40,925 bases of DNA. Origin: an uncultured Enterobacteriaceae bacterium. Its GTDB lineage: Bacteria > Pseudomonadota > Gammaproteobacteria > Eutrophobiales > Eutrophobiaceae. The stretch is from contig CAZXDV010000001.1 in assembly GCA_964639535.1 (NCBI GenBank), positions 1 to 40,925 of the forward strand, in the 5' to 3' direction. The notes beneath the pieces were generated by a model that searched no databases, was not told the origin of the DNA, and worked only from the letters and a program-made list of their open reading frames with translations. Below are positions 1-40,925 of the stretch, one piece after another (the stretch's first letter is position 1; the number at the start of each line of letters is the position of its first letter). The translations under genes were made by a program, and so were the position numbers.

Positions 1-242
1 ATGGTGTTTCAATAGGTAAGGTTTTTTTTGGTGAATCGATGTTCAGCCGTCGCAGTGACGCATCGAAGGTAGCTCTTGCTCATCTCTCCGATACTCTGCT
101 AAGTATGGGGTTTCGACTGATTGACTGCCAGGTGCATTCCAGCCATTTGCAAAGCATGGGGGCCCAGCCAATGCAGAGGGAATTATTTGCCAGCATCCTC
201 GAAAACTTCTGTGATGATGACAAGCCGCCGAGCTGGCCCTGA
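1..242 (+). CDS. aat: Leucyl/phenylalanyl-tRNA--protein transferase, C-terminal part (5' end outside the window; codon phase starts at position 3)
   Basis: The frame is open from the window edge. The translation GVSIGKVFFGESMFSRRSDASKVAL...GFRLIDCQV carries the conserved FGESMFS..ASK.AL and LIDCQ blocks of Aat. It is followed by bpt and infA, as in many gammaproteobacteria. Confidence 0.85.
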   Translation, partial: GVSIGKVFFGESMFSRRSDASKVALAHLSDTLLSMGFRLIDCQVHSSHLQSMGAQPMQRELFASILENFCDDDKPPSWP

Positions 243-251
243 GAAGCAGAT

Positions 252-965
252 ATGACGATCGAACAAAAATTGAGCTTCTACGCTACGCCGCCACACGATT
301 GTAACTACCTTCCAGGCAGAAGTGCTGTGACGCTATTTGCTGATCCGAGATTTCCAAAAAATACCAGGCTTTATTCAGCGTTGGCCGACTGTGGATTTCG
401 CCGCAGTGGTGAACACCTTTACATACCTCATTGTGAGGACTGTAATGCCTGTGTGCCTGTCAGGATCCCGGTTAATGAGTTCGTAGCATCCCGGAATCAG
501 AAAAGAAACTGGAAATTAAACAGGGACCTCACAGTTGTTCAAAGACAGGCTGCATTTCGCAGGGAGCATTATTCTCTTTTTGAAAAATACCTTGCTCTCA
601 GGCACCCGGGTGGCGGCATGGATAACCCAACTACCGAGAGTTACATGGCATTTTTAACCGCAGAATGGGCACGCACTGTTTTTTTTGAAATCCGTGAGCC
701 AAAGGAAAACAAGCTTCTTGCAGTTGCAGTTTCGGACATCATGGACCAGGCGCTTTCCGCCGTATATACCTTCTTTGACCCACAGTATTCAAAAAGAAGT
801 CTCGGCCGCTTCGCCATCCTGATGCAAATCGAGCAGGCAAAAAAACTGAACATGAAGTGGCTATACCTGGGGTACTGGATAGAAAATTGCAAAAAAATGA
901 GTTACAAGGATGAGTACCGCCCAATGGAATACTTCAGGGAAAACCGCTGGTTTAACTCCCCCTAG
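252..965 (+). CDS. bpt: Arginyl-tRNA-protein transferase family protein / aspartate-glutamate leucyltransferase (Bpt)
   Basis: 237-aa ORF with the N-terminal Cys-rich ATE-type block (HDCNYLPGR ... PHCEDCNACVPVR) and the C-terminal ATE_C-like region (SAVYTFFDP..SLG). It has the aat-bpt-infA context. Confidence 0.9.
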   Translation: MTIEQKLSFYATPPHDCNYLPGRSAVTLFADPRFPKNTRLYSALADCGFRRSGEHLYIPHCEDCNACVPVRIPVNEFVASRNQKRNWKLNRDLTVVQRQAAFRREHYSLFEKYLALRHPGGGMDNPTTESYMAFLTAEWARTVFFEIREPKENKLLAVAVSDIMDQALSAVYTFFDPQYSKRSLGRFAILMQIEQAKKLNMKWLYLGYWIENCKKMSYKDEYRPMEYFRENRWFNSP

Positions 966-1049
966 CTCCATACCCATTGCGCCAACAAATTTTGCCTGTT
1001 CCCGGGAATTAGGGCAAAATGCGCATCTTTTAAATCAGGCACAGGTAAT

Positions 1050-1268
1050 ATGGCGAAAGAAGATCAAATTGAGATGGAAGGTACTGTCATCGAGACATTG
1101 CCCAACACCATGTTCAGGGTGGAGCTTGAAAATGGACATGTGATCACAGCCCATATTTCAGGCAAGATGCGTAAGCACTATATTCGAATCCTCACCGGGG
1201 ATAAGGTCACCGTAGAAATGACCCCCTATGACCTCAGTAAAGGACGCATCACCTTTCGAAACCGCTAG
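1050..1268 (+). CDS. infA: Translation initiation factor IF-1
   Basis: 72 aa. [30 protein letters not shown]...GRITFRNR is nearly identical to canonical IF-1. Confidence 0.97.
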
Positions 1269-1290
1269 CCTCCTGGCTTCTAACGCAATA

Positions 1291-2043
1291 TCACTTTCCC
1301 GCTATCATCGCTCGGGCACGAGCAAGATCTTCTTCAGTATCCACACCTATCCCGGACCTTTCACAGGCTTCGTCCACGTGAATATTGAAACCGTTATACA
1401 GGGCCCTTAACTGCTCAAGCTTCTCTTTCCTTTCCAGGTCACATTGCGGTAGATCAGTAAATTTCTTGAGAAACCCTGCTCGGTAAGCATACAGCCCCAG
1501 GTGTTTATAGTGCCGGAAACTTTCTGAACCATCGCCAGGATCTTCCTGCCAGGGCAACAGTGAGCGGCTAAAGTACATGGCATAATTATTGACATCCCTG
1601 ACAACTTTGACCGTCGCAGGATCATTCGCAAGCGAAGCATTTTCCAGCGCTTCGCACAGCGTCGCTATACTTGCACTTTTATTGAGACTTAAATTATCTG
1701 CGACCTGGTTTATCAACGCGGGCGCAAGATTAAACTCGTCTCCCTGGACATTGACTACGATAGTTCCGGCATCAAGGTCTTTTCTCTTGACGACCTCCGC
1801 AATCCTGTCTGTACCTGAGGCATGGTCGCTGGAGGTCATGATAACCTCGGCGCCAAATGAGCGCGCAAGATCTTCAATACGTTCGTCATCCGTTGCTATT
1901 ATGACTTTTTTCGCCTTGCTAGCAGAGGCAGATTCAAAAACATGTTGTAACAGCGTTCTTCCGCCGATATCAAGCAGGGGTTTACCGGGCAGTCGGCTAG
2001 CCCCATATCGACTGGGAATCACCACATAGAAATCATCACTCAC
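1291..2043 (-). CDS. kdsB: 3-deoxy-manno-octulosonate cytidylyltransferase (CMP-Kdo synthetase)
   Basis: N-terminus [22 protein letters not shown] is typical of KdsB. The GTG start at 2043 overlaps the upstream stop (GTGA). The lpxK-ycaR-kdsB order is conserved. Confidence 0.93.
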
Positions 2044-2231
2044 TTCCTGAACTCTTCCAGTTCTTCATCGCTGAGTGCGCGAGCTTCATTTTCCAGCATA
2101 ATCGGAATGTCATCTCGTATTGGATACGCCAATTTTGCAGAGCAGGAAATAAGTTCCTGGTTTTGCTTGTCGTAAATCAGCGGCCCCTTTGTTACGGGGC
2201 AGACGAGTATTTCAAGTAGCTTTTTGTCCAT
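2040..2231 (-). CDS. Trm112/UPF0434 (YcaR) family small protein
   Basis: 63 aa. [14 protein letters not shown]...[10 protein letters not shown] is the Trm112-like motif. It sits between lpxK and kdsB, as in E. coli and Pseudomonas. Confidence 0.85.
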
Positions 2232-3210
2232 CTATCACTTCCTTTAGCAATACATTCAATCGGTGTTCAAACGTATTTGTCATTTGCACGTCTATCTTCA
2301 AATAATAGCAATTTTGCCCAGCAAAGCTGCGACATTTTACGGCATCTTTTTCAGTCATAATTACCAGTGAGTCATCATTGAATTCAATATCCAACTTCCT
2401 GAACTGGTGATGATCCGGGTATTCATGCTTGATAACCTGCGCTCCGAAACTCCTCAGGCACGAATAAAAACGCTGCGGATTGCCGATGCCTGCAACGGCG
2501 TGCACCGGGTTGCCTCTTATTGTCTCAAAATCTATTGTCTTGCCTTCATCCAGTAATGACACAAGTGCGACAGGCACATATTCCATGAGAAATTCGTTTT
2601 TCCCGGCACGGGCATTGGCAACCACCATGTCCACGGACTCTAGTCGTGCAATCGCTTCGCGCAGCGGACCTGCCGGCAGAAACTGGCCGTTTCCAAATCG
2701 CCGATCCCCGTCTATCACCGCAATTTCAAGGTCACGGAACAATTCAAGATGCTGTAACCCATCGTCACACAAAATAAGGTCGCATGCTCCAAGGCTTTGA
2801 AGTTCAAGCGCAGCCTGGTAGCGTGCCGGGGCTACTGCAACAGGGCAATGGGTTCTCTGGGCTATCAGTACCGGTTCATCCCCTACCTGGTTGGGATTAC
2901 TATCCGGCCTTACCTGCTGCGGCCACTTTTTAGAGCGCCCACCGTAGCCCCTGCTGATTATCCCCGGTCGAAGCCCGGACTTCTTCAGGTATTCAGCCAG
3001 CCAGATAATCAAGGGGGTCTTCCCCGTGCCACCCACGGTGATATTGCCAATTATGATGACCGGAATATTCACCTGCCGTGTTGGCAGGATTCCGCTAAGG
3101 TAAAGTAGACGCCTCAGCGTGGTAACCGCGACATAAACCCAGCTCAGGGGCAGTAATAACAGATATAAAAGATGCTCCTCGTACCAGGTCTTTTGCAAAA
3201 TGTTATTCAT
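2212..3210 (-). CDS. lpxK: Tetraacyldisaccharide 4'-kinase
   Basis: P-loop [17 protein letters not shown], followed by ISRGYGG and CDDGLQH blocks. The ORF track begins at TTG 3219. ATG 3210 (MNNILQK...) is the more likely start. Confidence 0.92.
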
Positions 3211-3289
3211 CAGGCGCAAACTATTTCGACCTTTGCCTCACAAGTTCACAGGCATCATGAAACCGGGCCGTATCGGGTAACGTGATGTC

Positions 3290-3709
3290 TTATTCTTCGT
3301 CCATGGCTGTTGTGGCGAATGTGATTTTCACCAGGTCCAGTTGCCGCGCTGCGTCCATTACTCGAACTACTGCCTGGTGTGTAGCCTGGGCATCGGCGCT
3401 GATCAAAACCTGTGGCTCATCGAGATCGTAGGCTGCATTTCTAAGAGCTTCCCTGATCGTATTGATTTGCGTATTCAACAAGACCTGGTCATTAACGTAA
3501 ATTTTACCCTCTGCATCTATAGATATTTCAAGCTTATCAATTTCCACCTCAGTGTATTCTTCACTGGCTTCCGGCAAGGTGATATTAATTTCAGATTCCC
3601 TGTCAAAAGTTGTCGAGACCATGAAGAAAATCAGCAGCAAAAACACCACGTCAATCAGTGGCGTGATGTTGAGATCAACATCGTCTCTTCTCTGGGGACG
3701 AAGGTTCAC
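3290..3709 (-). CDS. exbD: ExbD/TolR family biopolymer transport protein
   Basis: 139 aa with the N-terminal block INITPLIDVVFLLLIFFMV, a single TM and a periplasmic domain. The GTG start overlaps the exbB stop (GTGA). Confidence 0.85.
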   Translation of the reverse strand: MNLRPQRRDDVDLNITPLIDVVFLLLIFFMVSTTFDRESEINITLPEASEEYTEVEIDKLEISIDAEGKIYVNDQVLLNTQINTIREALRNAAYDLDEPQVLISADAQATHQAVVRVMDAARQLDLVKITFATTAMDEE

Positions 3710-4341
3710 TCTATTTCTCCGTTATCGCTACCCTTTTCTCTCTGCCCATGCATCACCTCGATCATCTTCAATGCTTCCTGTTCCATGCTGACAATCAACT
3801 CGTCAACACGTCCACGAAAAAAGCGATAAAACATCAGTGATGGAATGGCAACTGTTAATCCCGCAGCAGTGGTTATCAGGGCTTCAGAAATCCCTTCAGC
3901 CAGGACGGCCGGATCTCCCACTCCCTGGGCGGTAATAACCGTGAAAACCTTGATCATTCCTATGACCGTGCCAAGCAGTCCAAGCAAAGGTGTAATGGAT
4001 GCGATAGTGCCAAGGGTATTGAGAAAACGCTCAAGGTCATGGGCCACGTGCCTTCCGACTTCCTCAATGCTCTCCTTCATCACTTCTCTTTCATGCTTGC
4101 GGTTGACCAGGCCCGCAGCCAGCACCCTGCCAAGCGGTGATGACACCCTTAAGTCCTGGATCCGCTTTGCATCAAGGTGCCCAACCTTTTCCCACTGCCA
4201 CACCTGGGTCACCAGGTTTCGAGGAGTGACCCTTTTTTTCTGCAAAGACCAAAGTCGTTCAGCCGCAATTGCCAGCGAGATGACTGAACACAGCAGGATT
4301 GGCCACATGATAAAACCACCAGCTTTGATTAACTCAAGCAC
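3706..4341 (-). CDS. exbB: MotA/TolQ/ExbB proton-channel family protein
   Basis: 211 aa. The C-terminal TM pair contains LGLLGTVIGMI and ISEALITTAAGL..AIP, characteristic of ExbB/TolQ. A GAGGAG Shine-Dalgarno (SD) lies 6 nt upstream of the GTG start at 4341. Confidence 0.85.
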   Translation of the reverse strand: MLELIKAGGFIMWPILLCSVISLAIAAERLWSLQKKRVTPRNLVTQVWQWEKVGHLDAKRIQDLRVSSPLGRVLAAGLVNRKHEREVMKESIEEVGRHVAHDLERFLNTLGTIASITPLLGLLGTVIGMIKVFTVITAQGVGDPAVLAEGISEALITTAAGLTVAIPSLMFYRFFRGRVDELIVSMEQEALKMIEVMHGQREKGSDNGEIE

Positions 4342-4396
4342 CTGTTACTCCTCAAAAATTGCACATTTTTTCGCATGTCTGCAGGTATTCATAGTG

Positions 4397-6679
4397 TCAG
4401 GGTGCTTTGCGGCTCCAGAAACGACTATTTTCCTGTCGATTCGTCGTCACAACAATACCATCATCCATCAATGCAATATCAATGGCGCCATGGCGTGACG
4501 TGTCCAGCACCCTGCTACCTGCCTTTTCGTAACGCCGGATTATATCCTGTTTTGGGAAACGGAATCGATTTCGATAACCCGTGGTAAATATGGAGATATC
4601 GGGTCTGACAGCCCTTACAAAGCCCACTGTCGAAGACGTCAGGCTGCCATGATGTGGCACAACCAGCACCCTGGAACGCAGTTTGTCCTGCTGATGCTCG
4701 AGAATCGCTCTCTCTGCTTTCCGTTCAATATCCCCGCTCAGTAACACAGAACCGAATTTACTCGAAATCTTTAATACACAGGAGGCATTGTTACCCTGGA
4801 ATGGCGTGTCTATTCCAGGATGGAGAATACGAAACTCCACTCCGTCCCAATGCCAGTAATCGCCTCGAACGCAGGGCTGCACCGGCGCCCGCGTGAATCC
4901 AATTGGCACACCACTTTTTATAGTCTTTATATCTATCAGCCTGTCCAGGGCGTCGAGCCCCCCGATATGGTCGATATCTGCGTGGCTCTGGACAAGCATA
5001 TCTACACTGTCCAAGCCCCTGCGTCGCAGATAGGGGTATATGACACCGCTACCTGCGTCAAAACGACTGCTAAATCGCGGTCCGGTATCAAAAAGAAGAT
5101 TATGCCCCCTGGTGATGACCATGGCTGCTGTGCCCTGCCCCACGTCAAATACCAGCATCCTGAACTCGCCATCATCCAGCCTGGCAGTTGAGGGCACAGC
5201 CAGTGGCAGTAACCAGAACAACCCTATCCGCCTGCTCGCCAGCCCGCCCGGCAGTAATAGTATGGCGGCACCGATAATAGTGCTTACCAGTGCCAACACT
5301 CCCGGAGACGGCACATCAATGCGACCGAGGGGTAAGTCGGCAAGGCCCTGCAAAAACGGCCAGAGTATCTCCAGGCTGCCAAGTGCGAGACCAAGCAAAG
5401 TGGAGGCGACACTTTCATTCACGAGCAGGAACAAGCTACCAGCCAGCACCAGTGGGACGGTAGTGAAACTGATCCATGGCACCGCAAGTGTGTTGGCGAG
5501 AAAGCCGTACAGCGGTACCTGGTTAAACAGGGATGCCAGCAGGGGTAACAGTCCCGTTGCTACAACAAGCTGTACGCGCCCCCATCGCCACCAGGGATTA
5601 CTCGTAGCAACCCTTGATGACATGGCAAACAGGATGACGCTGACTGCGCCAAAGGAAAGCCAGAAACCCGGTGATTGGCTGGAAAACGGATCAAGGAGTA
5701 AAACAAATAGCAGCGCCAGGCAAATTATCCAGGACACTTCAGCTTGCTTGCCCAGTAACTTCGCCCCTGAGTAGATGACCAGCATAAGTAAAGCACGCTG
5801 CGTGGGCACCGCGAAACCCGCCATGGCGGCATAACTTATGGCTACCACGAGAGACGCCAGGGTCGCAGCGGTTGGGGCCGGCATGTACCTGCTAAATGGC
5901 CAGAGCCAGCGGCAAAGGAAAAACCCAAATCCGGCAACCAGGCCAATATGTAAACCCGAGATCGCAAGCAGGTGACTTGTGCCGGTCGCCCTCAGTACCT
6001 GCCAGGTTTCACTTGGTACCTCGCTCCTGTCTCCCGTGACAAGGGCCGGCAAAAGCGCTCCAAGCTCGCTGTGTTTCCCGAGCGCCAGTAATTTATCTCT
6101 TAGATACTGGCGCAAAGAACCCAGGGTTGTCCCGCTTTCCTTTCGCAGCAGTTCGTTTCCTGCGTAAGCCTTTACGTACCCCGTGGCTCGAATGCCCCTG
6201 TGAAACAACCAGCCCTCATAATCAAATCCACCCGGGTTTGAAAAACCGCTGGGGCGTTTCAGCCTGACCATCAATTTCCAGCGCTCCCCTATCGCCAGCG
6301 CCTGCCGCCTGTTGAACCAGTTAAGCCTGATTTTACCCCTGAAATCGTGAGAAAAGCCGTCCAGGCCGGAAACCGAGTCAGCCAGGAGCTCAAAACGCCA
6401 GCTACGCGCATTCGAGGCAGGAAGAGAAGCAATTTCCCCCTCGACAATTAAATCCCGTCCTTCGAGTATGGATGGCAGTTCCTGCGAAAGTGATAGCGTG
6501 GCATGGAATAGTGCGACCAGCAGCCCTGCGCCGAAGTACGCGGCCAGTCTCAGTCGCGGGAACAGGTAGCCTGCGAGCACAACAGCAGGCAGGAAAAAAA
6601 CCAGGTAGCCCGGCGGTAATTCCCTGAGCCTGCAAAGTAGCAAAACACCAAGCAGGAAAAACATACATCCTGTACGCAT
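4397..6679 (-). CDS. comEC: DNA internalization-related competence protein ComEC/Rec2
   Basis: 760 aa. It has an N-terminal OB/DUF4131-like part, a polytopic competence domain and a C-terminal metallo-beta-lactamase domain (VFDVGQGTA ... LVQSHADIDHIGG ... VVPHHGS). Confidence 0.9.
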   Translation of the reverse strand: MRTGCMFFLLGVLLLCRLRELPPGYLVFFLPAVVLAGYLFPRLRLAAYFGAGLLVALFHATLSLSQELPSILEGRDLIVEGEIASLPASNARSWRFELLADSVSGLDGFSHDFRGKIRLNWFNRRQALAIGERWKLMVRLKRPSGFSNPGGFDYEGWLFHRGIRATGYVKAYAGNELLRKESGTTLGSLRQYLRDKLLALGKHSELGALLPALVTGDRSEVPSETWQVLRATGTSHLLAISGLHIGLVAGFGFFLCRWLWPFSRYMPAPTAATLASLVVAISYAAMAGFAVPTQRALLMLVIYSGAKLLGKQAEVSWIICLALLFVLLLDPFSSQSPGFWLSFGAVSVILFAMSSRVATSNPWWRWGRVQLVVATGLLPLLASLFNQVPLYGFLANTLAVPWISFTTVPLVLAGSLFLLVNESVASTLLGLALGSLEILWPFLQGLADLPLGRIDVPSPGVLALVSTIIGAAILLLPGGLASRRIGLFWLLPLAVPSTARLDDGEFRMLVFDVGQGTAAMVITRGHNLLFDTGPRFSSRFDAGSGVIYPYLRRRGLDSVDMLVQSHADIDHIGGLDALDRLIDIKTIKSGVPIGFTRAPVQPCVRGDYWHWDGVEFRILHPGIDTPFQGNNASCVLKISSKFGSVLLSGDIERKAERAILEHQQDKLRSRVLVVPHHGSLTSSTVGFVRAVRPDISIFTTGYRNRFRFPKQDIIRRYEKAGSRVLDTSRHGAIDIALMDDGIVVTTNRQENSRFWSRKAP

Positions 6680-6750
6680 TCCAATTCTTCCATGAGCTGA
6701 TATTCGGTTATAATAGCGTCTCTTTAGATGTGCGGTAAACTGGAAACAAG

Positions 6751-7287
6751 ATGGGATTAAGAGCGTTTTTCAAGCGGATGCTTCCAGAGCATCATGAGTT
6801 CCAGCAACACCGCAAGCTCGGATTCCTGGGCGATATCCTGCATGACCCAAACATATTTCACCTGAATCGCCATTCAGCCGCCGGCGGAATTGCCCTCGGC
6901 CTGTTTTTTTCGTTTATGCCCATCCCCGGGCAAACCCTGCTTGCCGGCCTGGCCGCCATTTATTTCAGGGTGAACTTGCCACTGGCAATGCTGTTTGTGT
7001 TTGTCTCAAACCCCGTCACCATTCCCCCGTTGTTTTACCTGGCTTACAGAACCGGTGCGTTCATGTTGCAGGAAACCCCGGTGGAGCTGGATTTCGAGTT
7101 TTCCGTGGATTGGCTTGGCGAGGTTATTTATGACATCTGGGATGCGCTACTGCTTGGCTGCTTTACGCTGGGCTCCGTGGCCGCTCTGGTGTCCTATTTT
7201 ACCGTGAGGATGTTGTGGCGAATGGCAATCATTCGCAAGTGGGAAGAAAGAAAGGAAAAGAATATGGCCAGGTCGGGTGAAAACTAG
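6751..7287 (+). CDS. DUF2062 family membrane protein
   Basis: 178 aa. The pattern HDPNIFHLNRHSAAGGIALGLFFSFMPIPGQ with 3-4 TMs is the DUF2062 signature as I recall it. Confidence 0.7.
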   Translation: MGLRAFFKRMLPEHHEFQQHRKLGFLGDILHDPNIFHLNRHSAAGGIALGLFFSFMPIPGQTLLAGLAAIYFRVNLPLAMLFVFVSNPVTIPPLFYLAYRTGAFMLQETPVELDFEFSVDWLGEVIYDIWDALLLGCFTLGSVAALVSYFTVRMLWRMAIIRKWEERKEKNMARSGEN

Positions 7288-7299
7288 GGCCCGGTTCAC

Positions 7300-7983
7300 T
7301 CACTGTTTTTCAAGCTTACCATCACGCAGGTCAAATACCGCATCCATCCTGTTCGCCAGGTTGGCATTGTGGGTCACCATCAGCAAGCTGACCTTGAACT
7401 CGGTATTCAATTCCAGCATGACCTCAAACACCTTTTGTGCTGTTTGTTCATCCAGGTTTCCCGTTGGTTCATCAGCCAGGATGCATTCCGGGCGGGTTAC
7501 CATCGCCCTGGCTATCGCAGCACGTTGTCTTTCTCCCCCGGATAACTCGCCTGGCTTATGTTGAAGCCGCTCCTGCAGCCCCACTTTTTCAAGTAAGCGG
7601 GTTGCCTCCTGCATCGCTGTGGTGGCGCTCTCGCCCCGGATCAACAACGGCAATGCAACATTTTCCAGGGCGGTAAATTCCGGCAGCAGGTGGTGAAACT
7701 GGTAAATAAACCCCAGCTTGTTGTTTCGCAGTTCGCTTTTTGCACGTTCATTGAGTACGGAAATGTTTTCCCCTCCTACCTGGATGCGTCCCTCGCTGGG
7801 ATCATCAAGCCCGCCCAGTAAATGCAGCAAGGTACTCTTTCCAGAACCGGAAGAGCCCATAATCGCGATCCTTTCTCCCGCGGCCACGGTGAGGTCAACA
7901 CCCTGCAAAACGTTAACTTTTAAATCACCTTCTTCAAAAGACTTATGCAGGTTGGTACAGCTGAGGGAGGCGACATCACTCAT
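7300..7983 (-). CDS. lolD: Lipoprotein-releasing system ATP-binding protein LolD
   Basis: Walker [10 protein letters not shown], signature LSGGERQR and Walker [12 protein letters not shown] are present. The likely start is ATG 7983 (MSDVASL...), which overlaps the upstream permease gene by 8 nt. The longer track ORF to 8070 is an artefactual extension. Confidence 0.9.
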
Positions 7984-9229
7984 AGCGCAAAGCCTCGGCT
8001 GGGTTGGTCGCAGACGCTTTCCTGGCGGGATAGATAGTGGAAAAAAGGCTAAACAGGAATGCCACGACACTTATCACGCTTACATCTGTCCAGTTCAACT
8101 CAGATGGTAATGTGCTGATGTAGTAAATATTCCCCGGCAGAAAATCTATGCCCAGCAGGTTTTCTATCGACTGCACCAGCGACTCAACATTTGAGGCGAG
8201 CCAGATCCCACCAACAACGCCAAGCAGGGTTCCGGTGACGCCAATCACGGTCCCCTGGATCATGAAAATCGCCATGATACTGTTTGGACTGGCGCCCAGC
8301 GTCCTGAGTATTGAAATATCAGACTGCTTGTCAGTAACGGTCATCATCAGCGTGGAGATAATGTTAAAAGCGGCGACAGCGACGATCAGCGTGAGGATGA
8401 CAAACATTACGATTTTCTCTGTCCTCAATGCGTGGAACAGGTTGGCGTGTCTTTGCGTCCAGTCAAGCACCCAGTAGTTTCCGGATATACTGCCCATGAC
8501 TTCCCTGCTTACGGCAGGTGCCTGCATGATGTCCACCGTCTTGATTCGAATTCCGTCAGGGCCGGTCTTTCGAAAAAGTTTTTTCGCATCATCCAGGTGT
8601 ATCAGGGCCAGTGCACCATCAAATTCCTGCATGCCTATTTCAAAAACTCCAACAACCGTGAAGCGTTTCAGTCTTGGCAATATCCCGGCAGGCGTAATAT
8701 TTGCCTGTGGTGCCACCAGGGTGACCTTGTCTCCCGGAATCACGTGAAGCGCATTGGAAAGCTCCAGCCCTAATATTATTCCAAATTCACCGGCCTCCAG
8801 GTTTTCAAATTTTCCTTCTATCATCTTTTCCGCGATGACAGATACTTTTGGCTCTTCCTCCGGCAATATGCCACGTATCACGGTGCCACTTACCTGCTGC
8901 TCATTAACCAGCATGCCCTCGGCTCGAAAATAGGGGGCGACGCCCGATATTTGCGGATGTTGCTGTACGATTCCTGCGACCTCCCTCCAGTTCGCCAGGG
9001 TGCCGCTTCTCTCCAGCACGGTTGCGTGTGAAGCCATTCCAAGGGTGCGGTCGGTTAACTCTTTTTGAAAGCCATTCATTACAGAAAGAACGGTGATCAA
9101 TGCAGTTACACCAATGGCGACACCGAACACCGATATAAGGGAAATAAAAGAAATAAAATGATTTCGGCGTTTCGCCCGCATGTAACGCAGGCCAATGAAT
9201 AATTCATAGGGGGCAAACATGTGTGGCAT
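7976..9229 (-). CDS. Lipoprotein-releasing system transmembrane subunit (LolC/LolE/LolF family, FtsX-like permease)
   Basis: 417 aa. It has N-terminal [15 protein letters not shown], a MacB-type periplasmic domain and a C-terminal FtsX domain ending [16 protein letters not shown]. An alternative start is ATG 9220. It is the only such permease gene adjacent to lolD. Confidence 0.88.
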
Positions 9230-9348
9230 TATAAGCGACTCTCAAATGCCCTCAAGTCATTGGCACCAGTTGTGCTTACAGGCTAGGTTATTCGTCCCGA
9301 CCACTGTACAATTCGCAGCCGGGTTTTTTCTTTCATTCTCCCGTTCAA

Positions 9349-10014
9349 ATGAAAATACTTGCGCTGGATACTACAACAGAAGCCTGTTCCGCTGCCCTGC
9401 AATCGGGCAATGACATTCACGATCTTTACCAGGTCGCTCCCAGGCGTCACGCCGAGCTCATTTTACCCATGGTTGACGACTTGCTGGGGAAGGCCGGTCT
9501 TGAACTTGCGCAGCTTGACTGTATTGCGTTCGCCCGTGGCCCCGGGGCATTTACCGGGGTCAGACTCTGTACCAGCATTGCCCAGGGACTGGCTTTTGCT
9601 GCGGAAGTACCCGTGCTGGGTATTTCCACACTCGCTACCATGGCCCAGGGTTATTCCGGTGATGTCAGGACTATACTGGCTGCGATAGATGCGAGAATGG
9701 GGGAAATCTACTGGGGCCTTTTCCAGCAGGATGAGAAGCATTGTGTCCAGGCGCTGGGGTCTGAAGCTGTTTGCAAACCTGGCGAACTTGAAATAAGCCT
9801 CGATTCAGACATCTATGGTTGCGGGACAGGCTGGGGCAAATACGAAGACATTCTTTCACAAAAAACCAGCAAGCATCTCGTGGGCATTAATCCCGCGCAG
9901 TTACCCAACGCAAAAGATATGCTACCTCTCGCACGTGAAAGCCTGGAACAGGGGAAATCTTGCCTGGCCAAGCAGGCAATGCCGGTATATTTGCGAAACA
10001 AGGTGACCGGCTGA
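9349..10014 (+). CDS. tsaB: tRNA threonylcarbamoyladenosine biosynthesis protein TsaB (YeaZ)
   Basis: 221 aa. MKILALDTTTEACSAAL ... ARGPGAFTGVRL is the typical TsaB N-terminal ASKHA fold sequence. Confidence 0.9.
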   Translation: MKILALDTTTEACSAALQSGNDIHDLYQVAPRRHAELILPMVDDLLGKAGLELAQLDCIAFARGPGAFTGVRLCTSIAQGLAFAAEVPVLGISTLATMAQGYSGDVRTILAAIDARMGEIYWGLFQQDEKHCVQALGSEAVCKPGELEISLDSDIYGCGTGWGKYEDILSQKTSKHLVGINPAQLPNAKDMLPLARESLEQGKSCLAKQAMPVYLRNKVTG

Positions 10015-10031
10015 ATAGAACCAATCGGCGA

Positions 10032-10610
10032 TCACGCAGCCCTGAGATAAACCCTTCCATCCTTGCTTTCAAACTCGGGCACTATCCTCGTCTCACTGGA
10101 GATACCACTAATGCCCGCTACCACGACAAGGTCAAACGCACAGCCCGTCGTGGATAACACGAGCATGACTCGCCAGAGTTCACCCTCAAGGGTAAACGAA
10201 AAAATACCAAGCAATGGCGTCAGCACCAGCGCAGGCGCCAGCAAAAAAACAAGGTATCCAGCGATGGACATGTCCTGCCGGCAGGCGCAGTTTATGGCCA
10301 GGCTGGATTTGTCCACGCTGAAGCTGATATTGCAAAACCGCACCCCGACAAGCAGTGCCCCGAGTATGTGCAGGATCTCGTGAACAACGATGAGCGTGAT
10401 AAATCCGAGGCAGTAGGCCACCAGGCCGATAGCGTGCAAGGCCTGAAAGAACCCGAAGACACCGTAGTGAAGTATTCCCCACGCCAGGTACAGCGATGCA
10501 GGCAAGGTTAGAATAATCCAGTAAAGCCGGTTAAGGCAGGCTGCGTCCTGTTTCAGTTCAATTAATCCATCCATATCCTTTTGCCCGGTTTTTAGAGTTG
10601 GCACCTGCAC
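10032..10610 (-). CDS. Polytopic membrane protein with HExxH motif (DUF3267 / putative zincin-like); candidate microcin immunity or self-protection protein
   Basis: 192-aa ORF immediately downstream of the microcin precursor and co-directional with it. It has 4-5 hydrophobic segments, with HEILH embedded at a TM boundary (LIVVHEILHILGALLVG). The start is uncertain (GTG 10610 or ATG 10574) and neither has a clean SD. Confidence 0.6.
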   Translation of the reverse strand: MQVPTLKTGQKDMDGLIELKQDAACLNRLYWIILTLPASLYLAWGILHYGVFGFFQALHAIGLVAYCLGFITLIVVHEILHILGALLVGVRFCNISFSVDKSSLAINCACRQDMSIAGYLVFLLAPALVLTPLLGIFSFTLEGELWRVMLVLSTTGCAFDLVVVAGISGISSETRIVPEFESKDGRVYLRAA

Positions 10611-10668
10611 CAGGCATTAAAACCTGCTGCAGGTACCAGCGATTACCTGAAACCCGGTCTATCCTTGC

Positions 10669-10902
10669 TCAGGGAGTGCGATATCTGAGCTTGTTATATC
10701 CCTGGTAACCAAAGGTTCCAATCGCGTAGCCAACGCCAAAGGCGCTACCCAGGTAACCCAGGCCTGTAACCAGGCGCCCGGCTGCAGCGATATTTGTGGG
10801 ACTGAAAATACCACCTGCTCCGGTACCAAGGGATATTCCACCCGAGATATTTTCCAGTGTTGTTACATCCAGTTCTACTACATCAGCTTGTTCCAGTATC
10901 AT
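10669..10902 (-). CDS. Class II microcin / bacteriocin precursor with double-glycine leader
   Basis: 77 aa from ATG 10902, with AAGGAGAG SD 8 nt upstream. Leader MILEQADVVELDVTTLENISGG has hydrophobic residues at -4, -7, -12 and -15 and GG at -2/-1, which is the C39 peptidase consensus. The 55-aa core has 13 Gly, no Cys, no acidic residues and +4 charge (YNKLRYRTP tail). The gene sits next to a C39-ABC exporter and an HlyD protein. Confidence 0.85.
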   Translation of the reverse strand: MILEQADVVELDVTTLENISGGISLGTGAGGIFSPTNIAAAGRLVTGLGYLGSAFGVGYAIGTFGYQGYNKLRYRTP

Positions 10903-10946
10903 CACGATTTCTCTCCTTGAAAATGTGTAATGGTCGTGCAGGAATA

Positions 10947-10975
10947 ATTATCCTGTAGCGCATCAGCTTTGTCTT
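10947..10975 (-). promoter_or_regulatory. Putative sigma70-type promoter of the microcin precursor gene (-35 AAGACA, 17-nt spacer, -10 GATAAT), overlapped by a CAGGA-N7-TCCTG inverted repeat
   Basis: Read on the minus strand, GATAAT corresponds to 10947-10952 and AAGACA to 10970-10975. The inverted repeat at 10939-10955 overlaps the -10 element. This is sequence inspection only. Confidence 0.3.
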
Positions 10976-11427
10976 TGAGGATTCATGTCATACTTTCGGT
11001 GCTTTCCCGCCATGCTGCGCTTGTAGACCGAAAAACTAACGCCAGACCATTTTCTAAACGATTTGTAGAAATGCGATATATCGGAAAGACCCAGCAAGTG
11101 AGTCAGCATGGCGCCACAGCGGATACCCTGCTCCATGTAGGCATAGCAGCGCTGTTCCCTTTCCCTTGTCAGTAGCTGGTGAAATCCTGTCCCCTCGCGC
11201 CTGAGTTTCCTCGACAGGGTTCTTGAGCTCATGCATAAATGCCTGGCGACATTGACCAGCTGCAAGCCGGCAAGATCGTCCCTGCTTCGCAGGAAGCTTT
11301 CTACTTTTTCCGAGGTGGTGGATTCGGACCGGGCAAGCAGTTTGCGAATACTATCGAGTAAGTAGTGCAGGTCATTTCTTTCCAGCCCGCTTGATTTAAC
11401 CAGGTCTAGGATTTCGTTCCTGTCCAT
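10963..11427 (-). CDS. Small AraC/XylS-family transcriptional regulator (DNA-binding domain plus about 55-aa N-terminal extension)
   Basis: 154 aa with two HTH units (VNVARHLCMSSRTLSRKLRREG; LLGLSDISHFYKSFRKWSGVSFSVYKRS). The ATG at 11427 overlaps the ABC exporter stop by 22 nt. Confidence 0.85.
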   Translation of the reverse strand: MDRNEILDLVKSSGLERNDLHYLLDSIRKLLARSESTTSEKVESFLRSRDDLAGLQLVNVARHLCMSSRTLSRKLRREGTGFHQLLTREREQRCYAYMEQGIRCGAMLTHLLGLSDISHFYKSFRKWSGVSFSVYKRSMAGKHRKYDMNPQRQS

Positions 11428-13535
11428 GAACCAGGCCCTCCGGGTTTAAGTTGTGCGTTCTCCAGTCTCAGTATTCGATCCGCGAACTGAGTCCCGGGTG
11501 GCCTGTGTGCGATGCTTATTCTCGTCATCTCCAGGCTGGACAGGGACTCATATAACTTATCCTCCGTGCCGGCATCAAGATGGGCTGTACCTTCATCGAT
11601 AAATAACACCGATGGTTCCCTGTATATTGCACGGGCCAGGATGATCCGTTGTTTTTGTCCGGCGGAGAGCGCAGCCCCCAGGTCTCCCAGCTGGCTTTCA
11701 TATCCCATGGGCATCTGCTGTACCAGTTCATCGATGATCGCCAGTCGTGCTGCCCTTCGTACTCGTTCCATGTCAAGGTGATCGGAAAACTGGGCGATGT
11801 TCTCGGCAATAGAACCCTGGAAAAGCGTATCTTCCTGCATCACTACGCCAATCTGCCTGCGATACCTGGTTAGACCATAGTTAAAAATACTGGCACCACC
11901 GAAACAGACCTGGCCACTGTCCGCTGGCTGAAGGCCGGGACTGATTTTCAGTAAAGTTGTCTTGCCTGAACCTGAAGCCCCGGTGATGACAACTGACTCC
12001 CCGTTTTTTATGCAGATATCAAGTTTATGCAGAAGCGGTGTCACGCTCGATCCATAGCGAAAACTGACATCGTGTAGTGTCAGGTCTGCCCCCGCTTTTT
12101 CTGGCCCTGTTGAAACTATTGCTGAACGATTCTCAGGGGTATGCGTAGTGATGTCCGCAACCCTGGAAAGGTGGAGATCCAGTAAGCGATATTCCAGGTA
12201 CTTGTCGATAAAACCAACGGCATTTTCCGTGAAGTGGCGCTTGTAAGCCATGAATGCAAATATCATCCCTACAGTAAACTCACCTGCCATTGCCATCTTT
12301 ATGCACAGGTATACAAGCAATACGTGTTCTGTCGTAGCAATTAGCCCATTGATACTTTCAAACCAGATATTACATCGCTGACTCCTCGCACGTGCATTAA
12401 CAACATCTGTATAACGGTGCTGCCACAGAACCTGCCTGTGAGATTCTCCTGCAAGTGATTTTATGCTTGATATTCCTCTCAAGGTTTCAATAAAAACCGA
12501 GTTTTCCCTGGCCAGGCTTTGAACCACCTCCTGCTGAGCGTGATAATAAGGCCGATAGAAGATCGTTCGCAGAACGAGATAGGATAGCCAGCATGCAATA
12601 ACAATGAGCGTTAGTATGGGACTGTATATAAACATCATTACCAGGGTGCTCAAGGTCATAAGACCATCAATGAATGCCGCGATCACCCCCTCGGAGAGCA
12701 TTGCAAGTGGCGGTTCAATCGAATTAAAGCGGGAAATGATGTCGCCCGTGTGTCTTTTTTCGAAAAAAGACAGGGGCAGAGATATTAAGTGCCTGAATAT
12801 ATTGCAGGCCACCCGGTAACCCAGCATGCTTGAAAAATAAAGGATGATGTAAGACCGTAGTGCCTGCACCAGGAACTGGATCAATCCAAGACCGGCAAAG
12901 CCCAGTGCCAGCACCAGCAAAAACTCCCTGTCAAACCTGAGCAGTGCTTCATCAACGGCTAATTGCAGGTAAAAGGGACTGGCCAGCAACAATAATTGCA
13001 GGACTAAAGAAAGCATCAACACCTGCAGCAGGGTAAAAGCAGTACCGGGAAAGTTTCCGCAGAGCTCCATTAAACTCAGCCTGTTTCTTTCTTCTTTACG
13101 TTGAAATTCCGGGCTCGGTCGTAATTCCAGCACCACCCCGGTAAAGTGCTCGGAAAACTCTTCACGCTGCACGGTTCTCTCTCCGCTGGCCGGGTCCAGC
13201 AGTGAATATCTTTTGCCCCTGATACCTTGCAGGACAACAAAGTGATTGAAGTCCCAGTGAATGATTGCTGGCAGTTCCACCTTTGACAGTGCCGTCAACG
13301 ACACGCTTAAAGGCCGCGAAGAAAGCTCCAGCCTGTCTGCAACATCAACCAGCCCTTTCAACGTTAATACACCGGAGCCCGTTGCGTAACTGCCCGCAAG
13401 AGTGGCAATATCAATTTTATGGCCATAATACCCTGACACCATTGCAAGGCAGGCCAGTCCACATTCAGAGATTTCATTTTGCAATACAAGGGGAACTTTT
13501 TTGACCCCAAGGATGTTTAGCGGGCTACCATTCAT
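11406..13535 (-). CDS. Peptidase C39 domain-containing bacteriocin/microcin ABC exporter (CvaB-like)
   Basis: The N-terminal C39 domain has a catalytic Cys in QNEISECGLACLAMV and His in IIHWDFNHFVVL, a block closely parallel to E. coli CvaB. It also has six-TM ABC_membrane, Walker A GASGSGKTT, signature LSAGQKQR and Walker B VLFIDEGTAHLD. ATG 13535 forms an ATGA overlap with the HlyD stop. The track start at 13574 is an alternative. Confidence 0.92.
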   Translation of the reverse strand: MNGSPLNILGVKKVPLVLQNEISECGLACLAMVSGYYGHKIDIATLAGSYATGSGVLTLKGLVDVADRLELSSRPLSVSLTALSKVELPAIIHWDFNHFVVLQGIRGKRYSLLDPASGERTVQREEFSEHFTGVVLELRPSPEFQRKEERNRLSLMELCGNFPGTAFTLLQVLMLSLVLQLLLLASPFYLQLAVDEALLRFDREFLLVLALGFAGLGLIQFLVQALRSYIILYFSSMLGYRVACNIFRHLISLPLSFFEKRHTGDIISRFNSIEPPLAMLSEGVIAAFIDGLMTLSTLVMMFIYSPILTLIVIACWLSYLVLRTIFYRPYYHAQQEVVQSLARENSVFIETLRGISSIKSLAGESHRQVLWQHRYTDVVNARARSQRCNIWFESINGLIATTEHVLLVYLCIKMAMAGEFTVGMIFAFMAYKRHFTENAVGFIDKYLEYRLLDLHLSRVADITTHTPENRSAIVSTGPEKAGADLTLHDVSFRYGSSVTPLLHKLDICIKNGESVVITGASGSGKTTLLKISPGLQPADSGQVCFGGASIFNYGLTRYRRQIGVVMQEDTLFQGSIAENIAQFSDHLDMERVRRAARLAIIDELVQQMPMGYESQLGDLGAALSAGQKQRIILARAIYREPSVLFIDEGTAHLDAGTEDKLYESLSSLEMTRISIAHRPPGTQFADRILRLENAQLKPGGPGSWTGTKS

Positions 13536-14770
13536 GAGCGTCGCCCTATGGAGTAAAGGGGGGACATTAACCATTGCATGAAACTACGCCGTTCCAGGAT
13601 GATGTTTCCTGTCAGGGTCATCCCGGTTTGTAGTTTTATGTATTTTGAATGGGCGTTTACATGCTGCGAAGAGAGTCTTGCCCTGACTACGTAGACGGGT
13701 TCACCTATGCCGGGAGCCAGGGGTAACTCTCCCGGTTGAAAAATACCCGCGCTTATCCTGTTAATCCTGGCAGGATAGGAACCATAGAGCCTGTAAGGAA
13801 ATGCGTCGTACTGCAGACGCACTTCCTGCCCCAGGTTTACGAAACCCACCGCCCGGCTGGGCACGAAAAGCTCTGCAACAAGTTCATTTTGCTGAGGTGA
13901 GATGGACATCAGTACTTCTGCAGCTGTAACAGAGTGTCCTTTACCGGGGTGCTTAATTGCAATGATCTCACCGTCCACGGGAGACAGGATGGAAGTAGCA
14001 CTGCGGCTATCCAGCTCCGCGCGATGACTTTCTAACCTGGATTTTTTTTCACGCAGCTGCGCCAGCCGCTCAGCACTGCGTATCGCCAGTTTCCTGCGAT
14101 GACTTTGCAAGCTACCCAGTTTGCTCTTGCTGAGGATACGCTGCTTGTCGGAAAGTGATTTCCGTGCTAACTCGCGTAACCAGCCCTGCTCTTCTTCCTG
14201 GAGTTTTGTATCACTTATGAAGCCCTGTTTATTAAGGCTTAACTTCTTTTTGTAGTTCTCTTCCAGGGATGCCAATAATCGTTGCTCATGCACCGCGTGA
14301 GCCTCGAGCGCCTCCAGTTCCATCCCGAGATCTTTAATTTCCTGCTCTACCTGCCTGGACTCGTATTCAAATTGCCTCTTTTCAAGCTCTACCTGCCTGC
14401 CCACCTCCATTTCCTGGGCCAGCAGTGACTGCAACATCTTTGTATTGGCCGATTCGCCCTTGCTGTTTGCCAGGTGGGATTGTACCAGCGCGAGCACCTG
14501 TCCCTTTTTAACTCGTTCTCCCTGCACAACTGCAAGTGATGCGAGTGTGCCGGTCAGGCTGCTACGGATCTTGATGACACCGCTTTCGGGAACCACATGC
14601 CCCCTGACCATTTCGCTGCGGGCGTAACTTCCCATGACCAGCAGCGCAACAATGATCGCGAAAATTGTGGTGAGTAAATAACCAAATAAATGGAGAGCCA
14701 CGGGCTGAGGAAAAAACACTCGGCCCTGCAATCCATGCTTTTTGGCTGATATCGCTTCCTTGCGAAACAT
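13532..14770 (-). CDS. HlyD-family membrane fusion protein of the microcin exporter (CvaA-like)
   Basis: 412 aa. The N-terminus MFRKEAISAKKHGLQGRV.. followed by a single TM parallels CvaA (MFRQDALENRK..WQGR). It has a long coiled-coil segment, then a beta-barrel/lipoyl-like region. An AAGGA SD lies 8 nt upstream of the ATG. Confidence 0.9.
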   Translation of the reverse strand: MFRKEAISAKKHGLQGRVFFPQPVALHLFGYLLTTIFAIIVALLVMGSYARSEMVRGHVVPESGVIKIRSSLTGTLASLAVVQGERVKKGQVLALVQSHLANSKGESANTKMLQSLLAQEMEVGRQVELEKRQFEYESRQVEQEIKDLGMELEALEAHAVHEQRLLASLEENYKKKLSLNKQGFISDTKLQEEEQGWLRELARKSLSDKQRILSKSKLGSLQSHRRKLAIRSAERLAQLREKKSRLESHRAELDSRSATSILSPVDGEIIAIKHPGKGHSVTAAEVLMSISPQQNELVAELFVPSRAVGFVNLGQEVRLQYDAFPYRLYGSYPARINRISAGIFQPGELPLAPGIGEPVYVVRARLSSQHVNAHSKYIKLQTGMTLTGNIILERRSFMQWLMSPLYSIGRRS

Positions 14771-15025
14771 CAGGCTCGTCCTTGAATTGTGGAGTGATTA
14801 TGCTAGCACATTATCCTTTCGCCAGAAAAGCTGCCATGGGTAACAGGTCTTTTTTGAATGCCATGAAAGGAGCCAAGGTCGAGGAAAGGAGTTTCTTTAG
14901 GAGGAGGCCTTCAGCCGAACACCAAGAAACCCGCTTGGTCCAGGTGTGTAACTCTCCCGTCCCCTGGCTTAACTCCTTTCATGACACTCAAAAAATAATG
15001 CACTGCGCATTCAATTATAGCAGTT

Positions 15026-17944
15026 CTAGCGAGCCTGGCCGTGTGAATTTTCCTGGTAATCTTCAAGTGGCACACAGGCACAGAATAACTGCTTGTCCCC
15101 CCTGGCATTATCGATCCTGCCCACCGGGGGCCAGTACTTGTCATCCCTTATGTTGTCCATGGGGTAGAACGCTTCACGTTTCGTATAGGGCTTTGACCAC
15201 GAATCTTCCAGTAGCAGTCGATGCGTGTGAGGTGCATTGGTCAGCAGGTTGTTAACCGGGTCTGCCCTGCCTTCCTGCACTTCCCTGATTTCATTCCTGA
15301 TAGATATCATCGCATCACAAAAACGATCAAGCTCACGCCTGTTTTCGCTCTCGGTTGGCTCGATCATCAGCGTATCGGCAACTGGAAAAGACATCGTGGG
15401 CGCATGGAAACCGTAGTCAATGAGACGCTTGGCAACATCATCCACGCTTATTCCACAGGATTCCTTTATATCTCTCAGGTCAATAATGCATTCGTGTGCC
15501 ACCATGTCGTTTTTACCCGTGTAGAGCACGGGATAATGTGCCGAGAGTCGCCGGGCGATGTAATTTGCACTGAGTATCGCAACCATCGTTGCCCGGCGCA
15601 GGCCGTGCGCACCCATCATGGCTATATAGGCCCAGGAAATACTGAGAATGCTGGCTGAGCCCCACGGAGCGGAAGCTATGGTGCCTATGGTACCGTCCTT
15701 TCCCGCTGCCGGGTTGACCCCTTCCACCAGCGGATGGTCAGGTAAATATGGCGCAAGATGCATTTTAACGCCGATTGGCCCCATACCGGGCCCACCACCA
15801 CCGTGCGGAATACTGAAAGTCTTGTGCAGGTTTATGTGCATTACGTCCGCACCAATTTCCGCCGGGCGGCTGATACCAACCAGGGCGTTCATGTTCGCAC
15901 CATCCATGTAAACCTGTCCGCCATGCTCATGAACAACTTCGCATATCTCGCAAATAGCTTCCTCGTAAACACCATGGGTGGAGGGATAAGTGATCATCAG
16001 GGCTGATAGTGATACCGCGTGTTTCTCGGCCTTTGTGCGGAGATCGGCCAGGTCGACGTTGCCATTTTCGTCGCAGGCAATGATCACCACCTTCATGCCG
16101 GCCATGACTGCACTGGCAGGGTTGGTCCCATGGGCCGAGGCGGGAATAAGGCATATATTACGATGCCCTTCTGCGTTCACTTCCTGGAACTTCCTGATCA
16201 CCAGCAGCCCGGCATACTCTCCCTGCGAACCGGCGTTAGGTTGCAGTGAAAAAGCCGAAAACCCGGTCAGGTCACACAGCATATCCTCAAGTTCCTCGAA
16301 CATCTGCTGGTAACCCTGGCACTGCTCCAGTGGAGCAAAGGGATGCATCGAGCTGAATTCCCGGTAAGAAAGGGCCTGTAGCTCCGTCGCTGCATTTAAT
16401 TTCATGGTACAGGAGCCAAGTGGAATCATGGCACGATCAAGAGCGATATCCCTGCGTGCCAGCCAACGCATGTAACGCATCATTTCTGTTTCACTGTGGT
16501 AAAGCTCAAATACCGGGTGAGTAAGGATCTCGTCCTGGCGTAGCATGGCTTGCGGAATATTTTCTTCTACCAGCTCATCCAGCTGTTCTACATCGGGAAG
16601 TCCGTCAGCACCCGCGGAGAATGCAGCCCAGACCTTGCGTATTTCTTTCACGGTCGTGGTTTCATCGAGGCTGATACCGAGCGTATCCGCATCGACCACG
16701 CGCAGGTTAATACGAGATTCCCGCGCCTTTGCAGCGATACGCCGGGCACGGCTTGTGGCGGTAACCGTAAGCGTGTCAAAAAAGCACTGGTGTACCAGCT
16801 GAAATCCCATCTGCTGAAGACCAAGGCCAAGAACCTGGGCCAGGCGATGGACTCGCCCGGCAATCAATCCCAGGCCCCGTGGCCCGTGATATATTGCATA
16901 GAAACCCGCAATCACCGCCAGCAGCACCTGGGACGTACAGATATTACTGGTCGCCTTTTCACGGCGTATATGCTGCTCCCTGGTCTGCAGCGCCATGCGC
17001 AGGGCAACTTCGCCATTGTTGTCCGCTGATACACCGATTACGCGTCCCGGCATTGAGCGAACATACTTTTCCCGGGTTGCAAAAAATGCCGCATGCGGGC
17101 CGCCATATCCCATGGAAACGCCAAAACGTTGACTACTGCCAACAACGATGTCAGCGCCCATTTGTCCCGGCGACTTCAGCAGGACAAGTGCGAGGATATC
17201 TGCCGCTACAGTGACTATGCTGCCAGTCTCTTTTGCCGCGGCTATTATCCCGTCAAGATTCCTGACAGAACCACTACTCCCTGGATATTGCAGGAGAACA
17301 CCAAACACATCATCGAGATTGTACTGCCCAAGAGGGTCTCCCACGATGACCTCGTAGCCAAAATATTTAGCCCGGGTTTTAACCACCGCGATGGTTTGGG
17401 GATGACAGTCATGGTCGACGAAAAAGCAGTTACCGTGATTCTTGCCCACACGCCTGGACATGCTCATGGCCTCGGCCGCTGCTGTTCCCTCGTCAAGTAA
17501 CGAAGCATTGGCGATCTCCATGCCGGTGAGATCAATGACCATTTGTTGAAAATTAAGCAGGGCTTCAAGTCGACCCTGGCTGATTTCCGCCTGGTATGGC
17601 GTATATGCCGTGTACCAGGCGGGATTCTCCAGTACGTTTCGCTTGATAACGGCGGGCATGATGGTGCCGTAATAGCCCATGCCGATCATGGAGGTGTATA
17701 CACGGTTCCTCTCGCGCATTTTACGCAGGCGAGTAATTACCTCTCGTTCGCTAATGGTGTGGGTGAGTGACAGGTTCTTTTTTGCAAGGATGCTGCCGGG
17801 CACTGCCCTGTCGATGATGGCGTCCAGCGAGGCGAGCTCCAGATCATCAACCATGCTGCCAATTTGATGACGATCCGGCCCAATATGCCGACGAATAAAG
17901 TCCCCTCGCATTTCCAACTCTGCGAGTGTGTGTTTTCTCTTCAC
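15026..17944 (-). CDS. gcvP: Glycine dehydrogenase (decarboxylating), glycine cleavage P protein
   Basis: A single-chain P protein of about 970 aa. The N-terminus ..[19 protein letters not shown] parallels E. coli TLSQLENSGAFIERHIGP, and the PLP region [16 protein letters not shown] is present. The track ORF starts at TTG 17989. GTG 17944 is preceded by GGAGAGG and is my preferred start, but the start remains uncertain. Confidence 0.93.
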
Positions 17945-18047
17945 CAGGTCTGACCTCTCCAGCTCATGGTAAATGTTGCCCCTGTTCAAGGAGCGGTAAA
18001 TTGTCAGTCGCGCACCTGCATGCGCGACACTCGTTCGTACTACACGC

Positions 18048-18425
18048 CTAGAGCGATTTTACAAACTCTGCGTATGCATCTTCATCCATCAGGGCGTCCA
18101 GCTCAGCCGCGTCGTCAATAGTCATGGTGAAAAACCATCCGTCGTCCAGTGGAGAGCTATTGACCAGTTCAGGCTCATCGCCCAGGCGTTCATTGACCGA
18201 AGTAATTTCACCTGTCACCGGTGCTTTCACCTCGCCTGCTGCCTTGACAGATTCCACCACGGCCGCCTCGTCACCTGAACTCACCCGGCTACCGGGCTCG
18301 GGTAATTCCACGTATACCACGTCACCAAGCTGTTCCTGCGCATAATCTGTAATACCTACCCTGACACTTCCATCTTCCTGCAGTCGCAGCCACTCGTGTT
18401 CTTCTGTAAGTCTTAAATCACTCAT
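18048..18425 (-). CDS. gcvH: Glycine cleavage system H protein
   Basis: Lipoyl-lysine motif [10 protein letters not shown] and N-terminal YTEEHEW-like [10 protein letters not shown] are present. ATG 18425 has a GGAG SD. The track start at GTG 18446 would overlap the gcvT stop. Confidence 0.93.
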
Positions 18426-18442
18426 ACCTTTTAACTCCGCTG

Positions 18443-19585
18443 TCACCGGTTGTGATACCGGTGTTTTATAAAGGGAACGTCCTTGACCAGAATTGTATGA
18501 AAACGATTACGGATTTCCACCTGTAATTCAGTTCCCGGCGCAATATATTCACTTTTTATATAACCCAGCGCCACCGGGCTCGACAGGGAAGGAGAAAAAC
18601 TGCCACTGGTGACGAGGCCAACTCTTTCGCCATCTTTGCCAAGGATGTCGCAACCATCTCTCACCGGCACCTTCCCCATGACCTGCAGACCCACCAGTTT
18701 TTCAGCAACTCCACTTTGCAGCTGTTGCATGATGAGGCTTGCACCCGGAAATCCAGGCACTGCGGCTCCATTTTTATACTTTGCCGCTATAGCCCAGGAC
18801 AGGTTAGCTTCAACGGGAGTCCTGCTTTCATTGATATCCTTTCCATGCAGGCAGAATGCGGCTTCAAGTCGTAACGAATCCCGCGCGCCAAGACCCGCCA
18901 GGGCAACACGCTCATCTTCCATAAGCAGCGCTACCAGCTTTGCTACCTGCTCGTTCAGGATGGAAATTTCAAATCCGTCCTCGCCGGTATAACCACAGCG
19001 ATTTATAAAACACTCCCGTGTCCCCAGCTGGAATTTCCTGCCCTGCATAAAATCCAGCTGGCTAACACCGGCTACGTGGTTTTCCAGCACAGCTGCAGCT
19101 TCAGGTCCCTGCAGGGCAAGCAGTGAATAATCATTTTCCAGGGTGACCCGGTGGGAGGTGAGCTTGCTATCAAGGTAGTGAAACACCGATTCCTTGTGCG
19201 CAGCATTTACAACCAGCCGCAGCCCCTTGGGGCAACGGGTGACCATGACATCATCAATAATGCCGCCCCTGTCATTGGTGAGGAGCGTATAACGCTGGCG
19301 CCCAGGCTTGAGCTCCTGCATGTTGCCCGTGACAAGTTCTTCCAGGGCCTTGCTGGCGGAATCGCCGGAAACAAGAATCTGCCCCATGTGAGAGACGTCG
19401 AATATGCTTGCCTGTGCCCGCGTGTGCAGGTGCTCTGCTTTTATTCCGCCGGGATAATGCAGCGGTAATGAATAACCGGCAAACTCCACCAGCTTTCCTC
19501 CCCTTTCCAGGTGCAGGGAGTAAAGCGCCGTTTGCCTGGTTTCACCGCCAGCTACGGTATGACTTGTTGGTTCGGACATATTCAT
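18443..19585 (-). CDS. gcvT: Aminomethyltransferase, glycine cleavage T protein
   Basis: TALYSLHLERGGKLVEFAGYSLPLHY..GIKAEHLHTRAQASIFDVSHMGQ is typical of GcvT. The likely start is ATG 19585 or 19579. The track ORF extends to 19627. Confidence 0.92.
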   Translation of the reverse strand: MNMSEPTSHTVAGGETRQTALYSLHLERGGKLVEFAGYSLPLHYPGGIKAEHLHTRAQASIFDVSHMGQILVSGDSASKALEELVTGNMQELKPGRQRYTLLTNDRGGIIDDVMVTRCPKGLRLVVNAAHKESVFHYLDSKLTSHRVTLENDYSLLALQGPEAAAVLENHVAGVSQLDFMQGRKFQLGTRECFINRCGYTGEDGFEISILNEQVAKLVALLMEDERVALAGLGARDSLRLEAAFCLHGKDINESRTPVEANLSWAIAAKYKNGAAVPGFPGASLIMQQLQSGVAEKLVGLQVMGKVPVRDGCDILGKDGERVGLVTSGSFSPSLSSPVALGYIKSEYIAPGTELQVEIRNRFHTILVKDVPFIKHRYHNR

Positions 19586-19765
19586 GGTTTCAACCCCGGT
19601 TACACCCGCGGGCAGTAAAGCTTGCACCAGGATTCACCTGCAGGATTACCTGTTCTTTAGCTTTCATATTTCTATACAGGGAGTATACTAGCGCACATTA
19701 ATTCATAAGAATAATTAATATTTTTTATATCTTAATAATTTATATTGATATATGGCCGGCTTGTC

Positions 19766-20617
19766 ATGAAAAATCTTCCCATGGATGTACTGCGCTCCTT
19801 TGTCACTGTTGCTGATTTTGGAAGCTATACCCAGGCAAGCGAGTTGCTGTCCCGCTCGCAGCCTGCAGTCAGCATGCAATTGAAAAAACTCGAACAGCTG
19901 GTACAACGACGGCTCTTTCAGCGCGAGGAACAAAAACTGGCGCTGACCGAAGATGGCGAGATCCTCTTTGATTATGCCCGCAAGATCCTCGCGCTCAACG
20001 ATGAGGCCATATCCAGCATAATCAAGCCATCAATTTCCGGTAATGTTCGCCTGGGCATCCCCAGTGAGTTTGCCACAACACTTCTTCCTCGAATTGTTGG
20101 GCGTTTTTCAAAGACCTATCCAACTGTATCACTTGACGTAAGCTGCGACCTCAGCATCAACCTGTTATCAGCAAAGCAACGCAAGAATTTTGATCTTATC
20201 CTGGCACTACAGGATGACACCTCGACCAGGGGATCGGAAAAAGTCTGGGTTGACGAACTTGTCTGGGTTAGCAAGGAAAGGTTCAATGCGCAGACACAGG
20301 AGCCTATCCCGCTTATCGTGGCACCCGATGGCTGCATTTACCGAAAACGGGCCATTGAGAAACTGGAAAAACTGAACCGCCAGTGGAGAATAGTGTATAC
20401 CATCCCCGATCTAAGTGGCATCCAGTCCGCCATCGAAGAAGGACTGGGTGTGACCGTCCTGGCGAAGAGAACAGTCCCTGATAACCTGCAAATCATTAAG
20501 ACCGACAGGAAATTCCCCAGGCTGGGAAAAGTTTCAATACGCCTGATCAAGTGTTCCGAGAAAAACGAAGAAGCGGTAACTCGTCTCATGGAATACCTGC
20601 GCATCAGCATGGCCTGA
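19766..20617 (+). CDS. LysR-family transcriptional regulator (divergent from gcvTHP, upstream of sdaA)
   Basis: It has an N-terminal wHTH (FVTVADFGSYTQASELLSRSQPAVSMQLKKLE) and a LysR substrate-binding domain. ATG 19766 is preferred over the TTG at 19745. It is not obviously GcvA-like by sequence. Confidence 0.88.
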   Translation: MKNLPMDVLRSFVTVADFGSYTQASELLSRSQPAVSMQLKKLEQLVQRRLFQREEQKLALTEDGEILFDYARKILALNDEAISSIIKPSISGNVRLGIPSEFATTLLPRIVGRFSKTYPTVSLDVSCDLSINLLSAKQRKNFDLILALQDDTSTRGSEKVWVDELVWVSKERFNAQTQEPIPLIVAPDGCIYRKRAIEKLEKLNRQWRIVYTIPDLSGIQSAIEEGLGVTVLAKRTVPDNLQIIKTDRKFPRLGKVSIRLIKCSEKNEEAVTRLMEYLRISMA

Positions 20618-20644
20618 ACATGATTTATTTTACCGGTTGCCTGC

Positions 20645-22030
20645 ATGAACGTTAGCTTACTGGACTTATTCAAGATTGGTATTGGTCCGTCAAGTTCACA
20701 CACGGTCGGACCCATGATTGCGGCCTATCGCTTCTGTGCTGAACTCGAACAGCAACAGCTACTGGAGCAGGTCAATAATATGTGCGCTGAGACCTTTGGC
20801 TCCCTCGCACTTACCGGCATTGGTCACGCCACTGACAAGGCACTGTTACTCGGATTATCCGGGCAACAACCACATCTGCTAGATCCTGACGCTGCTGACA
20901 GGCTGGTGGATGACATCAGGCGGGACGGCGTCTTGCGCTTAATGGATAGCAAGCCGATAAACTTCAATGTCGACACGGACCTGAAGTTTAACCGTCGCAA
21001 ACTCCTGCCCTTTCACTCCAATGGCATGCGCTTTAGCGCTCTTGATGAAGCCGGAAACCTCCTTTTACAGGGCATTTACTATTCAATTGGGGGCGGATTT
21101 GTTGTCAGCGAAAGTGAATCACAACAAGACGGGGCCAGTGAACCAACAGAGCAGGAAAGCCTTCCTTTTCCCTTTGCTTCAGCCAGGGAACTCCTTTCAC
21201 TGTGTCGCGAGAAACAGAAGAGTATTGCTGAAATTGTCCTGGCAAATGAACTAACCCGGCTAGATAAAGACAGCCTGCTTGGAAAAATAGACGAACTCTG
21301 GCAGACCATGGAAGCGTGTATAGACCGGGGCTGCAATAACACGGGGCTGCTACCGGGCCGGCTAAAAGTGAATCGCCGCGCCAGCGAGCTTTTCCAGCGC
21401 CTGGAATCACGCGATAGTGATGCCCTGGCTGACCCAATGGCGGCCATGGACTGGATCAATCTCTGGGCTATCGCGGTCAACGAAGAAAATGCAGCCGGTG
21501 GAAAAGTTGTCACGGCACCCACCAATGGCGCGGCAGGTATCATTCCTGCGGTATTACGTTATTACGATCGCTTTTGCAGGGATGCAAGTAAGCAGGGTAT
21601 CCACGATTTTTTCCTGGTCGCGACTGCTATCGGAGCGCTGTACAAGAAAAACGCATCGATATCCGGCGCCGAAGTTGGTTGCCAGGGTGAAGTCGGCGTG
21701 GCCTGTTCAATGGCTGCTGCTGGCCTCACGGCAGCGCTGGGTGGCAGCAATGAGCAGGTAGAAAATGCTGCTGAAATTGCCATGGAGCATAATCTTGGAC
21801 TCACCTGTGATCCCATCGGGGGGCTCGTACAAATCCCCTGTATTGAAAGAAATGCCATTGGCGCGGTCAAGGCTATCGACGCTTCACGCATGGCAATGCT
21901 CGGGGATGGCGTTCACAAGGTGTCCCTGGATAAGGTCATCGCAACCATGCGTCAAACTGGTATGGACATGCGAACCAAGTACAAGGAAACATCAAAGGGC
22001 GGCCTTGCCGTGAATGTGGTGGAGTGCTAG
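20645..22030 (+). CDS. sdaA: L-serine ammonia-lyase (iron-sulfur L-serine dehydratase, single chain)
   Basis: 461 aa. The N-terminus SLLDLFKIGIGPSSSHTVGPM, the blocks TAPTNGAAGIIPAVL, CQGEVGVACSMAA and the CIERNA motif are characteristic of SdaA/SdaB. Confidence 0.93.
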   Translation: MNVSLLDLFKIGIGPSSSHTVGPMIAAYRFCAELEQQQLLEQVNNMCAETFGSLALTGIGHATDKALLLGLSGQQPHLLDPDAADRLVDDIRRDGVLRLMDSKPINFNVDTDLKFNRRKLLPFHSNGMRFSALDEAGNLLLQGIYYSIGGGFVVSESESQQDGASEPTEQESLPFPFASARELLSLCREKQKSIAEIVLANELTRLDKDSLLGKIDELWQTMEACIDRGCNNTGLLPGRLKVNRRASELFQRLESRDSDALADPMAAMDWINLWAIAVNEENAAGGKVVTAPTNGAAGIIPAVLRYYDRFCRDASKQGIHDFFLVATAIGALYKKNASISGAEVGCQGEVGVACSMAAAGLTAALGGSNEQVENAAEIAMEHNLGLTCDPIGGLVQIPCIERNAIGAVKAIDASRMAMLGDGVHKVSLDKVIATMRQTGMDMRTKYKETSKGGLAVNVVEC

Positions 22031-22037
22031 ACCGGAC

Positions 22038-22841
22038 CTAGCCTACTCGCTTTACCTGCACTTCCACCCCACCGCCGGGCGATAATTCAAAGACAGTGTA
22101 TCCAGGATCCAGGTTATCCCGGGCGTAGGCATCACTACCGGGTGTAAACTGGATACAGGTGGACGGACTTCCAACCAGGCTCACGCCAGCCCTGCTGCTG
22201 CGAAACTCCTGGTGTACGTGCCCCCAGGCAATACAGCGAACCTGGCTGTAGCAATCCACTATGCTGAAAAAATCTTCCGGGTTCTCAAGCATCATACCGT
22301 CCATCCAGCTCGAGAGAACGGGTACCGGCTGGTGATGCAAAAAAATTATCACATTGTCAGGGCCGGACTGTTCCAACGCATTATCAAGAAAAGCCAGCTC
22401 ATCCTTACCCAGTGCCCCTGCATGGGTATGGGTATTCGGGATAAAGTCGTCAAGCAGGATAAGCCTCCAGTTACCGATACTAATTTCTTTATCTGTGCTT
22501 GTTATTCCACTGTTGAGTTGTTTCTGCATCAACCCGGGATCGTCATGGTTTCCCGGGAGACAGAATACCGGGACCGTGAGGCGTTCAAGGAGTTTACTTA
22601 AGTTGGCATAGGCCGAGGGACTCGGGTCGTGCACGAGATCACCACTGAGCACCACCAGGTCAGCCTGTTCTTCTGCAGCTATCGCCTCTATTACCCCGGA
22701 CAGGGATGTCGCAGTATTTAACCCGTCCAGTTCTTCTTCGGGGTCAGAGAAGATATGGGTATCGGTTATCTGTATGAGCCTGATACAATTGGCATTCACC
22801 GGCTGCAACTTATTTTTGTTCATCACGGGCCACCAGTACAT
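22038..22841 (-). CDS. cpdA: 3',5'-cyclic-nucleotide phosphodiesterase (calcineurin-like metallophosphoesterase, CpdA-type)
   Basis: Motifs ITDTH, GDLVHD, GNHD, FLHHQP and GHVHQ occur in CpdA order, and overall collinearity with E. coli CpdA is good. An alternative start is ATG 22823. Confidence 0.85.
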   Translation of the reverse strand: MYWWPVMNKNKLQPVNANCIRLIQITDTHIFSDPEEELDGLNTATSLSGVIEAIAAEEQADLVVLSGDLVHDPSPSAYANLSKLLERLTVPVFCLPGNHDDPGLMQKQLNSGITSTDKEISIGNWRLILLDDFIPNTHTHAGALGKDELAFLDNALEQSGPDNVIIFLHHQPVPVLSSWMDGMMLENPEDFFSIVDCYSQVRCIAWGHVHQEFRSSRAGVSLVGSPSTCIQFTPGSDAYARDNLDPGYTVFELSPGGGVEVQVKRVG

Positions 22842-22867
22842 CCTGAAATAACAATATAATTAAGACC

Positions 22868-23530
22868 ATGTCTCGTAACATAATCGAATTGACCGATGAG
22901 CTATACGCCTATCTTGAGTCCGTCAGTTTAAGAGAGAATCTCGTTCTCAGGCAACTTCGTGAGGAAACCGCCTCTCACCGTTGGGCGAGTATGCAGATTT
23001 CACCTGTACAGGGGCAGTTTATGACCCTGCTGGTAAAATTGCTTGGTGCAAGGCGAATTATCGAACTCGGGGTATTTACCGGGTATAGCAGCCTGTGCAT
23101 GGCACTGGGTATGCCGGAAGACGGTCGCCTGGTTGCCTGTGATGTGAATGAAGAATATACCAGCACAGCACGTCGTTACTGGGAAATGGCGGGAGTCAGC
23201 GAGCGCATTGAACTACGACTGGCACCTGCGCTTGAAACGCTCCAGGATTTACTGGACAGTGGCCAGGCCGGCACCTACGATTTCATCTTTGCAGACGCGA
23301 TAAAAGAAGAATACCAGGAGTACCTTGAGCTTGGTTTACAACTTTTACGGCCTGGCGGAGTAATGGGAATAGATAATGTGCTGTGGGGTGGTTCGGTAAT
23401 TGACCCGGAGAAACAGAACGCTGAAGTCACCGCCATCAGGAAATTCAACCAGTTCCTACACGAGGATGAACGCGTTGATATTTCAATGTTGCCTATCGGT
23501 GACGGCCTGACCCTTGCGAGAAAAATATGA
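22868..23530 (+). CDS. Class I SAM-dependent O-methyltransferase (caffeoyl-CoA O-methyltransferase-like family)
   Basis: 220 aa. It has the SAM-binding block [12 protein letters not shown], the downstream FIFADA..K..Y and GG....DNVLW blocks typical of the cation-dependent OMT family. Confidence 0.85.
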
Positions 23531-24906
23531 AACCACGAATAGTTGATTACCTGCAAAGTGAAAATGCAGCCGAGTCTGTCAGCCTCCAGGGCTGGGTACG
23601 AACACGTCGCGACTCAAAGGATTTTTCCTTTATTGAGCTTAACGACGGTTCCTGCCTGGCGAATATCCAGGTGATTGCGGATGCCACCATGGACGGCTAC
23701 GAAAAAATCAGGGATATCGCTACCGGCGCCGCCATTAAAGTAGACGGGCGCCTGGTGGAATCTCCGGGTAAAGGACAAAAATGGGAAGTACAGGCCACTG
23801 CGGTAGAGTTGCTGGGTGTTGCCCCTGAAGACTTTCCGCTGCAGAAAAAACGCCATTCCGATGAGTTTCTTCGCAGCATTGCCCATTTACGCCCGAGGAC
23901 CAATAAGTATGGCGCGATATTCAGGATACGCTCCAGTCTTTCCCATGCGGTACACCAGTTTTTCCAGGACAGGGGGTTTCGCTGGATTCACACGCCGATT
24001 ATTACAGGAGCTGACTGCGAGGGCGCAGGTGAAATGTTTCGCGTCACCACCCTTGAGCCGGGCAATGCACCCATGCAGGATGGCGCAGTAGATTACGGCG
24101 AAGACTTCTTTGGCAAGGAGTCCATGCTCACGGTATCAGGGCAATTATCCGTAGAGTCTTTTTGCCAGAGCCTCGGCAACGTGTACACCTTTGGCCCAAC
24201 TTTTCGGGCTGAAAATTCCAATACTTCTCGCCATATCGCTGAATTCTGGATGATCGAACCGGAAATGGCCTTTGCGGATCTTCAGGACGATATGGATCTT
24301 GGTGAGGAGATGATCAAGCACCTGGTTGGCCACGCGGTTAACGAGTGCAGTGCTGACCTGGAGCTGTTTGCAAAATTCGTCGACAAGAACCTCATGCAAA
24401 CGCTTGAGAATATCGCTTCAAAGAGCTTTATTCGCCTGCCCTACACGGAAGCTATCGAGATACTGGAAAAAGCAGGCGAGAAATTTGAATACGAGCCAGC
24501 ATGGGGTAAAGACCTGCAGTCTGAGCATGAACGCTTTCTCACGGAAAAGCATTTCAAGCAGCCGGTGATTGTTTATGACTACCCAAAGGACATCAAGGCT
24601 TTCTACATGCGGCTCAATGATGACGAAAAGACCGTTGCTGCGATGGACGTGCTGGTGCCCTCAATCGGTGAGATTATAGGCGGCAGCCAGAGAGAAGAAC
24701 GTCATGATTACCTGTTAAAACGGATCAGGGAAATGGACTTTGATGAATCTGATTACTGGTGGTACCTGGAGCTAAGGAAATACGGCACCGCACCCCATGC
24801 CGGCTTTGGCCTGGGTTTTGAAAGATTGCTGATGCTGCTTACCGGGGTGTCCAATATTCGCGATGTGATCCCCTTTCCACGCACCCCAAAACACCTGGAG
24901 TTCTAG
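23527..24906 (+). CDS. asnS: Asparagine--tRNA ligase
   Basis: Collinear with E. coli AsnS throughout ([72 protein letters not shown]). The ATG overlaps the OMT stop (ATGA). Confidence 0.96.
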
Positions 24907-25283
24907 TTTTCGTTGTCCAGTTGGCGCTGTTTTAGCAGCGGCATACGCTGAAAAAGCGGGATGCAGATCATGTATATGATTAGACCCACGGTGTTTCCCA
25001 CCATGTCGAGAAAAGAAAACTCGCGGTAGGGAAGAAAGTACTGGATACACTCGATGAGCACACCATAGGCCAGTACCGGCACAATTTTTCGTATTGAAAA
25101 ATGGCTGCCTGGAAAGGAATAGTCGCCCAGGAACGATAAACACAGGAAAGCCAGTGCATGGGATACCTTGTCATTCATCTCCTGCCCCACCTCGTATTGC
25201 ACCGGTGTCGTCGTCAGGTAAAGGATCAGGAGTGTCGCGACAACAAGCGCAAACCTGAAAAAAATTGTCACATTTGCCGGCAT
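24903..25283 (-). CDS. VanZ-like family membrane protein
   Basis: 126 aa with 4 TMs, DKVSHALAF and [12 protein letters not shown]...N..G blocks typical of VanZ-like proteins. Confidence 0.75.
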
Positions 25284-25293
25284 CGTCTTGCTC

Positions 25294-26217
25294 TTAACTA
25301 TTCGTCCAGTGCTCCCAGTACGGTTCAGGCTGGTATAACTCGATCAGGTATTCCACGAAGGTTCGTACCTTGGCTGACAGGTGACGACGATGCGGATAAA
25401 TAGCATGGATAGGTCTCGCCGGCGGGCCATACTGCCCAAGCACCGGCACCAGGCGCCCTGCTCCCACGTCAAGGCCAACCATGTAGGCCGGTAACTGCAC
25501 CAGTCCGCTACCCTGGATCGCTGCTATGCGTAGTGCATCACCTACATTCGATCGAACATCACCGCTGACTTTCAATTTTTTGACTTTGCCATTGACCGAG
25601 AAACGCCATTCACCCAGTGGCTGTCGCCCGGAATATACCAGGCAATTATGCTCCCTGAGTTCTTCAATGGTTCCCGGTGTACCGTGTTCATCAAGGTACT
25701 CCTGTGAAGCACAGACAATCATTCGGGCATCCGCAATGTGCCTGGCAACGAGACTGGAATCTTCCAGCAGGCCAACACGTACCACCATGTCCAGGCCCTC
25801 TTCAATAATATCCGGCTCCCGTTCTGTCAGCACCAGTTCTACGCTGACTCCTTCGTACAACTTGCGATACCCGGATACAGCACGTGCCAGGTGAAAAGAC
25901 CCAAAAGATGTGGGGGCCATTACACGCAGGGTGCCGCGGGGTTCCGACCCCAGCTGCGCAATTGATTGTTCGGTCTCTGATATCTCGTGCAGGATCTCCT
26001 GCACCCTGTCGCGATAGGCAATCCCGGCCTCGGTAAGGTTGATTTGCCTGGTAGTGCGGTTCATTAATCGTACACCCAGCGCATTTTCAAGATTGGTCAC
26101 GTGCTTTGACACCATTGCCTTGGATATTCCGAGCTGTGTCGCCGCTTCGGAAAAACTCTGCTGCCGCGCTACCTGCAGGAACACTTCAATGCTGTTGAGC
26201 TTGTTTATCTTGTCCAT
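25294..26217 (-). CDS. LysR-family transcriptional regulator
   Basis: 307 aa with an N-terminal wHTH (FLQVARQQSFSEAATQLGISKAMVSKHVTNLE) and a LysR substrate-binding domain. It is divergent from the DUF4440-like gene. Confidence 0.9.
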   Translation of the reverse strand: MDKINKLNSIEVFLQVARQQSFSEAATQLGISKAMVSKHVTNLENALGVRLMNRTTRQINLTEAGIAYRDRVQEILHEISETEQSIAQLGSEPRGTLRVMAPTSFGSFHLARAVSGYRKLYEGVSVELVLTEREPDIIEEGLDMVVRVGLLEDSSLVARHIADARMIVCASQEYLDEHGTPGTIEELREHNCLVYSGRQPLGEWRFSVNGKVKKLKVSGDVRSNVGDALRIAAIQGSGLVQLPAYMVGLDVGAGRLVPVLGQYGPPARPIHAIYPHRRHLSAKVRTFVEYLIELYQPEPYWEHWTNS

Positions 26218-26261
26218 GACATGAAAATCTATTGTTTAATATTAGTTAACAGTTTTTTAAT

Positions 26262-26281
26262 AAGTTTACTATTGTAAACTT
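26262..26281. promoter_or_regulatory. Perfect palindrome AAGTTTAC-TATT-GTAAACTT in the divergent LysR / DUF4440 intergenic region; candidate LysR operator
   Basis: Arms of 8 bp are exactly complementary, with a 4-bp spacer. The site lies about 45 bp upstream of the LysR start and fits the generic T-N11-A architecture of LysR boxes. Confidence 0.45.
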
Positions 26282-26364
26282 TTTAATCAAGCCTTATCTT
26301 ACACCCCATGCCCAGGCACTGAAGTAAGTGCCGCAAACGAACTTAACAACTTGAGGAAAAAACA

Positions 26365-26793
26365 ATGAAGACTATATACGCAATTATCATGGCAGCTGCC
26401 GTTGGTTCTGCAATGGCAATAACAGAAACACAGCAGGCAGTGAGCTGGACGGATAGCAATACCCTGGAACAGGCTTTTGAAGCCGGAGACAGCCAGGCGC
26501 TTGCTGAACTTTACAGCGAGGATGCAGTGGTTATACCTCCAAGCCTTGAGATTCTCGAAACTCCTGAAGACATCAGGCTTTTCTGGGAGGAGCAAATCAC
26601 CAATGGTACCGGCAACTTCCGTCTTCAGACTATCAACAGCAGGCAGCATGGAAATGTTGTTTACCAGAGTGCAGTCTGGATTGCGACAAGGGTTTCAAAT
26701 GGCGTTGAGAGCGAACTGTTTGGCGAAATGACCAACGTCATCAGCCAGCAGGCCGATGGCAGCTGGAAAATCCAGTTACAGAGCTGGAACTAA
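26365..26793 (+). CDS. Secreted SnoaL-like / DUF4440 (NTF2-fold) protein
   Basis: 142 aa. It has a signal peptide MKTIYAIIMAAAVGSAMA, then an NTF2-like pattern (LAELYSEDAVVIPP ... W...G.WKI). A GAGGAA SD is present. Confidence 0.7.
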   Translation: MKTIYAIIMAAAVGSAMAITETQQAVSWTDSNTLEQAFEAGDSQALAELYSEDAVVIPPSLEILETPEDIRLFWEEQITNGTGNFRLQTINSRQHGNVVYQSAVWIATRVSNGVESELFGEMTNVISQQADGSWKIQLQSWN

Positions 26794-26866
26794 TCCCTGC
26801 CGGGAGAAACTAACTAACCTCGAACTGAAATTTAATACCTCCCCCTCTAGATTCAGTTCATGTGCT

Positions 26867-26900
26867 GGCCCCGCTTTGAGTATCAAGGCGGGGCTTTTTT
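26867..26900 (+). terminator. Rho-independent terminator downstream of the DUF4440-like gene
   Basis: The stem GCCCCGC (26868-26874) pairs with GCGGGGC (26888-26894) and is followed by TTTTTT. Confidence 0.75.
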
Positions 26901-26951
26901 GTCCTTGATACCCTGCTGCCAGCACTATTCACAATAGGTTATGATCGCAGC

Positions 26952-27401
26952 ATGGAGACAGGCACCACCGTTATAAGAGCAAGCAGCCCGAAAGAGCTGG
27001 CCTCGGCTCGTCGCATACGCCAGCAAATTTTCGTTGATGAGCAGGGTATTCCGCGCGAGGTGGAGGAAGATGGCCTGAATGATGATGCCATACACGTATT
27101 ACTGCAGGTGAACGGCGAGGACGTGGGTACCTCGCGGCTGGTCGCGCTCTCGAAAACAGGGGGAGAAATCGCAAGGGTCGCGGTTACCAGGGAGCATCGA
27201 GGTAAGGGCCTGGCCAGGCTAATGCTGCAGGAACTGGAGAATATTGCGCTGGAAATGCATCTCACTCACCTGGAATTGCATCCCCACCACTACCTTGAGA
27301 AGTTTTATGCAGGCCTGGGCTATGTGCTTGTGCCGGGTTCTGAAGTGATGGCCGGGGAACACCGCCTGATCACCATGGAGAAAAAACTGCCGGGTCCCTA
27401 G
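26952..27401 (+). CDS. GNAT-family N-acetyltransferase
   Basis: 149 aa. It has RRIRQQIFVDEQGIP..E..D and the acetyl-CoA-binding RGKGLARLML motif. Confidence 0.85.
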   Translation: METGTTVIRASSPKELASARRIRQQIFVDEQGIPREVEEDGLNDDAIHVLLQVNGEDVGTSRLVALSKTGGEIARVAVTREHRGKGLARLMLQELENIALEMHLTHLELHPHHYLEKFYAGLGYVLVPGSEVMAGEHRLITMEKKLPGP

Positions 27402-27404
27402 CTT

Positions 27405-28073
27405 TCAGGCAGCTTCGGGCAGTACCTGTGTACTTTCCCCGGACACAACCATGGTCGTTGGCGATTCTACCGGTGTCACTGTCACTTCGCGCCGTATCCC
27501 CGAATCCAGGATATCCCTGAGCGCACCCACTTCCCGAATGTCGGGATCAAGCCAGCGCTCAAAATCTTCCTGTTCAAGCATCAATGGATAACTAAGCTCG
27601 TGAATATGGCGAAAATTATCCTGCCCTGGCAGGGTAATCACGGTAAAGGAATAAACCGTTTCATCCGCAAACTGCCAGCGCCGGTATAGGCCGGCAAAGG
27701 CGATGGCACTGTGCGCCGGACCCACGGCATAGCAGACCTTGTCCTTCCACTCAAAGAAGCAGCTGGCCGGGATGATGGCACGCTGGGTTTTTACTGCCGA
27801 TGACCACAGGCGACTGCTTTCAAGACGCGTGGACCTGGCATTAAATGTCTTCCACTTCGGGTTCGGACGGTATCCGGGTCCCTTTTTTTTCGGCTCGATC
27901 AGTAGTGACCAGGTCGCTTCATGCATGTGACGCTCACCGGCGTCTTCAAATACGATGGCAGTACTGCTGCCGGGCGCAATATTGTTCTTCGCCTGGGGGA
28001 AAACAGCCAGTCCCAGCGTCTTCATCAGCTCCCTGACAAAGGGGCTGTCACTTACGTTCATACGTCCACACAT
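27405..28073 (-). CDS. SOS response-associated peptidase (SRAP / YedK family, abasic-site DNA-protein crosslinking)
   Basis: From ATG 28073 the protein begins MCGR, the obligatory catalytic Cys2 of SRAP. It continues with typical SRAP blocks (NARSE-like FNARSTRL, P..CFFEW). A GGGAGAA SD lies 7 nt upstream. The gene is divergent from lexA. Confidence 0.88.
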   Translation of the reverse strand: MCGRMNVSDSPFVRELMKTLGLAVFPQAKNNIAPGSSTAIVFEDAGERHMHEATWSLLIEPKKKGPGYRPNPKWKTFNARSTRLESSRLWSSAVKTQRAIIPASCFFEWKDKVCYAVGPAHSAIAFAGLYRRWQFADETVYSFTVITLPGQDNFRHIHELSYPLMLEQEDFERWLDPDIREVGALRDILDSGIRREVTVTPVESPTTMVVSGESTQVLPEAA

Positions 28074-28152
28074 GCCTGAATTCTCCCACCACGGGCACAT
28101 GGATAAAAGATTTTTACAATTCCTGCTTGATCATTGAAAAAATACCACTATA

Positions 28153-28183
28153 CTGCTCATAAAAGCACTGTTTATATTAACAC
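28153..28183 (+). promoter_or_regulatory. Two abutting SOS-box-like 16-mers (CTG-N10-CAC) in the SRAP/lexA divergent control region
   Basis: taCTGCTCATAAAAGCAC (28153-28168) and CTGTTTATATTAACAC (28168-28183) share one base. Each has an AT-rich centre and one mismatch from the gammaproteobacterial CTG-N10-CAG consensus. The second ends 1 nt before the lexA ATG. Confidence 0.45.
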
Positions 28184-28184
28184 C

Positions 28185-28790
28185 ATGATTACATTAACAG
28201 CCAGACAACTCGAAATCCTTGATTTTATTAGAGAAAGCATCAGGGATAACAACATGCCTCCCACCGTAGCGGAGATTGCACAGGCCATGAATCTCAGTTC
28301 TACCAACGGTGTGCGTGGTCATTTACAGGCCCTGGCCCGTAAAGGCGCCATAGAACTCATACCCAATGCATCAAGGGGTATACGCCTGCTGCAAATTGAC
28401 ATGTTTGAGCAGGGCCTTCCCCTTGTTGGCCGGGTTGCGGCAGGGCAGCCCCTGCTGGCCGAGGAGAATATTGAAGATTACAAGCAGGTAGACCCGGCGC
28501 TTTTTCAGCCTGCAGCCGACTACCTGCTACGTGTACAGGGAGAAAGTATGCGTGATGTAGGCATCCTTGATGGTGATTTGCTGGCGGTGCATCGCCGGCC
28601 CACCGCCGAGGATGGAGAAATCGTAGTAGCACGACTGGAGGATGAAGTCACTGTCAAACGCCTTAACCGGCAAGGCCACATGGTCTACCTGGAAGCGGAA
28701 AATCCCGATTTCCGGGCTATAGAGGTCAACCTGAAAGAAAGCACACTGGACATAGAAGGTATCGCGGTAGGGGTCATACGCCCCCTCTAA
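28185..28790 (+). CDS. lexA: LexA repressor
   Basis: From ATG 28185, MITLTARQLEILDFIRESI..MPPTVAEIAQ aligns with E. coli MKALTARQQEVFDLIRDHI..MPPTRAEIAQ. The Ala-Gly cleavage region (VAAGQP) and the catalytic Ser (GESM) and Lys (VKRL) are present. The track start at TTG 28134 is an artefactual extension. Confidence 0.95.
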   Translation: MITLTARQLEILDFIRESIRDNNMPPTVAEIAQAMNLSSTNGVRGHLQALARKGAIELIPNASRGIRLLQIDMFEQGLPLVGRVAAGQPLLAEENIEDYKQVDPALFQPAADYLLRVQGESMRDVGILDGDLLAVHRRPTAEDGEIVVARLEDEVTVKRLNRQGHMVYLEAENPDFRAIEVNLKESTLDIEGIAVGVIRPL

Positions 28791-28883
28791 ACAGTGTTAA
28801 CAAAATAAGCTCCATATGCCGGGTATATCTTCTCGGGCATAGTATTGGACGCCCTGCTGACGAGAATAAGCTGGAGAAATAGA

Positions 28884-29510
28884 ATGATAAATAGCCAATT
28901 ACAAGATCTTATAATCAACAATCCGCACGTCTGGCTTGGTGACGAAATCACCGAGTCAAAATCAGGTGGCATTCCCACTGGCTACCCGGCGCTGGATGCC
29001 ATCCTTCCGGAAGGCGGCTGGCCGAGGAATGCGATGATGGAAATGCTCACACCCCAGTGGGGCTTTGGTGAGTTACAACTACTCCTGCCGCTGATGCGTT
29101 CCATCACCAGCGAAAAACGCTGGGTGATGCTGGTGGCTCCACCTTATATTCCCTATGCTCCTGCCCTGGCGAATGCTGGTGTCGACATTAACTATATTAT
29201 CAATATCGATCCTGAAACCACCTGCAAGGATGCCATGTGGTCCGTGGAAAAGGCCCTGCAATCCGAAAGCTGTGGTCTCGTGCTGGCCTGGCTGGACTCC
29301 CTGCCAAATGCTGTTGTCAGGCGTCTACAATTGGCTGCCAGCGAAGGACAAACTTCCGGCGTATTATTTCGCCACCGGGAAGCAAAAAACTCACCTGCTT
29401 CACTGCAACTGCGCCTGAAACATACCGACCAGGGTCTTCATGCCCATGTCATCAAGGCCCGAGGTGCAAACCGTTATCGTTCTGCCACGATAAAGCTGCC
29501 TTTTCACTAG
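28884..29510 (+). CDS. imuA: ImuA (SulA/RecA-like translesion synthesis-associated protein)
   Basis: About 208 aa from ATG 28884, with a GGAG SD 7 nt upstream. It has the pattern GIPTGYPALDAILPEGGWPRNAMMEML...GELQLLLP typical of ImuA/SulA-like proteins, and it is positioned between lexA and imuB. Confidence 0.85.
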   Translation: MINSQLQDLIINNPHVWLGDEITESKSGGIPTGYPALDAILPEGGWPRNAMMEMLTPQWGFGELQLLLPLMRSITSEKRWVMLVAPPYIPYAPALANAGVDINYIINIDPETTCKDAMWSVEKALQSESCGLVLAWLDSLPNAVVRRLQLAASEGQTSGVLFRHREAKNSPASLQLRLKHTDQGLHAHVIKARGANRYRSATIKLPFH

Positions 29511-29647
29511 GCCACAGCAACAATCATTAAACGGTAAATTACAGGCAAGATTCACCACAGCGTCACTCCGGACTCCCCGCACCCCACCCCATACCCCGAC
29601 CGGAGTGCCGCTGATTTTTAAGCCTGGCTTTACCGGGTGATCTTGTT

Positions 29648-31183
29648 ATGCGTACCCTGCTTGATCGTTCACCCTGGTATGAGCATTTTGATGAACAGGC
29701 TCACCCACAGGATGAAAAATCTGCTTTAGCCAGGACTGATCTATGGCTGGCTGTCGATCTTCCCGAGCTGGATCTTGAATGCTCAGGGCATGACTACCAG
29801 GGCTCGGCATTTGTTGTCCTTGAGGAAGTCGCTGGCATGCACTATGTCCACAATGCATCGGAATTAGCCCGGCAGAAAGGGATTTCCCGGGGAATGACAA
29901 TCAATGCCGCGCTTGCGGTTTGCGAGACACTGAAGAGCGCTAATATTGACCCCGTCGCGCAGCAAGACAAGCTGGAGGAACTGGTCGCAGATTCCATGCA
30001 GTTGAGTTCACGGGTTAGCATTGCACCCCCTACGTCTTTTCTACTGGAAGTTGCCGGCAGTATCAGGTACTTCGGCTCGCTGGAGATGATTCAACAAAAA
30101 CTGGCGCAGAGCCTTAAAAAAAAACTGCAATCCACATTTAACATGGTTGTCTCCCCTGTTCCTGCCGCCAGCCTGTTACTGGCCAGGTCAGGTTATAAAA
30201 ACATAATACATGGGCTTGATGAATTACGTTCAGTGTCAGGTGCATTACCGGTTAATGCCTTGCCCATTGATGATAAATCTCTCTCGCAACTGGATAAAAT
30301 TGGTGTGCGTGTACTGAGGGATCTCTGGCGCTTGCCTGTCAGTGAGCTGGCTAGACGTTTTGATGCAGATTTTGTCAGTTACCTGGAGACCCTTCTTGGC
30401 AGGAAACAGGAGCTATTATCTCTTCACTATCCTGCGCCCCGTTTTAACAGGCGGATTTCTTTTACGCGGGACATGAGACAAAACCACGGCTTGCTACCTC
30501 ACATTGATAGCCTGCTGGACAAGCTGGTTGTTTTTCTCAGGCACTACGACCTTTATACAAATCATTTTTTGATCTACCTGGAACACAGGCAGCGTGATAC
30601 GACTGCCATGAATTTTTTCCTGAGACAGCCTTCGCGGGACAAGCATCATTTCCTGGGGCTGGTTGAAACTGATCTTCAACAACGTCAACTCCCCGGGCCT
30701 GTGATCGGCCTTGAACTCCTGGCCGAGGAGTTTCATGAGTTTCATAGTAAAACACGTGAATTATTCAGTCACGATCCTGGGAGCAGTGATGATGATGAAG
30801 ATATCCAGGGCCTGCTGGATCAGCTTCGAGTTAGACTGGGCCGGGAGAAGATTTCACACCTGTCCTGCTGTGCCGATCATCGTCCTGAATATGCCGGTTT
30901 ACTTTACCGACACTCCCCTGGTAGCAGCACCGCAGGCCTGAAGAATCGTCCGCTCTGGTTATTACCCGAACCTCACCCGTTAAGGCAGGGAATAAACCAG
31001 CTTTACTATAAAGGGCCTGTCCATATCTGCTCGGGTCCGGAACGTATAGAAACAGGCTGGTGGGATGGACACGATATACGGCGCGATTATTACACTGCTA
31101 TAGATGAACTCGCTGGTGGGTTATGGATTTATCGCGATCTGAAGTCAGAAAACTGCTGGTACCTGCATGGCCTGTTTGGCTGA
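29648..31183 (+). CDS. imuB: ImuB (Y-family DNA polymerase-like, catalytically inactive adaptor)
   Basis: 511 aa. LWLAVDLPELDLE near the N-terminus is the typical ImuB opening and the body is Y-family-like. It lies immediately upstream of dnaE2. Confidence 0.85.
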   Translation: MRTLLDRSPWYEHFDEQAHPQDEKSALARTDLWLAVDLPELDLECSGHDYQGSAFVVLEEVAGMHYVHNASELARQKGISRGMTINAALAVCETLKSANIDPVAQQDKLEELVADSMQLSSRVSIAPPTSFLLEVAGSIRYFGSLEMIQQKLAQSLKKKLQSTFNMVVSPVPAASLLLARSGYKNIIHGLDELRSVSGALPVNALPIDDKSLSQLDKIGVRVLRDLWRLPVSELARRFDADFVSYLETLLGRKQELLSLHYPAPRFNRRISFTRDMRQNHGLLPHIDSLLDKLVVFLRHYDLYTNHFLIYLEHRQRDTTAMNFFLRQPSRDKHHFLGLVETDLQQRQLPGPVIGLELLAEEFHEFHSKTRELFSHDPGSSDDDEDIQGLLDQLRVRLGREKISHLSCCADHRPEYAGLLYRHSPGSSTAGLKNRPLWLLPEPHPLRQGINQLYYKGPVHICSGPERIETGWWDGHDIRRDYYTAIDELAGGLWIYRDLKSENCWYLHGLFG

Positions 31184-31184
31184 G

Positions 31185-34100
31185 ATGGAAAAAGGTATAG
31201 ATTACGCTGAGCTTCATTGCATCAGTAACTTTACATTCTTAAGAGGTGCATCTCATCCCGAGGAACTGGTCAGCCAGGCTGACCATCTCGGTTACAGGGC
31301 GATAGCTATTACCGATGAATGCAGTCTTTCAGGGGCTGTACGTGCTTACGTAGAGGCAAAGCAAAAAAACATCAAGCTGATAGTTGGCAGTGAATTTCGA
31401 ATCATGGAAGGCCCTTCCTGTGTTTTGCTCGCCACGAACCGTAAGTCTTATGGTCAACTTTCTCACCTGGTGACTGAATCCCGTCGACGGGCCACCAAGG
31501 GGTACTATTATCTTGATCGTTCTCTTTTTGTTGAGCATCTTCCGCGTGACTGTCTCGCCCTTTATCTTCCCAACCAGCGTTCGAAAACATGCAGAATGGA
31601 GGAACTGAGCTGGTTATCCGAATTATTCCCGGGAAGTTGCTGGATAGCCGTGGAGCTTATGCTTGACGGGAATGATCGAATTTACCTGGAGGAACTGGAA
31701 GCACTTGGCAGAGAGCTGGGTTTGAATCTCTGCGCATGCGGTGACGTGCATATGCACACCAGGAAACGTCGGTATTTACAAAACACCCTGGCAGCCATTC
31801 GGCTTGGCAAACCACTTGACCAGCTTGGTTATGAAATACATGCCAACGGTGAGAGGTATCTTCGTGAACCGGCAAGGCTGGCAAAACTGTATCCTCCAGC
31901 CTTGCTCGCAGAGAGTATCAAGATCAGCAAGCTCTGCCATTTTTCCCTGGGCGAACTTCGCTATGAATACCCGGCGGAGCTCGTGCCTGCGAAGCACACT
32001 CCCCAGTCGTGGTTACGGCAGCTGGTGCAGCAGGGCCTGGAAAAACGCTGGCCAGGTGGGGTTCCGGACAAGGTTGCCAGGCTGGTAGAGAGAGAACTGG
32101 CCCTGATCAATGAATTAAATTATGAGCAATACTTTCTCACCGTACATGACATCGTAAAATTTGCCCGGGAACAGGATATTCTTTGCCAGGGAAGAGGTTC
32201 AGCCGCAAATTCTTCAGTATGTTACTGCCTTGGCATTACCGAGGTTGACCCTGCACGTATGGATCTTCTTTTTGAACGTTTTATATCCAGGGAGCGCGGC
32301 GAACCACCCGATATTGATGTGGACTTTGAGCATGAACGCCGCGAAGAAGTTATTCAGTATATTTACAGGAAATACGGGCGCGATCGCGCTGCACTTACTG
32401 CGACTGTTGTCACCTACAAGGTGAAGAGCGCAATTCGGGATGTAGGCAAAGCCCTGGGCATGAGTCTTACCCAGGTAGATAGCCTGAGCAAGGCGATCAC
32501 CTGGTGGGACAGGGATATTATCTCGCGCTTTGAGAGCGCAGGGTTTTCGCTAAAAAGCCCACCAATCAGGAGACTGGTCCACCTGGTAAACGAATTGCTC
32601 CATTTCCCGCGTCACCTGTCCCAGCATGTCGGTGGCTTTGTCATAAGCCAGGGACAGCTCTCTCAACTGGTTCCGATAGAGAACGCAAGCATGCCCGAAC
32701 GAAGTGTTATTCAATGGGAGAAACATGACCTGGAAGCTATCGGCTTACTGAAGATAGACGTGCTTTCGCTGGGCATGTTGACCGCCATACGCAAATCTAT
32801 CGATCTCATCAACAGCTACCAGGACCAGCACCTTTCTCTCAGTAACATTCCCCCTGAAGATCCGGCTGTCTACAGGATGATTCAAAAGGCAGATACGATA
32901 GGGGTATTCCAGATAGAGTCGAGGGCGCAAATGAGCATGCTGCCAAGACTCAAACCGCGTAATTACTATGATCTTGTAATACAAATTGCCATCGTGCGTC
33001 CGGGGCCTATTCAAGGAGAAATGGTGCACCCCTATCTTGCCCGAAGGAATGGACGGGAAAAGATTACATACCCGGGGGATGCCGTAAAAAAAGTACTTAA
33101 AAGAACACTGGGTGTGCCAATTTTCCAGGAGCAGGTGATGCAACTTGCTATCGTTGCAGCAGGTTTTAATCCGGGCGAAGCAGACCAGTTGCGTCGCAGT
33201 ATGGCTGCGTGGAATCGGAAAGGTGGCCTGGAGGTTTTTGAAGAAAAACTGTTAACCGGCATGAAACAGCGGGGATATAGCGAAAGCTTTGCCCGGCAGA
33301 TATATAAACAGATAAAAGGTTTTGGGGAATACGGTTTTCCAGAGTCGCATTCAGCCAGTTTTGCCCTGCTCGCCTATGCATCTTCCTGGCTGAAATACTA
33401 TCACCCCGCTGCTTTTACCTGTGCCCTGTTAAATAGCCAACCGATGGGATTTTACAGCCCCGCGCAGTTATTAAATGATGCAAGGCGACACAACGTTTCA
33501 ATATTACCAGTTGATATTAACTACAGCGACTACGATTCCTCCCTGTATTTCACGGGCAAACAACGAGAGGAAGCACCCGCTTTACGTCTTGGTCTTCGTC
33601 TCGTTAAAGGGCTGGCTGAAGCAGATGCATCATTACTCGTTCAGCAGAGGAAAGAGGGTGAGTACAGAAGCATAGAAGACTTTATCCAGCGTACTGGATT
33701 ATCCAGCAAGGCTGTGCAGTGTCTCGCAGATGCAGACGCTTTTTGTAGCATGAGTGAAGATAGACATCGTAGTTACTGGAGTGCACTTGATGCGAGAAAC
33801 CATACGCCACTTTTCGGTCCGGGCAGAACAGCTGGTGCCTCTATCATGCTCCCCAAACCCTCTGAAGGTGAGGACATACTGGCGGACTATGCCAGCACTG
33901 GTTTCACCCTGCGACGTCATCCACTGTCTTTACTACGGCCTCGACTGGAAAAGCTGGGCGCCGTAAAAGCCGCAGATTTATGGAGCCTGCAAAATGACAC
34001 GCTGACACGGGTAGCAGGTATAGTCACCAGCCGTCAACGGCCGGGAACAGCTTCCGGCGTGATGTTTTTTACCCTGGAAGATGAAAGCGGTTTCATGAAT

Positions 34101-34280
34101 ATCATCATCTGGTCCTCGGTGATTACCCGCTACCGGGACTTTATCAGCAAAGTAAGCCTGCTGCAGGTAGACGGAAAGGTACAACAGCACGAAGGAGTGT
34201 TACATATCGTCGCCCAACAGCTCTATGACAGGAGTCATTGGATTAAGGATATGAAATTCAAATCAAGAAATTTTTGTTAA
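31185..34280 (+). CDS. dnaE2: Error-prone DNA polymerase DnaE2 (ImuC)
   Basis: A protein of about 1030 aa. The PHP domain opening is YAELHCISNFTFLRGASHPEELV, followed by the pol III alpha core (GRGSAANS..CY.LGIT..DP, FERFIS.ER..PPDID.DF) and a C-terminal OB fold. An alternative start is ATG 31167, which overlaps imuB. Confidence 0.93.
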   Translation: MEKGIDYAELHCISNFTFLRGASHPEELVSQADHLGYRAIAITDECSLSGAVRAYVEAKQKNIKLIVGSEFRIMEGPSCVLLATNRKSYGQLSHLVTESRRRATKGYYYLDRSLFVEHLPRDCLALYLPNQRSKTCRMEELSWLSELFPGSCWIAVELMLDGNDRIYLEELEALGRELGLNLCACGDVHMHTRKRRYLQNTLAAIRLGKPLDQLGYEIHANGERYLREPARLAKLYPPALLAESIKISKLCHFSLGELRYEYPAELVPAKHTPQSWLRQLVQQGLEKRWPGGVPDKVARLVERELALINELNYEQYFLTVHDIVKFAREQDILCQGRGSAANSSVCYCLGITEVDPARMDLLFERFISRERGEPPDIDVDFEHERREEVIQYIYRKYGRDRAALTATVVTYKVKSAIRDVGKALGMSLTQVDSLSKAITWWDRDIISRFESAGFSLKSPPIRRLVHLVNELLHFPRHLSQHVGGFVISQGQLSQLVPIENASMPERSVIQWEKHDLEAIGLLKIDVLSLGMLTAIRKSIDLINSYQDQHLSLSNIPPEDPAVYRMIQKADTIGVFQIESRAQMSMLPRLKPRNYYDLVIQIAIVRPGPIQGEMVHPYLARRNGREKITYPGDAVKKVLKRTLGVPIFQEQVMQLAIVAAGFNPGEADQLRRSMAAWNRKGGLEVFEEKLLTGMKQRGYSESFARQIYKQIKGFGEYGFPESHSASFALLAYASSWLKYYHPAAFTCALLNSQPMGFYSPAQLLNDARRHNVSILPVDINYSDYDSSLYFTGKQREEAPALRLGLRLVKGLAEADASLLVQQRKEGEYRSIEDFIQRTGLSSKAVQCLADADAFCSMSEDRHRSYWSALDARNHTPLFGPGRTAGASIMLPKPSEGEDILADYASTGFTLRRHPLSLLRPRLEKLGAVKAADLWSLQNDTLTRVAGIVTSRQRPGTASGVMFFTLEDESGFMNIIIWSSVITRYRDFISKVSLLQVDGKVQQHEGVLHIVAQQLYDRSHWIKDMKFKSRNFC

Positions 34281-34291
34281 CACAGGTAATA

Positions 34292-35122
34292 TTAATCAAT
34301 CACGCTTTGCTTAAGAGCATAGGCCACATCAAGCGCCTGTCGATTCTCCTTGATATCGTGCACACGAATCATATCTACTCCTGCCATGACAGCCAGTGCA
34401 GTGGTTGCGCAGGTTGCACCTACCAGCTCGCTGTATTTATCAATATCACAAATTGACCCCATGAATCTTTTACGACTGGCACCAAGAAGAACCCCATACC
34501 CCGTGTCCTTGAATTTTCCGAGGTTGGCAACAAGATCGAGATTATTTTGCTTGCTCTTGCCAAAACCGATACCCGGGTCAATCAGGATATTACTGCTCTT
34601 CACTCCCACGGCTTCGGCGACGGAGGCCTGCTGTACAAGAAAAGACAATATCTCCTCGAGTGCATTTTCATAACGCGGCGCGTCCTGCATGTTTTTCGGC
34701 TGTCCCTGCATATGCATAATGATGTAGGGCGCACCTGTTTCTGCAGCAAAGGCAAACATATTCTCATCCTCACGCCCGGCAGAAACATCATTGATGATAC
34801 TGGCGCCGGCCTCAAATGCCTTTCTCGCTACAAGCGAAGAAGTAGTATCTATACTGATAGGAGTCGAACTGCCGGGGCCCGCTTTCAGGGATTCAATAAC
34901 GGGGATAACCCGCTTCAGCTGCTCTTCGGCGGGAACCCTGTCGGCGCCGGGGCGCGTTGATTCTCCACCAATATCCAGGATGTCCGCTCCCTCCTCTATC
35001 ATCGACAGCGCATGCTCTATTGCGATGTCTTTCTGGAAGTGTTCTCCCTCGTTAGAAAAACTGTCGGGAGTGACATTGAGTATGCCCATCAGGGCGGGTT
35101 TACCTGGACCCCCGGGGTTCAT
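34292..35122 (-). CDS. folP: Dihydropteroate synthase
   Basis: LMGILNVTPDSFS, DIGGESTRPG and the GASRKRF blocks are present. The ATG overlaps the pip stop (ATGA). Confidence 0.93.
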   Translation of the reverse strand: MNPGGPGKPALMGILNVTPDSFSNEGEHFQKDIAIEHALSMIEEGADILDIGGESTRPGADRVPAEEQLKRVIPVIESLKAGPGSSTPISIDTTSSLVARKAFEAGASIINDVSAGREDENMFAFAAETGAPYIIMHMQGQPKNMQDAPRYENALEEILSFLVQQASVAEAVGVKSSNILIDPGIGFGKSKQNNLDLVANLGKFKDTGYGVLLGASRKRFMGSICDIDKYSELVGATCATTALAVMAGVDMIRVHDIKENRQALDVAYALKQSVID

Positions 35123-36072
35123 TTGATGATCCTGGCCATCTTGTCCGTTGCAGTAACCAGTGCATCTACCATGGGCTCCTCGCCGGCAAGGTGCCCCCCT
35201 TCCCTTACGATGACCAGCTCAGCCTTTGGCAATGATTGTTTCAAAAGCCACGATGCCTCCACCAGGCAGGTCAGATCCCTTCTGCCGTGGATGATGTGAA
35301 TTGGGACATCAGGAAGCCTGTGTACATTTTCCAGTATCTGGTTTTCTTCGATGAAGTATTTTTCTTTGGCGTAATGGGTCTCGATAAGAACTTCATTCAC
35401 GGTCTGCTCGACATTATCTGGTCGATATGAGTCAGGATTCACGCCCTTGAGGAGGTAAGTCACAATTCTGCCCGCCCATATGGACCAGGCCATGGCAGCT
35501 TTTTCTCTCTCGCCTTTATCACTACCATGAACACGAGCATGGTAGGCTGAAACAAGGTCTCCCCTTTCACCTACTGGTATAACATCTACAAACTCTTTCC
35601 AGTACTCGGGAAATACGTGATTTGCGCCATCATTGATAAACCAGTCCAGGTCCCACTTACGAGCCAGGAAAGTTCCACGTAAAATGATCCCTGAGACATT
35701 TGCCGAGTGATGCTGTGCATAGAGTAATGCCAGGGTTGCTCCCCATGAACCGCCAAAAAGCAGCCACTTTCCTATATTCAATGTAGCTCGAATATGCTCG
35801 AGGTCTTCAAGTAATTTCCAGGTCGTATTTGAATCAGTTAAACCATTTGGCCTGGAGCGGTTACACCCACGCTGATCAAAGTTGATGATGTGATACTTAT
35901 CGGGATCAAAATATCGCCGATGGTTGGCATTACTACCGCCCCCGGGGCCGCCATGAAGAAAAACCACTGGAATACCGTCCGGCTTACCGCTTTGTTCAAA
36001 ATAGATCTCGTGCCCATCTGCCTTAAACCGTTGGCTGGAAAAGGGCTCGATCTCAGGATAGAGGCTTTGCAT
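35119..36072 (-). CDS. pip: Prolyl aminopeptidase (proline iminopeptidase, alpha/beta hydrolase)
   Basis: 317 aa. It has VVFLHGGPGGG, FDQRGCNRS and the nucleophile elbow GGSWG, collinear with bacterial Pip. Confidence 0.9.
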   Translation of the reverse strand: MQSLYPEIEPFSSQRFKADGHEIYFEQSGKPDGIPVVFLHGGPGGGSNANHRRYFDPDKYHIINFDQRGCNRSRPNGLTDSNTTWKLLEDLEHIRATLNIGKWLLFGGSWGATLALLYAQHHSANVSGIILRGTFLARKWDLDWFINDGANHVFPEYWKEFVDVIPVGERGDLVSAYHARVHGSDKGEREKAAMAWSIWAGRIVTYLLKGVNPDSYRPDNVEQTVNEVLIETHYAKEKYFIEENQILENVHRLPDVPIHIIHGRRDLTCLVEASWLLKQSLPKAELVIVREGGHLAGEEPMVDALVTATDKMARIIK

Positions 36073-36112
36073 TTGAATATTGGCGAATTACGGGTGAACA
36101 GCAGGATTACTA

Positions 36113-37060
36113 TCAGATATCGCCGAGAATTTCCTTTCTCTTTGCGCTGTATTCCTCTTCGGAGATAAAACCTTTTTGCTTCAACCCTTCAAGCTGCTCA
36201 AGTCTCTCCTCTATTGTTCTTTCAACTTTCTGTCCGCTGGACTGTTGTTTCATTTCCTTGCGCAGCCTTGCCATTTCGAGTCTCATTTCACGTCGTTCCC
36301 GGGCCGAGCGTTCCTGCTCCTGGCGTAATCTCTCGTCGACAACTGTTGTGGCGTTCTGCAATTCCTCCCCTGCCTGCAAAGCGGCATACGCTGCCGATGC
36401 CTTTTTTATATCAATAACAAACCAGTCCTTCCTGGTCTTACCATTGTCTTTATAAGTATCAAGACCATCAGAAAGTATAATCGCCTTTTTAAAGCTGGAC
36501 TTCTTGGCACGCTTACCTGGTTTGAAATAGTACCTGATTTCAGAAGTACTACCTGAACCCTGGTAGGCACGTTCCTTAAACTTGTCTCCAAGCTTATCGT
36601 ATTCACCCAGGATTACGTGTAGCTTGCCATCAAGATAAAACGCACGACCCGAGGTGTAGGTGGTGTCCTTCATCACGAGAAAACTCTTTTTTCTGCGAGT
36701 CAGGGCAAAAACAATATCCTGGTCAGGTCGGGCCTTGGCAAGACCTGCAGCGATGTAGCTTCCCAATAACCTGGCCTGCTGAAGGGAAAAAACACTCTCC
36801 GCCTCATCGTCATCTTTCAGGGCACCGGTAAAAAAACTCTTGTCCCATACCAGGATGGAATTGAGGGAATCCCTGATTTCCCTTGGATTCAGGCTAACCG
36901 GATGTTGGTTGGGGATAAAGCTACCATCCTTGTACTTGTCCTGCTTGTCCAGCTTGATATACAGGTTGGCGCCGGATTTCCACAGCACCTCATCTGCGTA
37001 GCTCATAAATGCAGGCACGAGCAACACCAGGAAGATTACAAGGGTCCTTAGTTTATTCAT
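36113..37060 (-). CDS. Secreted hypothetical protein with C-terminal coiled coil and SHOCT domain
   Basis: Signal peptide MNKLRTLVIFLVLLVPAFMSYA, then about 200 aa I cannot assign, then a charged coiled coil (RLRQEQERSARERREMRLEMARLRKEM). The terminal LEQLEGLKQKGFISEEEYSAKRKEIL matches the SHOCT consensus. Confidence 0.7.
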   Translation of the reverse strand: MNKLRTLVIFLVLLVPAFMSYADEVLWKSGANLYIKLDKQDKYKDGSFIPNQHPVSLNPREIRDSLNSILVWDKSFFTGALKDDDEAESVFSLQQARLLGSYIAAGLAKARPDQDIVFALTRRKKSFLVMKDTTYTSGRAFYLDGKLHVILGEYDKLGDKFKERAYQGSGSTSEIRYYFKPGKRAKKSSFKKAIILSDGLDTYKDNGKTRKDWFVIDIKKASAAYAALQAGEELQNATTVVDERLRQEQERSARERREMRLEMARLRKEMKQQSSGQKVERTIEERLEQLEGLKQKGFISEEEYSAKRKEILGDI

Positions 37061-37104
37061 CAATTGTTAGACAACTTAAAAGACAACTTTATTCATGGGC
37101 AATG

Positions 37105-37135
37105 AAAAAAGGCGCACTAAAAGTGCGCCTTTTTA
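37105..37135. terminator. Bidirectional rho-independent terminator between the porin gene and the SHOCT-protein gene region
   Basis: AAAAAA-GGCGCAC-TAAAA-GTGCGCC-TTTTT. The 7-bp GC-rich stem is flanked by an A-run and a T-run. It lies 28 nt downstream of the porin stop (minus strand). Confidence 0.8.
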
Positions 37136-37162
37136 TATACAGCTTGTACTACTGGCTGATGC

Positions 37163-38365
37163 TTACCAGAGGAGGAATCCACCGATAGAGAATACGTCAT
37201 GCTCAGCAGGACCGAAAACAGCAGCTTCGGTGTCGGCTTCGCCGTATTCAGCAATCACTTTCAACCAGGAGTTAACATCGTGGTAAACACCAACGGTCCA
37301 CAGGGAGTTGGTTACCTTTGAGCCACCAGCAGGTGTTTCGGTGGACTCACCGAAGCTGATGCCAACCTTGGTTTTACCATTAAAGGTGTAAGCACCCTGA
37401 ATGATGAAGCCGTCGTTGTCAGACTCTGCACAGGCAGTAGCGGAACAACCTGCGTCACCAGCACCGCTGATGTTGAACAGGTGAGTACCCAGGGCTTCAC
37501 CATCATAGTAAGTACCCATGACGTTGAAACCACCGAAGTTCAGGTCAGCACCGATGTTCCAGCCAAAAGACTCGGAGTCATCAGTTCCACCACCGGTAAG
37601 AGCAATTTCCTGTTCCTGCCAGAGAAAGCTGGTCCAGACATGGAAGTTACCGCCTTCCATTTCGCCACGATAGTTCAATTCAGCCTGGAACTGAGGAGAG
37701 TCGGTTTCTGACGCGCCAACAGCGGAACCCAGAGGCTCCTGTGGGTCAAAGATACCAACTTCAAGGTCAAAACCGTTGATCGTTGGGGTCTTGTAGGTGA
37801 AGCGGGTACGGAAGTCAGGATAAACATAACCATAACCGATTCGACCCAGGGTGGTACCACCACCGTCCGGGCTGCCCATGGCACCCACACCGAACAGGGT
37901 GTAATCCTTCAGAATGGCATGGCGGTTGAACAGGGCCAGCGTGTTACCAACACTGATGGTACCGAAGTCACCTTCGACGTTGAAGAAAACTTCACGCATA
38001 TCGATTCGGGAGCTGGTACCTGCAACGCCTGATTTGTTCAGACGACCACCCTTTTCACCGGATGAGTCAGGAGCAAATGTAATCTGGGCTGTACCTTTAA
38101 GACCATTAATTTCCGGGGTCTTAACAGTCATGGTATGGAATGCCGGCAACAGGCCCTCGTTGAGGTGAGCACTGTCTTCAGTAACGCCACTGGCATATTC
38201 CCAGTCAGATTGGGTGTAGAACAGGTTTACGAAGCCGCCGTAGCTGACTTCCCAACCGTCCTCTCCACCAAGAACGATAGCTGCGTTTGCAGGTGCGCTC
38301 AGTGTAGCTGCAAGAGCAGTACCACCGATTGCTGCAACGAGCTTTGTTTTATTTAAATATTTCAT
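37163..38365 (-). CDS. Outer-membrane porin (Gram-negative general porin family)
   Basis: Signal peptide MKYLNKTKLVAAIGGTALAATLSAPANA, alternating beta-strand pattern rich in Gly/aromatic residues, and a C-terminal aromatic residue (..GGFLLW). AGGAGG SD. The first of two ATGs (38368) is too close to the SD, so 38365 is preferred. Confidence 0.85.
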   Translation of the reverse strand: MKYLNKTKLVAAIGGTALAATLSAPANAAIVLGGEDGWEVSYGGFVNLFYTQSDWEYASGVTEDSAHLNEGLLPAFHTMTVKTPEINGLKGTAQITFAPDSSGEKGGRLNKSGVAGTSSRIDMREVFFNVEGDFGTISVGNTLALFNRHAILKDYTLFGVGAMGSPDGGGTTLGRIGYGYVYPDFRTRFTYKTPTINGFDLEVGIFDPQEPLGSAVGASETDSPQFQAELNYRGEMEGGNFHVWTSFLWQEQEIALTGGGTDDSESFGWNIGADLNFGGFNVMGTYYDGEALGTHLFNISGAGDAGCSATACAESDNDGFIIQGAYTFNGKTKVGISFGESTETPAGGSKVTNSLWTVGVYHDVNSWLKVIAEYGEADTEAAVFGPAEHDVFSIGGFLLW

Positions 38366-38782
38366 CATTTCCTCCTAAAGAAAGACGCAATTATTACTTA
38401 AGGCTCTAGAGTTTAAGTTCGGCCTCCCCAGCCTGACTCCTCCCCCTTCAAATTCGGATGAGTCTAGTTACTGCAACAGAAGCCACCAAATCTTTTATTT
38501 ATGTCGGTCTTCTCCTCAGCAAAGACCGGCGTAAAAAGTACTATAAATTCAGGCCATTTACAAGCTTTAAGCACTATTTTGCAACAAACCCCGGCCACAC
38601 AAAAATTATGTTACTTTTTGACAACAGCCAGGCCATTCCATGCACGCTGCTATTTTAGCGATGCCCGGGCCTCGTCTTGATGTCACGCGCTTAAGTGACT
38701 GTTATTTATCGATAATTTTTCTTTATTCGCTGCGCGGTACAAGTAATATCGATATAGCAGGCGGGTATCGACATTTGTTTAC

Positions 38783-39070
38783 CTAGCCGCCCCCCTTCTG
38801 GTAGGCGAGGTCAAAGCGGGCTATGAACCGGCCCGCTTCTGCATCATTGAACCCCAATAATTCAATTTCAACCTCTGTTCGTGGGAACTTGACACTCGCC
38901 AGCTGCCGAACCCCTTCGTCGGAAATCCTGATATAAACCTGTTTCTCTCCATCGATCACGGTGACCTCTTTGCCGCTTACCGAGTACTCCAGGCCGTTCA
39001 ATGCCCGCGGTAAAAGCCTGAAAAAATCCTTGTGCGTGATAGTCATATCACGGGATTGCCTAAATGCCAT
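38783..39070 (-). CDS. Small hypothetical protein ending in GGG, last gene of the AOR-type operon (AorE-like position)
   Basis: 95-aa ORF co-directional with the MoaD-like gene and 24 nt downstream of it. I recognise no motif. The C-terminus is ..AYQKGGG. Confidence 0.55.
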   Translation of the reverse strand: MAFRQSRDMTITHKDFFRLLPRALNGLEYSVSGKEVTVIDGEKQVYIRISDEGVRQLASVKFPRTEVEIELLGFNDAEAGRFIARFDLAYQKGGG

Positions 39071-39094
39071 GTGCGCGCAACTACCTGGATTCAG

Positions 39095-39346
39095 CTAGCC
39101 GCCTGCAACGGGGGGCCAAATAGCAAGCGTGTCACCTTCTGCAAAGCGGACAGTCGCCCTTTCTTCCGGCTGCAGGTAGACGCCATTCAGGAGAACAAGG
39201 TGAACTTCTTCTTCGGGAACATTGTAACGGTTGATGATTTCGGGGATGGCGTCAGTTTCGTCAATCTCGATGACAGCCGCGTGATTTTCGGCATACTCCG
39301 GCAGGTACCGGGTCAGGCTGGCGTACAGCTTAAAGGTCAGTTTCAT
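39095..39346 (-). CDS. MoaD/ThiS-family ubiquitin-like sulfur-carrier protein
   Basis: 83 aa. The beta-grasp-like pattern ends in the diagnostic C-terminal Gly-Gly (..GDTLAIWPPVAGG). Confidence 0.8.
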   Translation of the reverse strand: MKLTFKLYASLTRYLPEYAENHAAVIEIDETDAIPEIINRYNVPEEEVHLVLLNGVYLQPEERATVRFAEGDTLAIWPPVAGG

Positions 39347-39438
39347 GGGGAGACACGCAGGTTATTCCGCGTGAAATACCTTTCACGCGGAACAGGAAAA
39401 TAGCGATGACAGTATGTGTAGTACTCACCCAGGCGGAA

Positions 39439-40701
39439 TTAGAGAATTCCCGCGTTGTGCCCTACCGACTGGGTTGCTCCCAGGTAGGCTTCCATGATCT
39501 GTGTGGGATCTTTCATGAGGCGATCTTTCCATACGCCGAGCTTGAGCCGGGTTTGAATTAGTCCTCTAAGCACGCCCACATGCTCGGTCAGGCCGAGTGA
39601 CTGGGCGCCCACCAGCACATCATCCTCAAACTGCAGACTGAGGTAGCGAAAGCGCTCCTCGTCGGTCAGCTGCACGGAATCACCACCGTCTGTGCCCATC
39701 CAGAGTCCATAGGAAGACGAAATCAGGCCCAGCGTATCCAGTACGTTCATATTCACACTACCCTGGTGCTGAACCTTCTTGCCAGTCATATTAAGTGCAG
39801 CAATACGTCCATGATCGGCTGCTGTGGGCTGTATTGCCTGGACACTGTACTCACCGGTAGAGAAGTCCTTGCCCTGGCACACGTCACCGGCGGCATAAAC
39901 ATCTTCGTGACTGGACTGCAGGTGTTCGTTGACCAGTACACCCAGGTCTGTGTCGATACCACTACCTTCAAGGAACTGTATGTTTGAGCGGACACCCGTA
40001 GCGGATATCACTACATCAGCACTGATGGTCTCGCCGGAATCAAGCTTGACGGCGAGTTCAGAACCCGACTGCTCAATTGATTCAACCCGCGTCGATGTAT
40101 GTACATCCACACCTTTTTCAATACACCACTTCTTCAGGAGGTTGCCCGCGGTCTGGTCCATCATCCTGGGGACCATGCGATCTTCCATTTCAATCACGCT
40201 CAACTTGACGCCGCGCAGCGCCAGCGCTTCCAGCACGATGCAACCAATAAATCCTGCGCCCATCAGTACTACACGGGAACCCTTTGTGGCTTTCTCTGCA
40301 ATAGCGCGGCCATCCTCCAGCGTCCAGCAGGAATGTACGCCGTCGAGGTCCATGCCCGGAATAGGCGGCCTGATGGGGTGAGAACCGGTGGCAATGAGCA
40401 ACTTGTCAAAGGCCAGGTCACCACCATTTTGCAGGCTAAGGTTCTTCGAGCCGGTATCCACCGCGGTAACACGGTCCTGGACAACATCAATTCCCAGTCC
40501 AGCAAAATGATCCGAGGAAGAACGCAGGTAGGTGCCTTCTTCCTTGATCTTGTCAATCAGGTAGTAAGGCAGGGCCATGCGTGAATACGGTGGTTCCGGT
40601 TCATCGCCGATAAGCTTTACGGAGTCGCCCGGAGCAAATTTCCTGACGTGTTCAGCTGCAATAACGCCGGCAGGGCCGGCGCCAATGATTACATGTTGCA
40701 T
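39439..40701 (-). CDS. FAD-dependent pyridine nucleotide-disulfide oxidoreductase family protein (AorC-like NAD(P)-linked electron-transfer subunit)
   Basis: 420 aa. It has an N-terminal FAD dinucleotide fold VIIGAGPAGVIAA, a second Rossmann motif VVLMGAGFIGCI and AAGDV near the C-terminal FAD contact. A GGGAGA SD is present. It lies immediately downstream of an AOR gene. Confidence 0.85.
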   Translation of the reverse strand: MQHVIIGAGPAGVIAAEHVRKFAPGDSVKLIGDEPEPPYSRMALPYYLIDKIKEEGTYLRSSSDHFAGLGIDVVQDRVTAVDTGSKNLSLQNGGDLAFDKLLIATGSHPIRPPIPGMDLDGVHSCWTLEDGRAIAEKATKGSRVVLMGAGFIGCIVLEALALRGVKLSVIEMEDRMVPRMMDQTAGNLLKKWCIEKGVDVHTSTRVESIEQSGSELAVKLDSGETISADVVISATGVRSNIQFLEGSGIDTDLGVLVNEHLQSSHEDVYAAGDVCQGKDFSTGEYSVQAIQPTAADHGRIAALNMTGKKVQHQGSVNMNVLDTLGLISSSYGLWMGTDGGDSVQLTDEERFRYLSLQFEDDVLVGAQSLGLTEHVGVLRGLIQTRLKLGVWKDRLMKDPTQIMEAYLGATQSVGHNAGIL

Positions 40702-40716
40702 AGTGGGTTCTCCCGC

Positions 40717-40925
40717 TTAAAGGCCAAGACGTTGACGTGTCTCGTCCGTTGGTACACCGTCAGGAGACCAGCCGCGAATCTCGTAATATTTCGGCAGCAT
40801 TTCGCCCAGGTTGTTTACCTTGCCTTCAGCTGGACCGGTCTTTGCCGCATCTTTAAGTAGTCGTTCCGGCAAAGTGTCGTCTTCCGCTGTCATGCCGCGT
40901 CGCGCAGGGCGGTCTGCAGGCGCTT
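40717..40925 (-). CDS. Aldehyde:ferredoxin oxidoreductase (tungstopterin AOR family), C-terminal fragment; N-terminus outside the window
   Basis: My manual minus-strand translation reads ..PERLLKDAAKTGPAEGKVNNLGEMLPKYYEIRGWSPDGVPTDETRQRLGL*. This is the characteristic AOR-family C-terminus (..YYE.RGWD..G.PT.E.L..LGL). It is not in the ORF track because the start lies beyond the window. Confidence 0.8.
   Translation of the reverse strand, partial: APADRPARRGMTAEDDTLPERLLKDAAKTGPAEGKVNNLGEMLPKYYEIRGWSPDGVPTDETRQRLGL

What the first reader, a model, noticed from the sequence alone, without database searches (positions are those of the whole stretch)
10032..14770. Colicin V-type (class II) microcin production/export island inside a housekeeping neighbourhood
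Five co-directional minus-strand genes form a compact module:
- a CvaA-like HlyD fusion protein;
- a CvaB-like C39-peptidase ABC exporter (ATGA overlap with the HlyD gene);
- a small AraC regulator overlapping the exporter stop by 22 nt;
- a 77-aa double-glycine-leader precursor with its own strong SD;
- a 192-aa HExxH membrane protein.
The flanks (tsaB on one side, gcvP-H-T on the other) are core genes, so this looks like an inserted accessory cassette. I see no modification enzymes (no lanthipeptide synthetase, radical SAM or siderophore-loading genes). There is no TolC-like outer-membrane gene and no classical small immunity ORF in the window. Class II microcins are characterised mainly in Enterobacteriaceae. 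The remaining synteny here is Pseudomonas-like or marine-gammaproteobacterial, and I do not recognise the core peptide as any named microcin.
Basis: partly seen in the sequence, partly recalled or inferred. Interest (0 to 1): 0.82.

Follow-up and report, generated by a model that had tools for sequence, protein, structure and literature searches.

The report
Microcin-like export cassette with intramembrane protease
An uncultured gammaproteobacterium carries an old chromosomal five-gene cassette that should cleave and export a previously undescribed 55-residue glycine-rich peptide, and this peptide family is always encoded next to a membrane-embedded zinc protease rather than the small immunity protein usual for microcins.

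Summary
The five minus-strand genes are real. They are an HlyD-type adaptor, a C39-peptidase ABC exporter with an intact catalytic triad, a short AraC-type regulator, a double-glycine-leader precursor, and a DUF3267 HExxH membrane protein. The export machinery is MccV-like: the exporter is 36% identical to CvaB and the adaptor 23% identical to CvaA. The core peptide matches no named microcin and no Pfam or NCBIfam family. It defines a small family of 18 clusters among 5.8 billion proteins.

- **Not a recent insertion.** Composition equals the flanks. The cassette sits at the same gcvP/tsaB junction in a fully syntenic contig whose TsaB is only 55% identical.
- **The HExxH protein is the constant partner.** A DUF3267 gene follows the precursor in 10 of 10 evaluable loci. 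HExxH, Pro114 and Asp148 are invariant within the 12-sequence subfamily. A 2026 preprint shows that DUF3267 proteins are S2P-clan intramembrane proteases and that one of them, TmcP, matures a Gram-positive bacteriocin.

Best reading: a class-IIa-microcin-like system in which DUF3267 supplies proteolytic self-protection, or else a second processing step. It is a new variant of a known kind. Toxicity, cleavage and immunity are untested.

The parts
13532..14770 (-). HlyD/CvaA-type membrane fusion (periplasmic adaptor) protein, 412 aa
   Evidence: Pfam HlyD_3 4e-15 and HlyD_D23 2e-9. TIGR01843, E=5e-46, below its curated cut-off. Full-length 23% identity to E. coli CvaA, E=2e-26.
11406..13574 (-). 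Peptidase-containing ABC exporter (PCAT), 722 aa. An alternative start at ATG 13535 gives the ATGA overlap with hlyD.
   Evidence: Pfam C39, ABC_membrane and ABC_tran. 36% identity to CvaB over 680 aa without gaps. Cys37/His110/Asp126 align with the CvaB catalytic triad Cys32/His105/Asp121 (triad as given in PMC10233263).
10963..11427 (-). Short AraC/XylS-type regulator, 154 aa. It has the HTH domain only and overlaps the PCAT 3' end by 22 nt.
   Evidence: Pfam HTH_18 2e-10 at residues 61-137, with no ligand-binding domain. Conserved in this position in L001-L005 and L012/L021. Absent in L018 and L013.
10947..10975 (-). Sigma-70-like promoter match upstream of the precursor gene (weak evidence)
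   Evidence: Consensus scan, 9 of 12 matches. The number of such sites in the region is not above the shuffle expectation.
10837..10905 (-). Double-glycine leader of the precursor (V/MMILEQADVVELDVTTLENISGG)
   Evidence: Read from the sequence. Hydrophobic residues sit at -4, -7, -12 and -15, and the cleavage motif is GG. G(-2) is invariant and L(-12) nearly invariant across 20 family members.
10669..10836 (-). Core peptide of 55 aa (ISLGTGAGG...NKLRYRTP) plus the stop codon. It is 5.57 kDa, pI about 10, 24% Gly and has no Cys.
   Evidence: Composition. No Pfam, NCBIfam or PDB match. The family comprises 18 clusters. G31, R43, G58 and G62 are invariant.
10599..10638 (-). Strong RNA hairpin (16 pairs, one bulge) between the precursor stop and the DUF3267 start
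   Evidence: The 10570-10675 region folds with z=-3.5. A hairpin occupies the same position in L001, L021, L004 and L003 although the sequences differ; region-level z is -1.6 for L001 and -2.7 to -3.0 for the other three.
10032..10574 (-). DUF3267 (PF11667) four-helix intramembrane zinc metalloprotease, 180 aa. The longest ORF extends to the GTG at 10610. HEILH is encoded at 10368-10382 and Asp148 at 10131-10133.
   Evidence: Pfam 45.9 bits against a cut-off of 27.1. AF2 model pLDDT 96.7, pTM 0.89, four long helices and two beta-hairpins. H65, E66, H69, P114, C145 and D148 are invariant in the subfamily down to 24% identity. The gene lies immediately downstream of the precursor in 10 of 10 evaluable loci.
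14810..14837 (-). Sigma-70-like promoter match upstream of hlyD (weak evidence)
   Evidence: Consensus scan, 9 of 12 matches, not above chance for the region.
14850..14995 (-). Conserved structured intergenic element between gcvP and hlyD. Whether it belongs to the cassette is uncertain.
   Evidence: Fold of 14771-15030 gives z=-4.65. A 28-nt core is identical in the window, L001 and the divergent L021. Ten of 49 predicted pairs show compensatory changes. No credible Rfam family matches.

Best explanation
This is a chromosomal, vertically inherited, class-IIa-microcin-like peptide production and export operon.

- **Synthesis and export.** The 77/78-aa precursor is made in the cytoplasm. The C39 domain of the ABC exporter recognises its double-glycine leader and cuts after Gly-Gly. 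The exporter, the HlyD adaptor and an outer-membrane factor encoded elsewhere then expel the 55-residue core. The core is cationic, glycine- and tyrosine-rich and cysteine-free (calculated mass 5574 Da).
- **Regulation.** The small AraC-type protein is translationally coupled to the exporter and probably drives the precursor promoter. A hairpin after the precursor gene probably limits read-through into the last gene.
- **The last gene.** It encodes a four-helix S2P-clan DUF3267 zinc protease whose active site is inferred to lie in the cytoplasmic leaflet of the inner membrane. I propose it is the cognate self-protection factor, occupying the slot of the immunity gene and destroying or trimming peptide that enters the producer's own inner membrane.

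Shown here: gene content, catalytic residues, family-wide gene linkage and conservation of the chromosomal site. Inferred: export route, cleavage site, antibacterial activity, regulation, and the immunity role of DUF3267. I put immunity at about 0.45 and a maturation role at about 0.3.
For: - **Domains and catalytic residues.** The exporter aligns with CvaB at 36% identity without gaps, and the Cys/His/Asp triad is conserved (PMC10233263). The adaptor aligns with CvaA over its full length.
- **Leader and core.** The leader has the canonical GG motif and hydrophobic spacing, conserved in 20 family members. The core size, charge and glycine content are typical of class IIa microcins (review table).
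- **Linkage to DUF3267.** A DUF3267 gene follows the precursor in 10 of 10 evaluable loci, including loci with no adjacent exporter (L013) or at another chromosomal site (L018).
- **L018 arrangement.** In L018 a second, unrelated GG-peptide is followed by its own 105-aa hydrophobic, probably membrane, protein (my reading of its sequence), while the family peptide is followed by DUF3267. This is a peptide-then-protector arrangement.
- **Active-site conservation.** HExxH, Pro114 and Asp148 are invariant down to 24% identity. The AF2 model is confident and has four helices.
- **Function of the family.** DUF3267 is experimentally an S2P-clan intramembrane protease acting on a bacteriocin precursor (PMC13252029).
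- **Precedent.** Microcin S immunity protein McsI belongs to a protease family, the CAAX/CPBP family (PMC3316575).
- **Hairpin.** A hairpin lies between the precursor and DUF3267 genes in five loci.
Against: - No experiment shows export, cleavage, toxicity or immunity.
- The only characterised DUF3267 protein, TmcP, is a maturation protease, not an immunity protein.
- A cytoplasm-facing active site (inferred from the positive-inside rule) is awkward for neutralising a peptide that arrives from the periplasm.
- No TolC-type gene is in the window.
- Long vertical persistence at a housekeeping site is unusual for bacteriocin loci, which tend to vary between strains.
- Foldseek similarity to solved S2P structures is not significant. 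The top hit is SpoIVFB, with E=1.5 and TM 0.35.
- The promoter matches are at chance level.
Confidence: 0.5

Rival explanations
1. DUF3267 is a biosynthetic protease, as TmcP is in TMcin systems. The glycine-rich precursor associates with the inner membrane. DUF3267 makes a second or alternative cut, for example in the variable stretch between the GG site and the conserved G-I/L-F-S block. The exporter then extracts and secretes the product. Immunity, if any exists, lies elsewhere.
For: - TmcP, the only characterised DUF3267 protein, removes the leader of a membrane-embedded bacteriocin precursor and needs the HExxH His and the distal Asp (PMC13252029).
- The same residues are invariant here.
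- The inferred topology puts the active site in the cytoplasmic leaflet, where a newly made precursor would arrive.
- Peptide and protease are strictly linked even without an adjacent exporter.
- The segment between the GG site and the conserved block varies in length, as a propeptide would.
Against: - The leader is a canonical, conserved double-glycine leader and the exporter's C39 triad is intact, so leader removal is already accounted for.
- The core has no predicted transmembrane helix. The best 19-mer gives about +4.2 kcal/mol on an approximate Hessa scale, and the Kyte-Doolittle maximum is 1.27.
- There is no TmcE-like escort gene and no room for one, since the intergenic gaps are 57, 94 and 17 nt.
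- There are no conserved cysteines.
Confidence: 0.28
2. The exported peptide is not a weapon. It is a lineage-specific signalling or envelope-associated peptide. The AraC-type regulator and DUF3267 would form part of its control circuit, with DUF3267 turning over or processing the signal or another membrane substrate.
For: - The cassette is ancient and syntenic at a housekeeping junction in lineages with only 55% TsaB identity, and it diverges roughly in step with its neighbours. This is atypical for bacteriocin loci.
- A dedicated transcription factor is part of the operon in this clade.
- In Gram-positive bacteria, exporters of this type also export double-glycine pheromones (PMC6363468 abstract).
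Against: - At 55 residues, cationic and glycine-rich, the core looks like class II bacteriocins and microcins rather than short pheromones.
- No sensor kinase or receptor gene is in the cassette.
- The core diverges fast between lineages (37% identity against 50% for the exporter), as expected for an antagonistic peptide.
- In L018 the peptide sits beside another GG-peptide that has its own downstream hydrophobic, probably membrane, protein, a typical bacteriocin-cluster layout.
Confidence: 0.15
3. One reading: a recently acquired, horizontally transferred microcin island inserted between core genes.
For: The cassette encodes non-housekeeping functions and sits between tsaB and gcvP. The peptide-DUF3267 module also occurs at an unrelated site in another genome, L018, so it has moved at some time.
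Against: - GC content, GC3, codon usage (JSD 0.016 against 0.008-0.022 for flanking blocks) and tetranucleotide distance all fall within the flank range.
- There are no flanking direct repeats, tRNA or integrase.
- The same junction is occupied in L001 and in the divergent, fully syntenic L021.
- Cassette proteins diverge roughly in parallel with their neighbours.
Confidence: 0.05

Closest known systems
Microcin V (colicin V) system of E. coli: cvaA-cvaB-cvaC-cvi plus TolC
   Same: Both have an HlyD-type adaptor and a C39-ABC exporter with the Cys/His/Asp triad. The exporter is 36% identical to CvaB and the adaptor 23% identical to CvaA. Both have a double-glycine precursor without modification enzymes, a protective-gene slot next to the structural gene, and an outer-membrane factor encoded elsewhere (PMC10233263).
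   Different: The core shows no similarity to CvaC beyond the leader and has no cysteines or disulfide. In place of the 78-aa Cvi there is a 180-aa DUF3267 protease. The operon includes an AraC-type regulator. The locus is chromosomal and vertically inherited rather than plasmid-borne. The gene order is colinear in one operon rather than two divergent operons.
Microcin S system of E. coli G3/10 (mcsS-mcsI-mcsA-mcsB)
   Same: It is a class IIa microcin cluster whose experimentally proven immunity gene, next to the structural gene, encodes a large (216 aa) protein of a metalloprotease family, the CAAX/CPBP family (PMC3316575). This is the precedent for a protease-family protein acting as microcin immunity.
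   Different: The protease family differs: PF02517 CPBP there, PF11667 DUF3267 here, and no CPBP hit was found. The peptides are unrelated. The MccS locus is plasmid-borne.
TMcin biosynthetic cluster of Staphylococcus aureus and other Gram-positives (tmcA, tmcP, tmcE, tmcBC, tmcD)
   Same: It is a bacteriocin locus with a DUF3267 (PF11667) four-helix S2P-clan intramembrane protease, an HExxH motif and a distal Asp, encoded with the precursor and an ABC exporter (PMC13252029).
   Different: TMcins are reported only in Bacillota and Actinomycetota (PMC12328743). The TMcin precursor has a true transmembrane helix, two universally conserved cysteines and a non-GG 45-residue leader. Its exporter lacks a C39 domain, and it needs the TmcE escort. 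Here there are no cysteines, no predicted transmembrane helix, a GG leader, a C39 exporter with an HlyD adaptor, and no escort gene.
Gram-positive class II bacteriocin loci with Abi/CPBP immunity proteins (Kjos et al. 2010, J Bacteriol 192:2068; cited in PMC8538875)
   Same: A double-glycine peptide is exported by a C39 exporter, and a polytopic membrane metalloprotease-family protein is encoded directly after the structural gene as the immunity determinant. From my own knowledge of Kjos et al., the putative active-site motifs are needed for that immunity.
   Different: The protease family differs. The envelope differs: there is no outer membrane and no HlyD/TolC requirement. The peptide families are unrelated.

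Membership tests
Class II microcin system (MccV-type type I secretion) | Pre-peptide with an N-terminal double-glycine (GG/GA) signal sequence | tested here: met
   The leader ends ...LENISGG, with hydrophobic residues at -4, -7, -12 and -15. It is conserved in 20 family members.
Class II microcin system (MccV-type type I secretion) | C39 peptidase-containing ABC transporter with a Cys/His/Asp catalytic triad | tested here: met
   Pfam C39 8e-35. Cys37/His110/Asp126 align with CvaB Cys32/His105/Asp121.
Class II microcin system (MccV-type type I secretion) | Membrane fusion protein of the HlyD/CvaA type encoded next to the exporter | tested here: met
   HlyD_3 and TIGR01843 hits, the latter below its curated cut-off. 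Full-length alignment to CvaA, E=2e-26.
Class II microcin system (MccV-type type I secretion) | Dedicated immunity protein encoded adjacent to the structural gene (typically a small inner-membrane protein, 51-216 aa) | tested here: inconclusive
   A 180-aa four-helix membrane protein is adjacent in every locus. It belongs to a protease family, and its immunity function cannot be tested in silico.
Class II microcin system (MccV-type type I secretion) | TolC-type outer-membrane factor available in the genome | not testable with these tools
   None is present in the 40.9-kb window. The rest of the genome is not available.
Class II microcin system (MccV-type type I secretion) | Mature peptide of about 5-10 kDa with antibacterial activity | tested here: inconclusive
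   The size criterion is met, at 5574 Da calculated. Activity cannot be tested with these tools.
Class II microcin system (MccV-type type I secretion) | Core homologous to a named microcin (V, L, N, PDI, S, H47, M, E492...) | tested here: not met
   There is no similarity to CvaC beyond the leader. tblastn of the precursor against 72,556 plasmids, which include ColV plasmids and should include plasmids of other class IIa microcins, found nothing at E<=10. There are no Pfam or NCBIfam hits. The chromosomal class IIb microcins (H47, M, E492) were not compared by sequence.
Class IIb (siderophore-linked) microcins | C-terminal Gly/Ser-rich motif and siderophore-loading genes | tested here: not met
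   The C-terminus is ...NKLRYRTP. The cassette has no additional genes.
DUF3267 / PF11667, S2P-clan intramembrane zinc metalloproteases | Pfam model match above the gathering score | tested here: met
   45.9 bits against a cut-off of 27.1, E=8e-12.
DUF3267 / PF11667, S2P-clan intramembrane zinc metalloproteases | HExxH motif plus distal Asp and Pro in transmembrane helices | tested here: met
   H65, E66, H69 and P114 are invariant and D148 is at least 90% conserved in 81 sequences. All are invariant in the 12-member subfamily.
DUF3267 / PF11667, S2P-clan intramembrane zinc metalloproteases | Four-transmembrane-helix core fold resembling S2P | tested here: inconclusive
   The AF2 model (pLDDT 96.7) has four long helices and two beta-hairpins. 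The top Foldseek PDB hit is the S2P SpoIVFB, but E=1.5 and TM=0.35, which is not significant.
TMcin biosynthetic gene cluster | Precursor with a transmembrane helix and two universally conserved cysteines forming a disulfide | tested here: not met
   No core in the 20 family members contains cysteine. No 19-mer is predicted to insert into the membrane.
TMcin biosynthetic gene cluster | TmcE escort protein and TmcBC-type (non-C39) ABC exporter | tested here: not met
   The exporter has a C39 domain and pairs with HlyD. No 2-TMH small ORF is present, and there is no intergenic room for one.
CPBP/Abi (CAAX protease) bacteriocin immunity proteins | PF02517 domain | tested here: not met
   The Pfam scan of the 192-aa ORF gave only PF11667.

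The most novel reading that the evidence does not exclude
A previously undescribed family of double-glycine-leader peptides in Gram-negative bacteria is obligately paired with an S2P-clan DUF3267 intramembrane protease. If so, one of two things holds.

- Intramembrane proteolysis is a new immunity mechanism for microcin-type peptides.
- Alternatively, these peptides undergo two-protease maturation (C39 plus DUF3267) at the inner membrane. That would be a Gram-negative counterpart of the membrane-embedded TMcin pathway.

Either way, the link between DUF3267 and bacteriocins would extend across the Gram divide.
Probability: 0.4. Interest if true: 0.75.

Novelty: new variant of a known kind. Interest (0 to 1): 0.55.

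Why it matters
- **Function of DUF3267.** DUF3267 proteins (about 3,100 in Pfam) had no known function until a June 2026 preprint tied one to bacteriocin maturation in Staphylococcus. Here the same protease family is genetically locked to an unrelated, exporter-dependent peptide family in Gram-negative bacteria. The bacteriocin connection may therefore be a general property of the family, and this compact five-gene system could be moved into E. coli to test it.
- **Genome mining for microcins.** Immunity or processing genes can be sizeable proteases rather than small ORFs. Microcin-like loci can also be ancient, vertically inherited chromosomal features rather than mobile islands.
- **A new peptide scaffold.** The cysteine-free 55-residue peptide family is available for activity screening.

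Tried and rejected
- **Metagenome scans.** Two scans of metagenome contigs, one with a protein-alignment pattern and one with a degenerate DNA pattern for GIFSP[TA]NIAAAGR, found nothing.
- **Empty-site test.** The single genome-contig scan with TsaB returned only one close relative, which has the same cassette at the same site. An empty site in a sister genome could therefore not be examined.
- **Structure.** The first AF2 run, with a 4-sequence alignment, was unusable (pLDDT 49). A rerun with 81 sequences succeeded. Foldseek against the PDB gave no significant hit.
- **Plasmid searches.** tblastn of the precursor and of DUF3267 against plasmids found no match, so TmcP could not be retrieved for direct comparison.
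- **Other libraries.** The PADLOC defence library, a PDB profile search for the peptide and Rfam for the window and the intergenic hairpin gave nothing credible.
- **Literature supplements.** No supplementary sequence tables of the 2025 microcin survey are held, so I could not check whether this peptide was already listed there.
- **Escort or immunity ORF.** I looked for an additional conserved small escort or immunity ORF downstream of DUF3267. Small ORFs exist in L017, L018 and L019, but they are unrelated to one another and absent from the window clade.
- **Promoters and terminators.** The consensus scan is at chance level overall.
- **Taxonomy.** Cluster names gave no taxonomy beyond 'Gammaproteobacteria bacterium' for the MAG and one 'Planctomycetota' MAG label.

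Full report
**1. Observation**

The region 10032-14770 holds five co-directional minus-strand ORFs, as described.
- A 412-aa HlyD-family adaptor: HlyD_3 4e-15; TIGR01843 5e-46, below its curated cut-off.
- A 722-aa ABC exporter with Peptidase_C39, ABC_membrane and ABC_tran domains.
- A 154-aa protein that contains only an AraC-type HTH_18 domain.
- A 77/78-aa ORF with no family hit.
- A 192-aa ORF that matches PF11667 (DUF3267, 'putative zincin peptidase') at 45.9 bits against a cut-off of 27.1.

The 22-nt AraC/exporter overlap is correct. The 'ATGA' overlap applies to the internal ATG at 13535. The relative L021 has that 4-nt overlap, whereas the longest ORF overlaps hlyD by 43 nt. The HExxH protein most likely starts at ATG 10574, giving 180 aa. 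Its homologues are 176-182 aa, and the upstream GTG is buried in a hairpin.

The flanks are tsaB and gcvP. The rest of the window is housekeeping: lolCD, comEC, exbB, lpxK, kdsB, gcvT, sdaA, asnS, lexA-imuAB-dnaE2 and folP. It contains no TolC, modification enzyme, tRNA, integrase or Rfam hit. A regex scan found no other credible double-glycine ORF.

**2. Export machinery**

I retrieved authentic cvaA, cvaB, cvaC and cvi from an E. coli ColV plasmid.
- The exporter is 36% identical to CvaB over 680 residues without a gap.
- Cys37, His110 and Asp126 align with the CvaB triad Cys32/His105/Asp121 (the triad is as stated in PMC10233263).
- The adaptor aligns end to end with CvaA at 23% identity, E=2e-26.
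- The best plasmid-borne relatives of the exporter are 40-44% identical 'peptidase domain-containing ABC transporters' of Bradyrhizobium, Shewanella, Vibrio, Rhizobium and Pantoea.

The machinery is therefore a generic proteobacterial C39 exporter with an adaptor, working like CvaAB. It is not a close CvaAB orthologue.

**3. The peptide**

The leader (V/M)MILEQADVVELDVTTLENISGG has the GG site and hydrophobic residues at -4, -7, -12 and -15. The 55-residue core has these properties:
- calculated mass 5574 Da;
- pI about 10 and net charge +4;
- 24% glycine;
- no cysteine;
- a Tyr/Arg/Lys-rich C-terminus.

It resembles CvaC only in the leader. It has no Pfam, NCBIfam, PDB or plasmid match.

A single-sequence search of 5.8 billion proteins found four clusters. 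A profile search found 18. An alignment of 20 members shows invariant G(-2), G31, R43, G58 and G62, and a shared core pattern: GTGxGG(I/L/M)F(S/G)xxN..AAxR...G.G......G...G...Y. No core contains cysteine.

No 19-residue window is hydrophobic enough for a conventional transmembrane helix. The Kyte-Doolittle maximum is 1.27, and the best window gives about +4.2 kcal/mol on an approximate Hessa scale recalled from memory.

**4. The constant partner**

Every locus in which the DNA downstream of a family precursor can be read has a DUF3267 gene immediately after it. These are the window, L001, L003, L004/5, L012/L021, L013/14, L015/16, L017, L018 and L019/20, which makes 10 of 10. L002 ends right after the precursor and cannot be scored.

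The pairing holds in three situations beyond the window clade.
- In L013, a 4.6-kb contig, no exporter is nearby.
- In L018, the module sits at a different chromosomal site in a complete 4.37-Mb genome and lacks the AraC gene.
- In L019/20, the contigs come from a marine metagenome project (PRJEB4352).

In L018 the exporter is followed by an unrelated 116-aa GG-peptide with its own 105-aa hydrophobic, probably membrane, protein (my reading of its sequence). Next come the family precursor, which the gene caller missed, and DUF3267.

The DUF3267 subfamily is small. An exhaustive HMM search of 1.84 billion representatives gave 88 hits, only 9 of them at E<=1e-10. Within the subfamily, down to 24% identity, H65, E66, H69, P114, L118, C145, D148 and P166 are invariant. 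Across 81 wider DUF3267 sequences, HExxH and P114 are invariant and D148 is at least 90% conserved.

AlphaFold2 with that alignment gives a confident model (pLDDT 96.7, pTM 0.89). It has four long helices, with HEILH in helix 51-75 and D148 in helix 132-154, and two beta-hairpins. Lys and Arg counts are 2, 3 and 4 in the N-terminus, the central loop and the C-terminus, and zero in the other two loops. This implies an N-in/C-in topology with the active site in the cytoplasmic leaflet (an inference from the positive-inside rule).

Foldseek ranks the S2P protease SpoIVFB first, but the match is not significant (E=1.5, TM 0.35).

**5. What the literature says about DUF3267**

A June 2026 preprint (PMC13252029) reports the following.
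- TmcP of the S. aureus TMcin cluster is a PF11667 protein.
- It resembles the M. jannaschii site-2 protease and belongs to the S2P clan.
- It removes the leader of the membrane-embedded precursor TmcA.
- It needs the HExxH histidine and the distal aspartate.
- It depends on a 2-TMH escort protein, TmcE.

TMcins are reported only in Gram-positive bacteria and have a transmembrane helix and two conserved cysteines (PMC12328743). The preprint does not mention Gram-negative or C39-exporter-linked DUF3267 systems.

Separately, the proven immunity protein of microcin S is a 216-aa CAAX-protease-family protein (PMC3316575). The class II microcin review lists the adjacent immunity gene as a defining component.

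**6. Is it an inserted island?**

It is not a recent insertion.
- GC content (0.49-0.53), GC3, codon usage (pooled JSD 0.016 against 0.008-0.022 for flank blocks of equal size) and tetranucleotide distance (0.0105 against 0.0076-0.0125) all lie within the range of the flanks.
- There are no bounding repeats.
- The related MAG 'Gammaproteobacteria bacterium' CBDEUC01 has gcvTHP, the cassette and tsaB in the same order.
- L021, a 98.6-kb contig whose TsaB is 55% identical, is syntenic from sdaA to ate across about 20 kb and carries the cassette at the same junction.
- Against L001, flanking proteins are 82-97% identical and cassette proteins 80-92%. Against L012/L021, flanks are 48-80% and cassette proteins 37-51%. 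The cassette has diverged roughly in step with its neighbours, somewhat faster.

An ancient acquisition cannot be excluded, because no empty-site outgroup could be retrieved.

**7. Regulatory anatomy (weaker evidence)**

Sigma-70-like matches lie upstream of hlyD (14837-14810) and inside the 3' end of araC upstream of the precursor (10975-10947). Such matches are no more frequent here than in shuffled sequence.

A 16-pair hairpin (10599-10638) lies between the precursor stop and the DUF3267 start. A comparably strong hairpin occupies that position in L001, L021, L004 and L003 although the sequences differ. In L021 and L003 it is followed by a U-run. This fits a structural gene followed by an attenuated downstream gene, as in many bacteriocin operons. 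That comparison rests on my own knowledge.

**8. Mechanism**

The best-supported model has four steps.
- The precursor's leader is recognised and cut at GG by the C39 domain.
- The exporter, the adaptor and an unlinked outer-membrane factor export the 55-mer.
- The AraC-type protein controls expression.
- DUF3267, made at lower level, uses intramembrane proteolysis to protect the producer. It occupies the immunity-gene slot, and no other candidate ORF exists.

I give the immunity role about 0.45 and a TmcP-like maturation role about 0.3. The second is favoured by the precedent and by the cytoplasm-facing active site. It is disfavoured by the intact GG/C39 route, the lack of a transmembrane helix and the absence of an escort gene. 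The remainder goes to a non-antagonistic peptide function, which is prompted by the unusual evolutionary stability of the locus.

**9. Comparison and novelty**

The locus works like a class IIa microcin system and meets the testable membership criteria: GG pre-peptide, catalytic C39 exporter, adaptor, mature size and an adjacent membrane protein. It fails on homology to any named microcin. Activity, immunity and TolC use remain untested.

It is not a TMcin cluster, because four defining features are not met. Class II microcins outside the Enterobacteriaceae are no longer surprising (PMC12219008).

Three things are new:
- the peptide family itself;
- its strict coupling to an S2P-clan DUF3267 protease in Gram-negative bacteria;
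- the ancient, syntenic chromosomal residence of the cassette.

I rate it a new variant of a known kind, with interest 0.55.

Noticed in passing
window 14850-14995 (minus strand), between the gcvP stop (15026) and the hlyD start (14770): A long structured intergenic element. The fold of 14771-15030 gives z=-4.65. Its 28-nt core, GTGTTCGGCTGAAGGCCTCCTCCTAAAG (14895-14922), is identical in the window, L001 and the divergent L021, whose proteins are only about 50% identical. Ten of 49 predicted pairs show compensatory changes. It is single-copy and has no credible Rfam match. It could be a gcvTHP 3'UTR element, a leader for the cassette, or an undescribed sRNA. Only three sequences were available, two of them nearly identical.
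   Followed up: partly
window 10599-10638; also L001:~10264-10305, L021:~10286-10318, L004:~947-988, L003:~1534-1573: A strong hairpin lies between the precursor and DUF3267 genes in all five loci examined. Its position is conserved but its sequence is not. In two loci it is followed by a U-run. It may be a leaky terminator or attenuator that sets the peptide-to-protease ratio.
   Followed up: partly
L018:6815-7165 and 7235-7552 (complete genome CP121313.1): A second, unrelated double-glycine peptide (116 aa, Ala/Gly-rich core) with its own 105-aa hydrophobic, probably membrane, protein lies between the exporter and the family precursor. The family precursor itself (7688-7963) was not called as a gene in the source annotation.
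   Followed up: no
window 10032-10574 (DUF3267 residues C96, C98, C145): C145, in the motif G-C-A-x-D, is invariant in the subfamily, and the C-x-C pair in the first beta-hairpin is conserved in most members. By the inferred topology these cysteines are cytoplasmic or membrane-embedded. They might form an extra metal site near the catalytic Asp.
   Followed up: no
window 28134-34280: A lexA gene is followed by an imuA-like ORF (no Pfam hit), imuB (IMS family) and dnaE2 (a second DNA polymerase III alpha). This is the SOS mutagenesis cassette. A SRAP (YedK-like) gene lies divergently upstream at 27405-28100.
   Followed up: no
whole window against public collections: The window's own genome seems absent from the searched collections apart from fragments. 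The nearest precursor is 92% identical. A 99%-identical DUF3267 protein (P0005) occurs only on a 1.3-kb ENA metagenome contig. The closest assembled genome is an unnamed gammaproteobacterial MAG.
   Followed up: partly
P0103 (precursor homologue), NCBI MFT7459864.1: One family member is annotated as coming from a 'Planctomycetota bacterium' MAG. Either the family reaches beyond the Gammaproteobacteria or that contig is mis-binned.
   Followed up: no

Follow-up and report, generated by a model that had tools for sequence, protein, structure and literature searches.

The whole stretch of DNA analysed here, 40,925 nt long and hereafter called the window, contains an island of five genes on the same strand, located between gcvP and tsaB, which encode a HlyD adaptor, a PCAT, an AraC regulator, a small peptide and a DUF3267 protein. 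In coordinates of the window, the features of this island are the following:

13532..14770, minus strand: HlyD-family membrane-fusion protein (periplasmic adaptor), 412 aa (Pfam HlyD_3 and HlyD_D23; TIGR01843 type_I_hlyD, E 5e-46)
11406..13574, minus strand: peptidase-containing ABC transporter (PCAT), 722 aa, with a C39 peptidase, a transmembrane domain and an ATPase (Pfam Peptidase_C39 8.4e-35, ABC_membrane 1.3e-36, ABC_tran 2.3e-26)
10963..11427, minus strand: short AraC-family regulator, 154 aa (Pfam HTH_18 1.9e-10, HTH_AraC 5.5e-09)
10947..10975, minus strand: promoter-like site AAGACA-17 nt-GATAAT, overlapping the end of the AraC gene (consensus scan)
10669-10902, minus strand: ORF of the peptide precursor, 77 aa from the ATG at 10902, beginning MILEQ
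10837-10902, minus strand: double-glycine leader, 22 aa, MILEQADVVELDVTTLENISGG
10669-10836, minus strand: core peptide of 55 aa plus stop codon, ISLGTGAGGIFSPTNIAAAGRLVTGLGYLGSAFGVGYAIGTFGYQGYNKLRYRTP (core coding 10672-10836, stop 10669-10671)
10032..10574, minus strand: DUF3267 (PF11667) four-helix membrane protein with an HEILH motif, 180 aa (Pfam 45.9 bits against a cut-off of 27.1)
10005..10026, minus strand: terminator-like hairpin just past the DUF3267 stop (consensus scan only)

The genes for HlyD, PCAT and AraC overlap at their stop/start ends, the 3' end of HlyD with the start of PCAT and AraC with the PCAT stop. Around the region lie lolCDE, lpxK and exbB, and no gene for an outer-membrane channel was found in the window. 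The GC content of the island (0.46-0.53) equals that of its flanks, and relatives with a peptide of only 46% identity carry the island at the same gcvP-tsaB site, so that no recent horizontal acquisition is evident. The AraC protein consists of the HTH domain and only ~50 N-terminal residues, without a ligand-binding domain, and its gene is found directly upstream of the peptide in five of the loci compared (L001, L002, L003, L004 and L010), whereas HlyD genes are also present in L001, L010, L011, L013 and L018. Counts of promoter-like and terminator-like sites given by the consensus scan alone do not exceed the shuffled expectation in the region. The sequence TCAnAGACA-N17-GATAAT is nevertheless invariant in all six aligned loci, although the position of the AraC stop shifts relative to it, which makes it a putative promoter of the peptide gene.

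Re-reading of the open reading frame returned the same ORF, leader and core (10672-10836) that the initial annotation had delimited. An alternative GTG at 10905 would give an ORF at 10669-10905 (minus strand) of 78 aa, and both starts are possible because a Shine-Dalgarno AAGGAG lies 7 nt ahead of the GTG and 10 nt ahead of the ATG; public collections record the peptide in its 77-aa form. The peptide gene is real and conserved. Comparison with the closest relative, 92% identical, revealed 22 synonymous and 2 nonsynonymous changes in the core (dN/dS ~0.02), and 35 and 7, respectively, were counted against the relative locus L004. Purifying selection acts strongly on the core (dN/dS 0.02-0.09), whereas the leader evolves faster (0.2 to ~1). 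Bacteriocins usually show the reverse pattern, with a core less conserved than the leader, so a structural or signalling role could be indicated here. A non-coding explanation of the feature was rejected, as no part of the window matched an Rfam family, and so was a two-peptide system, since the window holds no second gene of the peptide family.

Regarding the leader, a recount confirmed the hydrophobic residues described at the outset (I at -4, L at -7, L at -12 and V at -15) and the GG at -2/-1, which is the layout of a class II microcin signal (GG at -2/-1, hydrophobic residues at -4, -7 and -12). AlphaFold2 placed a short helix in it, at residues 13-20. The same leader had been called textbook, a label weakened by comparison with the two signal regexes that Parker et al. 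2025 published (Motif 1, R-x-[IL]-x9-G[GAS]; Motif 2, [KEQI]-x-[IL]-x9-G[GAS]), which were derived from enterobacterial and Gram-positive leaders: owing to a Val at -14 it matches neither of them. Among 28 relatives Motif 1 occurs in 16 and Motif 2 in 4. The double-glycine character itself is well founded, as the leader-plus-core layout is kept in 28 members of the family, with a leader of the form E-L-D...L..[IV]SGG, and the adjacent exporter conserves the C39 triad. In this regard, alignment of the PCAT with PCAT1 (PDB 4RY2, E 1.3e-88) showed that the columns of the Cys (seCGlaCL), the His (nHFVV) and the Asp (lDPasG) are all preserved. This protein is the predicted leader peptidase and exporter of the peptide, and it is very probable, judging from the sequences, that the precursor is cleaved and exported.

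The 55-aa core is Gly-rich, with 13 Gly, no Cys, no Asp/Glu and four basic residues: R21 and, within the tail, K50, R52 and R54. The tail ends in ...NKLRYRTP. Its net charge is +4, its predicted pI ~10 and its average mass 5574.3 Da. These figures agree with the composition first reported except for the tyrosines, which are five and not six, and the many small-xxx-small repeats noticed then amount to eight such motifs. The description of the core as cationic suits the clade of the window but not the family, whose net core charge goes from -4 to +11. In the AlphaFold2 model the peptide forms one long helix comprising precursor residues 35-74, that is, core residues 13-52, with pLDDT values of 77-89. 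The best reading of this model is that the mature peptide would be mostly a single long glycine-zipper helix, and a linear membrane-active peptide is plausible.

Such a helix, rich in glycine-zipper/GxxxG motifs and high in Gly, Ala and aromatic residues, could also be thought of as a self-assembling surface peptide and not chiefly a diffusible toxin, either a contact-dependent killer of the Cdz type or an amyloid of the biofilm matrix as in MccAB1 and the cyanobacterial EbfG. The task of DUF3267 would then be to rid the producer membrane of wrongly inserted peptide. The Cdz system of Caulobacter (CdzABCDI) offers a precedent, with small glycine-zipper peptides that are secreted by a T1SS and act in a contact-dependent manner (PMC5380434), and the class II microcin MccAB1 was found to form amyloid and to build biofilm (PMC13188072). 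Moreover, the unusually strong conservation of the core fits a structural constraint. Cdz and the island share, by description only, Gly-rich glycine-zipper peptides, a presumed leader, type I secretion, a Gram-negative host and a membrane immunity protein, in the island a candidate one; Cdz, however, is built on a pair of peptides, CdzC and CdzD, has a small TM protein for immunity and forms insoluble aggregates at the surface, whereas a single family gene occurs in the window and no CdzC/CdzD pair. The core also lacks the GAV and GAA motifs implicated in the aggregation of MccAB1 and MccE492, and its cationic tail and invariant Arg fit membrane insertion at least equally well. We regard self-assembly as unlikely, and prefer the microcin reading.

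The profile search across 1.84 billion protein representatives gave 25 matches, 23 of which are peptides, 56-109 aa long, that have a GG leader and share the core motif GTGxGGIFSxxNIAAAxRLxxGLG...G[YW]xIGT. Within the family the most conserved segment is N-terminal to the helix. A word-indexed search recovered only 4 clusters, so that the profile search was required to reveal the wider family, which totals some 25-40 clusters among 15 billion proteins. The scan of GTDB species representatives located the family in a single genome, and none of the 153 stretches matched in a metagenome scan was confirmed. The hosts are uncultured and apparently environmental gammaproteobacteria, and the relatives adjoin PCAT, HlyD or OEP genes in contexts that otherwise differ. 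Every relative is unnamed or labelled 'hypothetical protein', and the core of the window has no relative in Pfam, NCBIfam or PDB, in line with the original statement that its family could not be named. The sensitive homology search suggested at that time was carried out, and in those three collections it gave no entry that covers the core.

Known bacteriocin models do recognise parts of the relatives. Their leader regions match TIGR01847, TIGR03949 and PF10439, the NCBIfam bacteriocin-signal and class IIb leader models reaching residues 2-16 only, while the window peptide itself matches no bacteriocin HMM. The lactobin A/cerein 7B (TIGR03949) and Bacteriocin_IIc (PF10439) peptides resemble the one described here in having a double-glycine leader and a Gly-rich GxxxG helical peptide, but the matches to these two models are weak, occur in 10 of the 28 family members and concern essentially leader residues 2-16; only one distant relative (P0021, 24.6 bits) passes the TIGR03949 cut-off of 21.5 bits, and the window peptide gives no match to it at E<=1. 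Gram-positive class IIb/IIc bacteriocins are, in addition, typically two-peptide systems from Gram-positive hosts. PF17508 matches three relatives, again at the level of the leader. Being confined to the leader, the matches to TIGR03949, PF10439 and PF17508 do not place the core, and the three families were rejected as its home; weak matches of the core to tet-MFS sequences (E ~0.06) were dismissed as hydrophobic-helix noise. The best reading is that these peptides make up a small, unnamed and new sequence family.

As for the kind of system, class II microcins are abundant and diverse in sequence, and class IIa comprises MccV/ColV (CvaA-CvaB-CvaC-Cvi), MccL, MccN, MccS, MccPDI and an expanded set of peptides (PMC12219008). 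A 77-aa precursor with a mature product of 5574 Da in a Gram-negative bacterium falls within the size of a class II microcin (a ribosomal peptide under 10 kDa), and the PCAT with a complete C39 domain and the membrane-fusion protein, both on the strand of the peptide, correspond to the export machinery of this class. With class IIa microcins the locus shares a small ribosomal peptide from a Gram-negative producer, a PCAT with a HlyD-type adaptor, the lack of modification genes, a gene for a membrane protein next to that of the peptide, a Gly-rich core and an expected action at the inner membrane. It departs from them in a core without detectable homology, cysteines or disulfide, in a 22-aa leader with Val at -14, in a regulator gene placed inside the operon and in a host that is an uncultured gammaproteobacterium outside Enterobacterales, class IIa microcins being those of Enterobacteriaceae. 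Two exclusions already made from the peptide alone proved sound. A siderophore microcin of class IIb is at odds with a C-terminus that is not Ser-rich and with a five-gene island devoid of enterobactin-glycosylation or siderophore-attachment genes, and a ColV/MccL-type fold is at odds with a peptide that has no PF17508 match and no Cys, a residue also missing from all 27 cleanly parsed family cores. The best reading of the gene is that it encodes the precursor of an unmodified class II (IIa-like) microcin, a new sequence family within a known kind of system. Going by sequence, the product is probably antibacterial, and the composite view, in which the PCAT processes a secreted peptide of bacteriocin type that has an antibacterial function, is favoured by a slightly narrower measure; that its target is the membrane we take as an even chance.

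The conservation of the core and the regulator embedded in the operon bring to mind a different possibility, a secreted pheromone of the ComC/BlpC type acting through the adjacent AraC. The peptides with GG leaders that PCATs export do include pheromones, and some leaders of the family weakly match the VP1, EntF and BlpC models, at leader residues only. However, known GG pheromones are far smaller and less membrane-like than this hydrophobic helix of 55 aa, and the clade of the window has no adjacent pair of histidine kinase and response regulator. AraC proteins are cytoplasmic, and the one encoded here is devoid of a ligand-binding domain; moreover, the neighbouring slot is filled by immunity-like TM proteins or by a protease. 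A pheromone is accordingly very improbable, and the microcin reading is the one followed below.

The slot that normally holds the self-immunity gene is occupied in this locus by a gene for a putative membrane metalloprotease, an unusual feature. Whereas class IIa microcins have there a small non-enzymatic TM protein, the neighbour in the window is a 180-aa DUF3267 protein with HExxH (192 aa if started at the upstream GTG at 10610), which scores above the gathering threshold of PF11667 and keeps the HExxH as well as the distal Pro and Asp. Residues H65, E66, H69, P114, L118-T119-P120 and C145-A146-x-D148 are invariant across seven loci, down to 28% identity. Its AlphaFold2 model, built from 4 sequences, was unusable (pLDDT 48.9), and a PDB profile search with the DUF3267 alignment gave chance matches only. 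A DUF3267 gene immediately follows that of the peptide in 7 of the 10 readable loci, where the paired DUF3267 proteins go down to 28% identity and the peptides to ~38% identity to that of the window, and the other three loci carry small multi-TM ORFs, typical of immunity proteins, in the downstream slot. Class II microcins have an adjacent inner-membrane immunity protein, and the adjacent gene here encodes a four-helix membrane protein and putative protease; the island offers no further candidate for immunity.

The only characterised DUF3267 protein is TmcP, an S2P-clan intramembrane protease with a maturation role, which cuts a membrane-embedded bacteriocin precursor with a TM helix and removes its leader inside the membrane (PMC13252029). 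It belongs to the TMcin RiPPs, in which TmcA is accompanied by TmcP, TmcBC, TmcD and TmcE (PMC12328743, PMC13252029). As in the window, a TM-helix bacteriocin stands there beside a DUF3267/PF11667 protease, with HExxH and the distal Asp conserved, and an ABC exporter. TMcins differ, however, in their hosts (Bacillota and Actinomycetota), in a non-GG leader removed by TmcP, in a universally conserved disulfide made by TmcD, in an escort protein (TmcE) and in an ABC transporter without C39, whereas the window has a C39 PCAT, a peptide with no Cys and a gammaproteobacterial host; of the defining traits of TMcins only the DUF3267 neighbour is common to both.

This precedent raises the question of whether DUF3267 could be a maturation protease in a two-step TMcin-like pathway, with immunity either absent or encoded elsewhere. 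A membrane-seated precursor would be trimmed by DUF3267, for instance within or after the GTGxGGIFSxxN head; removal of the GG leader would fall to the PCAT, as would extraction or export of the product. The predicted long hydrophobic helix of the peptide, the strict conservation of the catalytic residues of DUF3267 and the fact that the highest conservation of the family falls on the segment N-terminal to the helix would all agree with such a pathway. Nevertheless, the complete C39 peptidase already explains the removal of the leader, and the three family loci without DUF3267 keep the conserved head and the PCAT, with small TM ORFs in the slot. TMcin transporters, in addition, lack C39, and the universal disulfide of TMcins is missing from the peptide. 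We consider maturation improbable, though a shade less so than self-assembly, and proteolytic immunity most likely the better of the two roles for DUF3267.

As a proteolytic immunity factor, DUF3267 is a candidate that we put forward tentatively, at somewhat under even odds. A little more doubtful is the further idea that its pairing with the peptide reflects a dedicated toxin-protease relation, in which intramembrane cutting of the inserted TM helix of the microcin protects the producer. The class II microcin MvcC of Vibrio cholerae is reported to have a protease as its immunity protein (Kim et al. 2024, Cell Host Microbe 32:1959, cited in PMC12219008). By description, and not by sequence, it resembles our proposal as a class II microcin from outside Enterobacteriaceae with proteolytic immunity.

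Putting these elements in order, the short AraC regulator would drive the conserved promoter that precedes the genes for the peptide and DUF3267. In the cytoplasm, the C39 domain of the PCAT would recognise the amphipathic leader of the 77-aa precursor and cut after Gly-Gly. The 55-aa product (5574 Da) would then cross the PCAT and the HlyD adaptor and leave by an outer-membrane channel whose gene lies elsewhere. The mature peptide would be composed of a conserved, flexible, Gly-rich head (GTGAGGIFSPxN), a ~40-residue helix that contains an invariant Arg and the glycine zipper A32xxxG36xxxG40, and an aromatic/cationic tail that varies. In related bacteria it may then insert in the inner membrane and cause death by permeabilising it, and DUF3267, a putative S2P-clan intramembrane zinc protease, would protect the producer by cleaving the peptide that enters its own membrane.

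The family adds a wholly unannotated sequence family to the class II microcins, and, because its leader fails their regexes, the window peptide would escape current microcin-mining tools, which were trained on enterobacterial leaders. With neither cysteines nor modifications, the 55-mer could be made synthetically or through heterologous secretion, and it is a candidate narrow-spectrum antimicrobial. Together with DUF3267 it constitutes a clean system for the role of these intramembrane proteases in Gram-negative bacteria, and the pair bears on whether proteolytic immunity recurs for membrane-inserting bacteriocins. If the proposal were true, it would give the first function for DUF3267 outside Gram-positive bacteria and, in intramembrane proteolysis, a bacteriocin immunity of a new mechanism, as a mirror image of the TMcins, where the DUF3267 family matures the toxin.

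The peptide gene lies on the minus strand at 10669-10905, where an ORF behind an AAGGAG ribosome-binding site encodes 78 aa counted from a GTG, or 77 aa when the ATG at 10902 is taken as the start (MILEQADVVELDVTTLENISGG / ISLGTGAGGIFSPTNIAAAGRLVTGLGYLGSAFGVGYAIGTFGYQGYNKLRYRTP), the form recorded in public collections. A script count agreed with the initial annotation on the 22-aa double-glycine leader (I at -4, L at -7, L at -12, V at -15 and GG at -2/-1), and the coordinates proposed there for the 55-aa core (10672-10836) were exact. The core has a pI of ~10, an average mass of 5574.3 Da and eight small-xxx-small motifs; its 13 Gly, the lack of Cys, Asp and Glu, and the four basic residues with three in the tail (within the last six positions) were as described, but it holds five Tyr instead of six. 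Selection was compared using orthologous genes from six further contigs. Between the core of the window and a 92%-identical copy there are 22 synonymous and 2 nonsynonymous changes (dN/dS ~0.02), against the 86% copy (contig L004) 35 and 7, and for a more distant pair, L002 and L003, the dN/dS is 0.09, whereas the leader, at 0.2 to ~1, is far less constrained. The peptide ORF is a real gene under selection, and an Rfam scan of the window gave no RNA family. Such unusually strong conservation of the core lends some weight to a structural reading, an unlikely rival in which the peptide would be Cdz-like, as in the Caulobacter glycine-zipper bacteriocin pair, or have an amyloid/biofilm role (PMC5380434, PMC13188072). 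A pheromone role is a further and still less likely rival.

The peptide is gene 4 of 5 in a same-strand island between gcvP (15026-17989) and tsaB (9349-10014), together with:
13532-14770, minus strand, HlyD-type adaptor (gene 1)
11406-13574, minus strand, ABC exporter with an N-terminal C39 peptidase (gene 2)
10963-11427, minus strand, short AraC-type regulator (gene 3)
10032-10574, minus strand, DUF3267 'putative zincin peptidase' membrane protein with HEILH (gene 5)

Junctions among genes 1-3 overlap. In HlyB-type transporters the C39-like domain is dead. The exporter of the island aligned over its full length with PCAT1 (PDB 4RY2, E 1.3e-88) and keeps the Cys, His and Asp of the catalytic triad there, which makes it a processing transporter (PCAT) and not an HlyB-type one. 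Its ABC signature reads LSAGQ in place of the canonical LSGGQ, and Walker A, Walker B and the H-loop look intact. No outer-membrane channel gene was found in the window, the rest of which is ordinary chromosome (lpxK, exbB, comEC, lolCDE, gcvTHP and a lexA-imuB-dnaE2 cassette). The GC content of the island is in line with that of its flanks, and relatives with an only 46%-identical peptide carry it at the same gcvP-tsaB site, which marks it as an old resident of the lineage. The SOS mutagenesis cassette (28134-34280, plus strand) comprises:
28134-28790, plus strand, LexA
28845-29510, plus strand, ORF in the ImuA position, no Pfam match
29648-31183, plus strand, ImuB-like IMS-family protein
31167-34280, plus strand, DnaE2-type error-prone polymerase III alpha subunit

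In L001, the contig of the closest relative, the genes after comEC are a phage-type integrase plus several HNH or hypothetical ones (16402-20234), whereas in the window exbB/exbD and lpxK follow it (~2200-4400), so one genome has an integrative element that the other lacks.

The core had been assigned to a family that could not be named, and so it remains: Pfam, NCBIfam and the PDB returned zero matches, and the four relatives retrieved when 5.8 billion clusters were searched by word index all lack a name. Searching 1.84 billion representatives with a profile gave 25 matches, 23 of them peptides of 56-109 aa; the sole species-representative genome with the peptide is a 'Gammaproteobacteria bacterium' MAG. 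The alignment shows a GG leader, typically (M)RELxxxELxxVSGG, and a core motif [LFY]GTGxxGIFSxxN[IVL]AAAxR[LF]xxG[LI]G...G[YW]x[IV]G[TS]. Strict invariance is limited to the two zipper glycines and the -2 Gly; core Thr5, Phe11, Ala19 and Arg21 come close to it. None of the 27 cleanly parsed cores contains Cys. Their net charge spans -4 to +11, so the cationic character attributed to the core holds for the window clade and not for the family. Of the 28 members, 16 fit the microcin signal published as the regex R-x-[IL]-x9-G[GAS] and 4 its Gram-positive variant; the window peptide, owing to Val at -14, fits neither. Weak matches of the relatives to TIGR01847, TIGR03949, PF10439 and CCRG-2 are confined to residues 2-16 of the leader, which makes the core a family of its own; a distant member, P0021, is the only one above the TIGR03949 cut-off. 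Before the canonical 15-aa leader, the window clade has 7-9 additional residues and eight relatives (P0013, P0018, P0020, P0021, P0023, P0028, P0029 and P0033) have 20-30 annotated ones, either miscalled starts or true extended leaders.

An AlphaFold2 model of the peptide from the 28-sequence alignment (mean pLDDT 72.6) predicts a short leader helix at residues 13-20, an unstructured Gly-rich head and a single continuous helix at residues 35-74 (core 13-52, pLDDT 77-89), with a hydrophobic stretch LVTGLGYLGSAFGVGYAIGTFGY, a glycine zipper A32xxxG36xxxG40 and the cationic tail at its end. The DUF3267 model (pLDDT 48.9) was unusable; the Pfam match of the protein and its conserved motifs, together with published work on TmcP (PMC13252029), suggest a four-helix protease of the S2P clan.

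Downstream DNA was readable at ten distinct family loci, and in seven (window, L001, L003, L004, L010, L015/16 and L017) a DUF3267 gene lies directly 3' of the peptide; L015/16 and L017 lack the AraC gene and have unrelated neighbourhoods. At the other three (L011/12, L013/14 and L018/19) the slot holds 1-3 small multi-TM ORFs (65-102 aa) that lack protease motifs. Bacteriocin immunity genes typically look like this. At every locus with enough DNA, PCAT and/or HlyD genes (OEP in one case) occur with the peptide. In the distant locus L013/L014, a family member adjoins a protease of a different type: after the peptide and its three small TM ORFs comes a 917-aa M16 (PqqF-like) peptidase (L013 7268-10021, L014 1754-4507), and an OEP-HlyD-PCAT operon is divergently transcribed. 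Near the distant peptide-DUF3267 pair of L015/L016, an 85-aa LytTR DNA-binding protein (L015 2469-2726, L016 1869-2126) replaces AraC, and no PCAT occurs within the short contig.

Across seven DUF3267 proteins with identities down to 28%, H65, E66, H69, P114, L118-T119-P120 and C145-A146-x-D148 are invariant, which argues that catalysis matters. C98 and C145 are invariant at 7/7 loci and C96 only in a 4-locus alignment (I-x-C-x-C loop motif); these cysteines, with the CA[FY]D motif belonging to their pattern, could bind additional metal or act as a redox switch. The main rival to an immunity role is that DUF3267 would be a maturation protease like TmcP, which has this function in TMcin biosynthesis (PMC13252029); however, a complete C39 domain is already there, and the three loci without DUF3267 still keep the conserved head of the peptide.

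Just 5' of the peptide gene there is a promoter-like motif:
10947-10975, minus strand, TCAnAGACA-N17-GATAAT

This motif is invariant in the six aligned loci (window, L001, L002, L003, L004 and L010) and overlaps the 3' end of AraC, although the AraC stop codon moves relative to it (in L002 it falls within the GATAAT box), suggesting that the peptide and DUF3267 genes have a promoter of their own, probably activator-dependent. The motif is probably either this conserved promoter or an AraC-dependent control site for both genes. In L002, L003 and L010 a ~60-nt insertion separates it from the Shine-Dalgarno sequence.

The evidence best supports a class IIa-like microcin system. In it, the C39 domain would cleave the precursor after GG, the 55-mer would leave through PCAT and HlyD and an outer-membrane channel encoded elsewhere, its helix would insert into the inner membrane of the target and DUF3267 would shield the producer. 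This immunity assignment draws on the location of DUF3267 beside the peptide, the fact that at other loci classical small TM ORFs take its slot, the lack of another candidate within the island and a V. cholerae microcin whose immunity protein is reportedly a protease; immunity by intramembrane proteolysis is a possible but somewhat doubtful form of it.

Size, GG signal, PCAT plus adaptor and an adjoining membrane protein gene, four class II microcin features, support the original microcin interpretation, and in function and genetic logic the system is a predicted class II microcin. As had been argued, it is neither class IIb (it lacks a Ser-rich end and siderophore genes) nor of the MccV/MccL type (no Cys in the core, no PF17508 match). 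Identity with the TMcins of Gram-positives was rejected on the absence of a disulfide, the GG leader, the C39 PCAT and the Gram-negative host, and that with the Cdz pair on the single peptide gene. According to recent work (PMC12219008), class II microcins are numerous and vary widely in sequence, so the new core family adds a member to an established kind of microcin without founding another; what may be new is its conserved pairing with DUF3267.
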